Below, piece after piece: positions 1 through 64,000 of a DNA stretch of 64,000 nucleotides. Source of the DNA: Anaerolineales bacterium. Lineage in GTDB: Bacteria; Chloroflexota; Anaerolineae; Anaerolineales; E44-bin32. The notes beneath the pieces are model-generated. The model was not told the origin of the DNA. It searched no databases and saw nothing but the letters and a program-made list of their open reading frames with translations. A program made the translations under genes and the position numbers. The stretch is from the NCBI GenBank assembly GCA_034430795.1, contig DAOUDJ010000222.1, positions 5,481 through 69,480 of the forward strand, written 5' to 3'. Every line of letters starts with the position of its first letter. The first letter of the stretch is position 1.

Positions 1-1
1 C

Positions 2-316
2 TTGCTCTACCATATGCACGCTGTTCGAGAACAAGCTCTCACCGTTACACCTTTTCTCGATTCATCGCCGCGCGGTTTATTTGCGACTCGCGCGCCAACG
101 CGACCTAATCCAATTGGTCTTTCTATTGTCAAGCTGATCCGTGTTGATGGCGGTGTTCTTTATGTCGATGATCTGGATATTCTGGACGGAACGCCGCTTC
201 TCGATCTTAAACCATACGTACCCGAGTTTGACCATAGGCCGGACGCCCGGGTAGGTTGGCTGGAGAAATCCAGTGGCGAGGTCAAGGGGAAGACTTCGGA
301 CGATCGATTTAGGTGA
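2..316 (+). CDS. trmO: TrmO/TsaA-family tRNA methyltransferase, C-terminal part (5' end outside window)
   Basis: ORF is open to the window edge. 'RPNPIGLSIVKLIRVDG...LDILDGTPLLDLKPYVPEFD' matches the conserved core of the YaeB/TsaA (TrmO) family. Confidence 0.75.
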   Translation: MLYHMHAVREQALTVTPFLDSSPRGLFATRAPTRPNPIGLSIVKLIRVDGGVLYVDDLDILDGTPLLDLKPYVPEFDHRPDARVGWLEKSSGEVKGKTSDDRFR

Positions 317-366
317 TCGGCTGAAGGATGAAGGTTTGGTGACCGAGGTGGAATCGGTGAAATATC

Positions 367-816
367 GTGGAGGTACTTATGTCTGATGTCCCTGAAGTTC
401 GCTCTGAGTTTGATATAGGCGAGATAGCACGGTTTACAAAGACAATTGTTGAAAGCGATATCGCCACGCTTGCCGAGCTTACCGGAGATTTCAACCCGAT
501 TCACATTAACGAGGAGTTTGCTCAGAGGACACGTTTTCAGGGCCGCATAGCACATGGGATTTTAAGCGCGGGTTTAATCTCCGCAGTTCTGGGGATGAAA
601 CTTCCCGGTCCTGGTGCCATATACTTAAGCCAAAGGTTGAATTACCTTTACCCCACCAGGGTTGGTGATACGCTTACGGCTGAGGTCGAAGTTACGAAGT
701 GGAGTATGGAGAAGAATATTATTGTCCTCAGTACCCGATGCTTCAACCAGGACAAAATAAACGTTGTTGAAGGGGAGGCGGTTCTGTTGGTAGAGCCGCT
801 TACAGCATCATCTTGA
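367..816 (+). CDS. MaoC-like (R)-specific enoyl-CoA hydratase / hotdog-fold dehydratase
   Basis: 149-aa ORF with MaoC signature 'GDFNPIHINEEFAQRTRFQGRIAHGILSAGLIS'. Start is GTG 367 or ATG 379. Confidence 0.8.
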   Translation: MEVLMSDVPEVRSEFDIGEIARFTKTIVESDIATLAELTGDFNPIHINEEFAQRTRFQGRIAHGILSAGLISAVLGMKLPGPGAIYLSQRLNYLYPTRVGDTLTAEVEVTKWSMEKNIIVLSTRCFNQDKINVVEGEAVLLVEPLTASS

Positions 817-909
817 ACCAACCTTCGATACGAGCGCTGGCATTCTCCCACGGATTTGTCCCGTCACAGCTCCGATTGACTAGGACCCCGGTTTAATCTT
901 AAGTAGAAA

Positions 910-1638
910 ATGAAACCCGATAGAGTTAATGCAATCACAAGCCGATGGTGGTTCTACATCCTTGTGCTAATGCTTGTCCTTATCCCTCCTTTTGCATCCA
1001 AAGGCTATAGCCTGTATGAGATATTAAAGGTGAAGGCAGATATTCTCCTTCATCCCATTAGTCCCGCGTTCACCATCTACTACCCCATTTTCAACCTGAT
1101 CGCGATGCTCTTCATCGCCTCTGCGTTCTTTGTTGGCAGGAAGGTTTCGGCGCCTTTCAACCTTTACGCGGGAGCTTCTTATCTGCTCTTCGCGGTTATT
1201 CAGAATGTCTCCATCTCCAGCGAATATGGATTCGGGATATCTGTCATGAACGTGGCCTTGTTCGTCCTTGTATCTGCATCTTGGTTTTGGGATGTCGTTG
1301 GCCGACGCAATGACTTCTCCCCGCGTCGGCAGCCGGGATGGAAGTACTGTATTCTGGGTCTTGCGTTCATCGCCTTCTGGCTGCCGATAAACCCGATCAA
1401 TAAAGGCCCGCATTTCGATCCCGCGCTGATTCTGACTTCGGGTTCGAGCCTGACATTTTGCGCGATGACGACTGTGTTCCTTGCTATCTTGATCTACTAC
1501 TTCCCCAACGTGAACCTTACGACGCTCAGGGTGACCAGTTTCGTCGGGTTGTTGATTGGCTTGGGGAACCTATGGCTAGAGTTTCTGTACTTGCCAGCGT
1601 TATGGGGGTCGGGGTTCTGCACCTGCCACTTGTCGTGA
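910..1638 (+). CDS. polytopic membrane protein, family not recognised
   Basis: 242-aa ORF with multiple long hydrophobic segments. Competing antisense ORFs are short and Arg-rich. Confidence 0.55.
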   Translation: MKPDRVNAITSRWWFYILVLMLVLIPPFASKGYSLYEILKVKADILLHPISPAFTIYYPIFNLIAMLFIASAFFVGRKVSAPFNLYAGASYLLFAVIQNVSISSEYGFGISVMNVALFVLVSASWFWDVVGRRNDFSPRRQPGWKYCILGLAFIAFWLPINPINKGPHFDPALILTSGSSLTFCAMTTVFLAILIYYFPNVNLTTLRVTSFVGLLIGLGNLWLEFLYLPALWGSGFCTCHLS

Positions 1639-1791
1639 TCGCGATTGTTGGCCTGATTCTCTCATGGCGGCAGGTATTATGGATTTCGACCTAGATACGA
1701 CCCACAATCCTCTCTGGACGAGTCCTTTCGCTCCCCCGCCAGGTCTAATACAATCTACCTGAGTGATCCTTTATTCTTCAAGGAGGTTGCT

Positions 1792-2211
1792 GTGTTAAAT
1801 CGAGTGCATGACCACATCGTCAGCGAACTGAGCCAGAGTAGTCGTACAGACACAATCTTCGTTGTGACAGCCATCGCATTCAACCTCATCGTTCTCGGGA
1901 TTAATTCCGGTGTGGCAGATGCTGCCTCTGGAAGAAGCGGCGATACGGTAAATGACATCGTGTTGACCGTTTTCATTATCATGACGCTCTTGATGAATGC
2001 GATCGCGATTTCAGCGTTAAATCTCGGTAAGCGGACCCGTCAAATGCTGCTGGATGGTTTGGTCACAATGTATCGCGACAATGAAGTGGAGAAGTACTAC
2101 AACCCTTCGCTTATGTCGAACTACAATACCCGCTATCTGCTATTCAGCGGCGTGATTGGTACCCTGGCGCTTGCCGCGATCGCAGTTCCATTGATCATCC
2201 GCTTCCTATAG
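1792..2211 (+). CDS. small membrane protein, family not recognised
   Basis: GTG start 5 nt after SD 'aggagg' (1781-1786). Hydrophobic helices present; ends in TAG. Confidence 0.55.
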   Translation: MLNRVHDHIVSELSQSSRTDTIFVVTAIAFNLIVLGINSGVADAASGRSGDTVNDIVLTVFIIMTLLMNAIAISALNLGKRTRQMLLDGLVTMYRDNEVEKYYNPSLMSNYNTRYLLFSGVIGTLALAAIAVPLIIRFL

Positions 2212-2332
2212 TCTTTCCCTGGGTTGCATTGAGAAGCAGGGATGGGCTGGATTTATACTACGGGGAGTTACGCCTTCAGACTAGCATTTAATTTGAGAAT
2301 GCGCCGCCGCTGAGGGCGAGTGGACTGCGACA

Positions 2333-3604
2333 ATGAGACGAAGACTTTCAAAACTGCTCGGGCTGGTGCCGCTTCTTATTCTGCTGTCCTGTGCGACACC
2401 AATCGAGAATCAGGTTCCATCAAGCGTCAATATTCCCCCTGAGACTGAAGCGGTTCCAGCAGGGATGAAAACCCCGGAACTGACGATGGAGCCGTCATCA
2501 CCCGCAGGCTCCTCCGCATCCAAATCTGGTACGGGTTCCAACACGAACGAGGATCCATGCCAGGAATTGGTCCACCTGGTCGCAACGGTTTGGGAGGAGG
2601 AGCCGCGCCTCTCGATCCTCAATTATCATCAATTCTCGCCAGGAACTGCAGAACATTCTACGGCTATGAAGACCAGGCTTCCAGATCTACAAGCCCATCT
2701 TCAGAGTCTTTATGACAGCGGTTACAGCTTGGTTTCACTGGCAGGCTGGTTGGCCGGCGACCTGGAGGTTCCCGAGGGCCGCCGGCCTCTGGTTATTACG
2801 ATAGATGATCTTTTCTTCAACAACCAACTCTCGCTGACCGAGGACGGCGACCCTGATCCAAACACCGGGATCGGGGTCATGTGGGAGTTCTCGCAGGCGA
2901 ACCCAGACTTCGGGTTTCAATTAGCGCTATTCGCGACTCTGGGGGACAAGCTCTATGCGGATCCAGATTTCCCAACGTGGGAGGACAAGTTGGGAGCGGC
3001 AATCGCCTGGGGATTTGATCATGGAGCGATTACCTACAACCATTTCTATACCCATCCACATCTAGACCGCATCGAGACGCGCTACATTGTTCCTGACGCC
3101 AGAAAGAATGACGAGTATTTGCGAAGCTTGCTGGAGCGGGTTGGGAGAGAGGACATCATCCCCTCTCTGGGCAATATCATCGCTCTTCCATACAGTGTTT
3201 GGCCAACGAAGCCGATCGGGATACAACTCCTCCTCGCATATGAAAACCCGGAGGGGCTCCCGCTCCAGGCGGTCATGGAATCCGACTTTATCTCCCGAGC
3301 GAAATTCTTGCCACCGCCTTATTCCCCTGATTTTGACCCTTTGCATATCCTCCGCATCATCGCCGATCAGAACGCGATTGATTACCTAACGGAAAATTCC
3401 GGGCAATTCCCAACGGCTGTTCATTGTGAGTTCGAGATCCTTGACGATGCTCGAATTGAGGACCGAGCCTTTCTAGCAGGAGAAATCAGACAAGCTCTGA
3501 AACAAGGGAGATGCCCTGAAGGTGTTTATAGCTTAGGCGGTAAGGTCTTCACCGCTTCCTCCTCGCGCGTCCATCTAATCTTTCCGGTAGAAGGTGGGGG
3601 GTAA
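2333..3604 (+). CDS. lipoprotein with NodB-like polysaccharide deacetylase features
   Basis: Signal peptide plus lipobox 'LLSC'. 'RPLVITIDDLFF' and 'HFYTHPHLD' resemble NodB motifs 1 and 2 (TFDD / HxxxH). A Ser/Pro-rich linker follows the lipobox. Confidence 0.55.
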   Translation: MRRRLSKLLGLVPLLILLSCATPIENQVPSSVNIPPETEAVPAGMKTPELTMEPSSPAGSSASKSGTGSNTNEDPCQELVHLVATVWEEEPRLSILNYHQFSPGTAEHSTAMKTRLPDLQAHLQSLYDSGYSLVSLAGWLAGDLEVPEGRRPLVITIDDLFFNNQLSLTEDGDPDPNTGIGVMWEFSQANPDFGFQLALFATLGDKLYADPDFPTWEDKLGAAIAWGFDHGAITYNHFYTHPHLDRIETRYIVPDARKNDEYLRSLLERVGREDIIPSLGNIIALPYSVWPTKPIGIQLLLAYENPEGLPLQAVMESDFISRAKFLPPPYSPDFDPLHILRIIADQNAIDYLTENSGQFPTAVHCEFEILDDARIEDRAFLAGEIRQALKQGRCPEGVYSLGGKVFTASSSRVHLIFPVEGGG

Positions 3605-3733
3605 AAGCGACCGTGTAAACCAAAACAGCTCAGGGAAAATCACAGAAAATAGCTTTACCATCTTTTTGTCTCCGCCTCTGATTCTACGCCAGATGGTTGG
3701 CGGTGTGTGCCCGTCATATTAGACTTAGAGGCT

Positions 3734-4213
3734 ATGTCCGAACCATTTGAGCTCGACGCCCAGGTGTTCGCTCAGGTAGTAAAACACGCTCCTCTGGTTT
3801 CGATTGACCTCATCCTGCAGGATTTGCAAAGCAGGATTTTCCTTGGATGCCGGCGTAACCACCCAGCTATGAGAAAATGGTTTGTGCCGGGAGGCAGGAT
3901 CCGGAAAGGTGAGCGACTCGACCAGGTGCTTCGCCGCATCGTAAGGGAGTAGCTGGGGGTGGAACCCATTTTGTCAGATGCGGAGTTTGTAGGTGTATTC
4001 GAGCATTTCTACGAGGACAATTTCGCTTCGGAAGCAGGTTTTGGGACGCACTTTGTTGTTCTTGCGCATAAATTGTCCCTTGAACCGCCCTTCACGAACC
4101 TGCCCCTCGAGCAGCATTCCGAGTACCGCTGGTGGGACATCGCAGAGCTTATTAAAGCGCCGGAAGTTCACACTTATACGAAAGACTACTTTTCAGAACA
4201 TAAAAAAGGTTGA
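3734..4213 (+). pseudogene. GDP-mannose mannosyl hydrolase-like Nudix gene interrupted by an in-frame TAG (3950-3952)
   Basis: ORFs 3707..3952 and 3959..4213 are in the same frame. The joined product aligns along its length with E. coli Gmm/NudD ('PLVSIDLIL', 'WFVPGGRIRKGE', 'FEHFYEDNF', 'HFVVLA', 'EYRWW'). The stop sits where the Nudix-box Glu is expected. Confidence 0.65.
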
Positions 4214-4239
4214 AAGATCCGAATGGGAGGTTCCATTAA

Positions 4240-4716
4240 ATGGCCGAGGAAGCGTTTCAGGATAACTACCCCGACGACTTAAGCTATTGCTACGGATGTG
4301 GGCGTCTTAATGAAGATGGACTTCAAATCAAGAGTTACTGGGATGGTGATGAAACCGTGGCGCGATACACTCCGCGACCTAGCCACATCGCCATCCCGGG
4401 ATTTGTATATGGCGGTTTGATCGCTTCGCTGATCGACTGTCATTCGACGGGTACCGCTTCTGCCGCGGCTTATCGAGCAGAGGGGCGTGAGATGGACACG
4501 GATCCACCGCTGCGTTTCGTGACGGCCTCGCTGCACGTCAACTATCTCCGTCCGACACCTCTTGGCGTCCCCTTGGAAATTCGGGGAAGGGTGATGGAGA
4601 TCAAGGGGCGTAAAGTTATCGTCGAGTCGACCCTTTCAGCTGAAGGGGTAATTTGCGCGCAAGGCGAGGTTGTTGCTGTGAAAATGCCAGAAGATATGCT
4701 TACTGCGAAGGAATAA
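4240..4716 (+). CDS. PaaI-family hotdog thioesterase
   Basis: 158 aa with N-terminal 'CYGCG' knuckle. 'GFVYGGLIASLIDCHS' and the C-terminal beta-sheet pattern are typical of PaaI/4HBT-type thioesterases. Confidence 0.7.
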   Translation: MAEEAFQDNYPDDLSYCYGCGRLNEDGLQIKSYWDGDETVARYTPRPSHIAIPGFVYGGLIASLIDCHSTGTASAAAYRAEGREMDTDPPLRFVTASLHVNYLRPTPLGVPLEIRGRVMEIKGRKVIVESTLSAEGVICAQGEVVAVKMPEDMLTAKE

Positions 4717-5040
4717 GACAGCCATCTTACGCAAGTTATCCGTTTGGATCCACAAAAAGACCTTGAAAGAGGGAACGGGTGAGCCCGAGCTGCTTAAATG
4801 GGTCCCTGGAAGTAGACGGAACCTTAAAATTCTCCCTAATCATTTTAAATATGTAACCGTTTCTGATGTATTCTTTAGGTATAAAACATTCAACCCGGCG
4901 AGATTTGCAAAAGAACTTGACTCTAGGAGATAATCTCGTTCCGGGCAAAATCAATCCAGACTCCTCGTCACTGTTCAATATTCGTGCTGCTTTTATCCAT
5001 GGGTAGGTACCTACACCGCGGCTTTAATCGGGAGATATGT

Positions 5041-5829
5041 ATGCAGCGTGTTCGATTGATCCATTGGAAGGAATCCGAGGCCGAGGAGAAAGTTAGGTTC
5101 TTGAAGAAGGCAGGATACAAGGTGGCATTCTCACTCCTTGATAGTGATAGTTTGCGTCAAATGCGGAGGGATCCACCCGCCGTATTTGTGATCGATCTTG
5201 ATCGTCTGCCATCGCAGGGAAGAGATTTCGCTTTGGGAATTCGCATACAAAAAGCAACACGATATGTACCGTTGGTTTTTGTCGGAGGGGAGCTAAAAAA
5301 GGTTAATGGCATCAGGAAATTGCTGCCAGATGCTGTGTACACGCAATGGAATCAGATTGATGACCCGCTCCGAAAGGCGATCGATTATCCTCCCGTCGAT
5401 CCAGTTGTCCCGAGTTCGGTTATGGCAGGTTACTCCGGGACACCATTACCGAAAAAACTTGGGATAAAAGAAAACGCAGTTGTGGCTCTGGTAAATGCCC
5501 CAAAGGGAATCCAAGAGACCCTGGGAGAATTGCCGCAGGGAGTGGTCCTGAGTTCGGGATTACAATCCATAGGCGATCTAACACTTTGGTTCGTTCGATC
5601 TCGTGCTGAACTCGAGAAAGGCATGAGCAAGATGGTTGATTTCGGTGATTCAGCCGGGCTGTGGATCGTCTGGCCGAAGAAGTCCTCTGGCGTAGAAAGC
5701 GATCTCACCCAAAACATCGTCCGGCAGATTGGCCTCGCCTCCGGTCTGGTGGATTTCAAGATCAGCGCCATAGATAAAACCTGGTCTGGTTTGCGTTTCA
5801 CCAAGAGGAAGACTGCTCAGAAGAAGTGA
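5041..5829 (+). CDS. DUF3052-like protein with N-terminal receiver-like (flavodoxin-fold) module
   Basis: ATG 5041 follows SD 'gggaga'. The C-terminal half ('GTPLPKKLGIKENAVVALVNAP...LWFVRS...GLWIVWPKK') resembles DUF3052. The N-terminal half has a beta-alpha periodicity with 'VFVIDLD'. Confidence 0.55.
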   Translation: MQRVRLIHWKESEAEEKVRFLKKAGYKVAFSLLDSDSLRQMRRDPPAVFVIDLDRLPSQGRDFALGIRIQKATRYVPLVFVGGELKKVNGIRKLLPDAVYTQWNQIDDPLRKAIDYPPVDPVVPSSVMAGYSGTPLPKKLGIKENAVVALVNAPKGIQETLGELPQGVVLSSGLQSIGDLTLWFVRSRAELEKGMSKMVDFGDSAGLWIVWPKKSSGVESDLTQNIVRQIGLASGLVDFKISAIDKTWSGLRFTKRKTAQKK

Positions 5830-5854
5830 TAGGGGATTTTATAAGGAGGGAACC

Positions 5855-6250
5855 ATGGAAAGTGTAAATAAAAAACCGAGAAACCTGCCTTCACTCATAC
5901 GACGCATTGCTCGCATCTGGAGCATTCTATGCTTCGGATTCTTCGTCTTTATGGCTGTTATGGAAATACTTTTCCCGCATGGCGGAGTAGGCTGGCGGCC
6001 CAGAGATATTGTATTGGCTGCTTTCATGCCGGTCGGGGTGTTTTTAGGTATGGCATTGGCATGGCGCTGGGAAGCCCTGGGAGGGACCATAATAACGCTG
6101 AGCGCAATTGGCTTCTACCTGGCGATGTTTATCCTGGATGGGGAGCTCCCTCAAGCAATGGTCTTTACCATGCTGATCCCTCTTATTATTCCAGGGATCC
6201 TCTTCTTGATTTCCTGGGCGCTTCGCCGAAGGCCATCGTTGCAAACTTGA
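5855..6250 (+). CDS. four-helix membrane protein, unknown family
   Basis: 131-aa hydrophobic ORF with SD 'aaggaggg' upstream. Confidence 0.5.
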   Translation: MESVNKKPRNLPSLIRRIARIWSILCFGFFVFMAVMEILFPHGGVGWRPRDIVLAAFMPVGVFLGMALAWRWEALGGTIITLSAIGFYLAMFILDGELPQAMVFTMLIPLIIPGILFLISWALRRRPSLQT

Positions 6251-6288
6251 AGACTCGACTTCCTGGTTAGACTGAATCATTCTATCCC

Positions 6289-6792
6289 GTGCAACGAGGA
6301 GACGGATTGTCTTTTGCTTTCCAGGCTGGACGAAAGGAAAATTTTACAGTGAAAAACTTCGATTTCTGGTACCGCTGGCTGCTTGTTGTGAGCTGGATTA
6401 TCGTCTTTTTCGGATTGGCAATGGCGCTCTTGAACACAACTCCTATCTTCGATTTGATGAACAATCGCGTCAATCCCGTATTCTGGGGGGCTGGCCCAGT
6501 CCCAGAAGCAAGTGCTCTTTTCATTCGTTGGATTTACGGTGTTTTAGGCGCGACTATAGCAGGTTGGGGCGTGTTCATGGTATTCATCGCCCGCAACTCG
6601 TTTTATCAACATGAGCGCTGGGCGCGTGATGCCATCTTTGTGGGGTTGCTGTTGTGGTATGTCGTGGATACCAGCATTACACTCTATTTCAAAGTCGCGT
6701 TCAATGCAGCATTGAATACGACTCTCCTCATTATGGGTATGCTGCCAATCGTGATGACGTGGAAAGCGTTTACAAACGGTCAAGAGGATTAG
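6289..6792 (+). CDS. membrane protein, unknown family
   Basis: 167-aa ORF with four hydrophobic segments. The true start is possibly downstream (GTG about 6349). Confidence 0.5.
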   Translation: MQRGDGLSFAFQAGRKENFTVKNFDFWYRWLLVVSWIIVFFGLAMALLNTTPIFDLMNNRVNPVFWGAGPVPEASALFIRWIYGVLGATIAGWGVFMVFIARNSFYQHERWARDAIFVGLLLWYVVDTSITLYFKVAFNAALNTTLLIMGMLPIVMTWKAFTNGQED

Positions 6793-6857
6793 GGTACTTT
6801 TACTTGTTGCGGATTTAAAAAAAACTAGATTCATTGGATTATGGAGAATAAATCCTC

Positions 6858-7028
6858 ATGACGGAGAACGTGGAAGAAATACCGAAATGCGAGGAGTGCC
6901 CACTGAGAAAGAAGTCGGAGGACAAACCCAATTCTCTGGTGAGCAAGATCTGGCGCTGGCATACTACCTGGTGCCCTGGATGGAAACAGTATCAGGAGTA
7001 TCTAGCCCAACAAGATTCAAATTCTTGA
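6858..7028 (+). CDS. 56-aa cysteine-motif protein (below the ORF-track cutoff)
   Basis: Hand translation: MTENVEEIPKCEECPLRKKSEDKPNSLVSKIWRWHTTWCPGWKQYQEYLAQQDSNS*. 'ggaga' SD lies about 10 nt upstream. CxxC plus 'WCPGW' motifs. Lies directly upstream of the CDF transporter on the same strand. Confidence 0.5.
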   Translation: MTENVEEIPKCEECPLRKKSEDKPNSLVSKIWRWHTTWCPGWKQYQEYLAQQDSNS

Positions 7029-7221
7029 TAAGCAGATACTAAACTTGCCCGCTTAATACTTCATTCCTTACACAGAAGAACTGCGCATAGCCACTGTATT
7101 GATGTCTGACAGACTTCGATGGGGAAAAGTCGTCGGCTTGGTGTATAGAAGAGCATCCCGCTCTTACCCATTTATGGATAGGCGGCCGGCAATATTCCAT
7201 CTTTACGGTAAAATCACGATC

Positions 7222-8118
7222 ATGGCTCATTCATCGAATCACGTTCACAACAGAGGCACTGGCGCGAATCTGCGAACTGCTTTCTTCCTTAACCTTGTAT
7301 TCACGTTGCTTGAGGTCGTTGGTGGGTTAATGACCAACAGTGTAGCGATCCTATCCGATGCAGTTCATGATCTCGGAGACACTCTCTCACTGGGGCTGGC
7401 ATGGCAGTTAGATCGCGTTGCGCAACGTGGCGGAGATCAGCAATTTTCCTATGGATATCGACGGTTTTCGCTGCTAGGCGCGATCATCAGCACGATCGTC
7501 TTAATCATTGGTTCAATGATCATTCTGATCGAGGCGATTCCGCGTCTTTTCAATCCCGAACATGCCAACGCGCAGGGTATGATCCTTTTCGCGCTGCTGG
7601 GAGTAGTCGTAAATGGGCTTGCGGCGCTTCGATTGAGGGGTGAGAAATCGCTCAATGCCCGCGCCATCGCCTGGCATTTGATCGAGGATGTTCTGGGCTG
7701 GGTTGCGGTCCTCGTTGTAAGTATCGTTCTACTATATACGGACTTCTATATTCTCGACCCACTGCTCTCTATTCTCATCACAATCTATATCCTCTATAAC
7801 GTCATGAAGAATCTGAGACAGACACTGGCGGTTTTCCTCCAGGCCGTTCCAGAGAATGTAGACGTTGCCTTAATCGATGAGCGATTAAACGAGATCGAGC
7901 ACGTTTGTTCGACTCACCACACCCATGTTTGGTCTCTAGATGGCGAGCACCATGTCCTGACGTCACATATCGTTGTGGACGAGGATGTCTCGAAAGAACA
8001 AGTGCTTTGCCTCCGCAAGGAAATCCTTGAGCTTGTCCGCGAACTCGCCTTCGCTCATTCCACAATCGAGATAGAATTCGGCGATGATGACTGCGGGGTC
8101 ATGGAAAGCGCGATGTGA
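7222..8118 (+). CDS. czcD: cation diffusion facilitator (CzcD/ZitB-type) metal efflux transporter
   Basis: 'NLVFTLLEVVGGLMTNSVAILSDAVHDLGD' (TM2 HD/DD site), 'HLIEDVLGW' (TM5) and a C-terminal cytoplasmic domain with 'HHTHVWSLDGEHHVLTSHIVV'. ATG 7222 preferred over the upstream TTG 7099. Confidence 0.9.
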   Translation: MAHSSNHVHNRGTGANLRTAFFLNLVFTLLEVVGGLMTNSVAILSDAVHDLGDTLSLGLAWQLDRVAQRGGDQQFSYGYRRFSLLGAIISTIVLIIGSMIILIEAIPRLFNPEHANAQGMILFALLGVVVNGLAALRLRGEKSLNARAIAWHLIEDVLGWVAVLVVSIVLLYTDFYILDPLLSILITIYILYNVMKNLRQTLAVFLQAVPENVDVALIDERLNEIEHVCSTHHTHVWSLDGEHHVLTSHIVVDEDVSKEQVLCLRKEILELVRELAFAHSTIEIEFGDDDCGVMESAM

Positions 8119-8248
8119 GCAGGAATGTTTACCAACGTCAATCACGACTCGGACATGGTGTTCTATAGATTATCTTCCAGACCTTAGAGAAGAGAATCAC
8201 TCGGATATACCCCGGAGGTAGCGGATAAACGAGAAGAGAGGCTGCCCC

Positions 8249-8635
8249 ATGTTTAAACAGACCATTTTCATCTCGCTTTTCGTCCTTCTTTTCGCTTGCC
8301 AGGTCACGCAGGCTCCTGAGGGAATATTGAAGGGCCATGTTTCAATCGGCCCCATTCAGCCGGCTATTCGAGAGGGTGTGCCGGAACCTACTCCGAACCC
8401 TGCGATGTACGCGGCCAGGCAGATCGTGATCTTCGATCAAAGTGGTCGCAAGGAAATTGTACGTGCCTCGATTAATGCCGTCGGGGATTACGAGGTTCGA
8501 CTGCCGGCGGGGATATATACGGTTGATATCAGCCATTCGGGGATCGACTTCGCAAAAGGATTGCCGGCGCAGGTTGAAATCCGACCCAATGAAGTTACGC
8601 GTTTAGACATCGCCATTGACACTGGGATACGCTGA
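8249..8635 (+). CDS. small secreted lipoprotein with beta-sandwich (carboxypeptidase-regulatory-like) features
   Basis: Signal peptide plus lipobox 'LFAC'. 'GDYEVRLPAGIYTVDI' is typical of CarboxypepD_reg-like folds. Confidence 0.5.
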   Translation: MFKQTIFISLFVLLFACQVTQAPEGILKGHVSIGPIQPAIREGVPEPTPNPAMYAARQIVIFDQSGRKEIVRASINAVGDYEVRLPAGIYTVDISHSGIDFAKGLPAQVEIRPNEVTRLDIAIDTGIR

Positions 8636-8730
8636 GTTCGATGAGGCCTTACAAAGTTACTGCGGACCGGCTATTCTGAGCCCGCAGTCATTGAGTCGTC
8701 CTACTGCAAGACTCTTAGCGAGGGTTAAGG

Positions 8731-9240
8731 ATGGGTGCACCTAAGGATAAGCCAAGCCTGATCCAAAAGATCCGAGATGAGCGTGAGAGGCTCAGGATGC
8801 TTTTGGGTAATGTCTCCGAAAACGAGATGCTGATTCCACTGGAGGAGGATGGCTGGTCTGTAAAAGATCATGTTGCACATGTCGTTATCTGGGAAAAACG
8901 GATGGTCGAGTGGTTGAATGTCGTAGAAAGAGGGGAAGTACCGCAGCAGCTTCCCCCGGGGATGACATGGGATGATCTGGACCGCTGGAACGAGCAAACC
9001 TTCGAAGAGAACAGCGGGCGAGAACTGAAGGAAGTGCTGGCTGACTTCAACCATTTCGCAGAAGAAGTCGTGCAGGTAGTGGAAGCGATTCCAGAAGATT
9101 TGCTTATGCAAGCGGATTCTCTCGCGTGGCGCTCGGGATCACCGCTTTGGGAGATGGTGGCAGCGAATACATTCTGGCACTACACCGAGCATCGAGAGAC
9201 TATCAAGAATTGGCAAGAAACAAGAACATCCAGCGAGTAA
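8731..9240 (+). CDS. ClbS/DfsB (DUF1706)-like DinB-superfamily four-helix-bundle protein
   Basis: 'DGWSVKDHVAHVVIWEKRMVEWL' and the C-terminal 'NTFWHYTEHRETIKNW' match my recollection of DUF1706 family signatures. Confidence 0.65.
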   Translation: MGAPKDKPSLIQKIRDERERLRMLLGNVSENEMLIPLEEDGWSVKDHVAHVVIWEKRMVEWLNVVERGEVPQQLPPGMTWDDLDRWNEQTFEENSGRELKEVLADFNHFAEEVVQVVEAIPEDLLMQADSLAWRSGSPLWEMVAANTFWHYTEHRETIKNWQETRTSSE

Positions 9241-9377
9241 TGGTTCCGCACTTACAAGAAATGAGAAGTGGAAGAGCCCGGCCCTTTGTATCATTTCCCC
9301 CCTGGATCTGAGAGCTGTGTCGTGCGATCTCTCTGCTCGAAGGGCTATTGCGGTGATGATGAGAGCGACTCGTTAAT

Positions 9378-9405
9378 TTGATGAATCGCTCCTGAATGCT
9401 AGAAT
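9378..9405 (+). promoter_or_regulatory. candidate sigma70-type promoter for dodecin
   Basis: TTGATG (9378-9383), 16-nt spacer, extended -10 'TGcTAGAAT' (9397-9405). Lies about 70 nt upstream of ATG 9475. Confidence 0.35.
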
Positions 9406-9474
9406 AAACTTGCCTGACCGATTGCCATTCGCAGCCTGATATTCTAGACTGACTGGATCTGAAGGGAGTATGAC

Positions 9475-9690
9475 ATGACCGATAGCGTTTATAAAGTTAT
9501 TGAGCTTATAGGGACGAGCGAAGAATCCTGGGAGAAAGCTGCGGCAGCGGCAGTGGAGAGAGCTGGTGAGACCTTGCGGGATCTGCGGATCGCGGAAGTC
9601 ACCGATCTCGATATGCAAATAGATGACGGTAAGGTCATCACGTATCGAGCGAAGGTCAAGGTCTCCTTCAAGTTTTCGGACAAAGACTAG
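9475..9690 (+). CDS. dodecin-family flavin-binding protein
   Basis: 71 aa. 'VYKVIELIGTSEESWEKAAAAAVERA...LRIAEV...DGKVITYRAKVKVSFK' is the canonical dodecin sequence pattern. SD 'gaaggga' upstream. Confidence 0.85.
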   Translation: MTDSVYKVIELIGTSEESWEKAAAAAVERAGETLRDLRIAEVTDLDMQIDDGKVITYRAKVKVSFKFSDKD

Positions 9691-9804
9691 CCGCGTCTAA
9701 CCAAGGAAATAAGCGGGAAGTTAATAAGTCCTCCTTCTGGCAAGCTGCGCATAGCCAATAATCCAGGCCTAAATTAGGCATCGGTTTTCTATTCACACAT
9801 CATA

Positions 9805-9824
9805 AACCGATAGTTTTATCGGTT
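9805..9824 (+). terminator. AT-rich hairpin downstream of dodecin (weak terminator candidate)
   Basis: AACCGATA-gttt-TATCGGTT perfect 8-bp stem, followed by 'aattctttt'. Confidence 0.3.
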
Positions 9825-9895
9825 AATTCTTTTGTAGAGACAGCATCTCAATCTGAGATTGATTGCACCACCTAAACTTTAAGAAGGAGAAGTAT

Positions 9896-11728
9896 ATGTC
9901 GCCGGAGAAAGATCTCGGAATATTGCCACACTGGGAATTGAGCAACATCTACCCGGATCTCGAATCAAACGAGTTGGATGGTGCCGTAGAAGACCTGCGA
10001 ATGCGTATCAAGCAGCTCGATCAATTTCTTGAAAAGGAAAAAATCTCCCTTCAAGGGGGTATCCCATCATCGATTGAACGAACGGCGATGCTTGTCGAAG
10101 AATATCTTCAAACGACGAATGATATTCTCGCTTTGGCAGGAACTATAGAAGCTTTTTTATACGGATATATTTCAACGGATTCTTTCAATACGCTGGCGAA
10201 ACGTAAAGAATCAGAACTTGAGAGAATCACTGTTCAAATACACAACCAGGAAGTTCTCTTTAAAGGTTGGCTTGGGGAAGTGGTCAAACAGGGGACCGAT
10301 CTTGGCAGTCTCATTGCCGCCAACCCGGCTGTGCAGGACCACGATTTCTTCCTCCAGGAAACGGTAGAACAAAGCAAATATCTCATGTCAGATAAAGAAG
10401 AAGCGCTGGCTTCGAAGCTTTCGTTGAGTGGCGCGAGCGCCTGGCAGAAGCTGCAGGGGACGGTTACGTCGCAGATAAGCGTGTCCTTCGAGCGCGAAGG
10501 GATGGTCGAGGATGTTCCGATTGCCTCGCTGCAGAACATCCGTAAGTATGATCCCGACGAACAAACACGGCGAAGAGCCTTCGAGGCTGAGATCAAAGCC
10601 TGGGAGAGCGTGCGTGAACCTCTGGCATCCTGCATGAATGGGGTAAAAGGCACGGTGCTCACTCTAAATCAACGGCGCGGACGCGAGGATGCTCTCCATG
10701 AGGTGTTGGATCAAGCAAGGATCGATCGAGAGACATTGCAGGCGATGCTTGGCGTTATGAAGGAATCCTTCCCAACTTTCCGCCGTTACTTTAAGGCTAA
10801 AGCGAAAAGAATGGGGAAAGATGCGCTTGCATGGTGGGACCTGTTCGCCCCAGTTGGGGATTATGAGCGGAGCTTCACCTTCGAGGAAGCAAGAATCTTT
10901 ATTGTTGATAACTTCGCCAGTTTCAGCCCGCGATTGTCAGAATTCACTCAGAAGGCTTTTGAACAGCGTTGGATTGATGCTGAACCTCGAAAGGGAAAAC
11001 AAGGGGGCGCCTTTTGCATTGAAATCCCGCTTCTTGAAGAATCCCGCATCTTAGCTAATTATGAAGGCTCGTTGGATCAGCTATCTACGCTTGCGCACGA
11101 ACTCGGACATGCTTTCCACAACGAATGCCAGTGGGGTCTAACGGAACTGCAGCGCATCACTCCTATGACCCTCGCAGAAACCGCATCGATTTTCAGTGAG
11201 ACGCTTATTAGCGAGTCGGCATTAGAGCAGGCCCAAAGCAAGGAAGAAGAGCTCTCAATACTAGAGACCTCACTCGTTGGGGTTTCGGGGGTAATTGTCG
11301 ATATATACTCCCGTTACCTTTTTGAAACCGAGGTCTTCGAGAAACGCGCAGATGCCGAACTCTCTGCGGACGATTTCTGTGAGATCATGCTCCGCTGCCA
11401 GGCGGAAACGTACGCCGATGGGCTTGATGAACGATATCGACATCCGTACATGTGGGCGTGGAAGCCGCATTACTACAGCCCCTCGCGATCGTTCTATAAT
11501 TTCCCGTATGCCTTTGGACAGCTCTTCGGGTTGGGGTTGTATGCCCTTTACCAGGAACGGGGTGAGGATTTCATCCCAGACTATGAGAATCTCCTGCGTA
11601 ATACAGGCATGGGAAATGCCGCAGATCTCGCGGCGCGGTTCGACATCGATCTGCGCAGTCCGGCATTCTGGAAGAGCAGCATGGAAGTCATCGAAGCGAG
11701 GGTGGAGCGTTATATTAAGTTGGAGTGA
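9896..11728 (+). CDS. pepF: M3B oligoendopeptidase F
   Basis: About 610 aa with zinc site 'HELGHAFH' and PepF-like flanks. ATG 9896 follows SD 'aaggaga'. Confidence 0.9.
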   Translation: MSPEKDLGILPHWELSNIYPDLESNELDGAVEDLRMRIKQLDQFLEKEKISLQGGIPSSIERTAMLVEEYLQTTNDILALAGTIEAFLYGYISTDSFNTLAKRKESELERITVQIHNQEVLFKGWLGEVVKQGTDLGSLIAANPAVQDHDFFLQETVEQSKYLMSDKEEALASKLSLSGASAWQKLQGTVTSQISVSFEREGMVEDVPIASLQNIRKYDPDEQTRRRAFEAEIKAWESVREPLASCMNGVKGTVLTLNQRRGREDALHEVLDQARIDRETLQAMLGVMKESFPTFRRYFKAKAKRMGKDALAWWDLFAPVGDYERSFTFEEARIFIVDNFASFSPRLSEFTQKAFEQRWIDAEPRKGKQGGAFCIEIPLLEESRILANYEGSLDQLSTLAHELGHAFHNECQWGLTELQRITPMTLAETASIFSETLISESALEQAQSKEEELSILETSLVGVSGVIVDIYSRYLFETEVFEKRADAELSADDFCEIMLRCQAETYADGLDERYRHPYMWAWKPHYYSPSRSFYNFPYAFGQLFGLGLYALYQERGEDFIPDYENLLRNTGMGNAADLAARFDIDLRSPAFWKSSMEVIEARVERYIKLE

Positions 11729-11792
11729 TGAGCCCTTTTCGTTGTGAGGATCAACATTTAAAAATGCCCGGAATGTTCTTGGAGAAACGGAG

Positions 11793-12536
11793 ATGACAAC
11801 GATCGCTCGACATGCGGGACGTGCGGTAGATGAACTGAGACCAATTTCGATCACACCGGGCTATATCGAGTACCCGGAGGGATCGGTGCTTCTCGAGTTA
11901 GGGGACACGCGTGTGATTTGCAACGTGACGATTGAGAAAGGAGTACCCAAGTGGATGAACGCGCGTGGTTCACAGGGAGGGTGGATCACCGCCGAATATG
12001 CCATGCTCCCGCGTGCGACGCAGCAGCGAACTGCGCGCGAGGTAGGGAAGCCCAGAGCCCGCAGCCAAGAGATCCGGCGCATGATCGGTCGAAGCCTGCG
12101 TGCTGGGTTTAACTTAGAAGCACTTCCCCCCATCACCTGCATTGTCGATTGTGATGTGCTGCAAGCCGATGGCGGTACCCGAACTGCGGCGGTTACTGGA
12201 GGGTATGTCGCTCTTGCCATAGCGCTAACCGGTCTGATTGCGGAAGGTGATCCCGACCGAGAAATTTATAAATCACCGGTCGCTGCTATTAGCGTCGGGC
12301 TACTGGATGGCATTCCGATTGTAGACCTTGATTATGCTGAGGATTCGGTCGCCGAAGCGGATATTAATATCGTGATGAACGAACAAGGGGAACTCATCGA
12401 AATTCACGGGACCGCCGAGCGTGAACCCTTCACGACGAATACTTTAAATCAGATGCTTAATCTAGCAAATGGCTCGATTGGGAAACTGTTTCGGATCCAG
12501 AGGCTGTCCCTAGAAGAACTGGGATTGTCCATCTAA
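11793..12536 (+). CDS. rph: ribonuclease PH
   Basis: 'GRAVDELRPISITPGYIEYPEGSVLLELGDTRVICNVT...VLQADGGTRTAAVTGGYVAL' is canonical RNase PH. Confidence 0.95.
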   Translation: MTTIARHAGRAVDELRPISITPGYIEYPEGSVLLELGDTRVICNVTIEKGVPKWMNARGSQGGWITAEYAMLPRATQQRTAREVGKPRARSQEIRRMIGRSLRAGFNLEALPPITCIVDCDVLQADGGTRTAAVTGGYVALAIALTGLIAEGDPDREIYKSPVAAISVGLLDGIPIVDLDYAEDSVAEADINIVMNEQGELIEIHGTAEREPFTTNTLNQMLNLANGSIGKLFRIQRLSLEELGLSI

Positions 12537-12559
12537 CGATAGAAGGTTAATGATTCATC

Positions 12560-12602
12560 GAGAACCCGGAGACAAAGTTCGTCCCGGGTTCTCCTTTTAT
12601 TT
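12560..12602 (+). terminator. rho-independent terminator of rph
   Basis: 10-bp stem GAGAACCCGG / CCGGGTTCTC (12560-12569 / 12584-12593) followed by 'cttttattt'. Confidence 0.7.
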
Positions 12603-12738
12603 CGGGTCTCCCCCGAATGCAGCGGAACGTCTGCGGGGCCTTTCTGGCATTGGTTATACATCCGAATGAAGGAGTGTGGGGAAGCGAGGGGAGGAGGCGA
12701 TATTTGTCTGCCGAAGTCTCACTCAGTTTGAGGGGCGA

Positions 12739-13728
12739 TCAAGTTTTTATGAATCGGCTGAGATCGGGAAAGATCAGGTTCTCTGTTTTGCCACGAAGTA
12801 GCGCTGGCCGATTGGCAGCCTCGAAGTTGCGGTGTACTTCACGAAGCGCTCGCACTTGCCATGAAGGCGGGTCTTGCGAGAAAACAGCCAGACTTACTGT
12901 GAATGCACCGGGGATGAGGACTAGGGTTTCACCACTGTCAGATGTAGTGGCGAAGAGCCTTCCATCAGGGGATTCGTCCTCGCTATTGCTGAAGGTGCCC
13001 AGAAGCGCCATCGCATCCTCAGCTGATTCGGGCATTACACCGTCAACGAAGATGCGTTTTTTAGATTGAAGATCATACAGGCCAACGCTATAGCATGCAG
13101 CCTCATTCAGTTGTAGTAAGAAGCGAGTCTTGCCTTCCTCCAGGACCATCTGCCAGCGGTTGCTGTCAGGATAGGTCTGGCGCATGCGTAGAGCGACTTC
13201 GCGTTGCCCCATATAGTGGCGGTAAATGGCGCGATATTGCGATGCGTTAATGCGCCCTTGTTGAAAATCTTGCTCAAGACGAGCGATCTTACCGTCAAGC
13301 GCTCCCAATCGACGACGGAGTTCTGGGTCGTCGATATCTTCTATGGAAGGTTCTTCCGCGATAACTTCAGCAACACTCTCTTCAATGACGGGGGTTGGAC
13401 TCTTTACATCCTCTGGTAGCGGAGCGGAGTCATCGTGAACATCACCGATGAAGGGGGAAGCTTGAATTCCTCCCATGGAATCGATCTTACCCTCTTGTTC
13501 TCGCAGAAGTTCTCGAACCGCGCGCAGTTGGCCGGCGCTAATCAGCCCATCGCAGAATGCGATGGCCGCCGAGAGCATGCGTTCCTGCGCGCGCTCTAGG
13601 CGTTCTAACGCGGCCAGATATTCGGTATCTTGTTGCGCTGCTGGCTGCACAATTGTCTCTTTAGGAGGCACTTCGACCTCTTCTTGGTGTGAGCGAGCAG
13701 CGGCGGTTACATTTGAAGTACTCGCCAT
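12739..13728 (-). CDS. acidic coiled-coil protein with roadblock/LC7-like C-terminal domain (hypothetical)
   Basis: 329-aa ORF. Two similar helices 'GLISAGQLRAVRELL' and 'GRINASQYRAIYRHY', an acidic linker, and a C-terminal alpha/beta region. The overlapping + strand ORF 12617..13069 is Arg/Ser-rich and was rejected. Confidence 0.55.
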   Translation of the reverse strand: MASTSNVTAAARSHQEEVEVPPKETIVQPAAQQDTEYLAALERLERAQERMLSAAIAFCDGLISAGQLRAVRELLREQEGKIDSMGGIQASPFIGDVHDDSAPLPEDVKSPTPVIEESVAEVIAEEPSIEDIDDPELRRRLGALDGKIARLEQDFQQGRINASQYRAIYRHYMGQREVALRMRQTYPDSNRWQMVLEEGKTRFLLQLNEAACYSVGLYDLQSKKRIFVDGVMPESAEDAMALLGTFSNSEDESPDGRLFATTSDSGETLVLIPGAFTVSLAVFSQDPPSWQVRALREVHRNFEAANRPALLRGKTENLIFPDLSRFIKT

Positions 13729-13921
13729 ATATGAGCATCATAGCATGATGTCGGTGAAGACATAGAGAGGAAAGATGTACCAATCGAAAACCTCATGTTT
13801 CCACGAATTTCGATGAGATGGTTCGCAATGCATGGTCTGCGGTATACTCATCCGGGTTAATATTATGCAACTCTTATGCCAGGGAGCCCGAAGGGGGCAC
13901 TCCGAGAATCTAACCGTTATC

Positions 13922-14413
13922 ATGAGACAGTTGATAATCGGATCGCTGCCGATCGCTCTCATGTTCCTAGTGAGCGCATGTGGGGCGGGCATGGGAGGAT
14001 CCTCCACCCAGTCTAGCGATGCAGTGCTCGCTACAGCGTATGCAAAAGCCGAGCTGACAAAGCAGGCGACTTTTCAGACTCCACCGCCGGCACCTGTCAC
14101 GCCCTCGCCAATACCACCGTTAGAGAGCCCAACCCCAACCGTGACAGTAACCCCTACTATTGGTCAGCCTGTGGTAACGGCGAATTACAATGCGTATGTT
14201 CGCTCTGGGCCGGATGAGAGTTACGACAGTATCGATTTCTTTTTAACGGGGCAGCGGGCGTTCATCGAAGGGCGTAATGAAAACGGGACAAATGGTACCT
14301 GGTGGTACATCCGACGGATCGATGAGGGCAAGGATGGCTGGGTCTGGAGCGGGGCGGTAACGCTCGCGGGCGACGCCTCTGGTGTGGCTATCTTGGAAGC
14401 GCCGCCGCAATAA
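13922..14413 (+). CDS. lipoprotein with C-terminal SH3b-like domain
   Basis: ATG 13922 gives a signal peptide plus lipobox 'VSAC', then a Pro/Thr linker. 'ANYNAYVRSGPDESYDSI...GWVWSGAVTL' is SH3b-like. Confidence 0.6.
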   Translation: MRQLIIGSLPIALMFLVSACGAGMGGSSTQSSDAVLATAYAKAELTKQATFQTPPPAPVTPSPIPPLESPTPTVTVTPTIGQPVVTANYNAYVRSGPDESYDSIDFFLTGQRAFIEGRNENGTNGTWWYIRRIDEGKDGWVWSGAVTLAGDASGVAILEAPPQ

Positions 14414-14448
14414 TCGCGATCCCATAAGTCAGGTATATAGTAAAAATA

Positions 14449-14483
14449 ATCTCCCGTAAGATGAATATCCGGGAGATTTTTGT
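14449..14483. terminator. bidirectional rho-independent terminator between convergent genes
   Basis: ATCTCCCG / CGGGAGAT stem flanked by an A-run upstream and a T-run downstream (aaaaataATCTCCCG...CGGGAGATttttgtt). Confidence 0.65.
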
Positions 14484-14557
14484 TCTTGATTATGGATGCG
14501 CAACGGAGCAGATTTACTTCAGGCAGTTTTCGTATCTGCCTCTAGCGGGGGAAAGCT

Positions 14558-16081
14558 TCATCCCACGAATTTTATCCCCTGTGCTAAGGGGAGGTCGTCG
14601 GAGAAGTTGATCGTATTTGTCTGACGTCGCATGTAGGTTTTCCAAGCATCAGACCCAGATTCACGGCCTCCGCCAGTTTCCTTCTCGCCGCCAAAGGCAC
14701 CGCCGATCTCGGCGCCTGAAGTCCCGATATTCACATTTGCAATCCCGCAATCCGAGCCGCTGCAGGAGAGGAAAGCCTCAGCTTTACGCATACTCTCGGT
14801 GAAGATCGCGCTCGACAAACCCTGGGGGACGTCATTATGGAGTCGGATTGCGCCATCCAGATCATCAACTTCCATGAGATAAAGGATTGGCGCGAAGGTC
14901 TCCTGTTTCACAATCTCTGTCTGATTGGGCATTTTAACGATCGTTGGCTGAACGAAATTCGGTCCCTTATCGGGGAGCATCTTGCCGCCGAAAATGACCT
15001 TACCGCCATCCTCTTTCGCTTGTTCAAGCGCTTCGAACATCTCTTCAACAGCATCCGAAGTGATGAGTGGCCCCATGATTGTGGTGTCGTCGAGCGGGTC
15101 CCCAATGCGGACTTGCTTGTACGCATCGACCAAGCGCTGTGTAAGGTCATCGGCTATGTCGTGATGCATGATAATTCGCCGGGTGCTAGTGCAGCGCTGG
15201 CCGGCCGTTCCAACCGCGCCGAATAGTATCGCACGTACAGCGAGATCCAGATCTGCGTCCTCGGCAACGATGATGGCGTTGTTTCCGCCAAGCTCTAGGA
15301 TTGTTCGACCAAACCGGCGAGCTACAGTCTCGGCGACATGACGCCCGACTTCTGTTGAGCCGGTAAATGAAACGAGAGGGATATTCGGGTCATTCAACAG
15401 AAGCTCGCCTACGTCCCGGCCTGATCCGATCACGAGACTAAAGAGCCCATCCAGGTTGTTGTCAGCCATGACCCGGTTAACGATGTGTTGGATGGCAATC
15501 GCGGTAAGCGGTGTGGAGGATGAAGGTTTCCATAGGGTGGGATCACCCGCTACTGCGGCGATAGCCGAGTTCCACGCCCATACTGCAACCGGGAAATTAA
15601 AAGAGCTGATGACGCCTACAACGCCTAATGGGTGCCACTGCTCATACATCCGATGATAAGATCGCTCGGAGTGCATGGACAAACCATAGAGTTGGCGTGA
15701 AAGCCCAACAGCGAAGTCGCAGATGTCGATCATTTCCTGGACTTCACCGCGACCTTCGGCGCGTATCTTTCCCATCTCGAGGCTGACAAGGTCGCCCAGA
15801 GGATCTTTATATTCGCGAAGTGCATTCCCCAGATCGCGAACGACGAGACCTCGCTTCGGGGCCGGGACCTCTCGCCAAGATTGAAATACATCTGCAGCCT
15901 TTGTGGAGACTTCCTTGTAGACCTCCGGGGTAGCTTGGATGACGGTCGCGATCTCCTCGCCTGTGGTCGGGTTGTAGGAAACGAGTTGTTTCCCTTTTGG
16001 ATCTTTAATCCAACCATCGGGCCCTGTGCATGCCCCGGCGTTTATCTCTTCAATTCCCAATTTCTCTAGAAGTGCTTTCAT
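14558..16081 (-). CDS. ALDH7-type aldehyde dehydrogenase (alpha-aminoadipic semialdehyde / piperideine-6-carboxylate dehydrogenase-like)
   Basis: 507 aa. The N-terminus 'LLEKLGIEEINAGACTG...SYNPTTGEEIA' is typical of ALDH7/antiquitin. Catalytic 'ELGGNNA' and 'GTAGQRCTSTRR' motifs present. Confidence 0.88.
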   Translation of the reverse strand: MKALLEKLGIEEINAGACTGPDGWIKDPKGKQLVSYNPTTGEEIATVIQATPEVYKEVSTKAADVFQSWREVPAPKRGLVVRDLGNALREYKDPLGDLVSLEMGKIRAEGRGEVQEMIDICDFAVGLSRQLYGLSMHSERSYHRMYEQWHPLGVVGVISSFNFPVAVWAWNSAIAAVAGDPTLWKPSSSTPLTAIAIQHIVNRVMADNNLDGLFSLVIGSGRDVGELLLNDPNIPLVSFTGSTEVGRHVAETVARRFGRTILELGGNNAIIVAEDADLDLAVRAILFGAVGTAGQRCTSTRRIIMHHDIADDLTQRLVDAYKQVRIGDPLDDTTIMGPLITSDAVEEMFEALEQAKEDGGKVIFGGKMLPDKGPNFVQPTIVKMPNQTEIVKQETFAPILYLMEVDDLDGAIRLHNDVPQGLSSAIFTESMRKAEAFLSCSGSDCGIANVNIGTSGAEIGGAFGGEKETGGGRESGSDAWKTYMRRQTNTINFSDDLPLAQGIKFVG

Positions 16082-16151
16082 ATTTGTGTCTCCTGATTAA
16101 GTCTATCGCAATAAGTTAGATCAGAAGCTTAGAAGGTGATTAATGCTGGAG

Positions 16152-16186
16152 GAAAAAAGCGTTTAACAGGCGGGAAACCGCCAACG
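16152..16186 (-). terminator. candidate terminator between the 178-aa membrane gene and the ALDH gene
   Basis: On the minus strand: CGTTGGCGG-tttc-CCGCC-tgtt-AACG followed by 'cttttttcc'. Imperfect stem. Confidence 0.4.
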
Positions 16187-16214
16187 GTCCATTGTCTGGC
16201 GCTTTATTGCGTGG

Positions 16215-16751
16215 TTAGAATACTTGGGTTAAGAGCCTGGTAAGTGCAATCGCAAGCCAGGCCACGATCGACCAATACACGATGTATTCGAAGAATGAAA
16301 AAATAAACACTGGGCCAGGATCGAGCGCATTAAATAAGGGTACCTTTTCGAGGATTCGCAGACCATAAACCCCAATCAGATGTTCCACCAGACCTTCTAT
16401 CCCTCCAAGAAGAATGAACACCAATACTGGGAGCGTATTAAAACTGGTAGCCAGGAACCACATGACGAAGGCGAAGACGGCATATGTGAAAATGTTTAGG
16501 GGTGCGAACGGGCGAACCCAGCTGGGATAGAAGTGCTGGTAGTACATCTCCCAGAATGTCCTGAAGGCGATGATACTTAACCCCCCCCAAAAAATTCCAG
16601 AGGATACGATGATTGCACGCGGCGATCGCAAGAAATCGGCATCCGGGTAAAGGAAGAGCAGGGGAAGCAGCAGCAGAATGCCGATGATGGCAAACACTGC
16701 AGTGCTTCCCCAGATATCTTTGTTCGTTACAGGGTAATTCGTTGGATCCAT
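16215..16751 (-). CDS. membrane protein, unknown family
   Basis: 178-aa ORF with five to six hydrophobic helices rich in aromatic residues. Confidence 0.55.
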   Translation of the reverse strand: MDPTNYPVTNKDIWGSTAVFAIIGILLLLPLLFLYPDADFLRSPRAIIVSSGIFWGGLSIIAFRTFWEMYYQHFYPSWVRPFAPLNIFTYAVFAFVMWFLATSFNTLPVLVFILLGGIEGLVEHLIGVYGLRILEKVPLFNALDPGPVFIFSFFEYIVYWSIVAWLAIALTRLLTQVF

Positions 16752-16836
16752 GGCTTCTTATCGTTGGATCTTTTCGTTTCTAACCCAAAAGGGAGATTGC
16801 GGTCCGGAGTCACCACATGCCCGTTGAGAAGGGTCG

Positions 16837-18105
16837 CTATTTATGGTGGAGATGGTTAGCGGCGATGAAGGAGAGCCCATTCTCCGTCAGAGCCCAGGCG
16901 GTCTTGTTTAGTGAGTCGAGCTTGTCGCTGAAATTTAACGTCATATTGTCCCAATCGCCTGTTTCGATGATCTCATCCTTGTCGCGGAAGTAATCCAAGA
17001 TGTCGCTCGGGTAATCTCGTTCGCTGTCGATTTCGGGATCGGCTCCTTCATGCTTGGCGGATATGTTGGCAACATGATCGGCGATCTCGATCAGTTCATC
17101 GCGCCTGTTGTATGGCTGCCGGACGATGCTCTTATAGGTTTCAACGATGTGGTGCTCGTACCGAACGATATCCTCAAAACCCAAGTCTTTCCTGAATTGG
17201 GCTGTGATTTCCATCGTTTCATTATTGATGGAGTTGCTCCAATTGAAGCCGATCAGTGGAGTTGTCCCATCCTCGCGGTTGAAGAGCTTGGCGCCGATAA
17301 GTGTCCAAAACGCTGCGTATGGGTTGTCGTTTCCCATGAAGACCGAGATCTTGAACTCGATATCAACTCCCAACCGATGGAGAAGGTATCCGAGTAAGAC
17401 CGTTCCGGAGTTTACGTTCAAGACCTGCTGCACGCCGTAATTGGTGTAATAGTAGAGGTACTCATCCAACCACTTCAAAGCATACTCGTTGGGCTGACCA
17501 ACACCGCCGAAGTACCCCGTGATGGTTTCCGGACCGCCGAGGTGAACATTCGACCCGTCGGTCCCCTTGGTGTCAAGAGTTTCCACGTAGCTGGCGCCGA
17601 TGATTTGCATGGCGGCGGCGAAAGCCGGGAGATCCCCATCTTCTTCTTGCTCCTTCATCTTCCGCACGCGGATGAACCGGCCGGGCATCAATAAGCCCTC
17701 CGCTATCGCTCGCTTAGCAGCTAAAATCACCCAAGGGAAATACTGACAGGCGCTGATTTCGAGGGTGACTGCAAAATCGTCATTGAACGACATCTTATTG
17801 GCACGCTCGCCGAGAACTTTGTTACGGTAATCGTCGATACTGATGAAAGCGTCTTTTTCGCGCTGCTCTTCAAGCCAGTCAAGATCTTTCAGGTACTCGG
17901 GTTTGATTTTTCCGACCTTCTCGCGTAAGACAGACATCTGCCGCGCCGCCTCGGCTTTTGCATTGATTTCCTCTGGGGTGCCGTATTTGGCAACCACCGC
18001 TAAGAAATCGTTGATGATCTTCATGTCGGGATCTGCAAGGATCTGGTTTATGGCATCCAGGCGAGAAGACGGTATCTGTAGGAGAGCACGAATATCCTCG
18101 CTCAT
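16837..18105 (-). CDS. conserved-looking soluble protein of unknown function (422 aa)
   Basis: Long ORF with balanced composition and no motif I can assign. Starts 36 nt downstream of panB on the same strand. Confidence 0.7.
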   Translation of the reverse strand: MSEDIRALLQIPSSRLDAINQILADPDMKIINDFLAVVAKYGTPEEINAKAEAARQMSVLREKVGKIKPEYLKDLDWLEEQREKDAFISIDDYRNKVLGERANKMSFNDDFAVTLEISACQYFPWVILAAKRAIAEGLLMPGRFIRVRKMKEQEEDGDLPAFAAAMQIIGASYVETLDTKGTDGSNVHLGGPETITGYFGGVGQPNEYALKWLDEYLYYYTNYGVQQVLNVNSGTVLLGYLLHRLGVDIEFKISVFMGNDNPYAAFWTLIGAKLFNREDGTTPLIGFNWSNSINNETMEITAQFRKDLGFEDIVRYEHHIVETYKSIVRQPYNRRDELIEIADHVANISAKHEGADPEIDSERDYPSDILDYFRDKDEIIETGDWDNMTLNFSDKLDSLNKTAWALTENGLSFIAANHLHHK

Positions 18106-18141
18106 AGAATTTACTCCTTTTCTAAGCGTCCATCCGGTAGG

Positions 18142-19005
18142 TTAGCCCTTGATTATCTTCATCAACTCGTCATACTCTCCGTCGGAGATCCCAAACCAGT
18201 TTTCCGGTTGAGGGAAGTTTTTGCTGTGAACTTCTTTGACATACTCTTTCAAACCATCGGTGATGACCTTCCCTGCATCCGCGTAGACTTTCGCCATCCG
18301 CGGCTTGAATTTAGGGTAGAGACCGAACATATCATGGTAAATAAGCAACTGGCCGTGAGCGTCGGGACCCGAGCCCAGGCTGATATTGAAGCAGGATTCC
18401 ATTCGATCGGTGATCAATGTGCTCAGACGATCCGGGATCATCTCAAATAGGATGGCAAAGACACCCGCTTCTTCTAGGGCTTTGGCGTCGTCCATGATCT
18501 TCTTCGCCTGTACAGCGCCTTTCCCTTGCACCCGAAAACCGCCCAAAGCACTCACGCTTTGCGGAGTTAATCCCAGGTGTCCCATCACCGGGATGCCCGC
18601 GGCCAGGATGCCCTTAATCTGAGGGACGACTTCGGCTCCTCCCTCAAGTTTAATGGCATCGCAACTGGCTTCTGCCATGAACCTGCCGGCGCTGCGTATG
18701 GCTGTTTCCACACTCGGTTGATAGCTCATATAGGGCATATCGCCGATCAACCAGGCATTGGGTGAGCCGCGCCTAACCGCCTGCGTATGCCGCATCATGT
18801 CGTTCATCGTCACCGGAAGCGTTGAATCATAGCCGAGCATCGTCATGCCCAGGCTGTCGCCGACCAGGATCATGTCGACTCCTGCCTGCTCCTGGAAGTG
18901 TGCTGTCGGGTAGTCGTAGCACGTTAGCATCGTGATGGGGACGCCCTCTTCAACTTTTTTAAACAATGTTCTCAGGGTGACCTTTTTGCGATCACTCATT
19001 CTCAA
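18142..19005 (-). CDS. panB: 3-methyl-2-oxobutanoate hydroxymethyltransferase
   Basis: 'ITMLTCYDYPTA...DMILVGDSLGM...IKLEGG...VMGHLGLTPQS' is canonical PanB. Confidence 0.93.
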   Translation of the reverse strand: MRMSDRKKVTLRTLFKKVEEGVPITMLTCYDYPTAHFQEQAGVDMILVGDSLGMTMLGYDSTLPVTMNDMMRHTQAVRRGSPNAWLIGDMPYMSYQPSVETAIRSAGRFMAEASCDAIKLEGGAEVVPQIKGILAAGIPVMGHLGLTPQSVSALGGFRVQGKGAVQAKKIMDDAKALEEAGVFAILFEMIPDRLSTLITDRMESCFNISLGSGPDAHGQLLIYHDMFGLYPKFKPRMAKVYADAGKVITDGLKEYVKEVHSKNFPQPENWFGISDGEYDELMKIIKG

Positions 19006-19151
19006 CCTCCTAATAATTGAAAGTTCATTTGATTTACTGATCGGAGTTTAGAGCAATCGGAGATTGATATCAAGTTACGTCCTTCCCTGAAGTGGACGCG
19101 TTATCCCACCTAAATATTAAAGACTGATTGTCCTGATTGGGAACTTCATCG

Positions 19152-19925
19152 TTATTGCGTGATCAGCGTCCCATTTGGTGAGCCTAGGAGCACCTCTCGT
19201 AATTGACCTGGTGTCTCGCCAGAAAAGATGAGAACTTCAGTGTCCGGAAGCTTTTTTGAGAATGCCAGCGCATACTTCACTTTCGTTTTCATACCGCCGG
19301 TGACATCCAGCGGTCCATCATCCGCGAAGGCTAATCCGTCAAAGTCAGCCTGGGTGATTGAGGCGAGGATCTCCCCGGAACGATTGTATACACCTGGAGT
19401 AAGACCTGTAAGTAAGATACGGCTGGGTTTTATTGTCTCGGTCAGATAGGAGAAGATAGCTTCAGTCGAAGCGATCGCCGCTCCTCTGGTTTCATCGAAA
19501 ACTACGTCGCCATGAATTACGGGGATCAAACCTTTTGATAACGCATGTTGAATAGGTTGGATTGCGAGGCTTATCAACTCGCCGTCATGTGCGAGCGCCG
19601 AAGCAGAAGGAGGGAAAGAGATGACTGGCAGACCAGCCGCAAGTAGTGAGTCCATAACGAACCTGTGCAGCTTGTTGGCCGCTTTCCAGACAGCGACGAC
19701 CCCCTTCCAATCCTCAATTGTCGATGCGCCATGATGGGTGCCGAATTTCGCGGCAGCATGGTGGCCAAAAGACCCCGAACCGTGCCCGAGAAGAATCGTT
19801 AATTCTGGGTTCTCCCGGCGAACATCCTGAATCTCTGTGGCCAACCTATCGATTACCTCCAGGCGAGCGGATTCAATCTGTGATTTCTCTGTGATCAGTG
19901 AGCCGCCAAGCTTGAGGAAAATCAT
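19152..19925 (-). CDS. ipk: isopentenyl phosphate kinase (amino-acid-kinase fold)
   Basis: 'MIFLKLGGSLITEK', 'LGHGSGSFGH', 'VIHGDVV' and 'DVTGGM' match archaeal/Chloroflexi IPK signatures. 4-nt overlap with mvk. Confidence 0.85.
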   Translation of the reverse strand: MIFLKLGGSLITEKSQIESARLEVIDRLATEIQDVRRENPELTILLGHGSGSFGHHAAAKFGTHHGASTIEDWKGVVAVWKAANKLHRFVMDSLLAAGLPVISFPPSASALAHDGELISLAIQPIQHALSKGLIPVIHGDVVFDETRGAAIASTEAIFSYLTETIKPSRILLTGLTPGVYNRSGEILASITQADFDGLAFADDGPLDVTGGMKTKVKYALAFSKKLPDTEVLIFSGETPGQLREVLLGSPNGTLITQ

Positions 19926-20857
19926 CTGTCCACCTCTGTTATGAAAACCTGTTTTGCTCCGGCTTTTATCAGAGCGGTTTCAACTTCTTGTGCGGTATCT
20001 AACTCAACAAGTGCGAGCATGATACCGCCCATTCCTGCGCCTGAAAGTTTGGCACCTAAAGCGCCTGATCCGCGGGCTGCTCGAATCAGACGTTGAAGCT
20101 CCCATGAACTAAGACCCATATCTTCCAACAGCGTCTGGTTTCGATTCATCAAAGCCCCCAAAGACACGAGTGAGCCTGTCTCTAGCATTGTACGGGCTTC
20201 TTTCACGATCTCGCCAATTTCTTCGAACCATCCCCCGTATGTCCCTGGGTCTTTTTCCCAGCGCTCACGCAGCAGATTCACCGGTATGGTGGTTCTCATC
20301 GACACGCCTGTGTCCCCAACAATCAGATTTAAAGGAGTGGATATCGAGATAAACTCTGGTTTGTGTTCGCGAATGAAGTAGACCGGTTTTTCGTAGGCGA
20401 CTACGGTATTGTCGATCCCGGAGGGTGTGCCGTGATGGAGGCACTCGACTGCGTAAGCGATCTTGGAGATCGTTTCAACTTCGAGTGGTTTCCCCAAGTG
20501 GTCGCTCAGAGCACGGATGACGGCGACCGAGACGGCCGCGCTTGATCCGAGCCCCGAGGCAATGGGGAGCTGCGAGCGGATGGTTAGATGGACATCTACA
20601 GGCGCTTTCACGCCGAGTTCATCAAGGGTGATGTTTACCGCGGATGCCAATGGGTTTTCCCCATCCGCTTCGTGGAGCCAATAGGACTGGCCGATGTCGG
20701 GTGCGTCGATGAGCACGCCCGTAGTTCCCGGATCGAGGCTTTCAACTTGAACTGTCACACGGATATGGGAAAGAGGGACAGCTATTGCGGGCTGGCCGTA
20801 AACGACCGCATGTTCCCCGAAGAGGATAGCTTTGCCAGAAGCGCTGGCTAGGGTCAT
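19922..20857 (-). CDS. mvk: mevalonate kinase
   Basis: GHMP kinase motifs 'GKAILFGEHAVVYG' and 'PIASGLGSSAAVSVA', plus C-terminal 'KLSGAGMGG'. 4-nt overlaps on both sides. Confidence 0.9.
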   Translation of the reverse strand: MTLASASGKAILFGEHAVVYGQPAIAVPLSHIRVTVQVESLDPGTTGVLIDAPDIGQSYWLHEADGENPLASAVNITLDELGVKAPVDVHLTIRSQLPIASGLGSSAAVSVAVIRALSDHLGKPLEVETISKIAYAVECLHHGTPSGIDNTVVAYEKPVYFIREHKPEFISISTPLNLIVGDTGVSMRTTIPVNLLRERWEKDPGTYGGWFEEIGEIVKEARTMLETGSLVSLGALMNRNQTLLEDMGLSSWELQRLIRAARGSGALGAKLSGAGMGGIMLALVELDTAQEVETALIKAGAKQVFITEVDR

Positions 20858-21774
20858 GGGGAGAAGTATAAGATGGCGACGGCGGTTAAACCCCAGAGTG
20901 CAACCGTGGCCATGAGCGGTTTATCGGATAGAAGGAGTTCTTCCGGAGCGCCGCCTTCGGCTTTAACATGGATAAGAAATAGATAGCGGAAGATTCCATA
21001 AATTACAAAGGGGATCGTCAACATCATCAAGTGATTACCCGGGAGATTCTCTGCGGAGAAGGTATAGAGGGCGTAGGCGAGAATCGTTGTGCTGGAGACA
21101 ATCGAAAGCAAGTGGTCGATGAACGAGAGAGTGTAGCCATCGAGAACGCGTCGATGAGAATTCGCATCGTCCGCTAATAGAACCATCTCTGCGCGCCTCT
21201 TTCCCAAACCCATGAAAAGTGAGATTAGGGTAACGCATACATACATCCAGGGGGAGAAACGCTGAACCGTGATGAGTACTACTCCTGCCGCTACACGGAG
21301 GACAAAGCCGGTGGCGATGACGAGGACGTCGATGATAGGGATGTGTTTGAGGTAGAACGAATATAACAAGTTTAAAACCATATAGGTAAGAAGGATGAGA
21401 CCGAACTTGATTTCGAGCCAGAATCCGAGACCGAGGGCTGTGATCGAGAAGAGAACCGCGGCAATTATAGCGACGTTCTTTGAGAGTTTTCCTGAGGCGA
21501 GCGGGCGCGTTCGCTTCACAGGGTGCTGCCGGTCTTGTTCGATGTCAACGAGGTCGTTGATGAGATAGACTGCACTTGCTCCTAAACAGAATATAAAGAA
21601 CCCTCCAAGGGTTCTAAGGAAGGAAGGCAGGTGTAACAATTTCTGGTCGAAAACAAGTGCTGTGAAGAGAATACCATTCTTGACCCATTGCTTGGGGCGC
21701 ATGGCCTTCAGTAGGTGTCTCATTATGGGCCGCATGATAGCAGGAACATCTGGGAGGGGCAAGAGAGCTATCAC
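20854..21774 (-). CDS. UbiA-family polyprenyl-phosphate phosphoribosyltransferase (DPPR synthase, Rv3806c-like)
   Basis: 'LLKAMRPKQWVKNG', 'AVYLINDLVDIEQDRQHPVKRTRPLASG' and 'GKRRAEM' parallel M. tuberculosis Rv3806c ('LVKAMRPRQWVKN', 'NDVRDVEADREHPTKRFRPIAAG', 'GKRYAEL'). The start may be an internal Met. Confidence 0.8.
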   Translation of the reverse strand: MIALLPLPDVPAIMRPIMRHLLKAMRPKQWVKNGILFTALVFDQKLLHLPSFLRTLGGFFIFCLGASAVYLINDLVDIEQDRQHPVKRTRPLASGKLSKNVAIIAAVLFSITALGLGFWLEIKFGLILLTYMVLNLLYSFYLKHIPIIDVLVIATGFVLRVAAGVVLITVQRFSPWMYVCVTLISLFMGLGKRRAEMVLLADDANSHRRVLDGYTLSFIDHLLSIVSSTTILAYALYTFSAENLPGNHLMMLTIPFVIYGIFRYLFLIHVKAEGGAPEELLLSDKPLMATVALWGLTAVAILYFSP

Positions 21775-21838
21775 TCAGATGATGACAAGGTCGTTCTGAA
21801 GATGGGTTGAACGTACAGATTGAAGTACAATCGAGATT

Positions 21839-22615
21839 ATGTCCAGTAAGAAACGCATCGATCTCCTTCTTGTTGACCGAGGGCTCGCCGAAAGCCGTTC
21901 TGTAGCACAAAAATTGATCATGGCCGGGCTCGTTCGAGTGGAAGGACAGTTGATCCATAAAGCATCTCAAAAAGCAGAACCGGGGATGTTGATCGAGGTA
22001 GCCTCCGGACCACGATTTGTCTCTCGCGGTGGAGAGAAGTTGAAAGCTGCAGTGGAGACGTTTCCGGTGACTGTGGATGGTCGAATCTGTGCCGATGTCG
22101 GTGCATCAACGGGAGGGTTCACCGATTGTCTCCTGCAACACGGGGCTGCGCGTGTGTATACGATCGATGTGGGGAAGGGGCTGCTCCATTGGAAATTGCG
22201 AAACGACGCTCGTGTTGTGGTGATGGAGAAGACGAATGCTCGCTACTTGAAAACCCTTCCTGAGCATGTCCATCTTGTAACGATGGATGTCTCCTTTATC
22301 TCACTCCGGAAACTGCTGCCGGTCATCGTTGGATGGTTGGAGCCGGGGGGAGATGTGATCGCTTTAATCAAACCGCAGTTCGAAGCTGGCCCCGCTCGCG
22401 TTGGCAGGGGTGGGGTTGTTCGTGATCCCGCTGTACATCGCGACGTGACCCATCGAATCCTAGAATTTTCCGTCGAACACTCACTCGCGCCTCAGGGACT
22501 CATTCAATCCCCTTTACGTGGCCCGAAAGGCAATGTTGAGTTCCTGGCATGGCTGCGAAAAGACGCGCAAGCACGGAGCACAGATGACTTGCTTGAGATC
22601 GTATTCCCATCTTGA
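21839..22615 (+). CDS. tlyA: TlyA-family rRNA 2'-O-methyltransferase (S4 domain + FtsJ fold)
   Basis: 'RIDLLLVDRGLAESRSVAQKLIMAG', 'DVGASTGGFTDCLLQHGA' and 'DVSFISL' motifs. Confidence 0.9.
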   Translation: MSSKKRIDLLLVDRGLAESRSVAQKLIMAGLVRVEGQLIHKASQKAEPGMLIEVASGPRFVSRGGEKLKAAVETFPVTVDGRICADVGASTGGFTDCLLQHGAARVYTIDVGKGLLHWKLRNDARVVVMEKTNARYLKTLPEHVHLVTMDVSFISLRKLLPVIVGWLEPGGDVIALIKPQFEAGPARVGRGGVVRDPAVHRDVTHRILEFSVEHSLAPQGLIQSPLRGPKGNVEFLAWLRKDAQARSTDDLLEIVFPS

Positions 22616-22761
22616 AATGGAACCTGTGAATAATTACGAGGTTGATGTTCTCATACCTTTTGTAAAGGGAGGATCTCTGAAGATGGACGAAATGGTTCAA
22701 GCGCGGTTTTTGCGTACGAATGACGGTGCTGGAATTGTCAACAGGGTATAATCCCCGCCTG

Positions 22762-23772
22762 ATGCCAATGTCACGAAACTCGCGTAGATTTCTTGTCCTC
22801 CTTTTGGGAATACTCATCAGCGCTGCAGCGCTGTACCTAGTCCTACGTTGGGCTGGCTGGGAAGCCCTTCTCGCCGCGTTAAAACGGATGGACGTGCGCT
22901 TCTTGCTTCTTGCGGTTGTTGTTTATCTGATTTCTATGCTAGCGCGTGCGGCAGCATGGCAAACAATACTGAATCATAAGTATGGTTTCGGTCGAGTACT
23001 GGCCGCGTTGAATGAAGGCTATCTTCTAAATAACGTTCTCCCGTGGCGCCTCGGTGAGGTGGGACGCGCTGTTCTGCTCGGTCGACGATCGGGAGGATCG
23101 ATCTTATCGGTTCTTTCCTCGATCCTTGTTGAACGATTATTTGATCTCGCGCTTGCCTTAGGTTTGCTCTTCGCACTGTTGCCTCTTGTTGCCGGAATTC
23201 CGAACGTACCACGCACCGGATCGACGATCGCCATTGTCCTGATCTTTATCATTGCTGTTCTATGGCTTCTTGTCCGCAAGCCTGTATGGATAGAAAGCGT
23301 CCTCTGCCGGCTTCCCGGGGGTGGAAAGCGGTGGATGCCCGCCTGGGAACGCGTCCGGCAAGGCTTGCAGGCGCTTCAAGATCCTCGCGTGCTTTTTACG
23401 AGTCTTGGTTGGATGGTGCTCACGTGGGCTCTCGCCGGAGTAGAGTATTGGTTGGTCTTAAAAGCCCTTATCCCCGAAGCGGAATGGACCTGGGCGTTCT
23501 TCATGTTAACGATAACATTGCTCGGTGGAGCCATCCCTTCATCGCCGGGTTATTTTGGCGTGTTTGAGGCAGCAGGAGTATTGGCGCTCGCCGCGTTTGA
23601 TGTTCCGAAAGCGGAAGCCCTGGCCGTCTCGCTTACCATTCATGGAATGGTTTTTTCAATAGGATCTCTCTTCGGCCTTATAGCTTTGCTCAATGAAGGT
23701 GAGACGATCTCAGGGTTGTACCAGGATATCCGCAGGTGGCTCTCCTCTGGCTCGAATCAGCAAGCGGGTTAA
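22762..23772 (+). CDS. UPF0104 / LPG_synthase_TM (MprF flippase-domain-like) membrane protein
   Basis: 'LNEGYLLNNVLPWRLGEVGRAVLL' and an 8-TM layout match the lysyl-PG synthase TM-region family. Start is ATG 22762 or 22768 (the ORF is open from 22720). Confidence 0.78.
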   Translation: MPMSRNSRRFLVLLLGILISAAALYLVLRWAGWEALLAALKRMDVRFLLLAVVVYLISMLARAAAWQTILNHKYGFGRVLAALNEGYLLNNVLPWRLGEVGRAVLLGRRSGGSILSVLSSILVERLFDLALALGLLFALLPLVAGIPNVPRTGSTIAIVLIFIIAVLWLLVRKPVWIESVLCRLPGGGKRWMPAWERVRQGLQALQDPRVLFTSLGWMVLTWALAGVEYWLVLKALIPEAEWTWAFFMLTITLLGGAIPSSPGYFGVFEAAGVLALAAFDVPKAEALAVSLTIHGMVFSIGSLFGLIALLNEGETISGLYQDIRRWLSSGSNQQAG

Positions 23773-24927
23773 ATGCGCATACTGAACACGCTCTATTATT
23801 ATCGCCCTCATTTTTCCGGTCTGACGGTCTACACGGAACGTCTGGCGCGAATGCTTGTTTCTCAAGGGCACCAGGTGACGGTGTTAACATCGCAATACGA
23901 GCGGTCCCTTCGGCTGGTTGAAAAAATGGACGGCGTGGATGTAAAGCGAGTGCCCGTTGCGTTTAATGTCAGCAAGGGTCCGATCATGCCAACTTTCCTC
24001 TATCAGGCTGCGCGTTTGATCCCTGAGCATGACATCCTCCACCTGCACGTCCCGCAGCTCGAGGCAGCGCCTCTTTCGCTGCTTGGGCGCGCCTTTGGCA
24101 AACCTGTGGTGCTAACCTACCACTGCGATCTCATGCTGCCTCCCTCGTTGTTGAACGCGCTTGCAAACCGAATTTCAGATCTGGCGAATTCGATTTCGAC
24201 GAAAACCGCAAGTGCGATTGTTGTAAACTCGCGGGATTATGCGGAAGAATCACCGCTTTTGAGTAAAAGGCTCGAGAAAGTCGAAGTTATTCCGCCTCCA
24301 ATCGAGATGCCTGAACCGGATCCTATGGTCGTCCTATCTATGCGGAAGCGCTTCAAGATTGCCCCGGGGAGTCCGGTTATTGGAATGGCTGCACGTCTAG
24401 CGACAGAGAAAGGGGCCGAGGTGCTTGCTCAGGCGATGACGATCGTTCTCAAAGAAATGCCGAGCGCCCGCGTTTTTTATGTCGGTCAGCATGAAAATGT
24501 AATGGGCGAGGAGGCATATCGTGCCCGGCTTCTTCCGCAGATCGAGGCGCTTGGTGACCATTGGACTTTCTTGGGAATTCTCCAGCAGAGTGAGTTTGCG
24601 GCTTTCTTTAAGCTGTGTGATGTTACTGTGCTCCCCAGTTTGAACAGCACGGAGAGTTTCGGGATGGTTCAGGTCGAATCGATGCTCTCGGGAACCCCGG
24701 TTGTGGCCAGCGACCTCCCTGGGGTCCGGCAGCCTACTCAGACAACGGGTATGGGTTTAACATTCCCTCCAGGGGATGCGGACAAGCTTGCCGCCGCGCT
24801 TCTCCAGGTCCTTAGGAATCCTGCGGATTACACAAGCGACCGTGCCAGCGTTATGGCCCAATACTCAAGCGAAGTCGTATCGGCGAAGTATGAAACCATC
24901 TTTGCCAATATAATTTCGAAAGTGTAA
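23773..24927 (+). CDS. GT4-family (GT-B, retaining) glycosyltransferase
   Basis: 'MRILNTLYYYRPHFSGLTVYTERLA' N-terminus. EX7E region 'ESFGMVQVESMLSGTPVVASDLPG'. ATG directly abuts the upstream TAA. Confidence 0.88.
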   Translation: MRILNTLYYYRPHFSGLTVYTERLARMLVSQGHQVTVLTSQYERSLRLVEKMDGVDVKRVPVAFNVSKGPIMPTFLYQAARLIPEHDILHLHVPQLEAAPLSLLGRAFGKPVVLTYHCDLMLPPSLLNALANRISDLANSISTKTASAIVVNSRDYAEESPLLSKRLEKVEVIPPPIEMPEPDPMVVLSMRKRFKIAPGSPVIGMAARLATEKGAEVLAQAMTIVLKEMPSARVFYVGQHENVMGEEAYRARLLPQIEALGDHWTFLGILQQSEFAAFFKLCDVTVLPSLNSTESFGMVQVESMLSGTPVVASDLPGVRQPTQTTGMGLTFPPGDADKLAAALLQVLRNPADYTSDRASVMAQYSSEVVSAKYETIFANIISKV

Positions 24928-24940
24928 ATCTCAACAATAA

Positions 24941-25723
24941 ATGACGAAAGATTATTTTTGGCTGCATCTGCGTGATCTACCCTACTTTCGGGCACTTCTG
25001 CGTTCGATTGAAGCCGGCTACTACAAAGACCTGGATCTCCCATCACCGACTCTCGATGTGGGTTGTGGGGATGGACATTTCACAACGATCGCCTTCGATC
25101 GCCCAATTGAGATCGGCGTCGACCCTGATCTACCGATCATGCGCGAAGCTAAATCACGCCATGCGTATGATCTCCTTCTGCAAGCAGATGGGGCACGCAT
25201 GCCGCTCCCGGACCATTCAATCGCTTCGGCTTTCAGCAATTCGGTGCTCGAGCACATACCGCATCTTGACGCGGTTCTGCGAGATGTGGGTCGGGTGTTA
25301 AAGTCTGGCGCACCATTTGTGTTCACGGTGCCCAACCCGGGCTATCGTACGCAGCTGAGCCTCCCACGCAAGCTCTCTAAGGCAGGACTTTCGGCTCTGG
25401 GGAAGGCGTATGAAAGTTGGTTCATGCGCATGTCGCGAACGATAAACCTCGACGATGAGGGGGGTTGGGAACGGCGATTATCGGCAGCCGGTTTCACGAT
25501 CGAGCGAACCTTCCGCTACTTTCCACCGTCCTCCCTCCATGTTCTGGAGTGGGGGCATTACTTAGGTGGACCCTGCTTGCTCCCGCATAAACTATTCGGC
25601 AAGTGGATTCTCGCCCCTTATCGTTGGAATCTCGGTTTGACGGATAGGCTGGTGCGGCGATACTATGATACGTCGCCGACAGAAGACGGAACCTATAGCT
25701 TTTATCTGGTGCGTAAACGATGA
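24941..25723 (+). CDS. class I SAM-dependent methyltransferase
   Basis: Motif I 'LDVGCGDGHFT' and post-I/II 'ASAFSNSVLEHIP' (Methyltransf_11-like). Confidence 0.85.
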   Translation: MTKDYFWLHLRDLPYFRALLRSIEAGYYKDLDLPSPTLDVGCGDGHFTTIAFDRPIEIGVDPDLPIMREAKSRHAYDLLLQADGARMPLPDHSIASAFSNSVLEHIPHLDAVLRDVGRVLKSGAPFVFTVPNPGYRTQLSLPRKLSKAGLSALGKAYESWFMRMSRTINLDDEGGWERRLSAAGFTIERTFRYFPPSSLHVLEWGHYLGGPCLLPHKLFGKWILAPYRWNLGLTDRLVRRYYDTSPTEDGTYSFYLVRKR

Positions 25724-27933
25724 CCTCACCTGAGTCTGAACCTCTCATAAAACCCGAATCCGATCCGCCAGACGCACAGGAACCAAGCGTCCTGGATTGG
25801 TTGAAATCGCTGGTTCGTGGGCATCCGATCCCCATTCCCGAAGGACCCGTAGAGAGCGCAATCGATGATCTGCCAATGCAGGCGGTGGACGAGGAGCCTC
25901 AGCAAGAGGCGATCCTATCAACCTTCCGTTTTGAGGCATCTCAATTTCGGTTGCCGGTGGCGTTACTGCTAGCGCTTGCAGCGCAATTTGGTCTGGAACG
26001 TCGAGAAGGTTCGATTTGGATCAGTATTGTTCTGTACATCCTGGCTGGTGTGGTTATCGCTTGGGGGACTTGGTCAAAGGATTTCTTCTATAAAACACCT
26101 CCTACCTCAGACGAGAGGGTCAGTCCCGTCACCTATCGTCCGGCATTATTGTCTGCAGCACTTATTCTTTCTCTGCTTACATTCATCAGCTCTGGAAATA
26201 ACCTCTTCGATTTTCCGACCGTGGTCTTCTGGACCGCTTCTATCATCACCATCCTGTTGGCATTCTGGGATGGTGAATTCCCTCTGGTGAGCTGGTGGAG
26301 AAGGTTAAAGAGTTGGTTAGGTGACCCCAATCTGCATTTATCGCTTTCTGGCTGGGATCTTCTGGTTCTTGCCGGTTTCAGTCTTTCGGTCTACTTCCGG
26401 TTCTATCTCCTCGATTCGGTTCCACCGGAGATGGTCAGCGATCACGCTGAGAAATTGCTGGATGTCGTCGATGTGCTCAATGGAAAATACTCGATCTTTT
26501 TCCCGAGGAACACCGGGCGTGAGGCTATGCAGTTTTACATGGCTGCGGCGACGTACAAATGGTTAGGCACGGAGATCTCCTATCTCACCTTGAAAATCGG
26601 CACAGCCCTGGCCGGGGTTCTTACCTTACCTTTCATTTATCTCCTCGGTAAAGAAGTTGGGGGGAAGCGAGTTGGTCTCGCGGCTATGATTCTGGCGGGG
26701 ATCGCTTATTGGCCGAATGTGATAAGCCGGGTGGGGCTGCGGTTTCCGCTTTACCCCTTGTTCGTCGCTCCGGCTTTTTATTACCTGGCCAGAGGAATCC
26801 GTACTCGCAATCGGAATGATTTCCTGCTTTGTGGGTTGGTTGTTGGTATGGGACTTCATGGGTATAGCCCGGCGCGAGTAATCCCTATCGCCATCGCCGT
26901 GGGTATTAGCCTGTATCTTCTGCACAAGGGTTCGCAAGAACAGCGCCGGGTGATGATCACGCTGCTCGTAATCACAGGTCTCGTCGCTCTGATTGTGTTT
27001 ATGCCCCTGGTGCGAATTGCGGTAGATCGCCCGGATGAGGTGATCTACAGGATGACCACGCGCTTTGGGAGCGCCGAGCGGGATTTGCCAGGACCTGCAT
27101 TACAGATTTTCTTTTCAAATGTCTGGAACGGCTTGAAGATGTTCACCTGGGATAATGGCGAGGTATGGGTGAACTCCATCCCGCACCGTCCAGCGTTGGA
27201 TTGGGTCACTGGTGCTCTGTTCTCTCTTGGAGTGGTCATTGCATTGACCCGCTTTGTACGCTACCGGCGCTGGATCGATTTGTTCATTCTCGTCTCGATC
27301 CCCATCCTCCAGCTTCCATCAACGCTATCGCTTGCGTTTCCGGCCGAGAACCCAGCTACCAATCGGGCTGCGGGGGCGATCGTGCCTGCTTTCATCCTTG
27401 CTGGCTTGGCGTTTGCGGCAATTCCGGATTGGATCGAAACCCATTGGAAAGGACGCCAAACGGCCGGCTTCAGCCTAGTGTTCACCGGGTTGCTTTTATT
27501 AATAGCGGGTCGATTGAATTACCACCTCGTTTTTAAGGAATATCAAGATCTATATCGCCGGTCCGCATGGAATACGTCTGAGGCAGGCGCCGTGATTCGG
27601 AACTTTGCTGAATCGATCGGCTCCTATGAAACCGCGCATGTTGTCGCCTACCCTCATTGGGTGGATACACGACTTGTTGGGATAAACGCCGGTCAACCCA
27701 CCAAGGACTATGCCATTTCCGAGGAGGGCTTAGCGGATACGATCTTCGAAACCCGACCACAGCTCTTCCTGCTCCACCCGGATGATGTAGAGTCCTTACA
27801 GAAACTCAAAGAGCTCTACCCATTTGCACGGGTTACAGAGTACCCAAATATCATCGAGGGGAAGAATTTTATAATTTTTTCTGTTCCTTTCGCACCTGAA
27901 ACTCTACCAGAAGCGATCCGGGAATCCGAGTGA
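25720..27933 (+). CDS. GT-C-like (GT39/PMT_2-like) polytopic membrane glycosyltransferase, 737 aa
   Basis: ATGA overlap with the methyltransferase gene. Acidic cytoplasmic N-tail, then many TMs. 'FFPRNTGREAMQFYM...ALAGVLTLPFIYLLGKEVGGKRVGLAAMILAGIAYW' resembles ArnT/PMT_2-type GT-C cores. Confidence 0.7.
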   Translation: MTSPESEPLIKPESDPPDAQEPSVLDWLKSLVRGHPIPIPEGPVESAIDDLPMQAVDEEPQQEAILSTFRFEASQFRLPVALLLALAAQFGLERREGSIWISIVLYILAGVVIAWGTWSKDFFYKTPPTSDERVSPVTYRPALLSAALILSLLTFISSGNNLFDFPTVVFWTASIITILLAFWDGEFPLVSWWRRLKSWLGDPNLHLSLSGWDLLVLAGFSLSVYFRFYLLDSVPPEMVSDHAEKLLDVVDVLNGKYSIFFPRNTGREAMQFYMAAATYKWLGTEISYLTLKIGTALAGVLTLPFIYLLGKEVGGKRVGLAAMILAGIAYWPNVISRVGLRFPLYPLFVAPAFYYLARGIRTRNRNDFLLCGLVVGMGLHGYSPARVIPIAIAVGISLYLLHKGSQEQRRVMITLLVITGLVALIVFMPLVRIAVDRPDEVIYRMTTRFGSAERDLPGPALQIFFSNVWNGLKMFTWDNGEVWVNSIPHRPALDWVTGALFSLGVVIALTRFVRYRRWIDLFILVSIPILQLPSTLSLAFPAENPATNRAAGAIVPAFILAGLAFAAIPDWIETHWKGRQTAGFSLVFTGLLLLIAGRLNYHLVFKEYQDLYRRSAWNTSEAGAVIRNFAESIGSYETAHVVAYPHWVDTRLVGINAGQPTKDYAISEEGLADTIFETRPQLFLLHPDDVESLQKLKELYPFARVTEYPNIIEGKNFIIFSVPFAPETLPEAIRESE

Positions 27934-30900
27934 TTATGGCTGAAGTTGAAGCACCCATCGATCAACAACATGAGCCGCCTGAAAAAGAAAGATCCAGGGT
28001 TCTTTCGGATCTTACTGTTGGGATTCTTCTTATCGCGGTTCTCGGTCTGGCTGCGTACCTGCGTTTCACCGGCTTGAATTGGGATTCTCACACCCATCTC
28101 CACCCGGATGAACGCTTTCTTACGATGGTTGAGACCTCGATCCAACTTCCGCAGTCGATCGGGGAATATTTCAGCACCGAGACATCCCCTCTCAATCCGC
28201 ATAACGTTGGGCATGGCTTCTTCGTCTATGGTTCACTCCCGATCTTCCTCGTCCGCTATCTCGCTGAATGGACCGGGATGTCTGGCTATGACCAGGTACA
28301 TCTTCTAGGGAGGGCTGTTTCGGGAATATCCGATCTTGTATCGATCCTTCTGATATACCTGATCGGGGAAAGACTCTTCAATCGTCGGGTCGGGATTCTG
28401 GCAGCGCTGTTTACAGCCCTTTCGGTTTTGTTGATTCAACATGCGCATTTCTTCGTCGTCGACCCACTCGCCAATGTCTTTATCCTCGCCGGACTATATT
28501 TCTCGGTTCGAGTTATCGGCCAGGGGAAGCTCAGTGACTATCTTCTTTTCGGGGTCATGCTGGGGCTGGCGGTGGCCTCCAAAATCAGCGCTGCCCCTCT
28601 GGCGGTTGCTGTAGCGCTTGCTGGACTCACGAATATCCTTAGCGCCCCCTCGGATCAAAGGTCTGCTGTTTTCTCACGCACACTCACTTTCTTACTCGGC
28701 GCAGCGCTCCTGTCACTTCTTGTCTTCCGTATTTTCCAACCTTACGCTTTTGAAGGGCCGGGCTTCCTTGACGTGAGGTTCAACCCGAAGTGGCTGGCGA
28801 ATATGGCGGAGGTCCGAAGCCAGCAGGCAGGGAACACCGATGCTCCTTATGCGCTTCAGTGGGCTAATCGCGCGCCGGTCTTTTTCTCATTGAAAAATAT
28901 GATTTTATGGGGAATGGGCATACCGCTCGCGATCCTGGGCTGGATCGGTTTGGGCTGGGCTCTTGTCGAGATGATCCGCGGACGGTGGGAGCGGTATTTG
29001 ATCCCGGTGGTCTGGACAGCCGGCATGTTCATCTGGCAGTCGATCAATTTCACCAAGGCGATGCGCTACCAGCTGCCTGTTTATCCGACACTGGCATTAC
29101 TGGCAGCCTGGGTACTCTGGCATGTATGGGAGAGTGTCCCGCAGCTCAACGCCCAATGGCGAAAGGCAGCCCGAATCGGTGTGTTGTTGGTTGGATCAAT
29201 CACCATCCTGGGGACAGCTTTGTGGGCATATGCCTTCCACTCGATATACTCGGAGCCACTCACCCGGGTATCCGCATCGCGATGGATTTACAGGAATGTT
29301 CCGGCTGTCGTTAATCTGGTTGTAGAAGCAGACGGGGAAACGTTTTACGAGACAATCCCCATGCCCATACCCTATGATCTAAGCTCCGGTGACACCTATA
29401 CAACGGAGATCTCCACAGACGTCGCCGGAGTTATCAGCAGCGTTCTTCTACCCTATGTCTCGACGAATGATGGTAAGGACGGCATCCTGGGTCTTTCTGT
29501 AACGCTTGCAGATGAGCCAAACGCCGGATCCATATATGCGCGCGGGGAATTCCGCAGCGATGTACTCGCGGGCGAAGAAGCTCGGGTTGAAATCCAACTC
29601 GATCGATCCTTTAATATCGACCCAGATACTCGTCTGTTCCTGATTCTCGAGAATATCGGTGAGCCATCCCTGCATATGCGCCCATCTCTCCTGGTGCATG
29701 AAACTACCTGGGATGATGGCCTGCCGTGGGGGGTGGATGGCCGAGGGCTTGGCGGCAGATATGAGGTGCACAATCTTGAACTTTATTGGCACGATAACCA
29801 GGACGATGATGATAACGGAATCCCCGATAAGTTAGAGAGGATCGTGCAGTATTTGGAGCAGGGGGATTATCTTATGATCTCCTCTAACCGCCAGTATGGA
29901 ACGATCCCCCGCGTTCCAATCCGCTACCCACTTACTGCTGCCTATTACCGTGAGCTTTTCGGCTGCCCTGATGGAATGGATGTTCCCACGTGTGGTGCGA
30001 CCGCAGAGGTGGGATTGTACGCGGGCCGCTTAGGGTATTCACTCGTTGAGGTTTTTGAAAGTCACCCCTCAATTGGGGCGCTGAAAATCAACGATCAGTT
30101 CGCGGAAGAAGCCTTTACAGTCTATGACCATCCGAAGGTGTTGATCTTTAAGCGGGATGCAGATTTCAGCGCGGAAAAGGTCTTTGACTTTCTTTCCCAG
30201 GTCGACGTGAGCGGCGTCGTCCATGTGCTGCCAAAGGATGCCGGCGATACAGGGCAGGACTTACTGCTCTCGGCGGATAAATGGCAGAAACAGCAGGAGG
30301 AGGGCACCTGGTCAGAGATCTTCAACACAGAGAGCATCGTTAACCGCTCGGGATTGTTGAGCGCCATCCTCTGGTGGGTGGCGTTGGGTATTCTGGGTCT
30401 TCTGGTTTATCCCATAACGAGGGTCGTCTTCCGCAGCTTCCATGATGGCGGTTATGCGCTCTCGCGGTTGATTGGGCTGCTGCTATTCTCTTGGGGCGCT
30501 TGGATCTTCGGGAGCCTTGGGGTCACAGTCAGCCGCTTGACGCTCAGCATTGTGCTGCTGCTGCTCGCGGGTATTTCCTTCACCCTAGCATTGCGTGACC
30601 GAGAAGAACTTTCTACATTCTTCCGGACGCAATGGCGAGATATCCTTTGGGTAGAGGTTTTTGCGCTCAGTTTTTTCCTCGTGGATCTCGGGATTCGATA
30701 CGGGAACCCTGATTTATGGCATCCAGCAAAGGGTGGGGAGAAGCCGATGGACTTCTCCTATCTAAACGCCGTAATTAAGAGCTCAACCTTCCCTCCTTAT
30801 GATCCCTGGTTCGCTGGGGGGTATATCAACTACTACTACTACGGTTTCGTCCTCGTCGGAATGCCGGTGAAATTGCTGGGCATCGTCCCGGCGACAGCCT

Positions 30901-32897
30901 ACAATCTCATTATCCCAACGCTCTTCTCGATCCTGGCATTGTGCGCGTACAGCATGGGCTACCATCTTGTACGTTCGATTTCTCATAATATGTCTCTTCG
31001 CGTTAGGGCCAATCCCAAATTGGCGGGTCTCATCGCCGCGCTCCTGCTTGTGGTTTTTGGAAATCTGGGCACGGCCAGGATGTTCTATGATGGTTTCAAA
31101 CAGGTTGGCACCCCGGCAGGGGTTGAAGAGGGGAGCTTCATTGTTGGGGCGGGTCAAGCAGCCAAGGGATTTGTAAACTATCTGACGTACAAGTCTCCGC
31201 TTCCCTACCCGATGGACCAATGGTATTGGAACCCGAGCCGGATGATTACCCCCGGTGAGGGTGAGCCAGGGCCAATCACAGAATTCCCCTTCTTCACTTT
31301 CCTGTACGCTGATCTGCATGCTCACATGATCAGCCGCTCACTCACAATCCTTAGCCTGGCGTGGGGTTTATCGTGGATTCTTTCCGTTTCCCAGCGTCGC
31401 CGTCGAGGGAAAATCGACATCGCCCTGGCGTTGTTTGTGGGCGGTTTAACGCTTGGCGCGCTGCGACCTATTAACACATGGGATTTTCCCGTGTATTGGG
31501 TATTAGGAGTACTTGCAGTCCTCTACGCTGTGTGGTGGCGCGATCGAAAATTTGATCTACCACAAATTGCAGAAGCAGGTCTATATGCCATCCTGCTTTT
31601 AGCATTTTCGCAGTTCCTTTATCAACCGTACCATCAGTGGTACGGGCAGGGATATTTGTCCGCAGAGATCTGGAAGGGGTCTCTGACGTCCATGATTGAT
31701 TATCTGACGGTGCATGGAGTCTTCCTCTTCCTGATTGCAGCCTGGATGGTATGGGAAACTCGCGAGTGGATGGCCCAAACTCCGATTTCAGAACTGAACC
31801 GGCTGCGGCCGATTGCGACGTGGATTGGATCTGCGGCTTTCCTCATTGTGGCAGTTACCGCCTGGCTTGCGGGTATTGGATATCAGATTGCACTGATCGT
31901 CATCCCTCTCGGCGCTTGGGCGATGATACTGCTGCTGCGACCAGATCTTGCCTTAGGCAAGCGGATCGTGCTTTTCATCGTAGGAACTGGGCTGGTTCTT
32001 ACGTTTGTCGTGGAGGTCGTGGTACTCAAGGGGGATATCGGTCGCATGAACACGGTCTTCAAATTCTACCTCCAGGTGTGGGAGCTCTTCAGCCTGGCTG
32101 CAGCTGCAGCTCTCGCATGGACGTACACCTCACTTCCGAAATGGGATCGCGTATGGCGGTGGGGCTGGCTGACGGCAACGGTTTTGCTTTTATTCTCTGC
32201 CGCGTTGTATCCCCTCACGGCATCTATATCGAAAGTCCGGGATCGGATGACGGTAACCGCGCCGCGGACGCTCGACGGCATGCTCTATATGGATTACGCC
32301 GTCCGCTTCGAATTGGGCGAGAAACTATCCTTGGGAGAGGATTATCAAGCGATTCGTTGGATGCAGGAAAATGTCGAGGGTTCACCGGTTATCGTTGAAG
32401 CGAATATTCCTGAGTATCGTTGGGGTTCGCGTTATTCGATCTACACCGGACTCCCGGGTGTCCTGGGATGGCGCTGGCATCAAACCCAGCAGCGCGTCGC
32501 CGCGGAAAACACTGAGACGGACGAACGGCTATTCCAAATAACAAATTTCTACCTCACACGAACGATCGCAGAAGCGAAAGAATTCCTCGCTGAATATAAT
32601 GTTAAGTATGTCGTCGTCGGCGAGCTGGAACGCGCTTATTACGCCGAGGTCTATCCGTGCTGGCCGGATGCGAGTGTACCGGGCATATCCTGTGATCTGC
32701 GCGGTTGGCCGCTGGGCATGCCGACATCGTTCCCGATCTCGCCTGACGAATGTGAACTGGAACACCCCGAGGATGAAACCTCGAGCCTGCGCTGCCCGAC
32801 ACATGCTCTGGATAAATTCCCCGCCATGGAATCTGAAGGAAGTCTCCTCGCCGTCTTCCAGGATGGGAAAACGGTGATCTATGAGGTTGTAAAGTGA
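27930..32897 (+). CDS. 1655-aa fusion: N-terminal GT-C (TIGR03663/PMT_2-like, 'HPDERF') module + soluble domain + C-terminal DUF2298 'Chlor_Arch_YYY' module
   Basis: GTGA overlap upstream. 'HPDERF' lies in the first loop (28101-28118). 'EKPMDFSYLNAVIKSSTFPPYDPWFAGGYINYYYYG' (30738-30845). The C-terminal half is paralogous to the next gene. Confidence 0.8.
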   Translation: MIMAEVEAPIDQQHEPPEKERSRVLSDLTVGILLIAVLGLAAYLRFTGLNWDSHTHLHPDERFLTMVETSIQLPQSIGEYFSTETSPLNPHNVGHGFFVYGSLPIFLVRYLAEWTGMSGYDQVHLLGRAVSGISDLVSILLIYLIGERLFNRRVGILAALFTALSVLLIQHAHFFVVDPLANVFILAGLYFSVRVIGQGKLSDYLLFGVMLGLAVASKISAAPLAVAVALAGLTNILSAPSDQRSAVFSRTLTFLLGAALLSLLVFRIFQPYAFEGPGFLDVRFNPKWLANMAEVRSQQAGNTDAPYALQWANRAPVFFSLKNMILWGMGIPLAILGWIGLGWALVEMIRGRWERYLIPVVWTAGMFIWQSINFTKAMRYQLPVYPTLALLAAWVLWHVWESVPQLNAQWRKAARIGVLLVGSITILGTALWAYAFHSIYSEPLTRVSASRWIYRNVPAVVNLVVEADGETFYETIPMPIPYDLSSGDTYTTEISTDVAGVISSVLLPYVSTNDGKDGILGLSVTLADEPNAGSIYARGEFRSDVLAGEEARVEIQLDRSFNIDPDTRLFLILENIGEPSLHMRPSLLVHETTWDDGLPWGVDGRGLGGRYEVHNLELYWHDNQDDDDNGIPDKLERIVQYLEQGDYLMISSNRQYGTIPRVPIRYPLTAAYYRELFGCPDGMDVPTCGATAEVGLYAGRLGYSLVEVFESHPSIGALKINDQFAEEAFTVYDHPKVLIFKRDADFSAEKVFDFLSQVDVSGVVHVLPKDAGDTGQDLLLSADKWQKQQEEGTWSEIFNTESIVNRSGLLSAILWWVALGILGLLVYPITRVVFRSFHDGGYALSRLIGLLLFSWGAWIFGSLGVTVSRLTLSIVLLLLAGISFTLALRDREELSTFFRTQWRDILWVEVFALSFFLVDLGIRYGNPDLWHPAKGGEKPMDFSYLNAVIKSSTFPPYDPWFAGGYINYYYYGFVLVGMPVKLLGIVPATAYNLIIPTLFSILALCAYSMGYHLVRSISHNMSLRVRANPKLAGLIAALLLVVFGNLGTARMFYDGFKQVGTPAGVEEGSFIVGAGQAAKGFVNYLTYKSPLPYPMDQWYWNPSRMITPGEGEPGPITEFPFFTFLYADLHAHMISRSLTILSLAWGLSWILSVSQRRRRGKIDIALALFVGGLTLGALRPINTWDFPVYWVLGVLAVLYAVWWRDRKFDLPQIAEAGLYAILLLAFSQFLYQPYHQWYGQGYLSAEIWKGSLTSMIDYLTVHGVFLFLIAAWMVWETREWMAQTPISELNRLRPIATWIGSAAFLIVAVTAWLAGIGYQIALIVIPLGAWAMILLLRPDLALGKRIVLFIVGTGLVLTFVVEVVVLKGDIGRMNTVFKFYLQVWELFSLAAAAALAWTYTSLPKWDRVWRWGWLTATVLLLFSAALYPLTASISKVRDRMTVTAPRTLDGMLYMDYAVRFELGEKLSLGEDYQAIRWMQENVEGSPVIVEANIPEYRWGSRYSIYTGLPGVLGWRWHQTQQRVAAENTETDERLFQITNFYLTRTIAEAKEFLAEYNVKYVVVGELERAYYAEVYPCWPDASVPGISCDLRGWPLGMPTSFPISPDECELEHPEDETSSLRCPTHALDKFPAMESEGSLLAVFQDGKTVIYEVVK

Positions 32898-35542
32898 TCC
32901 AAGACGTCTTCACCTGGTGGTTGATAAGCACGTTGGTAGGCGCTATGGCGCTGCCAATTGCATGGCGGATCTTCGGACGGCTCGAGGACCGCGGTTATGG
33001 TTTCGCCAGGGCTCTAGGGCTGCTCTTGACCGGATATATTTTCTGGATGGGAGCCACGCTGCGGCTTTTCCAACCGAGCCTTGGTGGAGCGGTGATGGCG
33101 CTTCTTGCGCTCTTGGTGTTGAGCGTCTGGATTGGTCGTAGCACGTGGCGCGATGTTCTTGATTGGCTCAAAGAACACCGTTCCACAGTTCTAATCATGG
33201 AGATCCTTTTCCTGCTCGCGTTCTTGGCTTGGGCGTTTGTGCGGGCGAACAACCCGGAAATCACCGGAACAGAAAAACCGATGGAGCTCGCGTTCCTAAA
33301 TTCGATTCTGCGCTCAGACAGCTTCCCACCTCACGATCCATGGCTCTCGGGCTATGCGATCTCCTATTATTACTTCGGCTATATACTTCTGGCCTTGCTC
33401 ACTCGGCTCACGGGCGTTGCCTCTGGGGTCGCCTTCAATCTTGGGAATAGTCTCTGGTTTGCGCTGGTCGCCTTGGGCACATACTCTCTCGCATATAATT
33501 TCCTCTCCCGACGGACGCCCGGACGTGTTAAACGATTTTCACCGCTTCTTGCGCCGCTCTTCGTCTTGATCAGCGGAAATTTAGGAGCCTTCCTCGAGGT
33601 CCTTTATTCAAAATACATCTTCTGGACGACGACCACCACCGGTGTTTTTTTGACGTCGCCGTTCTGGACCTGGATTGGACTTGAGGATCTGGAAAAACCG
33701 CCCTCGCTCTTGCTCGAAGCGAGTTGGATGCCGCAACGATACTTGTGGTGGTGGCGTTCATCACGCGTGATCAGGGATCTCGACCTCAATGGTCTTCCAC
33801 TCGGATTACAGTCGATCGACGAATTCCCGTTCTTCACTTTCCTGCTTGCAGACAATCACCCCCACCTTTTAGCGATGCCCTTCGTACTCATGGTAATCGC
33901 ATTCGCTTTCCAGGTTTTCCTCCAGGGACAGCGGACACCTCTTCGTTTGGGAGAGGTGAAGTGGACTCACAGCCTGCGTAAAAATCTGTTAATTGCCCTG
34001 GGTTTGGTATTGGCGATCGTCGTGGTCGTCCTGGGAATGAAAGCCGGAGCGGCAGATCTGGGGATATCCGCGGCATTCATTTCAATTATTAAAGGTATCG
34101 TGACAAGCGGGATTATATTTGGGGCTATGCTTCTTGTCGGGGCGATCGCAGGCGGCTTGCTCCCATCTTCTCTCAATAAGCTCGAATTCTGGTTCGGAGC
34201 ATGGCTCTTCGGGGCGCTGGCTTTCTTGAATACCTGGGATTTCCCGATTTATTTCATCTTGCTCTTCTGTGTGATGATCTGGAGGAGTCGTACGCTCCCG
34301 CTTACAGTTTGGGTTAAATCGGTGCTCACGACGAGCTTCGCATTCATCGTAGCTGCCATCCTGCTTTATATTCCCTGGTATCCATCGTTCTCATCACAGG
34401 CAGGCGGTATCCTGCCGCACTTGATGCATCCCACTCGTTTTCTCCATTTCTTCATCATGTTCGCGGTCTTGTTCATCCCTTTGACTGTCTGGCTTATCAT
34501 GCGAGTGATGCAGGGGAGAAGGCGATCGGAGGGGAAGTGGCTTTTCGGAATAAGCCTGGGATTCCCGCTCGCACTCTTGATCCTCTCGTGGCTTTTCGCA
34601 GCAATGATTTACCTCGTGGGTGCAAACGTCATCGGAATGGGGGCGATCCTCAGCAGCATGGGGATGGACAGCCTCCGCGATGCCGCTCGAGCGACAATCA
34701 CTATCCGATTAACGCAGTCGTGGACAGCGATCGGCTTGGGCGTGATGATCGCCGCCACCGTTGTGCTCATCAGACGTGTATGGAAAGACTCTCCGAGCGA
34801 TACCAAACCAGGTCCTTTCATTCTTATGATGATCACGATTGGGGCGCTCTTGATACTTGGTCCTGAGTTTTTCTATCTCAAAGACCAATTCGGGCTGCGC
34901 ATGAATACGATTTTTAAATTCTACTTTGCTGCCTGGGTCTTTTGGGGCCTTGCCGCAGCATACGTGATGGATGTGATCTGGTCCAAACGGAGTGCGAAGA
35001 TGATCCCCGTGCAGATACTCACGGTTCTCCCATTGCTTGCCGGGCTCATGTATCCTGCCCTATCCGTGTGGACGAAAACAAACGGCTTAAACCCGGTCCA
35101 TGGCCGAACGTTGAATGGAGCTTTGCACCCTGCCTACGCGAGCGAAGCGGATCGTGACGCGATCCAATGGATGAGCGATAATTTGGATGTCGGGGTTGTT
35201 GCGGAAGCCGTCGGTGGTAGTTATTCGTACTTTGCGAGAGTATCTGTGCATACGGGATTCCCGACCATTATCGGTTGGCCTGGTCATGAAAGCCAGTGGC
35301 GCGGCGGATACCAGTACCACGGAACGCGGGAAGAGGATGTCAGGACACTGTATAAGTCGCCAGATTGGGAACAAACTCAAGAGATACTGAAAACCTATAA
35401 TGTGAAGTATGTATACATTGGAGAACTTGAGCGAATGGCATACCCACCCATCTTTGATGGAAAATTTGATGCATTCATGGAACTGGTTTACCAAAACGAC
35501 AGGGTTAAAATCTACGCTAGAAGAGCAGGTGACTCCTCTTGA
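32894..35542 (+). CDS. DUF2298 / 'Chlor_Arch_YYY' domain membrane protein, 882 aa
   Basis: GTGA overlap upstream. 'TEKPMELAFLNSILRSDSFPPHDPWLSGYAISYYYFG' (33272-33379). The C-terminal soluble domain 'GFPTIIGWPGHESQWRG...YNVKYVYIGELER' parallels that of the 1655-aa protein. Confidence 0.8.
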   Translation: MIQDVFTWWLISTLVGAMALPIAWRIFGRLEDRGYGFARALGLLLTGYIFWMGATLRLFQPSLGGAVMALLALLVLSVWIGRSTWRDVLDWLKEHRSTVLIMEILFLLAFLAWAFVRANNPEITGTEKPMELAFLNSILRSDSFPPHDPWLSGYAISYYYFGYILLALLTRLTGVASGVAFNLGNSLWFALVALGTYSLAYNFLSRRTPGRVKRFSPLLAPLFVLISGNLGAFLEVLYSKYIFWTTTTTGVFLTSPFWTWIGLEDLEKPPSLLLEASWMPQRYLWWWRSSRVIRDLDLNGLPLGLQSIDEFPFFTFLLADNHPHLLAMPFVLMVIAFAFQVFLQGQRTPLRLGEVKWTHSLRKNLLIALGLVLAIVVVVLGMKAGAADLGISAAFISIIKGIVTSGIIFGAMLLVGAIAGGLLPSSLNKLEFWFGAWLFGALAFLNTWDFPIYFILLFCVMIWRSRTLPLTVWVKSVLTTSFAFIVAAILLYIPWYPSFSSQAGGILPHLMHPTRFLHFFIMFAVLFIPLTVWLIMRVMQGRRRSEGKWLFGISLGFPLALLILSWLFAAMIYLVGANVIGMGAILSSMGMDSLRDAARATITIRLTQSWTAIGLGVMIAATVVLIRRVWKDSPSDTKPGPFILMMITIGALLILGPEFFYLKDQFGLRMNTIFKFYFAAWVFWGLAAAYVMDVIWSKRSAKMIPVQILTVLPLLAGLMYPALSVWTKTNGLNPVHGRTLNGALHPAYASEADRDAIQWMSDNLDVGVVAEAVGGSYSYFARVSVHTGFPTIIGWPGHESQWRGGYQYHGTREEDVRTLYKSPDWEQTQEILKTYNVKYVYIGELERMAYPPIFDGKFDAFMELVYQNDRVKIYARRAGDSS

Positions 35543-37308
35543 ATAATCATCGGAGCATCAGGCTGGATACTGTAATGCTCGCAATCTTGGTCGCGTTGAT
35601 TGCATGGACGCGGATTGCAGACTTAGGCAGGATTCCACTCACCGATACTGAAGCAGTTCATGCCCTTACAGCAGCATCGACGACTCCGGATGCTTCCCCC
35701 TTTTGGGATATGGATGGCGTGGCGGCACCGGTAAGTGCGAGCTATTACGTCTTCACCACCATGATCTTCCAACTCTTTGGTCCAACCGATGCAGCGGCGC
35801 GTATCGTTTCAGCGCTTGCCGGCATCGTGCTGGTTTTGAGCCCGTTGGTCCTGCGGAAACGAATTGGCACAGCCCGTTCGCTGATAGCAGTTCTGGTGCT
35901 GGCCATCGCCACGTCTGGTTGGACGAGCGCAAGAACCGCCGGCGGCTCAACTCTAGCAGCTGCGGGTCTGGCGGTCTTCGTATTCCTCGCCTGGTCGTCG
36001 GACACAGCTGACGATAAACGGGTTCGGCTTCTGCTCGCGGCAGGCGCGCTTGGCTTCGCGTTTGCGTCAGGACCGACCATCGTCCAAGGTTTGTTCGGTC
36101 TGCTGGTTGGATTCGGCCTGTCACGCCTGCTTGCATCCCGGCATCGGAAACCATTTGAAGAATTTATACGTTTAATTGCAGTTAAATCTAGCCTTTGGGT
36201 TTCTCTTGTTGTGATGCTCCTTGTCGCCTCAGGCGCTGGTTTCTATTGGAATGGACTTGCCGGGTTGGGCGAATCCCTTACGCAATGGCTGCAAGGCTGG
36301 ACAGGGCCGGGTCTACATTCAGCAATTGCCTATGTCGTGATGCTCGTGAGTTATGAGCCTTTGTTTGTAGGGATTGGGCTCGTTGGAGCGGTTCTCGCCT
36401 GGTGGCGCAAAGATTCTCTCGGGCAGGCAGCCAGCCTATGGGTATTGGGCAGCCTGTTCAGCGGCCTTGTTTATCCTGCACGGGGTGCGGCGGATTTGAT
36501 CTTTGTGGTCCTTCCTTTAGCCCTTCTGGTATCTTATACCGTCTCGATTTTGATTGAACGAATTGCCCGCCGTCGCGTCGGACTCGAATTAGTAGGTCTT
36601 GCCAGTGTGCTCCTGGTGCTGACAGCTTCTGCCTGGATATCGCTTGCCGGCTACGCAAATGGTTACATCTTGGAGTACACACCGACCGACCCGGGGCTAA
36701 TCCTGCTTGTATTTAGCGCATTGATTATTATGGCGGTTAGCCTACTTTTATTCTTTGGCTTGGGATGGTCCTGGGATGTTGTGGCCGATGTGCTTGGGAT
36801 TACGGCTACGCTTGTGCTGGCAGCGATCACGCTCTCTGCAGCGTGGCGCTTGAATTTCGCGGCTCTTTCAACAGGCGCCAGGGAGATCTGGCGTCCTGAG
36901 GTAACTACGACTGGGATGCGGCTGCTCACGAATACACTCGATAATGCCTCACTCGCCTTCGCGGGCCGAAAAGATGAGATCGCTGTCGAGGTGCAATCTG
37001 AGGTCAACCCAGCACTGGCGTGGGCGCTGCGCGGTTACAATCGAGCGGGAGGTGAAATCAACTTACTTGTAGATCCCTCCCCGGCGGTCCTCGCTTTGGA
37101 GTCAAATTCTGCTACCAGTTTACTTACCGACTATATGGGCCAGGGGATGGCTTTGAAGGAGCGGCGTGATTGGGAAGGCAGTCTACCGCCGAATTTGCTG
37201 CGTTGGTTTGTGCTCCGCTCGGCGCCTACGGAATTCGAGCGTTGGATTCTCTGGGTGCGGATGGATATCGCCACTCTCGGCGATGTGGGGTTGTCCGATA
37301 TTGAATAA
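35539..37308 (+). CDS. polytopic GT-C-like membrane protein, 589 aa
   Basis: TTGA overlap upstream (alternative ATG at 35575). First loop 'RIPLTDTEAVHALTA' followed by 'FGPTDAAARIVSALAGIVLVL', the usual GT-C/PMT_2 N-terminal pattern. Soluble C-terminal domain. Confidence 0.6.
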   Translation: MNNHRSIRLDTVMLAILVALIAWTRIADLGRIPLTDTEAVHALTAASTTPDASPFWDMDGVAAPVSASYYVFTTMIFQLFGPTDAAARIVSALAGIVLVLSPLVLRKRIGTARSLIAVLVLAIATSGWTSARTAGGSTLAAAGLAVFVFLAWSSDTADDKRVRLLLAAGALGFAFASGPTIVQGLFGLLVGFGLSRLLASRHRKPFEEFIRLIAVKSSLWVSLVVMLLVASGAGFYWNGLAGLGESLTQWLQGWTGPGLHSAIAYVVMLVSYEPLFVGIGLVGAVLAWWRKDSLGQAASLWVLGSLFSGLVYPARGAADLIFVVLPLALLVSYTVSILIERIARRRVGLELVGLASVLLVLTASAWISLAGYANGYILEYTPTDPGLILLVFSALIIMAVSLLLFFGLGWSWDVVADVLGITATLVLAAITLSAAWRLNFAALSTGAREIWRPEVTTTGMRLLTNTLDNASLAFAGRKDEIAVEVQSEVNPALAWALRGYNRAGGEINLLVDPSPAVLALESNSATSLLTDYMGQGMALKERRDWEGSLPPNLLRWFVLRSAPTEFERWILWVRMDIATLGDVGLSDIE

Positions 37309-37396
37309 CGAGGATGTAGAGGTTGAGCCTGTTCCACTCTCAACTGTATATTCAGTTGTTAGGCAACAGCCAGCTATAGAGCAAGGAGATTGTCCA

Positions 37397-37825
37397 ATGG
37401 GGTCACTCGCAGATCTTATAATCGCGTTATCTAGCGATGCTCCGGCTATTGTAGCATCCGAATACCCACTCGGCACTTTCAAGGGCACCAATGTTGACGG
37501 GCTCGATCCGTTCAAACTTGCGGCACTTCATACCTTGTTCACCACAATGGATTTCAGTGATTTGCTTAAGCAATACCAGCCTGTTGCTGAGGCATCCGCC
37601 AGTGGCCCATGGCTTATCAAGTTTCCTGATGAACTGATTGCGTTTCTGGCCGACCTTGCCCCTCAAAACTTTGGATCCACTGCAGCCAAGTGGAGTGCCA
37701 CTGATCAGGTTCAGGTGGAAGGGTGGTCGGAGCAGGAAGCGGAACAGTTCCTCGCTCGCGCCGTAAATTTCGCTCAGATAGCAGTGTTTGAAGGGAAGGA
37801 TATTTTTCTCTGGATATACAACTGA
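37397..37825 (+). CDS. hypothetical soluble acidic protein (142 aa)
   Basis: ATG 37397 follows SD 'aaggaga' (37383-37389). The upstream part of ORF 37166.. overlaps the preceding gene and looks non-coding. No family recognised. Confidence 0.5.
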   Translation: MGSLADLIIALSSDAPAIVASEYPLGTFKGTNVDGLDPFKLAALHTLFTTMDFSDLLKQYQPVAEASASGPWLIKFPDELIAFLADLAPQNFGSTAAKWSATDQVQVEGWSEQEAEQFLARAVNFAQIAVFEGKDIFLWIYN

Positions 37826-38055
37826 TCGACAGTTGCTGCCTATCGCTGGAGACGACCAAGGATGCGGCGCGATTTGCTTACATGATTATATGATGGGGAT
37901 GCTTGGGGGTACAGGCGATGCTCCGGTACCCGGTCGCTCCCCACAAACCCCACTCCGCTTCGCTCCGGGGGCGCAAAGCAGAACGTGGGATTTCACTGCT
38001 CAAAGCCGTTATGTCTAAGGGAATCCTTAGTTGCGTGGTTGAGGAGGACTGAAGC

Positions 38056-38751
38056 TTGAAACCAAGGATGATCGCGATCGATGGACCTGCCGCCTCTGGA
38101 AAATCGACTCTAGCTCAGAACCTCGCCTCTGCGCTGGGTTATCTTTACTTTGATACCGGTGTGATGTACCGGGCGGTTACTTTGGCAGCCTTGATCTCCG
38201 ACACCCCTGTGAAGGATGAAGTTGGGGTAACCGCGATTGCAAATGAGCTGGATCTTGACGTTCAACCGCCAAGCTCCGATGACGGTCGCCAGTGTGATGT
38301 TCTCATGAATGGCGAGGATGTGACCTGGGAGATCCGTAGTCCAGCGGTGGACGAGAATGTATCACAAGTGTCTATGTATCCGGGAGTGCGTCAGGCGATG
38401 ACTGTGCGTCAACGCGAGATAGGTTTGCGGGGTGCAGTCGTGATGGTCGGCAGAGATATAGGAACAGTCGTCCTACCTGAGGCAGAATTAAAGATCTACT
38501 TGGATGCTTCCGTTGAAGCCAGAGCAAATCGGCGCTATGAGGAAAGTCTGCAGCGTGGAAATCCTGTGGAGTATGATGTGATCCTAAAAAGAATGCGCGA
38601 GCGGGACAGGCTCGATTCGACACGCACACTAGCGCCTCTGCGACCCGCTGATGATGCTGTAATACTCGACTCGACCAAGCTATCCATCCACGATGTATTT
38701 GAGAAGGCGCTCGAGCTCGCAGAAGACGTTAATCAACATGGGGAAGATTAA
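38056..38751 (+). CDS. cmk: cytidylate kinase
   Basis: P-loop 'IAIDGPAASGKST' and 'YFDTGVMYRAVT'. TTG 38056 lies 7 nt after SD 'gaggagga'; alternative ATG at 38068. Confidence 0.93.
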   Translation: MKPRMIAIDGPAASGKSTLAQNLASALGYLYFDTGVMYRAVTLAALISDTPVKDEVGVTAIANELDLDVQPPSSDDGRQCDVLMNGEDVTWEIRSPAVDENVSQVSMYPGVRQAMTVRQREIGLRGAVVMVGRDIGTVVLPEAELKIYLDASVEARANRRYEESLQRGNPVEYDVILKRMRERDRLDSTRTLAPLRPADDAVILDSTKLSIHDVFEKALELAEDVNQHGED

Positions 38752-38752
38752 T

Positions 38753-39445
38753 ATGCGGGGAAATACAGCCGATAGTGATTTTTCGCTCCCCTGGTATTCT
38801 CGGGTGTTCCGACCTGTGTCTCGATTTTTCTTTCGCAACTTATTCCGATTGCTAAGTCGGGTCCATATTACAGGCACCGAAAACATACCGGAAGAGGGGG
38901 CGTACGTCATTGCTGTAAACCACGTCTCGATTTTCGAACCTCCGCTAATTACCTCATTCTGGCCACATTCGATCGAGGTGGCAGGCGCCGTTGAAATTCT
39001 CGAGCGACCGATTCAGAGTCAGATCATGCGGCTTTATGGAACGATCCCTGTTCATCGTGGGCGGTTTGATCGCCAACTACTTAAAGCGATGGTGGGGAGA
39101 TTAAAGGCCGGGCGACCGGTTCTCATTTTCCCGGAAGGCACACGTTCGCGTAAACCGGGTTTGCAGCAGGCTTCCACAGGCGCAGCTTATATCGCCGCCA
39201 AGGCCGGGGTTAACGTTCTGCCGGTGGGGATCGCAGGGACGGCAATCCTTGCAGACGAGATCCGTAAATTCCGACGAACACAACTTATGATGTCGATCGG
39301 CGAGATGATTGACCTGCAAGCGATTCCATGGCGATCGGCCGAGCGAAAGGAGATATTACGTTTGCAGACGGATAAGATAATGTATGCGATCGCGGATCTG
39401 CTACCGAGAGCATATCAAGGTTTGTACGCGGGGGGATCGCGATGA
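38753..39445 (+). CDS. plsC: 1-acyl-sn-glycerol-3-phosphate acyltransferase
   Basis: 'NHVSIFEPP' (HX4D/E block) and 'FPEGTRS'. ATG 38753 lies immediately after the cmk stop with 'ggggaag' upstream. The ORF is open from 38693. Confidence 0.82.
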   Translation: MRGNTADSDFSLPWYSRVFRPVSRFFFRNLFRLLSRVHITGTENIPEEGAYVIAVNHVSIFEPPLITSFWPHSIEVAGAVEILERPIQSQIMRLYGTIPVHRGRFDRQLLKAMVGRLKAGRPVLIFPEGTRSRKPGLQQASTGAAYIAAKAGVNVLPVGIAGTAILADEIRKFRRTQLMMSIGEMIDLQAIPWRSAERKEILRLQTDKIMYAIADLLPRAYQGLYAGGSR

Positions 39446-40173
39446 TCTCGATGAAAAGTGAAAATCGGATTTCCCGCAGCGAAGAGTACGATCATCAAGC
39501 ACTTGAGAATACCAGGAAGACTTTACGCTGGATGATTAAGTACATCGGCTTTCGCATTCTAGCAAAGTACGAAGGCGCAGAAGGCTTAGAGAATTTCCTC
39601 GCTGAGGGTCCGGTAATTGTGATGATCAACCATATCGCCTTAATCGACCCAGCCGTGGTCCTTGGCGTGCTGCCCAGAAGTGTGGTTCCAATGGCGAAAA
39701 TCGAAATATTCCGTTACCCAGTCTTCGGATACCTCGCAAAACTGTGGCAGGTCATCCCGGTTCGTAGGCAAGAGTTCGATGTGCGGGCGGTACGTCAAGC
39801 GCTTGGCGTATTAAAAGCAGGGGAATGTATCCTTGTGGCGCCTGAAGGTACACGCAGCCCGTCGCTCCAGAAAGGTAAAGAGGGTGTCGCCTACCTCGGG
39901 TTGAAGAGCGGGGCGCCAATCATCCCCGTTGCTGTCACAGGCTCGAAAGGCTTTCCTACATTGAACCCACTACGCTGGCTTCGAACAGGTGTTTTTGTGA
40001 AGTTAGGACGAGCTTTCAGGTTCATTAACAGGAAGGGACGATTTGAGCTTGAAGATCTGCGTCTCATGACGGATGAAGCGATGTATGTCCTGGCTGAGTT
40101 GCTCCCCGAAGACCATCGGGGGGTCTATAGCGATCTTTCAAAGGCTACAACCCAGACCATCGAATTCGTATAG
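39442..40173 (+). CDS. second PlsC-family lysophospholipid acyltransferase
   Basis: ATGA overlap with the previous gene. 'NHIALIDPAV' and 'APEGTRS' blocks. Confidence 0.82.
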   Translation: MISMKSENRISRSEEYDHQALENTRKTLRWMIKYIGFRILAKYEGAEGLENFLAEGPVIVMINHIALIDPAVVLGVLPRSVVPMAKIEIFRYPVFGYLAKLWQVIPVRRQEFDVRAVRQALGVLKAGECILVAPEGTRSPSLQKGKEGVAYLGLKSGAPIIPVAVTGSKGFPTLNPLRWLRTGVFVKLGRAFRFINRKGRFELEDLRLMTDEAMYVLAELLPEDHRGVYSDLSKATTQTIEFV

Positions 40174-40360
40174 CCATAATTATTACGGTGATCTCTTACA
40201 AATAACCGAGGCCGGGCGCATTTAAAGGGCATCGATGCGAAGAACAAGGACCCAACGATAGGAGGTCCTATTCCAGAACTGCAGTGAGCTGTGTATAATC
40301 TTGAGCGAAGAACGTATTTAGATTGAGAGGTGGTTGGCAGAAAGAGCACCGTTGGAAAGG

Positions 40361-40590
40361 GTAGCGCGAGGCCCCGATTATTCGGGGAGACGAGGAAGAG
40401 GGTTCCCTGCCGCAGGGCAGGGCTAACCGAAGGATCGGGAGGCTCTCAACCTCCGGACCGGGAAAATCGAAGGATCAGCGGATGCCCTCTGGGTGTACCA
40501 CACGCCCACACCTTTCCTTACGAAGCAATAACCCAGCAGTCAATACTGGCCCGGTAACGGGTCGGGCAACGCTGAAGGGAGTGGGAATTC
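40361..40590 (+). ncRNA. glmS: glmS ribozyme (GlcN6P-dependent self-cleaving riboswitch)
   Basis: Core strings occur in canonical order directly upstream of glmS: 'A/GCGCG' cleavage region (40363), short P1 hairpin GGCCCCG...CGGGG, 'GACGAGGA' (40389-40396), 'AUCGAAGGAUCAGCGGAUGCC' (40466-40486), then the downstream P3/P4 region. Boundaries are approximate. Confidence 0.75.
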
Positions 40591-40619
40591 GTTGATAAAT
40601 AACAATCTGGAGGCTGTGC

Positions 40620-42461
40620 ATGTGTGGCATCGTAGGCTATGTTGGCTCGCGTGATGCGACTCCCATCATCTATGACGGGCTGAAACGATTAGAGTATCGG
40701 GGCTATGACTCGGCGGGTATCGCTGTAATTGAAGATGGTGAGATAAAAATACGGCGAGATGCAGGGAAACTGAACCGCCTTGGTGAACTACTGCTCAAAG
40801 ACCCGATTAATGGTCATATTGGAATAGGGCATACACGCTGGGCCACTCATGGTGAACCCAGCGCACGGAATGCCCATCCTCATGTGGGTGAGTCGGGCCG
40901 AGTTGTGATTGTTCATAACGGTATCGTTGAAAACTTCCTTGCTCTCCGCGATGAATTGGCCGCGGAAGGGGCTTCGTTCAATTCCGATACAGATACGGAA
41001 ATCATCGTCCTGTTGGTTGAACGTTACATGGCAATGGGACATGATCTGACCGAGGCAGCGAGGAGGGCGATATCGAATCTTGATGGAGCCCATGGGATCG
41101 TTTTACTCTCCGTAGATGAACCGGACAAGATCGTCGCTGCCCGGGTGGGAAATGCTGGGGGGGTCGTTCTGGGAATCGGTGAAGATGAAATGTTCATCGC
41201 TTCTGATATCCCCGCGATTCTCGAGCACACACGCAAAATGGCTTTCCTTGAGGCGGAGCAAATGGCGGTCGTGACAGCAAACGGTTATAAAATTATGACG
41301 CTAGCAGGCGATGATGTTAGCCTTGAGATCCATAATGTGCCCTGGGATCCTGTCTCAGCAGAGAAGGGGGAGTACAAACACTTCATGTTGAAGGAGATCT
41401 TCGAACAGGTTCGCTCGACCACCGATACCATTGCTGGCCGGGTAGATTTTAATGAAGGTCAGATTAATCTACATCAACTCAATATAACACCTGAGCTGGT
41501 CCAGCGAATTGACAAAATCATCATCACAGCATGTGGCACGGCAGCGCATGCCGGGATGGTCGGCCGGCACCTTATCGAGCGCATCGCCCGCATCCCTGTG
41601 CAGGTGGAGATAGCATCAGAGTTTCGCTATCAGGATCCGCTGGTGGATGAAAATACAGTGGTTCTTGCCATCAGCCAATCAGGGGAGACGGCTGATACAC
41701 TGGCGGCGATGAAAGAGGGGCGCGATCGAGGGGCGACGCTATGGAGTATTGTGAACGCGATCGGCTCGCAAGCCATGCGTATAGCCGATGGAACTATAAG
41801 CATGCAGGCCGGGCCGGAGATCGGTGTTGCCTCGACCAAGGCTTTCACAGCGCCTTTGATCGATCTATACATGCTCGCAATCTTGCTTGGAGACATGCGC
41901 GGGACGCTTGATAAAACGCGCAGAATGGAGCTCGTGCGAGATTTGCGACGTATCCCTGACCTCGTCGGGCAATGCCTGGATCGCGCGGATGATATTGAGA
42001 AGGTGGCTTGGGAACTTAAGGAAGCGGAACATTGTCTCTACCTTGGTCGCGGCATCAATATGCCCATCGCCTACGAAGGGGCATTAAAGATCAAGGAGAT
42101 ATCCTATATCCACGCCGAGGCCTATCCGGCGGGTGAGATGAAGCATGGGCCGATTGCATTGATCGATGAGAATATGCCGGTCATCGCAATTGCGCCAAAA
42201 GATCCCTGGTATGAAAAAATGCTCAGTCAGATCGAGCAGACGAAAGCGCGGGGAGGCAACGTCATCGCCGTAGCGACGGATGGAGATGATTTGCTGCAGG
42301 AAATTGCGGATCATATACTATGGGTGCCGGAGACTCCCTGGCTGCTAAGTCCAGTGACGACGATCATCCCGCTTCAATTACTGGCATACCACACAGGGGT
42401 ACTGCGTGGTGCAGATGTGGACCAGCCTCGCAATCTCGCCAAGAGTGTGACCGTAGAGTAA
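40620..42461 (+). CDS. glmS: glutamine--fructose-6-phosphate aminotransferase
   Basis: 'MCGIVGYVG' Ntn start, SIS domains and C-terminal 'DQPRNLAKSVTVE'. Confidence 0.97.
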   Translation: MCGIVGYVGSRDATPIIYDGLKRLEYRGYDSAGIAVIEDGEIKIRRDAGKLNRLGELLLKDPINGHIGIGHTRWATHGEPSARNAHPHVGESGRVVIVHNGIVENFLALRDELAAEGASFNSDTDTEIIVLLVERYMAMGHDLTEAARRAISNLDGAHGIVLLSVDEPDKIVAARVGNAGGVVLGIGEDEMFIASDIPAILEHTRKMAFLEAEQMAVVTANGYKIMTLAGDDVSLEIHNVPWDPVSAEKGEYKHFMLKEIFEQVRSTTDTIAGRVDFNEGQINLHQLNITPELVQRIDKIIITACGTAAHAGMVGRHLIERIARIPVQVEIASEFRYQDPLVDENTVVLAISQSGETADTLAAMKEGRDRGATLWSIVNAIGSQAMRIADGTISMQAGPEIGVASTKAFTAPLIDLYMLAILLGDMRGTLDKTRRMELVRDLRRIPDLVGQCLDRADDIEKVAWELKEAEHCLYLGRGINMPIAYEGALKIKEISYIHAEAYPAGEMKHGPIALIDENMPVIAIAPKDPWYEKMLSQIEQTKARGGNVIAVATDGDDLLQEIADHILWVPETPWLLSPVTTIIPLQLLAYHTGVLRGADVDQPRNLAKSVTVE

Positions 42462-42485
42462 TCAAGAGTTCACAGAAAGAGGACG

Positions 42486-42516
42486 GGGGCTGTCCCAATA
42501 GGGCAGCCCCTGTTTA
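42486..42516 (+). terminator. candidate glmS terminator
   Basis: GGGGCTG(T)CCC-aata-GGGCAGCCCC stem with one bulge, followed by a weak 'tgttt' tract. Confidence 0.45.
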
Positions 42517-42843
42517 CGTGTTGGGTGTCGGTGTGAAGGCGGGAGGGCTTCTCGGGGTTCTATCTAAAGCCACAAGCAGAGCTTGCGCACTCCAGAACGC
42601 GGCTTACAGGCCGAGAATCGCTCAACGAATCAGTGGGCCGATTTTGTTGATCCCATTCACAATGACAATTTCGGGGCGCATATGGGTGCGCGCGTACGAA
42701 ATAGGTAGGGACCCGGCATTGCCGTGCCCCTATAGGTCTTGAAAATGGACAAAGAACGGGCCGACGCACGGGCAGGTCCTAACGATTTTCTTATGTATGG
42801 GCGCACCTGTGTGTTGGCCGGTTTCCGAGCGGGATTGGAAACG

Positions 42844-44901
42844 TCAACCTCTGGGAGTCCCGGCGTCGGCAATGAGTTTTTTCAGTTGTTCCGGGTTGGT
42901 GGTGGGGAGCTGGCATGCGAAGCCCTGGCATAGAAAGGCTGTCGGGTTACCGTCGAGAGGTTCACGGTTGGAAAGTAGTGCAGGGGCTTCATCATCGTGC
43001 TGCAGCCCTCCTGCGCGCACCATGCGGGGTAAGAAAAGCTGATCGCTCACCTGCATGAGGGCCTGGAACTTTTCGTCGGCGGGGTTTCCCATCAGGGCCA
43101 GTTGAAGCTGTGGACCGAGGGCAAAATCTAGCGCGTTTAGCCAGGCCGCGAAGGATGACGGAATACGCTCCGCAGTGGTCACCACATTTCGAAGCGCGAC
43201 GCTGGCCGCCTCGGCGTAATGTTCGTCGCCATTCAACGCGGCAAGTTTCAAGAGCAGTGAAACGGCCAGGCTATTCCCGCTCGGTATTGGCGTGTCCTGG
43301 ATAGATTTCGGTCTGGAGATCAACTGCTCATGGTCGTCACGCGTATCGAAAAAACCGCCTATAGGATCGCTGAAGTGAGCCAATATTTCTTCCGCGCATT
43401 TAACCGAAGCCCTGAACCAGCGATTGTTGAAATCTACCTGATAGAGCGCGAGCATCCCCTCTCCAAGTGCAGCGTGGTCCTCCAAATATGCAGAATGCTG
43501 CGCCTTTCCTTCCCGCCAGCTGCGCATGAGCTTCCCGTCCACGTAAAGTTTCGTCAGGAGGAAATCGGCAAGTTGTTGAGCGGCAGAGAGATACTCAGCA
43601 CGACCCGAAACGCGTGCCGCTTCGGCAAGCGTTGCCAGGGCAAGACCATTCCAGGAAGTCAGCACCTTATCATCCGTCGCTGGCCTAGCCCGCTTGCTCC
43701 GCGCCTCCAATAGTTCTCGGTTGATATTTGAGAGCTGCTCGAGCAGCTCCTGCTCGGGTAAACCGATACGCTCGGCGATGGTTTCCAACTTTTCAGGAAG
43801 ATTAAGGATATTCATGCCCTCGAAATTTCCATCTTCTGTCACGCCGAAGATATCCAAAGCCATCTCCGCGCGCGCGGGATCTTGAATAGCTTTCCTGATT
43901 TCTGCAGGCGTCCAGACATAGAACTTGCCTTCTTCACCTTCCGAATCCGCGTCAAGAGAGGCGTAAAAACCCCCGTTTGTATGGCGCATTTCACGCATCA
44001 GGAAACCGAGTATCCCCTCAACGACATGCCAGAAAAACGGATTGCTCGTCTCCTGCCAGGCGTGTAGATACACCTGGGCAAGCAGCGCATTATCATAGAG
44101 CATCTTTTCGAAGTGGGGTGTGAGCCAGACTGCATCTACAGAATAGCGATGGAAGCCCCCTCCTACTTGATCGTAGATTCCACCACGGGCCATACGTTCC
44201 AGCGTGAGTGTTGCCATCTCGAGGGCCAGTTTATCCTGGTAACGATTGTGCCGTATCAAAAGATTCTCAATTGCGCTTGACTGCGGGAATTTGGGAGCCC
44301 CGCCCCAGCCACCGTGCTCCCAATCGAATGAGTGAAACAAATTCTCTGCTGCATGATCGAGAATCTGAAGGTTCAATTCGTCAGCACTTTCAGGGAGATC
44401 TGGCTTGATGGAGATGCGGTCTGTCAGGTTCTCGCCTATTGAGACTAGCTGCTCGCGGTTGCTTTGCCACTCCGTATGAATGTGTTCCAACACCTCACGG
44501 AAGGAGGGGATGTTATAACGACGTTCCGGCGGGAAGTACGTGCCTCCATAGAATGGCTTGCCCTCGGGAGTCAGGAATACAGACATCGGCCATCCACCCT
44601 GGCCGGTCATGGCAACAACCGCGTCCATATAAATTGTGTCCACGTCGGGGCGCTCTTCCCGGTCGACTTTAACGTTAATGAAGTGTTCGTTCATTAGTGC
44701 GGCAGTATTGGCATCCTCGAAGGATTCATGCGCCATAACATGACACCAATGACAAGCCGCGTATCCGATGCCGAGGAAGATTGGCTTTCCTTGTTCTTGA
44801 GCCGCCTTAAATGCTTCAGATCCCCATGGATACCAGTCCACTGGATTCTCTGCATGTTGAAGGAGATAGGGGGAAGTCTCATCTGTGAGTCGATTGGGCA
44901 T
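42844..44901 (-). CDS. thioredoxin-domain protein YyaL / DUF255 (SSP411-like) with six-hairpin glycosidase-like domain
   Basis: '[29 protein letters not shown]...[11 protein letters not shown]' is the DUF255 signature. 685 aa. Confidence 0.9.
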
Positions 44902-45149
44902 ATTGTAGCCTTTCTATTGTGGCTCAAATACAGGACAGGAGTGTGGATTTATGGTTCATCATCAAGCAAACCATCATCGTTTTTGCTTGCAAGACAGCTT
45001 AATTATAAAGTACTTGAGGAACAATTTTGCTGCTCTGGGCTCGAGGTGCCTTCTCGACGGAAACGAAAAACGGGGTTTCCCCCTTACTTACTTCTCGGAA
45101 ATCTAAATATTTGAACCGTCTCCGCGCTTGGCATTGATGAAGTGGTAGA

Positions 45150-45554
45150 ATGGCGCGCATGAGAACACGAGAACTGCCTATCATAGTCCGCTGGGTCCCA
45201 TCTATCGTGATGATGGGGGCAATCTTCTTCTTCTCCTCGCTCCCGGCAGATCGGATTCCATCTTTTGGTGAATGGGACTTATGGATTAAAAAGGCTGGGC
45301 ATGCAAGTGGGTACGCACTGCTCGGATTGGCTTACTACTTTGCGCTCCCGCCACGCCTTTCATCAGGGTTTCGATGGGTTCTGGCTATGATTCTGGCGAT
45401 CTTATTCGCTTTAAGTGATGAGTTCCACCAATCCTTTATTTTGGGTCGCAACTCGAGTGTAATCGATGTGGGCATCGATGCCATCGGCGCAGCAATTGCC
45501 CTCACAGTCGCTGCCCTCTACTCGTCAAACTCGAACTCGAATTCCTCGATTTGA
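45150..45554 (+). CDS. vanZ: VanZ-family membrane protein
   Basis: 'KAGHASGYALLG' and 'LSDEFHQSFILGRNSSVIDVGIDAIGA'. The start may be ATG 45159. Confidence 0.8.
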   Translation: MARMRTRELPIIVRWVPSIVMMGAIFFFSSLPADRIPSFGEWDLWIKKAGHASGYALLGLAYYFALPPRLSSGFRWVLAMILAILFALSDEFHQSFILGRNSSVIDVGIDAIGAAIALTVAALYSSNSNSNSSI

Positions 45555-46285
45555 TCCACTTGCCAACCATTGGCTCGGATCAGTTTTATATCGCCAAACA
45601 TTTCCTCTTGCTGCACTTCGACTTGGTCCTGTTTAATTAATTCCAGGACCGCAAGGAGGGATACCACGATCTCTAAACGCGAGCGCGCGTTTTTTATCAA
45701 CTTGCGGAAAGAGAGTTGGCTTACATCTTTGAGAGAATGGATGATGCTTAAAATCTTATCTCTCACGCTCACACGCGGTGTTGATACATTTTCCTCGAGC
45801 GTTGGCATCCTGTGGACGTTCTTCAGCGCTTCGAGCATCGCCTGAAAAAGATCATCAAGTTGGAATTCCTGCATGTCGATCTTCGGATCGATGACGGGGG
45901 GAGGGGCGAACCGGATGTAGGCACGCAGTCCCGCTTCCTCACGCTCGGAGAGTAGGATCGCAACCTGCTTGTATTTCTTATAGGCCACAAGCTGCCGCGC
46001 CAGCGCATCCCCGGGGTCTTCCTCGCCAGGTTCACGTAAAGGCGGTCTCGGGAGCAATGCTTCGGATTTAATTTGAATTAAGCGCGCGGCCATGACCAAG
46101 AAGGATGCAAGGTCCTCTAATTGACGATCCTGAATTTGCTTGATGTAGGTCAGATATTGGTCGGTGACTTCCGCGAGCGAGACTTTCGTGATATCCAACT
46201 CCGCGTGTTCGATCAGATTGAGGAGCAGATCAAGCGGACCTTCGTAGACAGGGAGTTGGATTGTGTAAATGGGAGGTGAGGGCAT
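45518..46285 (-). CDS. scpA: segregation and condensation protein A (kleisin)
   Basis: 'VYEGPLDLLLNLIEHAELDITKVSLAEVTDQYL' is a canonical ScpA N-terminus. Confidence 0.9.
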   Translation of the reverse strand: MPSPPIYTIQLPVYEGPLDLLLNLIEHAELDITKVSLAEVTDQYLTYIKQIQDRQLEDLASFLVMAARLIQIKSEALLPRPPLREPGEEDPGDALARQLVAYKKYKQVAILLSEREEAGLRAYIRFAPPPVIDPKIDMQEFQLDDLFQAMLEALKNVHRMPTLEENVSTPRVSVRDKILSIIHSLKDVSQLSFRKLIKNARSRLEIVVSLLAVLELIKQDQVEVQQEEMFGDIKLIRANGWQVDQIEEFEFEFDE

Positions 46286-46288
46286 CGA

Positions 46289-46750
46289 TCAGAGTAGGAT
46301 GATGATTAAGCTTGAAACGGCGACTATGGCTAAGAAAATACCGAGTCCGATCCTGACATAGCGAAAAAGTTGACGATCGGCTTCTTGCTGTATTAATGCG
46401 GCTTCACGTTCGGCAGTCTTTCGCTTACGATCGATCTCGATGAAATTCTCCATGCGAACTTCCGAGGAGCGCGCCTCGGCTGCTTTCAACTCGTTGGCTG
46501 TATTGCGAGCCTGGTCCAGGCGCCAGGTGCGGGTTGAAGGGTTGTGTCGTGATACAACTCTACTGAAGATGGTGAGGGGTTCTCGGCAGTTCTCACATTT
46601 ATTAGCCTCGAGCGGATTATGCTTTCCGCAAGCAGAGCAAACGAGCTTGCCATCGATAATGCTCGCTTTGCAATGCTGGCATCGATACACGGATCGTTCG
46701 ATTTCGACCAGTTTTTCTTCTGAACAAATGGGGCATACGTAGGTTGGCAT
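46289..46750 (-). CDS. zinc-ribbon protein with C-terminal membrane anchor
   Basis: Three CxxC pairs (CPIC, CQHC, CSAC/CENC), a coiled-coil segment and a C-terminal TM 'GLGIFLAIVAVSSLIIILL'. Its stop is 3 nt upstream of scpA. Confidence 0.6.
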   Translation of the reverse strand: MPTYVCPICSEEKLVEIERSVYRCQHCKASIIDGKLVCSACGKHNPLEANKCENCREPLTIFSRVVSRHNPSTRTWRLDQARNTANELKAAEARSSEVRMENFIEIDRKRKTAEREAALIQQEADRQLFRYVRIGLGIFLAIVAVSSLIIILL

Positions 46751-46918
46751 ATGCTCTTGAGCTTTCGATGGAGGACTATATAAATTATAACACCCATCGA
46801 ATCGAGCATTCTGCTTTTATCTCTTCATAATGTAACTTTTTTTGTGGTTTTGAATCTAATCTAAATTGGGGAATTGGTGGTTATAATTCCCGGTGAGAAT
46901 ACTCATGAGGAGTGCAAG

Positions 46919-47263
46919 ATGATTGAAGAACCGATAAATGTTGCCGATGACAATTTTGAGAAGACTGTTCTGCAGTCTGAGCTCCCTGTAATCGTAGACT
47001 TCTGGGCACCGTGGTGTGGTCCGTGCAAGATGGTAGGACCAATCCTAGAGACGATTGCGAAGGACTATGCTGGTAAGCTCATCGTAGCAAAAGTGAACAC
47101 CGATGAAAACCCGAAATGGGCGATGGAATATGGCGTGCAGGGGATTCCGACGATGTTGCTTATTGCTAACGGGAATGTCGTGCACCAGCAAGTCGGCGCA
47201 GTTCCCGAGCCTTTCCTGAAGGACATGGTTGACACTTTCTTGGAGACCGCTGGAGCTGAGTAA
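46919..47263 (+). CDS. trxA: thioredoxin
   Basis: 'VIVDFWAPWCGPCKM' active site. ATG 46919 follows 'gaggag'. Confidence 0.95.
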   Translation: MIEEPINVADDNFEKTVLQSELPVIVDFWAPWCGPCKMVGPILETIAKDYAGKLIVAKVNTDENPKWAMEYGVQGIPTMLLIANGNVVHQQVGAVPEPFLKDMVDTFLETAGAE

Positions 47264-47318
47264 TTCCAACAACGCGCCATCGTCATCGAAATGCAAATTC
47301 GCGTTAAGTAATAACGAG

Positions 47319-47360
47319 AAACGACCTGAAGAGTGATTAGTTTCTTCAGGTCGTTTTTTA
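47319..47360. terminator. strong bidirectional rho-independent terminator (trxA / fabH)
   Basis: 12-bp stem ACGACCTGAAGA / TCTTCAGGTCGT (47321-47332 / 47343-47354) with TTTTTT downstream and an A-rich tract upstream. Confidence 0.85.
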
Positions 47361-47378
47361 CGGTGTTATCCGCAGCGT

Positions 47379-48506
47379 CTAGTTTCGATCTCTAGATGAA
47401 GTTCCCCATATCAAACCCTCTGTTTTGCGAAAAACGCGGCGGACGAATGATCTGATACGCGCCAGGAGTACGAGGCTGGTACGTCGCCAACGTGCGGCGC
47501 GAGAGATCTTGGGTTCAGGGGTGACCCATTCGACCGTCAGAGCGCCCCAAGTGAGACCGGCACCGAATCCAACAAGAACTAGATGATCACCATCTTGAAT
47601 CCTTCCATTTTGCAGGGCTTCGCAAGCGGCAATAGGGATGGATGCTGCTGAAGTATTACCATAACGGCTAAGGTTTATTACGAATTTCTCTAACGGGATT
47701 TTCAATCCGCGAGCTGCGGCCTCGATGATGCGCATGTTCGCTTGATGAGGGATAATCCAGGTTACATCATCTAGATCCCATCCGGCTAGCGAGACCGCTT
47801 CGCGCGTGGCTGACGTCATCACGCGCGTCGCGAAGCGGAAAACCTCGCGGCCATTCATTTGGATTGTATGCTGTTTCTTATCGACGGTTTCATGAGTGGC
47901 GGGAAGCTTGCTTCCCCCGGCGGGGATCGAAAGCAGGCCTTCACCGGATCCATCAGAACGCATAATGCAGGTGAGAACACCGCCAGGTGTATCGCTGGCC
48001 TGCAGGACGAAGGCACCCGCGCCATCACCAAAAAGGATGCATGTATCCCTGTCCTCCCAGTTGGTGAAACGGGAGAGCGTTTCGGCTCCTATCACCAGGG
48101 CGTTCTCGATTGAACCGCTCCGAATTGCCTGGGCAGCCATGTTAACGGCATAGATGAATCCTGTGCATGCCGCGGAGAGATCGAATGCACCGGCGTTGGT
48201 TGCTCCGATTTGATCCTGAACAATGCACGCAGTCGAAGGAAAGATGTACTCAGGTGAAGATGTGGCGACAATGATGAGATCGATATCATTGGCGGTGATG
48301 TCGGTCGACTCTAGCGCTTGGAGTGCTGCATCGACCGCAAGCGTTGCAGTGGTTTCCCCTTTCTCAGCGATATGACGTTCGCTGATTCCTGTTCGGGAGA
48401 GGATCCAGTCATCATTTGTATCAACCATCTTCGCCAGATCGTCGTTGGTTAGAATTCGGTCTGGCGCTGCCATTCCCCAGCCCGTGACGTGTGCGAACCT
48501 ATTCAT
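47379..48506 (-). CDS. fabH: 3-oxoacyl-ACP synthase III with a 48-aa basic C-terminal extension
   Basis: 'SAACTGFIY' (active Cys), 'IPHQANMRI', 'GNTSAASIP' and 'GFGAGLTWG'. A basic tail follows the usual FabH C-terminus. Confidence 0.9.
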   Translation of the reverse strand: MNRFAHVTGWGMAAPDRILTNDDLAKMVDTNDDWILSRTGISERHIAEKGETTATLAVDAALQALESTDITANDIDLIIVATSSPEYIFPSTACIVQDQIGATNAGAFDLSAACTGFIYAVNMAAQAIRSGSIENALVIGAETLSRFTNWEDRDTCILFGDGAGAFVLQASDTPGGVLTCIMRSDGSGEGLLSIPAGGSKLPATHETVDKKQHTIQMNGREVFRFATRVMTSATREAVSLAGWDLDDVTWIIPHQANMRIIEAAARGLKIPLEKFVINLSRYGNTSAASIPIAACEALQNGRIQDGDHLVLVGFGAGLTWGALTVEWVTPEPKISRAARWRRTSLVLLARIRSFVRRVFRKTEGLIWGTSSRDRN

Positions 48507-48523
48507 AAAGGATCAAAACCTTT

Positions 48524-49762
48524 CTATACCTTCCCAAATATTAAACAAGCGTTATGCCCGCCAAACCCGAATGAGTTTGTCATGACGTACGTTAATTCCT
48601 GCTGGCGTGCCTCATTGGGAACGTAGTCCAGATCGCATTCCGGATCGGGGGTATGGTGGTTGATGGTGGGTGGGATTACATTATGCTGTAAAGCCTGTAT
48701 ACAGAAAATGGATTCCAATGCTCCCGCCGCGCCGAGTAAATGGCCCGTCATTGACTTCGTAGATGAGACTGCAAGATGATACGCGTGTTCACCGAAGACC
48801 GCTTTTATCGCCTGAGTCTCGCCCACATCGTTGAGTTTGGTACTCGTCCCATGGGCGTTGATGTAATCGACCTGTTCAGGTGCTAAGCCAGCATTTGTGA
48901 GTGCGTTCTGCATACAAATCCCTGCGCCTATGCCGTTCTCGGCAGGGGCAGTCATATGGTACGCGTCGCTCGTGGCGCCGTATCCTAGTACCTCTGCCAG
49001 GATCTTCGCACCACGCGCATGGGCTATTTCGTAGGACTCGAGAACCAGGCAGGCGGCACCCTCCCCCATGACGAATCCATCCCGTTCAAGATCGAATGGT
49101 CGACATGCCTCCATTGGGGCATCGTTACGGGTAGAGATTGCATTCATCGAGTTGAAACCGGCGAGAGCGACGGGAACGATCGCCGCCTCAGCCCCGCCGG
49201 CGAGGATACCATCGGCGGCGCCTCTTCGGATCATCTCTGCTGCTTCTCCAATTGCATTCGCGCTGGAGGCACATGCGGTCACGATTGTCATGTTCGGACC
49301 TCGCAAGCCGTGGGCAATGGCGATATACCCAGGTGCGGAGTCGGGGAGCATCATGGGGATCATGTGGGGGCTCACCCATTTGGGTCCACGATCGAGGTAC
49401 TTCCAACTTTCGTTGATGAGTGTGCCGACCCCGCCAATGCCGCTTCCAATGACCGTACCGATCCGGTCGCGGTTTCCATCATCAATCGACAATCCAGAAT
49501 CCTGTATCGCTTGCGCGGCTGCTTCTAAAGCGAATTGCGTAAAACGGTCCGTCCGTCGCGCCAGGCGCTTGCCGATTGATTGGGCCACGTCAAATCCCTT
49601 AACCTCGGCTGCGATCCGGGTGCGGAAATCTGTAGTGTCAAAGTGGGTGATGAGCCCAACACCTGATTCGCCGGCTAACACTGCTTCCCAAGTAGTCTGG
49701 ACATCGTTGCCGAGTGGGCTGATACATCCCAATCCTGTGATTACCACGCGTCTGTATGACAC
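48524..49762 (-). CDS. fabF: 3-oxoacyl-ACP synthase II
   Basis: 'VVITGLG', 'ACASSANAIG', 'INAHGTST' and 'NSFGFGGHNA' motifs. Confidence 0.95.
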   Translation of the reverse strand: MSYRRVVITGLGCISPLGNDVQTTWEAVLAGESGVGLITHFDTTDFRTRIAAEVKGFDVAQSIGKRLARRTDRFTQFALEAAAQAIQDSGLSIDDGNRDRIGTVIGSGIGGVGTLINESWKYLDRGPKWVSPHMIPMMLPDSAPGYIAIAHGLRGPNMTIVTACASSANAIGEAAEMIRRGAADGILAGGAEAAIVPVALAGFNSMNAISTRNDAPMEACRPFDLERDGFVMGEGAACLVLESYEIAHARGAKILAEVLGYGATSDAYHMTAPAENGIGAGICMQNALTNAGLAPEQVDYINAHGTSTKLNDVGETQAIKAVFGEHAYHLAVSSTKSMTGHLLGAAGALESIFCIQALQHNVIPPTINHHTPDPECDLDYVPNEARQQELTYVMTNSFGFGGHNACLIFGKV

Positions 49763-49936
49763 GTTACCCTCCTATCCGGTGTATGATTTACTGCCCCCTC
49801 GTGTAAATAACACTATTTGTGTGGATTGGGTACGCTCAAAATAAGTGACCCTATGCTAGAATTTGCTCTGACTTCACATTCTTCCAAAATTTACTAGACA
49901 CAGTTTTTCGTTTTATTAAGATCTCACAGAAAATGA

Positions 49937-50887
49937 GTGTCGAGGAAGCCCATGCTCTTAGTGACTGGAGGAACAACTTTTATCGGCCGAGCCGTCTTGA
50001 GAAACCTATCGACGTACGGCTATTCAATCCGTACGCTCCTCGAACCTTCTATAGAATCTCCCATGCTGCCACCAGGCGTAAGTGTGGACGTCGCCCTCTC
50101 ATCACTCGACGACGAACGGGGAGTCCGCGCAGCGATGGTGGATGTCTCTGCCGTGGTCCATCTCGCCGGAACAGGATTAGATCGCTCATTTGACGACCCG
50201 GAGATCGTTGATGCCGAAGGGACGAGGGTGCTCGTTGATGCTGCAGAAGAAGCCGGAGTTGAACGCTTTATCTATCAGAGCACTTTAGGAGCAGATCCCG
50301 CCTCGGCGTATCCTCAAATTCGGGCTAAGGCGATTGCGGAAAACTATATTCGCAATTCGAGTCTGCACTACACGATCTTGCGTTCAGCGGTTCTTTTTGG
50401 CAGCGATGACCGCTTTACAACTTCATTGGCGATGCTTATGGCTGGGTCAGTATTGTTCTTTCCCATTCCTGGTGACGGATCTACAGTCCTGCAGCCTTTA
50501 TGGGTTGAAGATCTCGCCACTTGTATCGGCTGGAGTTTAGATGAAGAGGAGACAAAGGGTGGTACGTTCGAACTGGGCGGCCCTGAGTACTTTACCTTTC
50601 GACAGGTTGTTACGATGGTGATGCGTGCGGCAAGCATCATGCGCATCATCATTCCAACTCGCCCGCCGTATTTACGTGGAGTCGCCTGGTTGATGGAGAG
50701 GACTCTGCGTTATTCTCCGACATCGACAAATTTTCTGGATTATCTTGCAGTGAACAGGACGACCGATTTAGACACTTTACCGCGGTTATTCGGGCTTGCA
50801 CCGACGCGTATGGAGGATCGTCTAGATTACCTCCGGGAGAAGAATTGGGGCTGGGAACTGCTGAGACGGCAATTTTCTGGGAGGTGA
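49937..50887 (+). CDS. NAD(P)-binding NmrA/NDUFA9-like atypical SDR
   Basis: 'MLLVTGGTTFIGRAV' Rossmann motif. Start is GTG 49937 or ATG 49952. Confidence 0.78.
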   Translation: MSRKPMLLVTGGTTFIGRAVLRNLSTYGYSIRTLLEPSIESPMLPPGVSVDVALSSLDDERGVRAAMVDVSAVVHLAGTGLDRSFDDPEIVDAEGTRVLVDAAEEAGVERFIYQSTLGADPASAYPQIRAKAIAENYIRNSSLHYTILRSAVLFGSDDRFTTSLAMLMAGSVLFFPIPGDGSTVLQPLWVEDLATCIGWSLDEEETKGGTFELGGPEYFTFRQVVTMVMRAASIMRIIIPTRPPYLRGVAWLMERTLRYSPTSTNFLDYLAVNRTTDLDTLPRLFGLAPTRMEDRLDYLREKNWGWELLRRQFSGR

Positions 50888-50896
50888 TGCAAAGAG

Positions 50897-51778
50897 ATGA
50901 AAGACGGGATTGAGATACGCTCGATATTCTTATACGAAGAAATGGTGCAAACGGAAGATTTACAGCGGATCGTATGGTCGGGAAGTGAGACCGACATAGT
51001 CCCTGCCCATCTTTCAATGGCAATCAGCCATAACGGTGGTATCGTGCTGGGGGCATTCGATCAAGAGAAATTGGTCGGCTATCTGTTGGGATTCCTGGGC
51101 ACTGATTTGGAGAGTCCGGATCGCATTGCGATGACGCGCTTGAAGCATTGCTCGCACCAGGTGGGGGTGCACCCAGCGTACCGAGGTCGTGGTATCGGTT
51201 TCACGCTGAAGCAAGCTCAACGGGAAGAGGTTCTCAAGCAGGGAATTCGCCTGGTTACATGGACATACGATCCGCTGCTCTCGATGAACGCGCATCTGAA
51301 TATTCGGCGGCTTGGTGCAGTGTGCAGTACATACATCCAGCGCGCGTACGGAGAGATGCGCGACGCATTGAACGTAGGGGTAGAATCCGATAGATTTCAA
51401 GTGGATTGGTGGGTGACATCTCCCCGCGTTTCTTCTCGTTTTGAAGATGCGAGAAAGCCACTTGATATGGCTCACTATCTCGATGCTGGCGCGGAGAAAG
51501 TGAACCCCTCCATCCTGAAGGATGAGGGTCACCTGTACCCGGGTGAGGCAATCTCAGCTCCCGACGGGATATTCGCATTGGTTGAGATCCCGCCTGATTT
51601 TCACGCACTGAAGCAAGCCGACTTAGGTCTCGCAGAGAGCTGGCGGGAGCACTCCCGGGAAATCTTCACATCGGTATTTGCCGAGGGGTATCTTGTTACT
51701 GATTTCCTGTTCCTCAAGGGTGAGGAGCAGCCTCGATCATACTATGTGCTCACTTATGGAGAAGGGAAACTAGGGTAA
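50897..51778 (+). CDS. GNAT-like acyltransferase (293 aa)
   Basis: Motif A-like 'HQVGVHPAYRGRGIGFTLKQAQ'. Its stop overlaps the start of the downstream enolase-superfamily gene (TAATG). Confidence 0.6.
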   Translation: MKDGIEIRSIFLYEEMVQTEDLQRIVWSGSETDIVPAHLSMAISHNGGIVLGAFDQEKLVGYLLGFLGTDLESPDRIAMTRLKHCSHQVGVHPAYRGRGIGFTLKQAQREEVLKQGIRLVTWTYDPLLSMNAHLNIRRLGAVCSTYIQRAYGEMRDALNVGVESDRFQVDWWVTSPRVSSRFEDARKPLDMAHYLDAGAEKVNPSILKDEGHLYPGEAISAPDGIFALVEIPPDFHALKQADLGLAESWREHSREIFTSVFAEGYLVTDFLFLKGEEQPRSYYVLTYGEGKLG

Positions 51779-52884
51779 TGCGAATCGAACGCATCGAATT
51801 ACATCACATCCGCATGAGATTGAAGAACCCCTTCATCACATCCTTTGGAGAAGAGCTCGACCGAGAATGTGTGCTCGTTAGAGTTTACTCAAAAGGCCTC
51901 GACGGGTGGGGTGAATGTGTCGCCAGCAGGGAACCCGGGTTTTCTTATGAGACTGTGGAGACTTCTTGGCATGTACTGCGGGATTTCTTCATCCCGGCCA
52001 TCCTCAACCGACCGATCTCACACCCGCGCGATCTAAAACAGCATTTACGGGCTTATAAAGGGCATCCGCTTGCTCGTGCTGGGCTTGAAATGGCATTATG
52101 GGACTTACGGGGCAAGCTGGATGGGAAATGCCTTAGAGCGCTCCTTGGAGGAGACAAACATAGCATAACGGTAGGCGTATCCGTTGGGATCCAGGAGAAC
52201 TCGGAGGCGATGATCGAGAAGGTGGGAGAGTATCTGCATAGCGGATATGGCAGGATTAAGGTCAAGATAAAACCCGGTGCAGACCTGGAGGTTGTAAAAG
52301 CCGTCCGGGATCGTTACCCCGATATCAATCTCCAAGTCGATGCGAACGCGGCGTATGCGTTAAGTGATACGCCGCTTTTCAAGGATCTCGACTCGCTGGG
52401 GCTATCCATGATCGAACAACCTTTGGCAGAGGACGATCTGATTGATCACGCTGAGTTGCAGGCGCAAATTAAAACTCCCATATGCCTGGACGAGTCGATC
52501 CGCAATCATCGCCATGCGGGGCAGGCAATTGCCATCAAAGCCTGCGGGGTGATCAACATCAAATCCGGCCGTGTTGGTGGGCTGACGGAGGCAATCGCAA
52601 TTCATGATCACTGCGTTAGGGAAGGGGTTCCTGTTTGGTGTGGGGGCATGTTGGAGACGGGAATTGGCCGTGCAGCGAATCTTGCGCTCGCCTCACTTCC
52701 TGGATTTAAGCTTCCAAGCGACATCTCGGCAACTGACCGCTATTACGACCCTGATATCGCTGAACCGCGTTTTACGCTCAATGCTGACAGCACGATTAAT
52801 GTGCCGGATAAGCCCGGGCTGGGCGTGGATGTGAACCATGAGGAACTGGAGCGGGTGACCTTGAAGGTTGAGGTGATGACGTAA
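51778..52884 (+). CDS. enolase-superfamily o-succinylbenzoate synthase / N-succinylamino acid racemase (NSAR/OSBS subfamily)
   Basis: 'IKVKIKPG' (KxK), 'LQVDANAAY', 'MIEQPL', 'ICLDES' and 'INIKSGRVGG' supply the metal ligands and both catalytic lysines. Confidence 0.85.
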   Translation: MRIERIELHHIRMRLKNPFITSFGEELDRECVLVRVYSKGLDGWGECVASREPGFSYETVETSWHVLRDFFIPAILNRPISHPRDLKQHLRAYKGHPLARAGLEMALWDLRGKLDGKCLRALLGGDKHSITVGVSVGIQENSEAMIEKVGEYLHSGYGRIKVKIKPGADLEVVKAVRDRYPDINLQVDANAAYALSDTPLFKDLDSLGLSMIEQPLAEDDLIDHAELQAQIKTPICLDESIRNHRHAGQAIAIKACGVINIKSGRVGGLTEAIAIHDHCVREGVPVWCGGMLETGIGRAANLALASLPGFKLPSDISATDRYYDPDIAEPRFTLNADSTINVPDKPGLGVDVNHEELERVTLKVEVMT

Positions 52885-53283
52885 AGGATGGTCGCGGAGA
52901 ATCCAACCATAGAAGGGTGCGCAGCATCCAGGCAGCTACCAGGATCTTACATTTAACGAAGTCAATTCAATACTTGTCATCATCTAATTGAATACCTCAA
53001 TATCCTTCAATTGATCTATCCGGGGACTGGCTACAATGCTTCTGCACTATGTGGAGTGCGGAAGCTCTGCTTCCGGTCGCAGGCGCAGCCGACGCCTTGG
53101 ATTTTGTGCGAATAAACGAATAGATCGACCTTTGCCAAGGTGATGAATCGCTTTTTCTGTTCTTCCCCCCTAATGTCTCTCTGACAACGATCGATGTGGT
53201 TTTTCGTTTCGAAGGGACGTCTCTAAGGGACATTAACAGCGCAAATCCGTTTGGGTGCCAACATATTATTGGGGAGAGACCTA

Positions 53284-53856
53284 TTAAAAAGTTGCTGGGA
53301 ACAGGTTCGTGATCCAATCGATCGAAGCTGCACCAGCTAATGCGAAAGCCAGCATCTTAAGCGTCTTCCCGAGCCAGGCCCAGAGAAGGAAAGAACCGAT
53401 CGGCATTTTGAGCGCTCCGGCTGCAATGCCGGCGAGATCGAAGAAGGGATTCGGGATGAAAGCCAGAATCAGGATAAGCAGGGCGCCATGCTTAGCTGTC
53501 CACAACTCAAGCTTTTTATAGAGTTGACTATCATCGACGGTCCCCTGTCCACTGAAGCCGACAAGGTACCCCGTAATTTCACCGATTGCAGCGCCGGTTC
53601 CGGCAGCAAGTGCAACCCCCAAGGGGTTGAACACAGCACCAAATGCAAAAGTAAATGCAATGGCGGGTGCAGGGATGATGATCGTGGCGTTCGCCAGCAG
53701 CGACAGTAAGAAGATGCTTGGATATCCATACCCGGCTAGCTGTTCAGTCTTATCTCTTATGGAGAAGATGAAGACTGTGATTGCAATTGCGACGACAAAC
53801 GCTAAGATGCGAACGGCGTGAAGTTTCCACCCCGAAAGCCATCCAGATTGCTTCAC
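53284..53856 (-). CDS. YqaA/VTT (DedA-related) membrane protein
   Basis: '[32 protein letters not shown]' resembles the SNARE-associated/VTT domain. Confidence 0.7.
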
Positions 53857-54365
53857 TTCTCTTCAATCAGAATAGTCTTGATAGCAACAGCAGGTGCGTG
53901 GGATTGGGCTGGATCGCGCACAGGGATTGCCATCAAGACATCCAGGCCTCCCGTCACGCGACCGAAGACGGAGTGTTTACCATCTAGGTGAGGCGTTGCA
54001 ACATGGGTGATGAAGAATTGAGAGCCGTTCGTGTTAGGTCCCGCGTTAGCCATCGAAAGCACACCGGGCCCGTCATGGCTCAACTCGGGGTGGAATTCGT
54101 CTTCAAAGGAATATCCTGGCCCACCGCGTCCAGTCCCGGTCGGGTCGCCGCCTTGAACCATGAAGTTCTCAATAACTCTGTGAAAAATAACACCGTCGTA
54201 GAAACCTTCTCGCGCGAGGAATACGAAGTTATTAACCGTGTTCGGCGTCTTATCGACGAAGAGTTGAAGGACGATGTCGCCGTCACCGGTCTGTATTGTC
54301 GCTGTATAGGATTTTTGCGGATCGATGCCCATCGCCGGTGGGGATGTGTAAGATTTTTCGGTCAT
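53853..54365 (-). CDS. cyclophilin-type peptidyl-prolyl cis-trans isomerase
   Basis: '[25 protein letters not shown]' and '[18 protein letters not shown]'. Confidence 0.95.
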
Positions 54366-54387
54366 GAGGTCTCCTTTATAAGTAGGG

Positions 54388-55020
54388 CTAGTTGGAGGTT
54401 AAGAGAGCTTCGATTCTGGCGACGACCATGTCCATCGCAACGGTGTTCAACCCGCCCTCGGGGATAATCACATCGGCATGGCGTTTCGAAGGCTCTACGA
54501 ATTCGAGGTGCATGGGACGGACGGTTGTCTGATATTGAAGAATGACAGATTCAACCGACCGGCCGCGTTCCTCAATGTCTCGCTTCAGCCGTCGGATGAA
54601 GCGGATATCGGGCGGCGTGTCGACGAAAATCTTCACATTGAATAGGTCACGAAGTTTCGATTCGGCAAAGATCAGAATCCCTTCCACAAGGATCACCGCT
54701 TGGGGATCGATGTGCGTGGTCTCCTCCGTTCGCGAGTGAGTTGTAAAATCGTAGATCGGTATCTCGACTGGCTCACGGCGTTGCAGGGCTTGAATATGTT
54801 CAACCAGGAGGCCCGATTCCAGCGAATCGGGGTGGTCGAAGTTGATCACATCACGCTGCGCTCGTGAGAGCTCGTCTAAATTTTTATAGTAGGCGTCATG
54901 CGGGAGAAAGGCGATGTGTTCCGTTCCGACGCGATTGAGGATGACGTTAGCGACCGTTGTCTTACCAGATCCAGTTCCACCGGCAATGCCGATCACAATC
55001 GGATTATATTTTGGCTTCAT
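54388..55020 (-). CDS. udk: uridine kinase
   Basis: P-loop '[13 protein letters not shown]', 'NFDHPDS' and 'VILVEGIL'. Confidence 0.93.
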
Positions 55021-55204
55021 AAAACCATTATACGTGAAGCGTCATCTGAATGAAACTCACCCACTCTAGGGCCGTCGAAAAATCCACAATGTTCGTCCGT
55101 TCAATAGAGGCGCCCGGTTAAGGTCCTATCCTTATGTGGGTTCGCTCCTTAAGGTTTGAACAAATGTGATGGGGATTCTCCTGTCAAAGGATAGGAATCA
55201 AAAG

Positions 55205-55277
55205 AGCCAGCGAAGGGATTCGAACCCTTGACCTGTCGCTTACGAAGCGACCGCTCTGCCGACTGAGCTACGCTGGC
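55205..55277 (-). tRNA. tRNA-Thr (anticodon CGU)
   Basis: Reverse complement GCCAGCGTAGCTCAGTCGGCAGAGCGGTCGCTTCGTAAGCGACAGGTCAAGGGTTCGAATCCCTTCGCTGGCT folds as a cloverleaf: 7-bp acceptor, GCTC/GAGC D-stem, GTCGC/GCGAC anticodon stem with loop TTCGTAA, and TTCGAAT T-loop. CCA is not encoded. Confidence 0.93.
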
Positions 55278-55392
55278 TTGCTGTGGCTAGGAATTGTAAA
55301 TATTCAGGAATTGCCTGGGTGCTAATGCGGCGAAATTATACCAGCCGCAGCGAAGGCTTGGCAAGATGGTCGGCTTGTTGGATAATGTTTCT

Positions 55393-56640
55393 ATGCGCGT
55401 GGCGATGCTTTCATATCACACATGTCCTCATGCAACCCTGGGAGGGAAGGACACAGGAGGCATGAATGTGTATGTCCGCGACCTGACCCGTGAACTGGGT
55501 CGAAGAGGGGTCGGCGTGGATGTTTTCACTCGTTCCCAGGATGAGCACGTTCCACATGTTCTCCATGATTTGGGTTATGGCAACCGCATCGTCCACGTCC
55601 GTGCAGGCCCGGAAGTTCCCCTGGCTAGAACGGAACTGGTCGAGTATCTCCCCAAATTTGTGGACGAGATCATTCAATTTTCGCAGGCGAAAGGCTTGAC
55701 CTATGATCTCATCCATTCGCATTATTGGCTCTCTGGACTTGCGGCGCTGGATCTGCGCGATCTCTGGTCAGTCCCCATTATCCAGATGTTTCATACGCTT
55801 GCGGTCATGAAAAATCGAGTAGCTCGCAGCGAGCAAGAGGCAGAATCAACGATCCGTGTTGACGCAGAGAAACGGTTGCTGCGTGAAGTCGACCGCGTCG
55901 TTGCAGCCACACAAGCCGAGGTTGCCCAAATCCAATGGCTCTACCAAATTGGGACGGAGAATGTGGCAGTTATCCCGCCCGGTGTGGATACAAGTCATTT
56001 CTACCCCATTGCGAATGATGAAGCGAAAGAGTTCGCTGGGATCGCTCAGGAGAAGCGGATCATCCTCTATGTTGGTCGGATTGAAACTCTGAAAGGCATC
56101 GATACTTTACTGCGGGCGATTGCGCAGCTCATTGAAGATGGTGTTTTCCGGAATACCTCCTTCGGTCTTTTAGTAATCGGTGGGGACGCTAATTTAAGTG
56201 CGGAGGATACCAACGCGGAGATGCTCAGGTTAAAGGAAATTTCTGAATCCTTAGGCTTGGGATCGGTCGTTTCTTTCTTGGGGAAGTGTGACCAGGATAC
56301 CTTGAAATATTATTACTCCGCTGCGGATATCGTCGTCGTTCCATCTCACTATGAGTCATTCGGGCTGGTAGCCTTAGAAGCTATGGCTTGCGGAACACCT
56401 GTTGTCGCCTCGGAAACGGGAGGTTTGGTCTTCCTCATTCGGGACGGCGAGACAGGTTTCCATGTCCCCGCCGGGGATGTTGCTTCACTCGCTGACAGAC
56501 TGGCCCGTCTATTACAAGATGACGTTCTACTCGCACGCCTGGGAAGCCAGGCCGCGGCCTACGCAAAGGGGTACGATTGGGCTCATATCACGGACCAAAT
56601 TCTGGATCTTTACGGGACGCTGCTGCCTAAGACCGCATAG
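55393..56640 (+). CDS. MshA-like GT4 retaining glycosyltransferase
   Basis: 'MRVAMLSYHTCPHATLGGKDTGGMNVYVRDL' closely parallels the MshA N-terminus. EX7E region 'ESFGLVALEAMACGTPVVASETGG'. Confidence 0.78.
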   Translation: MRVAMLSYHTCPHATLGGKDTGGMNVYVRDLTRELGRRGVGVDVFTRSQDEHVPHVLHDLGYGNRIVHVRAGPEVPLARTELVEYLPKFVDEIIQFSQAKGLTYDLIHSHYWLSGLAALDLRDLWSVPIIQMFHTLAVMKNRVARSEQEAESTIRVDAEKRLLREVDRVVAATQAEVAQIQWLYQIGTENVAVIPPGVDTSHFYPIANDEAKEFAGIAQEKRIILYVGRIETLKGIDTLLRAIAQLIEDGVFRNTSFGLLVIGGDANLSAEDTNAEMLRLKEISESLGLGSVVSFLGKCDQDTLKYYYSAADIVVVPSHYESFGLVALEAMACGTPVVASETGGLVFLIRDGETGFHVPAGDVASLADRLARLLQDDVLLARLGSQAAAYAKGYDWAHITDQILDLYGTLLPKTA

Positions 56641-56805
56641 ACTCTTGCCCGCAGCACACGAAGTATCGTGCGTTTCTTTAGATGTGTCGAATCTGATTGA
56701 TCCTGCAGGAAGGCACACCGAATAATGAATCACGGTTTACAATAGTAGGCTGAATAAAATATATCGAGCAACACTTCGCAATGAGAAACAGGAATAGGAA
56801 ATTAC

Positions 56806-57576
56806 ATGGAAGAGCGGGTGATAAAGAATTATCTCATTGACATGGACGGGGTACTCGTAAGCGGACGGAAGTTGATTCCAGGTGCGAGCGATTTCATTCA
56901 CGCTCTGCACGCGAGAGAGCTTGGGTACCTTGTCCTAACCAATAACTCTGTCTATACACCACGGGACCTCTCTCACCGTCTTCAGATGCTGGGGTTGGAC
57001 ATCAACGGTGAGCGGATCTTCACATCCGCTATGGCAACTGCCTGGTTTCTCGATTCCCAGCATCCGCGGGGCAAGGCATTTGTCATCGGGGAGAGTGGCC
57101 TCACAGACGCAATCTATTCAATTGGATATGTAACCACAGACATCGCACCTGATTATGTCATCCTCGGTGAGACCTTGAGCTACAACATGGTTTCGATCAC
57201 ACGAGCGGTCCAATTGGTAGCAGAGGGTGCCCGGTTCATCGCTACAAATCCCGATCCGGCAGGACCATCAGAGAGCGGGATAGTGCCAGCGACAGGAGCG
57301 CTAGCGGCGCTCATCGAGAAAGCGACCGGCGTAAGCCCCATGTTCATCGGAAAGCCTAACCCCTTTATGATGCGGGCGGCTTTGAACTTCCTTGGTGCAC
57401 ATACTGAAAATACGGCGATGATCGGGGATCGGATGGAAACGGATATCATCGCTGGTGTTGAAAGCGGTCTGGAAACGATCCTGGTACTTACCGGCATCGC
57501 TTCCCGGGATGACCTGCATCGATATCCTTACAAGCCATCGCGCGTGGTAAATTCCTTAAGTGAAATTGAGATATGA
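56806..57576 (+). CDS. HAD-IIA (NagD-like) sugar-phosphate phosphatase
   Basis: 'YLIDMDGVL' nucleophile motif, 'LTNNS' and '[10 protein letters not shown]'. Confidence 0.85.
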
Positions 57577-57627
57577 GGCTCTGCTGGTGAGGGACGCGCT
57601 TATTATCAAGTTGTGGAGGGTTTGAAT

Positions 57628-57849
57628 ATGTTGCCATATATCGTCATCATACTGGCGGTGATTTACTTCGTTGTGAAAGGTACAGGATTTCTGGACGAAT
57701 TTGCCAAATCTCGTCGTACGCAGGGTGATCCTGAAGAGAAGGTGGGGTGGCGTCTGTTAGAACGAATGCGCAATGACTCTGATATGAATCGCCGCCTGGA
57801 AGTTTTCAAGGATTTTCTTGGCGACAACAATGAAGATGAAGAAGAGTGA
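57628..57849 (+). CDS. small single-TM protein with acidic tail
   Basis: ATG 57628 lies 8 nt after SD 'ggaggg'. N-terminal TM 'MLPYIVIILAVIYFVV'. Confidence 0.45.
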   Translation: MLPYIVIILAVIYFVVKGTGFLDEFAKSRRTQGDPEEKVGWRLLERMRNDSDMNRRLEVFKDFLGDNNEDEEE

Positions 57850-57925
57850 GTGGTCCACTTGCTCCTATCTTCGAATGAGCTTGATCAATTTCCTCTGTAA
57901 TCTCAGTTGAAAGTGTAACGGTGTA

Positions 57926-58837
57926 GTGGTCGTGCCAGATTCGATTGGTGGTCTGGCAGCGCTAGGAACATCCATCCTTTGGGCTGCCACATCCACGTTT
58001 TTTACATTCGCCAGTAGGGAGTTGGGTTCGGTAGCTGTAAACCGAGTCCGGTTGTTGCTGGCAACGATTTTCCTCGCCATCACGCATTTGGCCATCAACG
58101 GGACTCTGTTTCCAATAGATGCAAAACCGGAGGCGTGGTTTTGGTTTGTACTATCGGGTGTGATTGGGTTAGTCCTTGGTGACGCTTTCCTTTTCCAGGC
58201 GTTTGTGTGGATTGGCCCCCGGCTATCGATGCTCCTCATGAGTCTAGCCCCCGTCATCAGTATGATCTTTTCGTGGTTATTCCTTGCCGAACAGCTAACA
58301 TTATTGCAGGTACTGGGGATAGGGATAACGGTTTTGGGGGTCTCAACGGTTGTCCTTGATCGGGGGAAACCCAGCGAGAAGGAGGGGCAGAATCGACACT
58401 ATCTCAAAGGGCTGCTTTTCGGCCTCGGCGGTGCGGTAGGTCAAGCGTTAGGGCTGGTCACTTCAAAAGTTGGGCTTAACGCAGGATTATCCCCACTGTC
58501 CGGTAACTTGATCAGGATGTTCAGCGCAGCAGTGATCATGTGGTTTTTTGCTCTTGTAATGAATCAAGCCAAAGTGACCTTGGACAGTGTATGGCACTCG
58601 AGACGAGCGCGCAGCTTCCTCTTCTTGGGCGCCCTGGCTGGACCATTTCTTGGTGTCTGGCTTTCGCTGGTTGCCATTCAACACACATCCGTGGGCATCG
58701 CCAGCACACTGATGAGCCTGCCACCAATTATTCTTATCCCTGTAGGGATGATTATATTTAAAGAGCGCATTGGATGGCAAGCGGTAGTTGGAACGGTATT
58801 AGCGGTCGGCGGCGTGGCAATGTTGTTTTTGGTTTAA
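57926..58837 (+). CDS. EamA/DMT-superfamily transporter
   Basis: Ten hydrophobic helices in two EamA-like halves. GTG start. Confidence 0.82.
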   Translation: MVVPDSIGGLAALGTSILWAATSTFFTFASRELGSVAVNRVRLLLATIFLAITHLAINGTLFPIDAKPEAWFWFVLSGVIGLVLGDAFLFQAFVWIGPRLSMLLMSLAPVISMIFSWLFLAEQLTLLQVLGIGITVLGVSTVVLDRGKPSEKEGQNRHYLKGLLFGLGGAVGQALGLVTSKVGLNAGLSPLSGNLIRMFSAAVIMWFFALVMNQAKVTLDSVWHSRRARSFLFLGALAGPFLGVWLSLVAIQHTSVGIASTLMSLPPIILIPVGMIIFKERIGWQAVVGTVLAVGGVAMLFLV

Positions 58838-58868
58838 ACAATGGGAGTGAAATTAGGGAGGGTGCGAT

Positions 58869-59900
58869 CTATTCTGTCGCGGTTGATTCGAGACCAGGTT
58901 CACAAGCGCTCAATGTGCCGTCAGCGTTGATGTAGGGGCGAACGTTGCGCATGATCTCGATTTCACCTTCTACCATGACGCAAGTGCCGGATTTGAATTC
59001 GGGGTATGTTCGGGTGTGATCGATGATCTCGAAAGTGCCCATTTCCTCGCTAAAGATCGCAACATAGGGGATTGCGCCCGACTGGAACCACCGTTTGATT
59101 ACGCCATATACGCACAGGATTTCACCCTCGGAATTAAGCGAAAGCTCATCCCATCTCATGCACGCTATCTCCGGTAAGGGAGTCGTCGTAGGTTCCGGGG
59201 AGGGACTCCCCTCGGGCGGCTTTGTAGCTCTGACATAGGCATCCGTTGGCTCAATGGATGGGACACTGGTCGCGATTGGAGTTCCCTCACGCGGAGTCAA
59301 GAGTGAAGATAAATCAAAGCGTTTAAAAACGACGATCACAATTGCCGCGACCGCGAGGATACCAGCAAGCATGAGAGCCCAACGGATGATAATAGACCTC
59401 GAAAAAGGTCCTTGCTCTTGGTCATCCTCAGAGATTTCTTTGTCAGCACTGGGGAGGAGATCCGCTAATGGATCGAAATCTCTATCTGAGTCGAGGCGGC
59501 GATCATGGAGAACTGCCAACCCCTCCTCGCTTTCCGCAGGCATGCGGGGCATTTTTACAATTTTCTGAGGGGATTTCGTAAAAGTTGCCTCGCCAACATC
59601 TTCACCCTCGAGATCAACCTCTTCTACGCTTTCTGGTTCCTTCTCCATGCTCGGTTTCAAACGCGCCAGGAGGCTTTCGGAGTGCTCGCTCTCTCCAATG
59701 TCAACGCTGAACGGTTGCTCAGTTGTAAGTTCCCTGCCGCATAATGGGCAGCGCTCTATGCCGCGTTCGACCCATTCCGCGCAGAACGGGCATTTGCACA
59801 AACTCGTAAGCCAGAGAGGGGGGTCGATGTCGCGCCGGCAGAAGCGGCAGAAGACCGCCTCATCTTGAATCTCTTTGTTGCAATGTGGGCAACTGCGCAT
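58869..59900 (-). CDS. double zinc-ribbon, single-pass membrane protein with extracytoplasmic beta-rich domain
   Basis: 'CPHCNKEI...CRFCRR' and 'CPFCAEW...CPLCGRE', an acidic linker, TM 'WALMLAGILAVAAIVIVVF' and a C-terminal domain of about 130 aa. Confidence 0.6.
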   Translation of the reverse strand: MRSCPHCNKEIQDEAVFCRFCRRDIDPPLWLTSLCKCPFCAEWVERGIERCPLCGRELTTEQPFSVDIGESEHSESLLARLKPSMEKEPESVEEVDLEGEDVGEATFTKSPQKIVKMPRMPAESEEGLAVLHDRRLDSDRDFDPLADLLPSADKEISEDDQEQGPFSRSIIIRWALMLAGILAVAAIVIVVFKRFDLSSLLTPREGTPIATSVPSIEPTDAYVRATKPPEGSPSPEPTTTPLPEIACMRWDELSLNSEGEILCVYGVIKRWFQSGAIPYVAIFSEEMGTFEIIDHTRTYPEFKSGTCVMVEGEIEIMRNVRPYINADGTLSACEPGLESTATE

Positions 59901-60346
59901 GGATATTGTCCCAAAAAGTTCTTACGGCAATTGTAATCTTTCAAACGAATAGTGCAATGTCTCCTAGGTGCTATTACCCCCTCCAGCCAAGTCGCGAGGT
60001 TAGCAAGGGAGCGCATCCTGCATTCGTTCTCCATCAAAAAAAGAGGGAATGGGAATTTGAAGGTTGACGCCCGCTTAAATCGTATGCACAAAAGGTTTCA
60101 AGGCTTCTACACCTTGAAGAGAATGGGCTGTTCACAATAGGATTGGTAAGGTGCATTTTGCTGCCATCAACGCTGGGGATACAATTCCTTTTGGCGTGAA
60201 TGACCCTTGTCAATGGGTCGTGATCTCCGACCATTGAAACTATGGGAAAGGACACTCTTATGAGGCCCTGGTTTCTTGTAAGATATCTGTGTGTTCATAA
60301 GAAGAGCAACCGCTCGAAGCTGATAATTGCCAGATAACAAGAAGAC

Positions 60347-61282
60347 ATGGGGAACTACGGGGTTAAGATGTTTATGAAACGCTCGACGAGGGAATTTCTC
60401 AAGGCATGGCAAGGAGTCAAGGGAGCGACGTTGTTCGACCGTCTGCATGGTTATGTGTATGCGCGGTGGCCCTACCTTTACATTCGCATCGGACTCGAGG
60501 AGCATCCTATCGGCCGAGCGTTCAATTCCATGAGTTCTATTCTGTCTAAACTGATTCCAGATAGGGATCCGGTTTCTTGGCAGTGGAGCTTCGCAGATAC
60601 GTATCATGGGAAGGTAGTCACGACCGACTCCGCTCGCCAGCTCGTCCAGGTCCAGGAAGATATCAATTTGCCGGATCTCGAGCATGTGATCCCCTATCCG
60701 AAGGCGCGCGATATTATCATGACCAACCCCGATCATATCGTCATCTTGGAATGTCCTTGTCGATCTGCTTGCTCCGAGCCATGTTTACCGTTAGATGTTT
60801 GCATGATCGTCGGCGAACCGTTCGCATCATTGATTCTCGACCATCACCCGGATCGCTCACGCTGGATTACAAGCGAGGAAGCTGAAGGCATACTCGAAGC
60901 AGAGCACGCCCGTGGGCATGTTCATCACGCATTTTTTAAAGATGCGATGCTGGGACGGTTCTACGCGATCTGCAATTGCTGCTCATGTTGTTGTGGCGCG
61001 ATGCGATCGATGCGCAATGGAACCCCTATGCTCACCTCCTCGGGCTTCGTCAGCGAGGTGGAGATCGACCTGTGTGTCGCTTGCGGATTATGCACCGAGC
61101 ACTGTCCTTTCGGTGCGATGAGTATGGGCGATGTGCAAGTTGAAATTGACCGGGGCGTGTGTATGGGCTGTGGAGTATGTGTGAGCAAATGTCCGGAAGG
61201 GGCGCTGAGTCTTAAAGAGGATCCAGAAAAAGGTGTGCCTTTGGTGCTCAGTGAGCTCCTGAAAGCAGGAGCGGAAGTATGA
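60347..61282 (+). CDS. cysteine-dense Fe-S protein with C-terminal 2x[4Fe-4S] ferredoxin domain
   Basis: 'CPCRSACSEPC', 'CNCCSCCCG', then 'CVACGLCTEHCP' and 'CMGCGVCVSKCP'. Confidence 0.75.
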   Translation: MGNYGVKMFMKRSTREFLKAWQGVKGATLFDRLHGYVYARWPYLYIRIGLEEHPIGRAFNSMSSILSKLIPDRDPVSWQWSFADTYHGKVVTTDSARQLVQVQEDINLPDLEHVIPYPKARDIIMTNPDHIVILECPCRSACSEPCLPLDVCMIVGEPFASLILDHHPDRSRWITSEEAEGILEAEHARGHVHHAFFKDAMLGRFYAICNCCSCCCGAMRSMRNGTPMLTSSGFVSEVEIDLCVACGLCTEHCPFGAMSMGDVQVEIDRGVCMGCGVCVSKCPEGALSLKEDPEKGVPLVLSELLKAGAEV

Positions 61283-61327
61283 TCCCAGGGGGATTGAAAA
61301 AATATCGAAAAAGGTTGTCCGCAGCAG

Positions 61328-61356
61328 GTCACATAAGGGCTGAGCGAGGCTATAAT
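61328..61356 (+). promoter_or_regulatory. candidate promoter of the aminotransferase-pckA unit
   Basis: GTCACA (61328-61333), 17-nt spacer, TATAAT (61351-61356). Lies about 75 nt upstream of ATG 61431. Confidence 0.3.
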
Positions 61357-61430
61357 ATGCCCGGCGGCGCATTGTTATGGAATATTGTTTGACAATTATT
61401 GAGACTGATTAGATAAGACAGGAGAGCTTC

Positions 61431-62648
61431 ATGGCGATAAGCCATCTGGCGAAGACGATCCAAGAATCCCCAACTTTAAGGTTGAGTGAGCAAGCAAGGA
61501 TCCTGCGAGCCCAAGATGAACCTGTTATTCACCTCGGGATTGGGGAACCGGAGAACAAAACCCCGATTAGCGCCCTACTCAGCGCCGCAGCTCGTTTGAG
61601 TGCCGGAGATATTAAATATACACCGACGGATGGGACGCCTTCCTTGAAGAAGGCGATTATCCAGTATACAGAGAAAAACTATAACAGGCTCGCTGCACTA
61701 GAGAACATAATCGTTTCGACAGGAGCCAAGCAGTCTATCTACAACATCCTTTTTACGGTCGTCAACCCACGGGAAGAGGTTATCCTCCTGGCGCCGCACT
61801 GGGTAAGTTACCCGGAAATGATTAAAATGGTCTCGGGCGTGCCAGTCGTGGTTGCCCCCGAGGATGGAACCTTCCACCCAAGCCTGCGTGATATCGAGCA
61901 GGCGGCCAGTTCCAAAACGCGAGCGATTATCTTGAACAGCCCCAACAATCCTTCGGGAGTTCTCTACTCGGAGGATTTCATCGCCGAGATTGTTGAGTAC
62001 TGTGAGAGGAAGGGGATCTATCTCATCTGTGACGATATTTACCAAAAACTTACTTTCGATGGCAAGATATCTGTTCCGGCTTATAACTACACCACGGAGG
62101 ATATCGAATCCAGCCATCTGATTGTCGTCAATGGAGTATCCAAGATGTATGGGATGACCGGTTTTCGCATTGGCTGGGTCGTTGGCCCGCGAAAACTTGT
62201 CAAGGTAATGACGAACATACAGGCGCAAATGACGTCAAATCCGTCGGTTATTTCTCAAGCAGCTGCGGAAGGAGCGCTTATGGGTGATCAAAGCGTTGTG
62301 GAGAGCCTCCGTTTGACGATGCAGAACAACCGCGATGTGATGTTGAACGAGTTACTCGGTCTCAACGGGGTACACGTCACAAAGCCCGATGGAACTTTCT
62401 ACTGCTTACCTGATTTCCGATCCTTCCGCATGACATCGACAGAGCTTGCAAAGTTCCTGCTCGAAAAAGCGCTAGTTGTCACGGTTCCGGGATCTGAATT
62501 TGGGATGGATGGCTACCTGCGCCTGAGTTATGCGGGTTCGGTTAAGGACATTAAGGACGGGATGGAACGCCTGAAATGGGCGCTAGACCCCGAATCTTCC
62601 GATGAAATCTACATTGGCAATCGCAAACTTACCAGGGATTGGATATGA
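61431..62648 (+). CDS. class I PLP-dependent (aspartate-type) aminotransferase
   Basis: 'NSPNNPSG' and 'SKMYGMTGFRIGW' (PLP lysine). SD 'aggaga' upstream. Confidence 0.9.
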   Translation: MAISHLAKTIQESPTLRLSEQARILRAQDEPVIHLGIGEPENKTPISALLSAAARLSAGDIKYTPTDGTPSLKKAIIQYTEKNYNRLAALENIIVSTGAKQSIYNILFTVVNPREEVILLAPHWVSYPEMIKMVSGVPVVVAPEDGTFHPSLRDIEQAASSKTRAIILNSPNNPSGVLYSEDFIAEIVEYCERKGIYLICDDIYQKLTFDGKISVPAYNYTTEDIESSHLIVVNGVSKMYGMTGFRIGWVVGPRKLVKVMTNIQAQMTSNPSVISQAAAEGALMGDQSVVESLRLTMQNNRDVMLNELLGLNGVHVTKPDGTFYCLPDFRSFRMTSTELAKFLLEKALVVTVPGSEFGMDGYLRLSYAGSVKDIKDGMERLKWALDPESSDEIYIGNRKLTRDWI

Positions 62649-64000
62649 CGAACAACCCGCTGAATATCAAAACACCCGCTCAAGCAGTGGCCAATGCGCT
62701 AAAGTGTGACTACGGCTTGGAAAATCATGGGTTTACGGACCTCAATATTATCTATTGGAATCTAGCCACCGAGTCGCTTTACGAGGAGATCACGTTCCGG
62801 CGTGAAGGTCACATCACTCACCAGGGCGCGATTGCAGTGTCCTCGGGAAAACACACCGCCAGAGCGGCGAACGATAAGTTCATCGTCCGTGAGCCAACGA
62901 CTGAGGAGGATATCTGGTGGGGGGAATATAATTGCCCTTATGATATGCAAAAGTTCGATGAGCTCTACAACCGGATGTTAGGGTATGTACAAGGGCGTGA
63001 TATTTTTGTCCAGGACTGTTTTGTCGGCGCAGATCCCGAATACCGGATACCCATTCGAATCATCACGGAATATGCCTGGCATAGTCTTTTCGCTCGGAAT
63101 ATGTTTCTTCTTCCACAAAGCGCCGAGGAATATCGGCAGCACATCCCATCCTTCACCCTCGTTGCAATTCCGTCGTTTAAAGCTATCGGATCTATTGATG
63201 GGACCAATTCGGAAACCTTTATCGGTCTAAATTTCGAGAAAAACCTCGCCATCATCGGGTCTTCGGCTTACGGTGGAGAAATTAAGAAGTCGATCTTCAC
63301 CGTATTAAATTACCTGCTTCCACTCCAGGGCGTTATGTCGATGCATTGTTCTGCGAATGTGGGTCAGGAGGGGGACACCGCTCTATTTTTCGGCCTCTCT
63401 GGAACAGGGAAGACAACTCTCTCTGCTGACCCAACCCGCAGGCTCATCGGCGACGATGAACACGGATGGAGCGATAAGGGAATCTTCAACTTTGAAGGCG
63501 GCTCTTATGCTAAGGTGATCCGCCTTTCCTCAAGCGCAGAACCGGAGATTTATGCAGCCACACAAAGATTTGGCACGATACTTGAGAATGTTGTGTTCGA
63601 TCCGGTAACGCGAGAAATCGATCTCGACGATAATGAGCATACCGAGAATACTCGCGCCTCCTATCCCCTGGCATATTTCGAGAACTCCGTTCCGGAGAAA
63701 ATGGCCGGACACCCGAAAAATATCGTACTCCTGACATTTGATGCGTCTGGTGTAATGCCGCCGATTGCCAAGCTCTCACCCAGCCAGGCTCTGTATCAGT
63801 TCGTATCAGGGTACACAGCGAAAGTAGGGGGTACTGAGGTCGGGGTGGGCGATGAACCGGAAATAACATTCAGTACTTGTTTCGGCGCACCTTTCATGGT
63901 TCATCATCCCTCTCGCTACGCTGATTTGCTGAAGGGGAAGATCGAGCGATATGGTGTCACCACCTGGCTGCTTAATACGGGTTGGGTTGGAGGTCCCTAC
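62645..64000 (+). CDS. pckA: phosphoenolpyruvate carboxykinase (ATP), 3' end outside window
   Basis: Not in the ORF track because no stop occurs before the window end. Hand translation from ATG 62645 (ATGA overlap with the aminotransferase stop) gives 'GKHTARAANDKFIV', 'GLSGTGKTTLS', 'IGDDEHGW' and 'NTRASYP'. Open through 64000. Confidence 0.95.
   Translation, partial: MTNNPLNIKTPAQAVANALKCDYGLENHGFTDLNIIYWNLATESLYEEITFRREGHITHQGAIAVSSGKHTARAANDKFIVREPTTEEDIWWGEYNCPYDMQKFDELYNRMLGYVQGRDIFVQDCFVGADPEYRIPIRIITEYAWHSLFARNMFLLPQSAEEYRQHIPSFTLVAIPSFKAIGSIDGTNSETFIGLNFEKNLAIIGSSAYGGEIKKSIFTVLNYLLPLQGVMSMHCSANVGQEGDTALFFGLSGTGKTTLSADPTRRLIGDDEHGWSDKGIFNFEGGSYAKVIRLSSSAEPEIYAATQRFGTILENVVFDPVTREIDLDDNEHTENTRASYPLAYFENSVPEKMAGHPKNIVLLTFDASGVMPPIAKLSPSQALYQFVSGYTAKVGGTEVGVGDEPEITFSTCFGAPFMVHHPSRYADLLKGKIERYGVTTWLLNTGWVGGPY

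Follow-up and report, generated by a model that had tools for sequence, protein, structure and literature searches.

Why should a gene of the UbiA superfamily overlap two genes of the mevalonate pathway, next to an operon for GT-C-type membrane proteins? The question is raised by a locus in the 64,000-nt stretch of Anaerolineales DNA analysed here (the window). Three ORFs follow one another on its minus strand (ORF list of the window; Table 1). A first-pass annotation had described them as overlapping by 4 nt at both junctions, with tlyA lying divergently 64 nt away; the coordinates of the junctions were borne out, and the distance to tlyA holds for the GTG start of the UbiA gene. Both junctions (20854-20857 and 19922-19925) read ATGA, the stop of each gene overlapping the start of the next. 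These overlaps are kept in relatives, in 49/69 loci for UbiA and mevalonate kinase (MVK) and in 41/58 loci for MVK and isopentenyl phosphate kinase (IPK). A Shine-Dalgarno-like GAGGTGG lies upstream of the IPK start, and no obvious motif of this kind was seen upstream of the MVK start. The true start of the UbiA gene is uncertain: the ORF begins with GTG and has internal ATG alternatives at residues 14 and 18. From an internal ATG the protein would have 289-293 aa and the gap to tlyA would be about 100-115 nt. This gap is presumed to hold promoters in both directions. Promoter- and terminator-like matches near it were no commoner than in shuffled sequence, and no promoter or terminator is claimed. 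The divergent tlyA/UbiA pair occurred in nearly all Anaerolineae loci with upstream sequence, including those lacking MVK and IPK; tlyA is a conserved neighbour of UbiA with no evident functional link to it. The UbiA-MVK-IPK triplet itself is one conserved operon, whose genes we infer to be co-transcribed.

Table 1. Features of the locus, in window coordinates, with strand and the models or structures matched
Feature	Position	Strand	Matches
Probable polyprenyl-phosphate 5-phosphoribosyltransferase, UbiA superfamily, Rv3806c/PPPRS family, 306 aa	20854..21774	-	NF008977, NF008978, PDB 8J8J
Mevalonate kinase (GHMP kinase), 311 aa	19922..20857	-	TIGR00549, PDB mevalonate kinases
Isopentenyl phosphate kinase (amino-acid-kinase fold), 257 aa	19152..19925	-	NF040647, PDB isopentenyl phosphate kinases
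Divergent intergenic region, 64 nt, UbiA (GTG start) to tlyA	21775..21838	.	
TlyA-family rRNA 2'-O-methyltransferase	21839-22615	+	TIGR00478 at 236 bits
Flippase-like membrane protein (LPG_synthase_TM / TIGR00374)	22720..23772	+	PF03706 167 bits, TIGR00374 72.7 bits
GT-C-type membrane proteins: PMT_2 (737 aa), PMT_2+DUF2298 (1655 aa), DUF2298 (882 aa)	25720..35542	+	PF13231, PF10060

Our answer, which we hold with moderate confidence, is that a conserved operon for a PRPP-dependent ribose-lipid synthase and the kinases of the IPK branch would provide lipid-linked ribofuranose for a GT-C envelope glycan. It builds on directly observed gene identities, overlaps, active-site residue conservation, synteny and presence/absence patterns.

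The UbiA homologue, a member of the UbiA superfamily by PF01040, exceeded the cut-offs of NF008977 (267.1 bits, cut-off 234) and NF008978 (233.9 bits, cut-off 207), the non-actinobacterial sub-models of the Rv3806c family, and scored 180.7 bits against the third sub-model, NF008976, under its cut-off of 474. In the PDB it matched Rv3806c (8J8J; E=6e-44, residues 18-302 vs 14-299, 32% identity), which was the only match even at E<=10. The best of the classical prenyltransferase models (quinone, haem, chlorophyll and archaeal-lipid enzymes; cut-offs 180-494 bits) gave 52.2 bits vs a cut-off of 269. The DGGGP synthase models gave 41.9 and 31.1 bits, haem O synthase 28.9 and UbiA 28.5. The homologue groups with the DPPR synthases, as had been proposed from the sequence (267 bits vs at most 52 for the other prenyltransferase models); this classification against MenA, UbiA and DGGGP synthases rests on family-model scores and the PDB search, not on a formal tree.

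The active site points the same way. The roles of the Rv3806c residues contacting Mg, pyrophosphate and the 5-phosphate of PRPP have been assigned (PMC10994848). Every residue of the Mg/pyrophosphate site (N73, D77, R22, K87, R90, Y138 and K143 in Rv3806c) is identical in the UbiA homologue, as are the phosphoribose contacts K28 and Y70 (K32 and Y70 here). The corresponding residues of the homologue (R26, K32, Y70, N73, D77, K87, R90, Y138 and K143) do not vary among 79 Anaerolineae homologues. The other two of the four phosphoribose contacts are conservative changes, not identities: Q135 is N in the window protein (N 60, Q 10, other 9 in the homologue column) and Y157 is F, as in most homologues and in some mycobacteria (PMC10994848). 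The phosphoribose-binding residues are reported not to be conserved in ordinary UbiA prenyltransferases (PMC10994848). ORF15 of Citrobacter youngae, for which polyprenyl phosphoribose synthase activity has been demonstrated, shares 31% identity with Rv3806c (PMC11127046). By these sequence features, the gene very probably encodes a polyprenyl-phosphate 5-phosphoribosyltransferase, which would place ribose phosphate onto a lipid carrier.

A quinone prenyltransferase or an archaeal-type lipid synthase was excluded by the model scores and the active-site residues. More broadly, an ordinary prenyltransferase (quinone, haem, chlorophyll or archaeal-type ether lipid) might adjoin MVK and IPK as a consumer of prenyl diphosphate. 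Superfamily membership and the linkage of the UbiA gene to isoprenoid-supply genes in two classes agree with such a role. However, the prenyltransferase models stayed far below their cut-offs, no prenyltransferase structure was matched in the PDB search, and the protein keeps the Rv3806c-specific contacts to the 5-phosphate and the ribose. Moreover, 112 sampled genomes have the gene but lack IPK, and the haem O synthase of this genome is a separate gene. We regard an ordinary prenyltransferase as exceedingly improbable.

The phosphoribosyltransferase assignment leaves the two kinases to be placed. MVK scored 249.9 bits against TIGR00549 (cut-off 163), and matched mevalonate kinases in the PDB down to E=1.6e-42; the genome yielded no second mevalonate-kinase-like match. 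IPK scored 157.2 bits against NF040647 (cut-off 120) and matched isopentenyl phosphate kinases in the PDB (E=1e-29). As for the UbiA homologue, the PDB matches of both kinases span the full length. HMG-CoA reductase is also present (PF00368, 384 bits), as is an MVD-family decarboxylase (TIGR01240, 257 bits, under the cut-off of the MvaD model). The substrate of this decarboxylase cannot be read from sequence. Dxr and IspH were not found in the genome, which is 87% complete, so that gene absences are provisional; PMK gave no match above the cut-off in this genome, a result with a weak control, as the control genomes all stayed below the cut-off too. The gene set fits the IPK branch proposed in the first-pass annotation, with the reductase and the decarboxylase present and Dxr, IspH and PMK not found. 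This branch of the mevalonate pathway appears to be the sole isoprenoid route of the organism, and so the sole source of its lipid carrier. In Roseiflexus castenholzii, the branch consists of MVK, phosphomevalonate decarboxylase and IPK (Dellas et al. 2013, PMC3857490). The organism studied here resembles it in MVK, MVD-family decarboxylase, IPK and HMG-CoA reductase, with PMK and MEP genes not found, but differs in that the MVK-IPK genes overlap a phosphoribosyltransferase gene. The words 'UbiA' and 'prenyltransferase' are absent from the text of PMC3857490, and its sole 'operon' refers to archaeal genes.

The UbiA gene is near-universal in its order, and the UbiA-MVK-IPK order recurs across Anaerolineales. 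In the phylum sample, IPK lay within 3 kb of UbiA in 28 of the 57 IPK-positive genomes. UbiA and IPK are directly adjacent, without MVK, in 18/18 genomes of one family in another class, and also in one further family. This second class includes a Chloroflexus-like genome, where UbiA-IPK and a PMT_2 GT-C gene are two genes apart. IPK is absent from 112/169 UbiA-positive genomes, and the two genes are unlinked in one family (f14) and in a Herpetosiphon-like family. Adjacency without MVK would suit a metabolic tie, beyond shared regulation, through isoprenyl monophosphates, the substrate type of both enzymes: IPK may serve the lipid pool of the transferase, or the transferase may act on a short isoprenyl phosphate. 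Against such a tie stand the lack of IPK in most UbiA-positive genomes and the two families with unlinked genes, and we give it next to no credence.

If the operon supplies a lipid-linked pentose, where is its user? After tlyA, the plus strand carries, in order, genes for the flippase-like protein, a GT4 protein, a methyltransferase, the PMT_2, PMT_2+DUF2298 and DUF2298 proteins and a 589-aa protein. The 882-aa DUF2298 protein matched TIGR03662 Chlor_Arch_YYY at 486.7 bits, and the 589-aa protein gave a weak, sub-threshold TIGR03663/Agl23-like match. The 882-aa and 1655-aa proteins are members of the DUF2298/TIGR03662 Chlor_Arch_YYY and TIGR03663 (Agl23-like) proteins of Chloroflexota and Archaea. 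The flippase-like (PF03706) and PMT_2/DUF2298 genes of this divergent operon lie 1-14 kb from the synthase gene. The former may encode the flippase for the lipid-linked sugar, and the PMT_2/DUF2298 proteins are candidate users of a polyprenyl-P-pentose donor. The closeness of the GT-C operon to UbiA, pointed out before, holds in this window and in part of the order, with distances within about 10-15 kb in several families, but not elsewhere in the order; outside part of Anaerolineales, the UbiA and DUF2298 genes are hundreds of kilobases apart. Literature searches on DUF2298 returned mentions, none functional; those on TIGR03662, TIGR03663 and Agl23 returned nothing useful, and those combining Chloroflexi with Rv3806c or the name of the enzyme returned nothing.

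We compared gene presence in 251 Chloroflexota genomes. UbiA and DUF2298 were both present in 160, one without the other in 9 and 9, and neither in 73 (phi 0.84); as these genomes are related to one another, the correlation makes the independent events look more numerous than they are. The expected correlation with the DUF2298 genes was found, and the wall marker MraY was not tracked (phi 0.02 between UbiA and MraY). The MraY control excludes the DUF2298 correlation as a stand-in for a peptidoglycan wall. The co-occurrence holds in families with and in families without peptidoglycan genes. The pairing is not obligatory, since DUF2298 is present in archaea without the UbiA enzyme (control genomes) and in 18/251 genomes just one of the two genes is found. 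The link between DUF2298 and the phosphoribosyl-lipid synthase is one of co-occurrence only, and fails in archaea.

These exceptions bear on another explanation: the enzyme makes polyprenyl-phospho-ribose, but the DUF2298/PMT_2 operon is not its user. Proximity and co-occurrence would then reflect shared ancestry or envelope lifestyle, and the true consumer would be another GT-C protein or another pathway. The distance between the genes outside part of Anaerolineales and the archaeal DUF2298 proteins agree with this, as do one family with DUF2298 only (f31) and one with UbiA only (f44). The GT4 and flippase-like pair of the operon could also supply a glycolipid donor of its own. By contrast, the correlation with DUF2298 is far above that with MraY, and it holds with and without peptidoglycan genes. 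A consumer other than the DUF2298/PMT_2 operon is, in our judgement, distinctly improbable.

With the GT-C proteins as the preferred users, the sugar that they would transfer has to be considered. The first-pass annotation had seen neither a DprE1/DprE2-like epimerase nor an Rv3807c-like phosphatase in the window. The window indeed has no PAP2 gene, and the negative result for DprE1, an oxidase that combines FAD_binding_4 with an ALO-type C-terminal domain, extends to the genome. There, neither a DprE1-type protein nor any ALO match turned up at a threshold at which the Corynebacterium control was detected; ALO matched in 0/24 congeneric genomes. The genome has three FAD_binding_4 proteins. 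One, the C49 gene, proved on checking to be alkyl-DHAP-synthase-like; a 950-aa frame is presumably a GlcD/Fe-S-type oxidase, judging by its size, and the third, a frame of 328 aa some 6 kb from mraY, is probably MurB. A phylum-wide search at E<=1e-8 found ALO in 31/251 genomes, only as full-length ALO-type oxidases and not beside UbiA in the complete genomes compared; this search is uninformative on DprE1, the Corynebacterium control being missed at that threshold. The single PAP2 gene of the genome lies on another contig (C150). The synthase has no fused HAD phosphatase domain, and positions 1-190 of the fused model NF006088 had no match in the genome. A NagD-type HAD gene is present in the window (56806-57576), unlinked to the locus.

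As no DprE1 was found, ribofuranose is the most likely sugar. The transferred sugar is probably ribofuranose, or the product of some other epimerisation, and arabinofuranose made by the known mycobacterial route is unlikely. In the second case, the phosphoribosyltransferase would be genuine and its product would be epimerised by an enzyme unrelated to DprE1/DprE2, with xylo- or arabinofuranose being transferred. Arabinose and xylose have been reported from the wall polysaccharide of Chloroflexus. An NAD-dependent epimerase/NmrA-like gene is present at 49937-50887, though unlinked and about 28 kb off. In systems of this kind, the pentose is varied by auxiliary epimerases, which come from more than one family (PMC11127046), and a cytoplasmic NAD-dependent epimerase, like the xylofuranose maker of C. 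youngae O2, would be one option. For Tepidiforma, PMC10284905 gives whole-cell sugar lists only. Epimerisation is nevertheless opposed by the failure to find DprE1, by the lack of an epimerase gene in or beside the UbiA and GT-C operons and by the lack of a conserved epimerase neighbour in 80 related loci (window genes as queries only). We consider an epimerised pentose unlikely.

For ribofuranose, our preferred sugar, the following pathway is proposed. MVK and IPK, as the two kinases of the IPK branch, would supply isoprenoids for the lipid carrier. The UbiA-family enzyme would move ribose 5-phosphate from PRPP onto polyprenyl phosphate to form polyprenyl-phospho-ribofuranose 5-phosphate, and a phosphatase would strip the 5-phosphate. 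The lipid-linked ribofuranose would be flipped outward, where GT-C glycosyltransferases, the PMT_2/DUF2298 proteins of the divergent operon being the best candidates, would use it in building or decorating a glycan of the envelope. The lipid substrate, final sugar, flippase and acceptor of this scheme are our proposals.

The synthase resembles Rv3806c, the Mycobacterium tuberculosis DPPRS (8J8J, 8J8K), in full-length homology, length class, the NDxxDxxxD motif and the pyrophosphate, Mg and 5-phosphate contacts. It differs in matching the non-actinobacterial sub-models, in the DprE1 not found and in the lack of an adjacent Rv3807c-like PAP2 phosphatase; its neighbours are MVK, IPK and tlyA, whereas Rv3806c lies in the arabinan gene cluster. 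The logic would be that of C. youngae O1/O2, with the ORF15 synthase, the ORF14 MATE flippase and the ORF12 GT-C of GT136 (Kelly et al. 2024, PNAS, PMC11127046). In these three-component pentofuranose systems, ribofuranose is transferred directly if no epimerase is present (PMC11127046). Both loci would combine a PRPP-dependent UbiA-family synthase, a flippase and a GT-C, by predicted roles in our case. Unlike the C. youngae synthase, the one described here has no fused HAD phosphatase domain, and its gene shares an operon with the genes of mevalonate-pathway kinases. The candidate flippase belongs to the LPG_synthase_TM family and is not a MATE protein or small transporter, and the GT-C candidates are PMT_2/DUF2298 proteins, not GT136 as far as shown. 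In addition, the synthase gene is a near-universal housekeeping gene of its order, whereas in C. youngae it is a serotype-specific accessory gene. That GT-C enzymes use polyprenyl-P-ribofuranose directly has been put forward before (PMC11127046).

Little is known of the envelope chemistry of Chloroflexota, and no function has been assigned to DUF2298. The near-universal synthase with an intact PRPP site, the specific co-occurrence with DUF2298 and the repeated linkage to kinases of the mevalonate pathway together make a testable hypothesis on donor, transferase family and glycan for a whole phylum. If the hypothesis is wrong, the locus is a conserved operon of the ordinary sort, for which the curated NCBIfam models already give the correct gene names. 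We suggest, tentatively and with more doubt than confidence, that most Chloroflexota, with or without peptidoglycan genes, may use lipid-linked ribofuranose, or another pentofuranose, for an envelope polymer or decoration not described so far, the phosphoribosyltransferase making the donor and the DUF2298/Chlor_Arch_YYY GT-C proteins polymerising or attaching the sugar. If true, the Rv3806c-type enzyme would be a general source of pentofuranose donors beyond Actinobacteria and O-antigen systems, the glycan would correspond in function to mycobacterial arabinan and, in the lineages that use mevalonate, gene overlap would tie donor synthesis to the lower mevalonate pathway.

The source genome is a 4.1-Mb metagenome-assembled genome (87% complete) whose nearest named relatives are Anaerolineales MAGs (protein identity up to 94%); the window lies on its contig C222. 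The predicted phosphoribosyltransferase (UbiA), mevalonate kinase (MVK) and isopentenyl phosphate kinase (IPK) genes are encoded on the minus strand, and the ORF list and the junction sequences agree on the overlap at both junctions reported in the first-pass annotation: each junction is an ATGA in which the stop overlaps the next start. A GAGGTGG motif was found upstream of the IPK start. The UbiA start is ambiguous (21723-21774): translation could begin at the GTG at 21774 or at an ATG at residue 14 or 18; family-model and PDB alignments start at residues 17-19. Consensus scans for promoters and terminators gave matches no commoner than in shuffled sequence, and therefore no signals are claimed. 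After a 146-nt gap, IPK is followed on the same strand by panB and a 422-aa ORF without Pfam or NCBIfam match, an order seen again in many related loci.

Features of the UbiA-MVK-IPK region, the GT-C operon and other genes considered (window positions unless a contig is named)
Feature	Position	Strand	Details
panB and 422-aa ORF	16837-19005	-	downstream of IPK
IPK	19152-19925	-	ORF, 257 aa
MVK	19922-20857	-	ORF, 311 aa
UbiA gene	20854-21774	-	ORF, 306 aa
tlyA	21839-22615	+	divergent; 64 nt from the UbiA GTG start
Flippase-like protein		+	GT-C operon; divergent from UbiA; PF03706
GT4		+	GT-C operon
Methyltransferase		+	GT-C operon
PMT_2 protein		+	GT-C operon
PMT_2+DUF2298 fusion		+	GT-C operon
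DUF2298 protein		+	GT-C operon; TIGR03662, 487 bits
589-aa protein		+	GT-C operon; sub-threshold TIGR03663 match
NAD-dependent epimerase/NmrA-like	49937-50887
Second GT4	55366-56640
NagD-type HAD phosphatase	56806-57576
Alkyl-dihydroxyacetone-phosphate-synthase-like gene	483-2202	-	positions within L093 (G000:C49:1867-4410, contig C49 of the source genome)

The UbiA protein scored 267.1 bits against NF008977 (cut-off 234) and 233.9 bits against NF008978 (cut-off 207), two curated equivalog models of NCBIfam that bear the name decaprenyl-phosphate phosphoribosyltransferase. By contrast, models of quinone, haem, chlorophyll and archaeal-lipid prenyltransferases all gave 52 bits or less (cut-offs 180-494 bits). 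The PDB search retrieved M. tuberculosis Rv3806c (8J8J, E=6e-44, 32% identity, residues 18-302 aligned to 14-299), and no other PDB chain matched even at E<=10. In Rv3806c, N73 and D77 are Mg ligands, pyrophosphate is bound by R22, K87, R90, K143 and Y138, the 5-phosphate is bound by K28, Y70 and Y157, and Q135 contacts the ribose; the contacts to the phosphoribose are not a conserved feature of ordinary UbiA prenyltransferases (PMC10994848). The equivalent positions in the window protein are R26, K32, Y70, N73, D77, K87, R90, Y138 and K143, and it differs from Rv3806c at two contacts, N135 (vs. Q135) and F157 (vs. Y157). In all 79 aligned Anaerolineae homologues, which share 55-94% identity with the window protein, the nine identical residues are unchanged, and the usual residue is N at position 135 and F at position 157; F at position 157 also occurs in some mycobacteria (PMC10994848). 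The identity to Rv3806c is at about the level of ORF15 from Citrobacter youngae (31%), an enzyme whose synthesis of farnesyl-phospho-ribofuranose from PRPP has been demonstrated biochemically (PMC11127046). Model scores and PDB search thus agree that the protein is of the DPPR-synthase type, as first proposed, and not a quinone, chlorophyll or archaeal-lipid enzyme. Judged from sequence, it is very probably a phosphoribosyltransferase, and the assignment of this first step is strong.

The MVK protein scored 249.9 bits against TIGR00549 (cut-off 163) and matched mevalonate kinases of the PDB with E-values as low as 1.6e-42, while the IPK protein scored 157.2 bits against NF040647 (cut-off 120) and matched IPK structures with E=1e-29. 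Contigs other than C222 encode HMG-CoA reductase (384 bits) and an MVD-family decarboxylase (TIGR01240, 257 bits). Neither Dxr nor IspH was found in the 87% complete genome, and no phosphomevalonate kinase scored over the cut-off there, in a search whose control was weak. The mevalonate branch marked by IPK in the first reading is consistent with this, and the gene set fits the route from MVK through phosphomevalonate decarboxylase to IPK described for Chloroflexi (PMC3857490), a paper whose text contains neither 'UbiA' nor 'prenyltransferase'. Consequently, MVK and IPK are housekeeping genes here, supplying the lipid carrier.

Among 41 genomes sampled from the order, 38 had a phosphoribosyltransferase and 37 an IPK over the cut-off; in most, MVK separates the two genes, which share a contig at a spacing of about 1 kb. 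Among 80 related loci drawn from named assemblies, UbiA-MVK-IPK was present in most of those from Anaerolineales, Thermanaerothrix and Levilinea, with the ATGA overlap recurring at the first junction in 49/69 loci and at the second in 41/58. One of these loci (L011, JAIWHF010000015.1) is labelled as a Methanosarcinales archaeon MAG and contains all of the Anaerolineales locus (protein identity about 90%); that assembly has very likely been misbinned. The divergent tlyA/UbiA pair is kept across Anaerolineae orders (L005-L084), more widely than the operon: tlyA remains the neighbour in Caldilineae-, Ardenticatenales- and Amarolinea-type loci without downstream MVK or IPK. No functional reason for this pairing is evident. 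Family f14 of the same order retains tlyA/UbiA-MVK as a unit, with IPK over 2 Mb distant (L090, G081:C1:588000-604000), indicating that in this lineage the operon was split between MVK and IPK.

Across 251 Chloroflexota genomes, all 57 with IPK also had the UbiA gene, within 3 kb of IPK in 28 of them. These 28 include 18/18 genomes of one family in another class, where IPK directly follows UbiA after a gap of about 35 nt. A complete Chloroflexus-like genome of this family (L087, G255:C1:638000-656000, about 8434-13251 of that locus) has UbiA, IPK and a SpoIIM-like membrane protein in a row, adenosine deaminase instead of tlyA upstream, and a 656-aa PMT_2/TMEM260-like GT-C gene two genes past UbiA-IPK and converging on them. 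The UbiA gene occurred without IPK in 112 genomes and is independent of the mevalonate pathway. In genomes that use this pathway, the linkage of UbiA to the kinases seems to reflect coordination with carrier supply.

UbiA and DUF2298 were each present in 169 of the 251 genomes, together in 160, singly in 9 and 9, and neither in 73 (phi 0.84, uncorrected for kinship; related genomes are not independent, so that separate events are much fewer than these counts suggest). The expected correlation with the DUF2298 genes was thus found. This pairing might have been a proxy for a peptidoglycan wall, but the same tabulation of UbiA against MraY gave 111/58/52/30 (phi 0.02); several families (f23, f27, f39 and f42) have UbiA and DUF2298 without MraY, while f30, f36 and f41 have MraY without UbiA or DUF2298. 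The MraY control therefore rules out the proxy. Families f31 and f44 are discordant for UbiA and DUF2298, Haloferax and Methanosarcina have DUF2298 without the UbiA enzyme, and the UbiA and GT-C loci are close (10-40 kb) only in some families of the order. Within the searchable literature, no paper was found on this enzyme together with Chloroflexi, or giving DUF2298 a function. The neighbouring GT-C proteins may be the consumers of the donor, a proposal we regard as evenly balanced.

The known conversion to arabinofuranose requires DprE1. The absence of a dprE1-like gene noted in the window extends to the whole genome (87% complete), where the ALO domain had no match at a threshold sensitive enough to find the control from Corynebacterium; it matched in 0/24 congeneric genomes and was over the cut-off in only 2/41 genomes of the order. 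A stricter phylum-wide ALO search misses the Corynebacterium control and is thus uninformative on DprE1. The genome encodes three FAD_binding_4 proteins. By its size, a 950-aa frame is presumably a GlcD/Fe-S-type oxidase; another frame, of 328 aa and some 6 kb from mraY, is probably MurB. The third, on C49, is alkyl-DHAP-synthase-like (an ether-lipid enzyme family) by PDB and Pfam. It appears split into two overlapping ORFs, FAD_binding_4 lying in one of 264 aa and FAD-oxidase_C in the other, of 358 aa; the split may come from a frameshift or an assembly error, or the gene may be broken. Likewise, no Rv3807c-like phosphatase had been seen in the window, and the sole PAP2 gene of the genome is on another contig; no protein of the genome matched the HAD phosphatase region of the model for the fused synthase. 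The epimerase/NmrA-like, second GT4 and HAD genes of the window, 28-36 kb from UbiA and unlinked to it, are possible candidates for the missing epimerase or 5'-phosphatase. We lean slightly towards ribofuranose as the transferred sugar.

A UbiA-type polyprenyl phosphoribose synthase with a flippase and a GT-C enzyme forms a widespread system, which adds ribofuranose directly, or xylo- or arabinofuranose if an epimerase is present (Kelly et al. 2024, PMC11127046). The idea of a donor for GT-C proteins therefore has experimental precedent. In contrast to those systems, the window synthase has no fused phosphatase domain and its gene overlaps mevalonate-pathway kinase genes, the candidate flippase and the candidate GT-C proteins come from different families that are uncharacterised, and the gene is near-universal in the order rather than an accessory serotype gene. 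The best explanation, which we hold with moderate confidence, is that the operon would couple carrier-lipid supply by MVK and IPK to synthesis by the UbiA enzyme of a polyprenyl-phospho-ribofuranose donor, which would then serve the GT-C enzymes.

Follow-up and report, generated by a model that had tools for sequence, protein, structure and literature searches.

A conserved seven-gene operon of Anaerolineae with five GT-C modules, very probably for building a cell-envelope glycan

The assembly of mycobacterial PIM/LM/LAM (and arabinogalactan) begins with the GT4 enzymes PimA and PimB', proceeds through a flipping step and is continued by the GT-C enzymes PimE, MptA/B/C, EmbC and Aft, with polyprenyl-phosphate donors coming from Ppm1 and from Rv3806c, a member of the UbiA family. 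The gpgSDF genes of Pseudomonas aeruginosa (GlcN-PG) and hexSDF of Clostridioides difficile are characterised trios of a GT4, a modifier and a UPF0104 protein, which constitute glycolipid synthase/flippase modules; their products are glycerolipid-based glycolipids, whose flipping by the UPF0104 protein is predicted. PplT proteins fused to GT-B domains have been noted before in Chloroflexi. In archaea, neighbourhoods that combine UPF0104, PMT/STT3-like and glycosyltransferase genes were predicted to be glycosylation systems (Makarova et al. 2015). The TIGR03663 family, named "flippase activity-associated protein Agl23" in NCBIfam, acts in archaeal N- and O-glycosylation; in Haloarcula hispanica it has been studied genetically, and the purified Agl23 flipped M5GN2-PP-Dol in proteoliposomes (PMC11182771).

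The window, i.e., the whole stretch of 64,000 nucleotides of Anaerolineales DNA that we analysed, carries a tightly packed operon of seven genes, g1 to g7 (Table 1). We reproduced, at the same positions, the seven plus-strand ORFs and the six junctions described in an earlier sequence-only reading: TAA/ATG abutting at 23770-23775 (g1/g2), a 13-nt gap at 24928-24940 (g2/g3), and start/stop overlaps ATGA at 25720 (g3/g4), GTGA at 27930 (g4/g5), GTGA at 32894 (g5/g6) and TTGA at 35539 (g6/g7). Each ORF was called as the longest possible one, so the overlaps hinge on the chosen start; for g5, an ATG at 27936, 3 nt past the g4 stop, could serve instead. The true start of g1 is probably 22762 or 22768, not 22720, since homologues begin at an MSRN-like position. 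The starts of g6 and g7 are constrained: a later start in g6 would cut off the conserved W8/W9, and in g7 it would cut into transmembrane helix 1 (residues 9-26); near the TTG of g7, moreover, no further start codon occurs. In relatives with 44-50% identity, genes called independently overlap by 4 nt or lie at most 16 nt apart at g4/g5, g5/g6 and g6/g7, and thus the packing of g4-g7 is conserved and not a product of chance. Promoter and terminator scans of the operon returned chance-level signals only, so it is the packing that argues for a single transcript.

Table 1. Coordinates of the operon genes, the modules of g5 and neighbouring genes, counted from the first letter of the window.
Feature	Position	Strand	Description
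g1	22720-23772	+	350 aa ORF
g2	23773-24927	+	384 aa ORF
g3	24941-25723	+	260 aa ORF
g4	25720-27933	+	737 aa ORF
g5	27930-32897	+	1655 aa ORF
g5 N-terminal module	27930..29246	+	ArnT/PMT_2-like GT-C, PF13231 52.4 bits at residues 128-265
g5 middle domain	29247..30299	+	~350 aa, hydrophilic, conserved
g5 C-terminal module	30300..32897	+	DUF2298/TIGR03662 (Chlor_Arch_YYY) GT-C
g6	32894-35542	+	882 aa ORF
g7	35539-37308	+	589 aa ORF
Isopentenyl phosphate kinase	19152-19925	-	NF040647 157 bits
Mevalonate kinase	19922-20857	-	TIGR00549 250 bits
Decaprenyl-phosphate phosphoribosyltransferase homologue (UbiA family)	20854-21774	-	NF008977 267 bits (cut-off 234)
cmk and two PlsC-type acyltransferases	38056..40173	+	Pfam and NCBIfam assignments

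The protein families assigned by the sequence-only reading all scored above curated cut-offs in Pfam/NCBIfam profile searches, with the exception of g7. The first gene encodes a UPF0104/PplT (MprF-type) flippase-like membrane protein (PF03706, 167 bits, cut-off 33.4; TIGR00374, 72.7 bits, cut-off 43.2), and the second a cytoplasmic, retaining GT4 glycosyltransferase of GT-B fold (PF00534, 94.8 bits, with further matches to PF13439 and PF13579), which we propose acts as a lipid-acceptor glycosyl synthase. Among PDB sequences it is closest to PimA (70 bits), in a match limited to the nucleotide-sugar half (residues 211-378), and to PimB' (48 bits), while the GlcNAc-PG synthase (GpgS) profile NF053787 gives a full-length match that scores 38 bits, far short of its cut-off of 480. 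The product of g3 is a class-I SAM-dependent methyltransferase (PF08241, 51.7 bits; PF13489, 42 bits). In many relatives the g1-g3 module is extended by an SDR sugar-nucleotide epimerase/dehydratase and by another methyltransferase (the latter in 14 relatives). One relative (L084) encodes a 725-aa fusion of UPF0104 and GT4, which has the layout of MprF with the GT4 replacing the aminoacyl-PG synthase and underlines the coupling of g1 and g2; another (L085) has GT4 and methyltransferase fused in 697 aa. The earlier proposal that g1 flips a polyprenyl-linked intermediate sits poorly with the glycerolipid-based glycolipids that the gpgSDF and hexSDF counterparts make and are predicted to flip.

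The other half of the operon had been described as four GT-C proteins. There are indeed four proteins, but five modules, as g5 carries two (PMT_2-type and DUF2298). The GT-C fold is supported by Pfam PMT_2 matches for g4 and the N-terminal module of g5, and by AF2 models and Foldseek for g6 and g7. Profile comparison with hhalign yielded two related groups, three ArnT/PMT_2/Agl23-like modules (g4, g5 N-terminal, g7) and two DUF2298 modules (g5 C-terminal, g6), and each of the five keeps conserved acidic residues. In g4 (PF13231, 41.5 bits, cut-off 26.1), an acidic, proline-rich N-terminal extension of ~94 aa and a C-terminal soluble domain of ~130 aa were found, with conserved D241, E244, K245 and D248 preceding the PMT_2 region; hhalign tied it to the g5 N-terminal module with 97% probability and to g7 with 85%, and likewise joined the g5 N-terminal module to both. 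The g5 N-terminal module has the canonical HPDE motif (H58 P59 D60 E61). The middle domain of g5, with invariant E, D, K, R and Y residues in its alignment and neither a Pfam nor a PDB profile match, is probably extracytoplasmic, and its position suggests a counterpart of the C-terminal periplasmic domain of ArnT-like enzymes. The DUF2298/TIGR03662 region of the C-terminal module (residues 810-1572; TIGR03662, 524 bits, cut-off 300; PF10060, 382 bits) is colinear with g6 at 26-29% identity and has all the g6 motifs in common. The 'YYY' signature was found in two proteins, as had been claimed: NYYYYGF in g5 and ISYYYFGY (Y158-160) in g6.

A stand-alone DUF2298/TIGR03662 protein (TIGR03662, 487 bits), g6 has further invariant residues at E127, E131, D148, E310, D320, H322 and H324 and, in its C-terminal half, at R669, N671, K675, W795, H798, E799 and R803. 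Literature and PDB sequence searches found no functional study and no structural relative of DUF2298, respectively. When the g6 model (pLDDT 81.5, pTM 0.87) was compared with the PDB, the seven Foldseek matches at E<=1e-3 were all GT-C enzymes (DPY19, STT3A/B, AftA), the best being DPY19 (E 4.8e-6) and STT3A/B, and its C-terminal globular domain matched that of AglB-S2 (3vu0, prob 1.0, TMt 0.54). These resemblances to protein-glycosylating enzymes count against the model we favour below and raise an alternative, in which the DUF2298 enzymes, oligosaccharyltransferase- or DPY19/PMT-like, would glycosylate secreted or surface proteins from polyprenyl-phosphate carriers, the ArnT/Agl23-like modules would add or translocate lipid-linked sugars, and g1-g3 would help in building or flipping the lipid-linked glycan. 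The proximity of g7 to the Agl23 family, the prediction of the archaeal neighbourhoods as protein-glycosylation systems, and the NHL or PA14 domains borne by PMT_2 proteins adjoining DUF2298 in other Chloroflexota all speak for it. Nevertheless, one GT-C enzyme is normally enough for that task, and here there are five modules in fixed order; no phosphoglycosyltransferase that could initiate a lipid-linked oligosaccharide is present in the operon or the window; g6 as a whole fits STT3 and DPY19 poorly (global TM-scores 0.27-0.38), with the glycan-acting AftA also significant; and no WWDYG-type motif was identified in g6, whose conserved C-terminal motif is GWPGHExQWRG. We therefore regard protein glycosylation as a serious though rather unlikely explanation.

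As for g7, it is a divergent Agl23/TIGR03663 relative (29 bits versus a cut-off of 126), although all 21 members of its family match TIGR03663, one of them with an extra weak match to an unrelated family (E 0.0065). Its model (pLDDT 85.8, pTM 0.87) has ArnT (5f15) as best Foldseek match (E 1e-9, TM 0.54-0.60) at 13-14% sequence identity; the top 36 matches all have the GT-C fold, no other kind of PDB entry matches significantly, and the structural matches of g6/g7 include AftA, EmbB and PimE. The conserved acidic motifs lie in D/E-rich, K/R-poor loops that alternate with K/R-rich loops, and from these charge counts, made for g6 and g7, we infer that the catalytic acidic loops and C-terminal domains of both face outward. 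The view that TIGR03663 has no assigned function is outdated now that flipping by Agl23 has been shown (PMC11182771), and some GT-C-fold proteins, chiefly g7, might accordingly be translocators or scramblases of polyprenyl-phosphate-linked sugars, in a cluster devoted mainly to lipid-carrier trafficking. The family name, the uniform TIGR03663 membership and the rescue of yeast rft1-delta by the Haloarcula hispanica protein (PMC11182771) fit such a role. Still, g7 retains what marks an active GT-C transferase, namely the invariant E38 within its acidic first loop, an ArnT-like fold and a soluble domain at the C-terminus; g1 is already a candidate flippase; and translocation would account for no more than one module in five. 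We consider this reading very unlikely.

Synteny of the operon is strongly conserved across Anaerolineae, with gene order kept down to ~35% identity, which supports the earlier reading. Beside g6 we found the g5 C-terminal module in 61/63 loci, the g5 N-terminal module in 56/59, g4 in 47/54, g3 in 40/52, g2 in 44/51 and g7 in 59/70. The best 80 genome loci and all named representatives belong to Chloroflexota, so the comparison covers the bacterial part of the distribution (Chloroflexi and Archaea) that had been claimed. In ~15-25% of the loci covering the region, g2 and g3 are absent beside the core, and in at least one other lineage (L081) the DUF2298 + PMT_2 core lacks the GT4, methyltransferase and flippase genes, and L082 has DUF2298 alone; these last two imply that the GT-C half and the g1-g3 half are able to work independently, and they weigh against our favoured model. 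One transcript could then serve two functions, the methylated glycolipid of g1-g3 being an end product, like GlcN-PG in Pseudomonas, and g4-g7 separately building or modifying another envelope polymer, all the more as gpgSDF-type trios are self-contained. However, the g1-g2-g3-g4 order and its overlapping or abutting junctions are kept to ~35% identity in most Anaerolineae loci, and no other gene of the operon offers an acceptor for the five GT-C modules, which makes such a split improbable.

Housekeeping genes (lepA, tlyA, cmk, plsC, glmS) surround the locus. Downstream of g7, cmk was found in 54/64 loci, and in L002 the g7 homologue runs into the cmk ORF; the cmk/PlsC genes may be co-transcribed with the operon in relatives. 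The fixed gene content, the housekeeping neighbours and the class-wide conservation point to an envelope component that is constitutive and conserved in structure, rather than to a capsule or O-antigen that varies between strains.

On the other side of the operon, the UbiA-family gene scores above the cut-offs of two NCBIfam equivalogs for decaprenyl-phosphate phosphoribosyltransferase, matches PDB 8j8j over its full length (E 6e-44) and overlaps in series with the two kinase ORFs (19152..21774, minus strand). It is a weak lead to a source of a polyprenyl-phospho-pentose donor in this lineage: its adjacency to the operon is kept in three relatives (L083-L085), but it is set apart by tlyA (plus lepA in relatives) and was not seen in the ~3 kb that precede g1 in L049 and L058, two distant relatives. 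Moreover, neither the operon nor the window contains a GT2 polyprenyl-phosphate sugar synthase or an initiating phosphoglycosyltransferase, and the window has no DprE1/DprE2 homologue. The lipid-linked donor of the GT-C modules would thus be encoded elsewhere, and the claim that the operon forms a complete assembly line cannot be maintained.

Taken together, the operon very probably builds a cell-envelope glycan. We tentatively favour a two-face membrane pathway, in which g2 would transfer a sugar from a nucleotide sugar to a membrane lipid acceptor at the cytoplasmic face, g3 would methylate the product, and g1, by analogy with MprF, gpgSDF and hexSDF, would take the glycolipid to the outer leaflet. 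There, the GT-C modules would draw on polyprenyl-phosphate-linked sugars, made outside the operon, and with them elongate or decorate the primer, or else pass the glycan to a final acceptor. Besides the lineages mentioned above, the lack of donor-forming enzymes and of DprE1/DprE2, the position of the UbiA gene, and the matches of g2, which for PimA cover the nucleotide-sugar half and for GpgS fall far below the cut-off, run counter to this model.

Finally, we compared the locus with the known systems. As in mycobacteria, a GT4 inside, a flip and several outward-facing GT-C enzymes would follow one another, g2 has PimA and PimB' as best solved relatives, AftA, EmbB and PimE recur among the structural matches, and a full-length decaprenyl-phosphate phosphoribosyltransferase homologue adjoins the locus. 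Unlike in mycobacteria, the GT-C enzymes are DUF2298, Agl23-like and ArnT-like rather than of GT87, GT53 or GT85 type, a dedicated UPF0104 flippase-like protein and a methyltransferase are encoded, the window lacks a Ppm1-like GT2, and the host is a Chloroflexota bacterium. The g1-g3 trio resembles gpgSDF/hexSDF in combining a GT4 synthase, a modifier and a predicted UPF0104 flippase, but its modifier is a SAM methyltransferase and theirs a deacetylase, g2 falls far below the GpgS equivalog cut-off, and ~12 kb of GT-C genes follow the trio, which makes its glycolipid probably an intermediate rather than an end product. With ArnT (undecaprenyl-phosphate-L-Ara4N:lipid A transferase), the best structural match of g7, the locus shares the PMT_2 family of g4 and the g5 N-terminal module and a layout of inside N-terminus, acidic first outward loop and C-terminal soluble domain; the arnA/B/C/D/E/F partners are absent and sequence identity is low. 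The archaeal TIGR03662/TIGR03663 (Agl23) pair, compared by published description, is mirrored by a DUF2298/TIGR03662 gene followed directly by a TIGR03663-like gene (g7, under that family's cut-off), with a UPF0104 flippase-like gene and a glycosyltransferase nearby as in the neighbourhoods of Makarova et al. 2015; the present locus is bacterial, has two DUF2298 modules, one fused to an ArnT-like module, and a GT4 where archaea have AglD/Agl22-type GT2. The system had been called uncharacterised, in keeping with the outcome of the literature search on DUF2298; similar neighbourhoods, on the other hand, had already been predicted in archaea, and thus the general idea is not new. The operon is a variant on known pathway logic and introduces no new principle.

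The seven plus-strand genes g1 to g7 (in order, a UPF0104/PplT protein, a GT4 glycosyltransferase, a SAM methyltransferase, a PMT_2/ArnT-like protein, a fusion of a PMT_2-like module with DUF2298, a DUF2298 protein and an Agl23-like protein) were all recovered in an ORF listing at the coordinates that a sequence-only reading of the window had assigned to a coupled operon. The six junctions also agreed with that reading base for base: TAA and ATG abutting at 23770-23775, a 13-nt spacer at 24928-24940, and the overlaps ATGA (25720), GTGA (27930), GTGA (32894) and TTGA (35539). Because the listing gives the longest ORF for each gene, the overlaps vary with the start codon chosen; g5 has an alternative start, an ATG at 27936, and the likely start of g1 is 22762 or 22768, while the starts of g6 and g7 are fixed by conserved N-terminal residues and the first transmembrane helix. 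Independent gene calls in relatives at 44-50% identity again show 4-nt overlaps or very short gaps, and the packing of the operon is both real and conserved. Between 21.5 and 38.3 kb we obtained 15 promoter-like sites (12.5 expected) and 19 terminator-like sites (18.4 expected), a chance level that is uninformative on transcript boundaries. Rfam and tRNA scans returned a tRNA-Thr, distant from the operon, as the sole match; it adjoins a second GT4 gene.

Features of the window and of related loci, with their assignments
Feature	Sequence	Position	Strand	Assignment or match
Three mutually overlapping ORFs	window	19152-21774	-	DPPR synthase homologue, mevalonate kinase, isopentenyl phosphate kinase
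UbiA-family gene	window	20854-21774	-	decaprenyl-phosphate phosphoribosyltransferase homologue (Rv3806c-type); two NCBIfam equivalog cut-offs passed
Operon g1 to g7	window	22720-37308	+	
g1	window		+	PF03706 (UPF0104 / "PplT" flippase-like domain of MprF), 167 bits, cut-off 33.4
g1	window		+	TIGR00374, 72.7 bits, cut-off 43.2
g2	window		+	GT4 glycosyltransferase, PF00534, 94.8 bits
g3	window		+	class-I SAM methyltransferase, PF08241, 51.7 bits
g4	window		+	PMT_2 (ArnT-like GT-C), 41.5 bits, above Pfam cut-off
g5 N-terminal module	window	residues 128-265	+	PMT_2, 52.4 bits, above Pfam cut-off
g5 middle domain	window	29247-30299 (residues ~440-790)	+	~350 aa, hydrophilic, conserved, between two GT-C modules
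g5 C-terminal module	window	residues 810-1572	+	DUF2298/TIGR03662, 524 bits TIGR03662 (cut-off 300), 382 bits PF10060 (cut-off 27.8)
g6	window		+	DUF2298/TIGR03662, 487 bits TIGR03662 (cut-off 300), 338 bits PF10060 (cut-off 27.8)
g7	window		+	no Pfam match; TIGR03663 29.3 bits, below cut-off 126.25
ORF after g7	window	37397-37825	+	142 aa, no Pfam match
tRNA-Thr	window	55204-55277		
Second GT4	window	55366-56640	+	PF20706 "GT4 in conflict systems", 97.7 bits
lepA (EF4) / flippase-like gene	L049	1351-3219 / 3216-4226		4-nt ORF overlap
lepA (EF4)	L058	1762-3561		directly upstream of flippase-like gene
SDR sugar-nucleotide epimerase/dehydratase	L051	707-1732		GDP_Man_Dehyd, Epimerase Pfam families
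Second SAM methyltransferase	L063	2903-3643		before g4
g5-like + g6-like pair and adjoining genes	L081	5843-18654		
UPF0104+GT4 fusion	L084	6855-9032		725 aa, layout of MprF
GT4+methyltransferase fusion	L085	3687-5780		697 aa

By hydropathy g1 is a polytopic membrane protein; it belongs to the UPF0104/PplT family, and flippase activity is predicted for it. Both g5 and g6 are members of the DUF2298/TIGR03662 Chlor_Arch_YYY family. Their DUF2298 modules align colinearly at 26-29% identity and have all conserved motifs in common, the YYY motif being invariant. The TIGR03663 score of g7 falls below the cut-off and yet all 21 members of its family match this model (best E 4.3e-30), only one of them having another, weak match (E 0.0065), which argues for g7 being a divergent Agl23-like protein and not a certified TIGR03663 member. 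When family alignments built from 82 related loci were compared profile to profile with hhalign, g4, the g5 N-terminal module and g7 appeared mutually related (probabilities 97%, 95% and 85%), as did the g5 C-terminal module and g6 (100%). Homology between DUF2298 and PMT_2-type modules was undetectable in this comparison (probability of at most 41%), so we treat them as two GT-C classes related at fold level only. This grouping points to a block of five GT-C modules of two classes, distributed over four proteins.

Neither the sequences of g4 to g7, nor the family profiles of g6 and g7, nor the g5 middle domain found anything meaningful in the PDB, and fold comparison was the sole route to structural matches for g6 and g7. 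The AlphaFold models of both proteins are confident (g6, pLDDT 81.5 and pTM 0.87; g7, pLDDT 85.8 and pTM 0.87). With Foldseek, all seven PDB matches of g6 at E<=1e-3 are GT-C enzymes (DPY19, STT3A, STT3B and AftA), the C-mannosyltransferase DPY19 at E 4.8e-6, and its C-terminal globular domain separately matches that of AglB (AglB-S2, 3vu0, TMt 0.54); global TM-scores are low (0.27-0.40), and the GT-C claim for g6 therefore holds at fold level only. For g7, the top 36 matches are all GT-C fold proteins, with ArnT entries best (E 1e-9, TM 0.54-0.60) and the 34 matches after these comprising OST, AglB, ALG3/9/12, AftA, EmbB, Pmt, the GPI-transamidase subunit PIG-U and PimE. Membership of the GT-C fold is thus indicated by Foldseek for g6 and g7, by PMT_2 for g4 and the g5 N-terminal module, and by homology to g6 for the g5 C-terminal module, and the four large proteins all have the fold or HMM support on which the sequence-only reading depended.

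Conserved acidic residues in the N-terminal loop, predicted to be extracytoplasmic, are also present as in GT-C enzymes. Conservation reaches at least 93% of the respective family alignment for HPDE 58-61 (g5 N-terminal module), D241/E244/D248 (g4), the acidic E38 (g7) and E127/E131/D148 (g6), the last three having counterparts in the g5 C-terminal module; g6 has a second conserved set, E310/D320/H322/H324. Topology analysis of g6 and g7 showed that the loops carrying the acidic residues are D/E-rich and K/R-poor and alternate with K/R-rich loops, a pattern that fits outward-facing catalytic loops and C-terminal domains. The GT-C modules would use a polyprenyl-phosphate-linked sugar donor. The conserved motif of the g6 C-terminal domain, GWPGHExQWRG, and the loop motif I-[DT]-E-F-P differ from the WWDYG, DxD and TIXE/SVSE motifs of STT3/AglB/PglB.

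Several E, D, K, R and YY residues are invariant in the g5 middle domain, which in some lineages carries an insertion of ~125 aa; it has no relative in the PDB, and Pfam scans of 22 homologues gave nothing consistent. DUF2298/TIGR03662 itself is a large family, matched by 9,034 clusters at 50% identity (E<=1e-3), and all the named matches in a representative search with DUF2298 are from Chloroflexota. This search also contained giant Chloroflexota proteins of 2,434-2,719 aa (P0349, P0351, P0402 and P0409), with several DUF2298-matching stretches from residue ~710-830 on; two of them are named, as "YYY domain-containing protein" and as a Chloroflexota hypothetical protein. DUF2298 has no solved structure, a literature search for DUF2298, TIGR03662 and TIGR03663 found no functional study, and the two mentions of DUF2298 in the searchable literature are incidental. 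A published Chloroflexi neighbourhood table places DUF2298, PMT2/PA14 and PMT2 genes together.

Uncultured Anaerolineales provide the closest homologues, which reach 91% identity. A scan of a genome collection found 587 relatives, and the best 80 of these loci are all from Chloroflexota, including the cultured Ornatilinea apprima and a Brevefilum fermentans genome. Synteny was counted by tblastn of the window's proteins against related loci, with the loci that cover each position as denominator. Next to g6 we found the C-terminal and N-terminal modules of g5 in 61/63 and 56/59 loci, g4 in 47/54, g3 in 40/52, g2 in 44/51, g7 in 59/70 and cmk in 54/64. The neighbourhood is conserved among the covering loci, with gene order kept down to ~35% g6 identity, and the g5 fusion is kept as 52 full-length ORFs. 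Variation among relatives is confined to the cytoplasmic part: an SDR sugar-nucleotide epimerase/dehydratase precedes the GT4 gene in at least 15 loci (e.g., L051) and a second SAM methyltransferase precedes g4 in 14 (e.g., L063), neither being present in the window's operon. Locus L081 has the GT-C core without g1-g3, and L082 has DUF2298 alone. L081 comes from a different lineage of Anaerolineae; its g5-like and g6-like genes adjoin nitrate reductase subunits, and after them come a 614-aa protein without a Pfam match and a 1079-aa fusion of PMT_2 with an NHL-repeat beta-propeller. The pair is not accompanied by genes for a GT4, a methyltransferase or a flippase. One apparently archaeal copy (L003), a 26-kb contig from a "Methanosarcinales archaeon" MAG (JAIWHF010000015.1) with very low coverage and the whole operon at 88% identity to the window, was rejected as very probably a mis-binned Anaerolineales contig.

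The locus sits within housekeeping genes, with lepA and/or tlyA upstream and cmk, plsC and glmS downstream, and in some relatives ORFs overlap into lepA or cmk. In the distant loci L049 and L058 lepA immediately precedes the flippase-like gene; in the closer relatives L083 and L085 it stands between tlyA and g1, and in the window it is absent from the position upstream of g1. Horizontal acquisition was rejected on the basis of this conserved context and of a flat GC content (0.51-0.54) over the locus and its flanks. Downstream of g7, the window has ~650 nt before cmk (37309-38055) that are absent from the closest relatives (L004 and L015, 100-nt gap); they contain an ORF preceded by an AAGGAGA ribosome-binding site, and an orphan gene may have been inserted here recently.

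The operon encodes no donor synthase, and a possible lead to the donor lies outside it. Divergent from tlyA and the operon, a gene for a polyprenyl-phosphate-using enzyme of the UbiA family is translationally packed with alternative mevalonate pathway genes. Its product scores 267 bits with NF008977 (cut-off 234) and 234 bits with NF008978 (cut-off 207), and aligns over its full length (residues 18-302, E 6e-44) with the solved mycobacterial enzyme (PDB 8j8j). In mycobacteria, decaprenyl-phosphate phosphoribosyltransferase starts the synthesis of the decaprenyl-phospho-arabinose donor for GT-C arabinosyltransferases. The adjacency of the three genes is kept in three relatives (L083-L085), but in L049 and L058 the ~3 kb upstream of g1 showed no such genes, lepA abutting g1 instead. 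Given this, the divergent transcription and the intervening tlyA (plus lepA in relatives), we rejected these genes as a firm part of the operon. Around the locus, neither the window nor L083-L085 contains a DprE1-type FAD-oxidase or DprE2-type SDR gene, and a literature search combining Chloroflexi with decaprenyl-phosphate phosphoribosyltransferase found nothing.

The small genes g1-g3 are tied together by two fusions found in relatives, UPF0104 with GT4 in L084 and GT4 with methyltransferase in L085. We infer that g2 and g3, helped in some relatives by the epimerase/dehydratase, build a modified glycosyl-lipid in the inner leaflet, that g1 would flip it, and that the five GT-C modules would extend or transfer it outside the cell, drawing on polyprenyl-phosphate sugars made elsewhere. 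The building and flipping half of this scheme is supported by the MprF-like fusion, by the fusions of PplT to GT-B domains already known in Chloroflexi, and by the gpgSDF and hexSDF operons. PimA and PimB' are the best solved relatives of g2, a match that fits an analogy with the route from PIM to LM/LAM, weakly so because it spans the donor-binding half alone. The main rival, that the operon is a protein-glycosylation system, is favored by the structural matches of DUF2298 to DPY19, STT3 and AglB-like proteins, by the connection of g7 to Agl23 and by an archaeal neighbourhood prediction joining UPF0104 to PMT/STT3-like proteins; we regard it as less likely than the glycolipid scheme. Under the glycolipid scheme, a more specific and frankly improbable proposal is that the Anaerolineae and other Chloroflexota with the locus make a new lipid-anchored furanosyl glycan, a counterpart of mycobacterial LAM or arabinan. 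The GT4-made methylated glycolipid would prime this glycan. Its polymerisation outside the cell, by the two DUF2298 modules together with the ArnT/Agl23-like GT-C enzymes, would draw on polyprenyl-phospho-ribose or -arabinose made by the adjacent DPPR synthase homologue. If the proposal were true, DUF2298 would represent a novel family of glycan polymerases that depend on polyprenyl-phospho-pentose and occur in Archaea as well.

To our knowledge, the envelope chemistry of Anaerolineae is essentially uncharacterised. This is the Chloroflexota class with most genomes (2,518 in a published survey), and DUF2298 sits in an operon conserved throughout it. For these filamentous bacteria, the locus offers a defined set of genes with which to look for the major glycan or glycoprotein of the envelope; it would give DUF2298 a first function and could help to decide between transferase and flippase roles for Agl23-like proteins. 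Its product is not deducible from sequence, and its value is as an opening to experiment, a solid and tractable entry into Chloroflexota envelope biology and DUF2298 function.

Two features are, as far as described systems go, new: the paired DUF2298 modules, one of them fused to an ArnT-like module through a 350-aa domain without known relatives, and a class-wide operon linking DUF2298 modules to a glycolipid synthase/flippase module. The glycan-assembly reading made from the sequence alone stands in its families, GT-C fold and synteny and has to be corrected in other respects. As no donor-forming enzyme is encoded, the operon is not a complete line. TIGR03663, which had been taken to have no function, now has a characterised member in Agl23, reported as a flippase in Haloarcula hispanica (PMC11182771) with a role in dolichyl-phosphate-hexose or lipid-linked oligosaccharide known there only, and g7 may therefore be something other than a transferase. 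Neither is the general idea new, as a link between UPF0104 and PMT/STT3-like proteins had been predicted earlier for archaea (Makarova et al. 2015). Building inside, flipping and extending outside with GT-C enzymes is the well-established logic of GT-C-dependent extracytoplasmic glycan assembly, and to a specialist the biology of the operon is plausible more than surprising. Nor is it wholly uncharacterised in kind, since the trio of GT4, modifier and UPF0104 has characterised glycolipid analogues: the adjacent g1, g2 and g3 have the three-part content (GT4 synthase, modifying enzyme and UPF0104 protein) of the gpgSDF and hexSDF operons, whose products are GlcN-PG or an aminohexosyl glycolipid. 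Against the GpgS equivalog model NF053787, g2 scores 38.4 bits (cut-off 480), which does not place it among the GpgS orthologues, and the modifier is a methyltransferase in g1-g3, whereas it is a deacetylase in gpgSDF and hexSDF.

Follow-up and report, generated by a model that had tools for sequence, protein, structure and literature searches.

Introduction

Mycobacterial Emb and Aft enzymes have extracytoplasmic sugar-binding domains and work in turn on a single polymer, with polyprenyl-phosphate sugars as donors, and the pairs EmbA-EmbB and Pmt1-Pmt2 are precedents for paired GT-C enzymes working on one polymer. DUF2298/TIGR03662 is a large family of membrane proteins in the Chloroflexota, reportedly found in some Archaea as well, and DUF2298 and TIGR03663 are described as co-occurring families. 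The Anaerolineae are an abundant and poorly studied group. Agl23 (TIGR03663) resembles PMT-type proteins and is reported to flip lipid-linked glycans in archaeal glycosylation pathways (PMC11182771). Extracytoplasmic pentofuranosylation involves three components: a polyprenyl phosphoribose synthase, a MATE flippase, and a GT136 GT-C enzyme with a C-terminal CBM (PMC11127046). Our literature search on DUF2298/PF10060, TIGR03662, TIGR03663, the envelope of Anaerolineae, and GT-C proteins fused in tandem turned up neither a functional paper nor biochemical evidence for any DUF2298 protein. Here, we analyze a 64,000-nt stretch of DNA from an Anaerolineales bacterium (the window, to which all coordinates refer) containing a gene for a real and widely conserved Anaerolineae membrane protein that joins two different GT-C modules, an architecture already present in databases under automatic names.

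The Fusion Gene and Its Topology

The fusion gene (27930..32897, plus strand) is an ORF of 1655 aa, as listed in an earlier note made from the sequence, and is supported by 68 orthologous uninterrupted ORFs from species-level genomes that are about 35–90% identical. The true start is probably the ATG at 27936 and not 27930, since the TGA upstream ends at 27933, Met3 is conserved, and the nearest homologs have 1653 aa. Its TGA stop codon overlaps the GTG start of the downstream gene. The note had proposed two complete GT-C modules in one chain and had suggested domain-wise HMM searches; these placed PMT_2 in the N-terminal half and DUF2298/TIGR03662 in the C-terminal half, above curated cut-offs, and Foldseek assigned the GT-C fold to the AF2 models of both (pLDDT about 89). 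At E < 1e-3 the PDB matches of these models are GT-C enzymes only, across both halves including AglB, STT3, AftA, PglB, ArnT, Pmt, and Emb, at modest TM-scores (0.3–0.5), and EmbA-EmbB and Pmt1-Pmt2 are among the matches. Sequence searches of the PDB with the single protein or a family profile returned nothing useful. The idea that the modules are internal duplicates at the sequence level was rejected, as the hhalign similarity is limited to 11 residues common to overlapping query fragments.

Transmembrane (TM) helices were assigned from the AF2 helices (DSSP) together with the distribution of K/R residues, because hydropathy-based counting alone is too crude. K/R-rich loops alternate as the topology predicts, and 11 + 4 TM helices place both conserved loops and both soluble domains, each with conserved Cys residues, on the outside. 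In P0196, a triple fusion of PMT_2, N-module, and DUF2298, one extra TM helix is followed by a K/R-rich stretch where the topology model requires it.

The PMT_2/PMT-Type N-Module and the Soluble Region

The N-module (residues 1–456; 27930..29297, plus strand) is a GT-C membrane domain of PMT_2/PMT type, with a Pfam match to PMT_2 (PF13231) at residues 128–265 (9e-14; 52–55 bits vs. a gathering threshold of 26.1) and one to PMT (PF02366) within residues 1–457 (28.9 bits vs. 22.7). AF2 helices and K/R distribution give about 11 TM helices with the N-terminus inside and the C-terminus outside, and the model (pLDDT 89.3) matches AglB, STT3, Pmt4, ArnT, Emb, and ALG9/12 in Foldseek with E-values of 1e-8 to 1e-4, and its fold also matches Pmt1/2. 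The note had named TIGR03663 alongside PMT_2 for this module; the PMT_2-like part stood, but membership of TIGR03663 was rejected, as the score is 18.3 bits (E 1e-3) where the cut-off is 126.25 and the match is confined to residues 126–277, away from the DE/HGP loop. The full-length fusion protein has no NCBIfam match to TIGR03663 at E ≤ 0.01. The N-module is instead a separate subfamily of PMT_2/PMT-type enzymes, with 1475 or more clusters at 50% identity. The HPDERF motif (residues 58–63; 28101..28118, plus strand) lies where it had been noticed before, in the first extracytoplasmic loop after TM1 as placed by DSSP helices and K/R distribution. H58, P59, and the acidic residues D60 and E61 do not vary among the 68 fused orthologs or in stand-alone N-modules, and D60-E61 is a candidate catalytic pair resembling the DE motif of PMT enzymes.

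Residues about 460–790 are soluble and extracytoplasmic in the AF2 model, in agreement with the soluble stretch of about 450–790 described previously, and fold into a β-sandwich (residues 461–615; 29310..29774, plus strand), identified by its AF2 strands, and an α/β domain (residues 633–760; 29826..30209, plus strand). The sandwich is possibly carbohydrate-binding, judging from Foldseek hits to CBM11 and CBM22 (E about 0.01) and a profile match to 4d0q, a hyaluronate lyase entry (E 0.15), all of them weak. It occurs twice in orthologs of 1770–1800 aa and is missing from the triple fusions. The α/β domain has invariant C679 and C688 and a YDH motif at residues 732–734. Neither Pfam (residues 441–800) nor NCBIfam (458–800) contains a family matching the soluble region. 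The linker between the modules (residues 761–807; 30210..30350, plus strand) has low pLDDT and carries a GTW motif at residues 792–794, of which G792 is kept in 62/68 orthologs and W794 in 60/68, both being invariant in A1.

The DUF2298 'YYY' Module

The second membrane domain (residues 808–1437; 30351..32240, plus strand) was previously read as part of a complete DUF2298 'YYY' module, and the profiles bear this out: PF10060 covers residues 852–1387 along the entire model (positions 1–488/488; 7e-114; 381.9 bits), and TIGR03662 (Chlor_Arch_YYY) covers residues 810–1572 (model 3–700/727; 524.4 bits vs. a cut-off of 300.25). The AF2 model of the C-terminal half (pLDDT 89.7, pTM 0.91) matches AglB (1e-6), AftA (1.6e-5), and PglB (7e-4) in Foldseek. 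Four TM helices precede an extracytoplasmic loop (30732..30842, plus strand) with the motifs GGEKPMD (935–941), PPYDPW (955–960), and NYYYYG (967–972), the last being the YYYxG motif after the early TM helices. This EKPMD…D…YYY loop is a candidate active site. All 68 fused orthologs keep E937, D958, and Y968–970, as do 57 downstream paralogs except for Y970, which is kept in 56/57, and E1118, D1128, H1130, H1132, R1372, N1374, K1378, H1517, Q1520, and R1522 are likewise invariant in 68/68 orthologs; the conserved DUF2298 residues are invariant or almost so in the 57 stand-alone paralogs. Fused and stand-alone proteins differ systematically at positions 936, 941, 965, and 967, which suggests the same chemistry with another specificity.

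The chain ends in an extracytoplasmic globular domain (residues 1438–1572) and a Cys-rich tail (1573–1655; together 32241..32894, plus strand), with four conserved Cys residues. The globular domain contains the motif GWRWHQTQQR (1513–1522), in which W1514 is kept in 67/68 orthologs, and resembles the globular domain of AglB (3vu0/3vgp; Foldseek E 0.02–0.2, probability 0.89–1.0). Pfam has no family for it, and in NCBIfam the TIGR03662 model is the sole match. The note's observation that the C-terminal half repeats the architecture of the next gene is confirmed by homology to the adjacent 882-aa protein from end to end, in BLASTP alignments of 29% identity (E 2e-32) and 26% identity (E 2e-26), well beyond what chance would give.

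The Conserved Operon

The fusion gene is part of an operon of conserved order that is retained down to about 35–50% identity and contains five GT-C-type modules: flippase-like protein, GT4, methyltransferase, PMT_2, fusion, DUF2298, and Agl23-like protein, all on the plus strand. The flippase-like LPG_synthase_TM protein (22720–23772) is kept in at least 37 of 79 loci, the GT4 glycosyltransferase (23773–24927) in at least 55, and the SAM methyltransferase (24941–25723) in at least 49. The upstream PMT_2-type GT-C (737 aa; 25720..27933; 63/79 loci) has a conserved SDHAEK loop and aligns to the N-module with 97% probability in hhalign. Downstream, the stand-alone DUF2298 paralog (882 aa; 32894..35542) is translationally coupled to the fusion, and a paralog of this type follows immediately in 57/68 genomes. 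The next ORF, a polytopic Agl23-like protein (589 aa; 35539..37308; 48/79 loci), has a PMT_2-like fold by profile comparison (91% probability against the N-module in hhalign) and scores 29 bits with TIGR03663, which is sub-threshold yet better than the N-module; it is a candidate lipid-sugar flippase. A divergent UbiA-family gene (20854..21774, minus strand) scores as a decaprenyl-phosphate phosphoribosyltransferase (NF008977, 267 bits vs. a cut-off of 234) and may supply a lipid-linked pentose donor. This lead is a weak one, because the gene is syntenic in close relatives only (within the 8-kb flank in 14/79 loci) and lies at the edge of that flank. It is nevertheless the sole donor-making candidate nearby, and no GT2-type polyprenyl-phosphate-sugar synthase is present in the window.

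Proposed Role and Alternative Explanations

The operon probably builds a cell-surface glycan. For the fusion we lean, with modest confidence, toward two outward-facing GT-C glycosyltransferase modules that transfer sugars consecutively to the same extracytoplasmic glycan; the ORF, its domain identities and folds, the residue conservation, the synteny, and the recurrent fusions are observed, and from them we infer catalysis by both modules, the lipid-linked donor, the glycan acceptor, and the sequence of action. Points that weigh against this reading are the modest Foldseek TM-scores, the weak CBM matches of the sandwich, the absence of a GT2-type synthase from the window, the restricted synteny of the UbiA gene, and the occurrence of N-modules with no fused DUF2298. 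The chain would start in the cytoplasm, cross the membrane about 11 times as the PMT_2/PMT-like module with D60-E61 in the first external loop, emerge as the possibly glycan-binding β-sandwich and the α/β domain, re-enter as the DUF2298 module with the EKPMD…D…YYY loop outside after four helices, and end in the external AglB-like globular domain. Each module would transfer a sugar from a polyprenyl-phosphate-sugar donor onto a shared growing glycan in consecutive steps, the product being perhaps an Anaerolineae lipoglycan or wall polysaccharide. In the cytoplasm, GT4 and the methyltransferase might act on the acceptor by priming or modifying it, outward movement of lipid-linked intermediates might fall to the flippase-like and Agl23-like proteins, and the separate PMT_2 and DUF2298 enzymes might add further steps.

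It is unlikely that the locus serves protein glycosylation instead, with the PMT-like N-module O-glycosylating secreted or S-layer proteins and the DUF2298 module acting on proteins like an oligosaccharyltransferase. The best PDB matches of both modules include AglB, STT3, PglB, and protein O-mannosyltransferases, but on the DUF2298 module AftA beats the oligosaccharyltransferases (target-normalized TM-score 0.52 vs. 0.32–0.35). Pfam PMT exceeds its cut-off on the N-module, but a MIR domain is absent from the fusion. Similarly, the C-terminal domain resembles the globular domain of AglB, but its motif is GWRWHQ and WWDYG is absent from it, neither module matches STT3 in Pfam, and archaeo_STT3 (NCBIfam) scores a non-significant 9.7 bits vs. 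a cut-off of 450. DUF2298 and Agl23-like genes co-occur, Agl23 being part of archaeal glycosylation pathways (PMC11182771); however, five GT-C-type modules and a possible CBM-like sandwich look more like polymer building of the Emb/Aft kind.

We regard it as very improbable that one module alone is catalytic while the other serves as a scaffold, as a chaperone that binds acceptor or donor, or, in the role proposed for Agl23, as a translocator of lipid-linked sugars. GT-C pseudo-enzymes are conceivable, Agl23 is PMT-like yet reported to flip lipid-linked glycans (PMC11182771), and the 589-aa neighbor is PMT_2-like by profile with few invariant residues kept. In the fusion, however, both modules hold invariant constellations of acidic and polar external-loop residues over about 35–90% identity, a pattern typical of active sites; the PMT-type DE pair persists in the N-module, and the stand-alone paralog conserves the DUF2298 residues to the same degree. 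That an assembly or frameshift artefact joined adjacent genes, as one indel could where operon genes overlap by 4 nt, is next to impossible, given that the ORF runs through unbroken and keeps its linker motif in 120 or more protein clusters and in 68 independent assemblies at the species level, and that the three broken copies (L015, L076, and L081) are interrupted away from the junction.

Distribution and Significance of the Fusions

A survey of homologs, suggested by the note as a check, found no split at the junction among the 68 genomes, and the fused state is the rule in this Anaerolineae lineage. Metagenome-assembled genomes labeled as relatives of Anaerolinea, Leptolinea, or Thermoflexus are among the loci. 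The modules do occur as separate genes, as the note had held: besides the stand-alone DUF2298 next door, a stand-alone N-module was verified in L003, and about 15 more cluster representatives look like stand-alone N-modules, so the coupling to DUF2298 is not obligatory. Further fusions comprise N+DUF2298+DUF2298 (P0200 and P0243), the PMT_2+N+DUF2298 protein P0196, and a fusion of GT4 and methyltransferase in L003. They are independent and all arose among the same neighboring genes, and this, together with the conserved synteny, strengthens the case for modules that work together and, as the note had proposed, may act one after the other on the same substrate. The double and triple fusions predict physical hetero-complexes of these GT-C enzymes, and the fusion is useful for structural work since one chain replaces several subunits.

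The GT-C fold, the C-terminal domain similar to that of AglB, the invariant polar residues of the external loop, and the repeated fusion to PMT_2-type enzymes or neighborhood of these, a flippase-like protein, and an Agl23-like protein lead to a testable hypothesis for DUF2298 as a lipid-sugar-dependent glycosyltransferase that partners PMT_2-type enzymes, and the conservation of the operon suggests that Anaerolineae make an envelope glycan not yet described. A bolder and rather doubtful extension is that DUF2298 'YYY' represents an unrecognized catalytic GT-C family that is tethered, covalently or genetically, to PMT_2-type enzymes in a multi-GT-C assembly line of Anaerolineae with up to three modules per chain. 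Outside the membrane this line would make an envelope polymer specific to the lineage, perhaps with lipid-linked pentofuranose as donor, as the Chloroflexota counterpart of mycobacterial arabinan/lipoglycan synthesis.

Comparison With Known Systems

The locus may follow the logic of the pentofuranosylation systems, in which a synthase makes the lipid-linked donor, a flippase moves it, and a GT-C with a CBM acts externally (PMC11127046), but those combine a MATE flippase with a single GT136, whereas this operon has five GT-C-type modules and other candidate flippases, and no MATE transporter was found alongside the fusion. Agl23 has a weak match in the downstream 589-aa gene, which adjoins a DUF2298 gene, but not in the N-module of the fusion, which fails the TIGR03663 cut-off. 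AglB, PglB, and STT3 are the top Foldseek matches of both modules, and AglB has a C-terminal globular domain that the one of the DUF2298 module resembles; the fusion has neither an STT3 HMM match nor WWDYG, and at TM-scores of 0.3–0.45 the likeness is structural only. The mycobacterial EmbA-EmbB, EmbC, AftA, and AftD also comprise multiple GT-Cs, AftA and Emb are structural matches, and a UbiA gene resembling a DPPR synthase lies nearby; in contrast, the pairing is covalent here and by dimerization there, sequence-level homology is absent, the UbiA linkage is weak, and the window showed no epimerase of DprE1/E2 type. ArnT and the protein O-mannosyltransferases (PMT_2/PMT; GT83/GT39-like) agree with the N-module in Pfam matches, fold, and the DE pair of the first external loop, but the N-module lacks MIR and has its own C-terminal region of β-sandwich and α/β domain, which belongs to no family. 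Finally, the C-terminal half is like other members of TIGR03662/DUF2298 in its YYY loop and full family length, with a stand-alone paralog adjoining, but differs from them in that the domain here is preceded in the chain by two soluble domains and, ahead of these, a PMT_2-type module.

Domain Architecture and Fold

The fusion is very probably a genuine bifunctional GT-C enzyme, and its sequence and structural models would make it a covalent hetero-tandem of GT-C modules. It is encoded by a single open reading frame (ORF) of 1655 codons on the forward strand (27930..32897), which was recovered as described in the earlier note together with all motifs quoted there, HPDERF lying at residues 58-63 (nt 28101-28118). 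The ORF overlaps both neighbours, its GTG start with the TGA stop of the 737-aa upstream gene and its TGA stop with the GTG start of the 882-aa gene, so that the three genes appear translationally coupled. The ATG at 27936, two codons downstream of the GTG, is the likelier start by comparison with homologs, as Met3 is conserved and the nearest homologs are 1653 aa long.

Pfam assigns residues 128-265 to PMT_2 and 852-1387 to DUF2298, and the NCBIfam model TIGR03662 (Chlor_Arch_YYY) covers residues 810-1572 (524 bits against a cut-off of 300). The likeness of the C-half to the 882-aa neighbour, noticed earlier by eye, extends along the entire length, with identities of 29% and 26% (E 2e-32 and 2e-26). 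AlphaFold2 models of residues 1-800 and 790-1655, built separately with alignments of 68-69 sequences, are both confident (pLDDT 89.3, pTM 0.87 and pLDDT 89.7, pTM 0.91, respectively). In Foldseek searches of the PDB, the N-half has 36 matches at E<=1e-3, all of them GT-C enzymes (AglB, STT3, Pmt4, ArnT, EmbA/B/C, ALG9/12, and PglB). At this threshold the C-half matches only AglB (1e-6), AftA (1.6e-5 and 6.6e-5; TM-score 0.52, normalised to the target), and PglB (7e-4), followed by the isolated C-terminal globular domain of AglB (3vu0 and 3vgp; E 0.02-0.2, probability 0.89-1.0). Therefore, both halves are complete GT-C-fold modules, as had been proposed. They are not duplicates at the sequence level, since hhalign found no profile similarity, the sole overlap being 11 residues common to both overlapping fragments used. 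Pmt4 and AglB stand in these lists beside EmbA/B/C and AftA; protein glycosylation by a PMT-like and oligosaccharyltransferase-like pair is an unlikely reading, and the addition of sugars to a common glycan is preferred.

Between the modules lie a beta-sandwich (residues 461-615) and an alpha/beta domain (residues 633-760), neither of which matched a Pfam or NCBIfam family. The sandwich weakly resembles CBM11 and CBM22 (Foldseek, E about 0.01), and a profile search matched this region to a hyaluronate lyase entry (4d0q, E 0.15).

The label TIGR03663, now named 'flippase activity-associated protein Agl23', had been attached to the N-module and has to be withdrawn. The full fusion protein has no match at E<=0.01, the N-module alone scores 18 bits against a cut-off of 126, and this weak match spans residues 126-277, outside the loop whose DE and HGP motifs had been taken as an echo of the family. 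The downstream 589-aa ORF (35539..37308) scores higher, with 29 bits, though likewise under the cut-off, and a profile comparison shows it to be PMT_2-like as well (91% probability against the N-module). A 219-aa ORF (37166-37825, forward strand) overlaps the 3' end of this Agl23-like gene by ~140 nt; it has no family match and no homolog in related loci and is therefore probably not a gene.

Membrane Topology and Conserved Residues

Topology was derived from the helices that DSSP assigns in the models and from the placement of Lys and Arg residues. The N-terminus is predicted to be cytoplasmic, with TM1 at residues 17-46 followed by an external loop carrying D60-E61. The N-module would have 11 TM helices, with short, K/R-rich cytoplasmic loops in alternation (RLFNRR, RVIGQGK, 238-250, RGRWERY, and 406-415) and residues 460-790 outside. 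In the DUF2298 module, four helices (808-833, 842-862, 869-889, and 902-925) precede the EKPMD loop, the even number that an external loop demands, and their K/R-rich connections would be cytoplasmic. With 11 and four helices, both candidate catalytic loops and both soluble domains are predicted to face outward; an invariant Cys pair (C679/C688) and four conserved Cys in the C-terminal tail agree with this placement. An independent check comes from a rare fusion, P0196, an N-module cluster representative with a PMT_2 module fused in front. Between the first PMT_2 and the N-module it has a single additional hydrophobic helix and then a K/R-rich stretch, exactly what the topology model requires for the chain to return to the cytoplasm.

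Among 68 fused orthologs, H58, P59, D60, and E61 are invariant, as are E937, D958, Y968-970, R1104, E1118, D1128, H1130, H1132, N1182, R1372, N1374, K1378, H1517, Q1520, and R1522 of the DUF2298 module, while W1514 is conserved in 67. These DUF2298 positions are also invariant or nearly so in 57 downstream paralogs, which differ systematically from the fusion at 936 (G/T), 941 (D/E), 965 (Y/A), and 967 (N/S). Such a pattern would fit two active enzymes of related chemistry and different specificity. That one module lacks catalytic activity or serves as a translocator, the role proposed for Agl23 (PMC11182771), is rather improbable, and the conservation of both modules argues against either being a dead scaffold.

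Distribution and Variant Fusions

In a search space of about 5.8 billion protein clusters, the PF13231+PF10060 architecture occurs in at least 120 clusters (1615-1872 aa, 47-91% identical to the fusion). Those with names are nearly all Anaerolineales or Chloroflexota MAGs, and the closest, at 88-91% identity, bear the label Anaerolineales bacterium, which places the window almost certainly in that order. The architecture is common in public databases and combines known superfamilies. All cluster names are automatic ('DUF2298 domain-containing', 'YYY domain-containing', 'glycosyltransferase family 39', and 'phospholipid carrier-dependent glycosyltransferase'), and we found no paper in the published literature on DUF2298 function or on a PMT_2-DUF2298 fusion.

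Screening GTDB, one genome per species, with the N-module alignment as query gave at least 556 genomes with a relative. Among the best 80 of these, analysed with our own ORF caller and HMMs of both halves, 68 contain a complete uninterrupted ORF of both modules (1573-1831 aa), with the lowest identity, about 35%, in Thermoflexus. Three broken copies (L015, L076, and L081) consist of 2-5 overlapping ORFs, none split at the junction, and suggest sequencing frameshifts or pseudogenes. The GTW motif of the inter-module linker is conserved (G792 in 62/68 and W794 in 60/68 orthologs). With 68 uninterrupted ORFs, at least 120 clusters, and no break at the junction, the fusion is genuine, as first thought, and an assembly artefact, of next to no probability here, is effectively excluded at the family level. 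Anaerolineae-type fusions also occur on contigs labelled Methanosarcinales archaeon (L005, JAIWHF010000015.1; N-module 88% identical to that of the window) and Thermodesulfobacteriota (L072, CAYNVA010000197.1), both probably mis-binned.

The N-module family comprises 1475 clusters (50% identity, E<=1e-30), and its split and fused homologs were surveyed, as the earlier note had suggested. The best 150 of the 1475 representatives include 85 complete fusions, 31 truncated fusions, 22 whole N-modules without DUF2298 (about 15 ending within 10 residues of the soluble domain), and 12 shorter fragments. A stand-alone N-module was verified in context at locus L003, with prfA after it and a GT4~methyltransferase fusion before it; the latter is one 678-aa protein (2420-4456), and no DUF2298 gene is adjacent. 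The representatives P0200 (2434 aa) and P0243 (2445 aa) carry two DUF2298 modules, the latter of the paralog type (EK[TM]ME) (L084 8001-15305), and are without the beta-sandwich; P0200 sits in the same operon context as the fusion. P0196 (2315 aa, L085 299-7246) joins PMT_2, the extra TM helix, the N-module, and DUF2298. Orthologs of 1770-1800 aa (L001, L002, L042, L045, L054, L056, L063, and others) have a tandem-duplicated beta-sandwich, N-module positions about 460-585 matching twice. Taken together, the double, triple, PMT_2-extended, and GT4~methyltransferase forms give at least four different fusion combinations among the neighbouring genes of the operon, which strengthens the 'Rosetta stone' case for cooperation of the modules.

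Operon Context and Proposed Function

The conserved gene order is flippase-like protein (LPG_synthase_TM/TIGR00374), GT4, SAM methyltransferase, PMT_2 (737 aa), fusion, DUF2298 (882 aa), and Agl23-like (589 aa), followed by cytidylate kinase; this order recurs unchanged in L001, L002, and L084, where identity is about 50%. Synteny was scored in 79 species loci (in the remaining one of the 80, no N-module ORF was called), and as lower bounds PMT_2 was found in 63, GT4 in 55, the methyltransferase in 49, the Agl23-like gene in 48, and the flippase-like gene in 37; of the 68 complete-fusion genomes, 57 have the DUF2298 paralog downstream. With three PMT_2-like and two DUF2298 modules, the operon encodes five of GT-C type. 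Elsewhere in the window, a second GT4 glycosyltransferase with a strong 'GT4-conflict' match (55366-57576, forward strand) lies distant from the operon, where its neighbours are a HAD-type hydrolase and an EamA transporter. No Pfam family was found at E<=1e-5 (at E<=1e-3 for 16837-18105) for several ORFs, each 240-420 aa long, in 910-5829, 12739-13728, and 16837-18105.

No GT2-type polyprenyl-phosphate-sugar synthase was found in the 64-kb window. Divergent from the glycosylation operon, a reverse-strand operon (19152-21774) encodes an isopentenyl phosphate kinase that fits the archaeal-type equivalog model (157 bits, cut-off 120), together with mevalonate kinase and a member of the UbiA family (20854..21774) that matches the decaprenyl-phosphate phosphoribosyltransferase model above cut-off, which suggests an archaeal-type mevalonate route and a lipid-linked phosphoribose synthase. 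The UbiA gene recalls the lipid-linked pentofuranose donors of PMC11127046, but is a weak lead as donor source, since it lies within the 8-kb flank in just 14 of the 79 loci, all close relatives.

On balance, we lean towards a mechanism in which the two active sites, both predicted outside the membrane, would add consecutive sugars from polyprenyl-phosphate donors to a growing extracytoplasmic glycan as shared candidate acceptor. The beta-sandwich may hold this acceptor, and priming, flipping, and further extension of the glycan would fall to the operon partners. The fusion may not greatly surprise a specialist, but offers a usable handle on the large uncharacterised DUF2298 family and on a candidate envelope glycan of Anaerolineae. 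For the proposed successive sugar addition outside the membrane, EmbA-EmbB and the Aft enzymes offer the analogy, and for its combination of GT-C modules with a sandwich, the GT-C enzymes that carry a CBM (PMC11127046).
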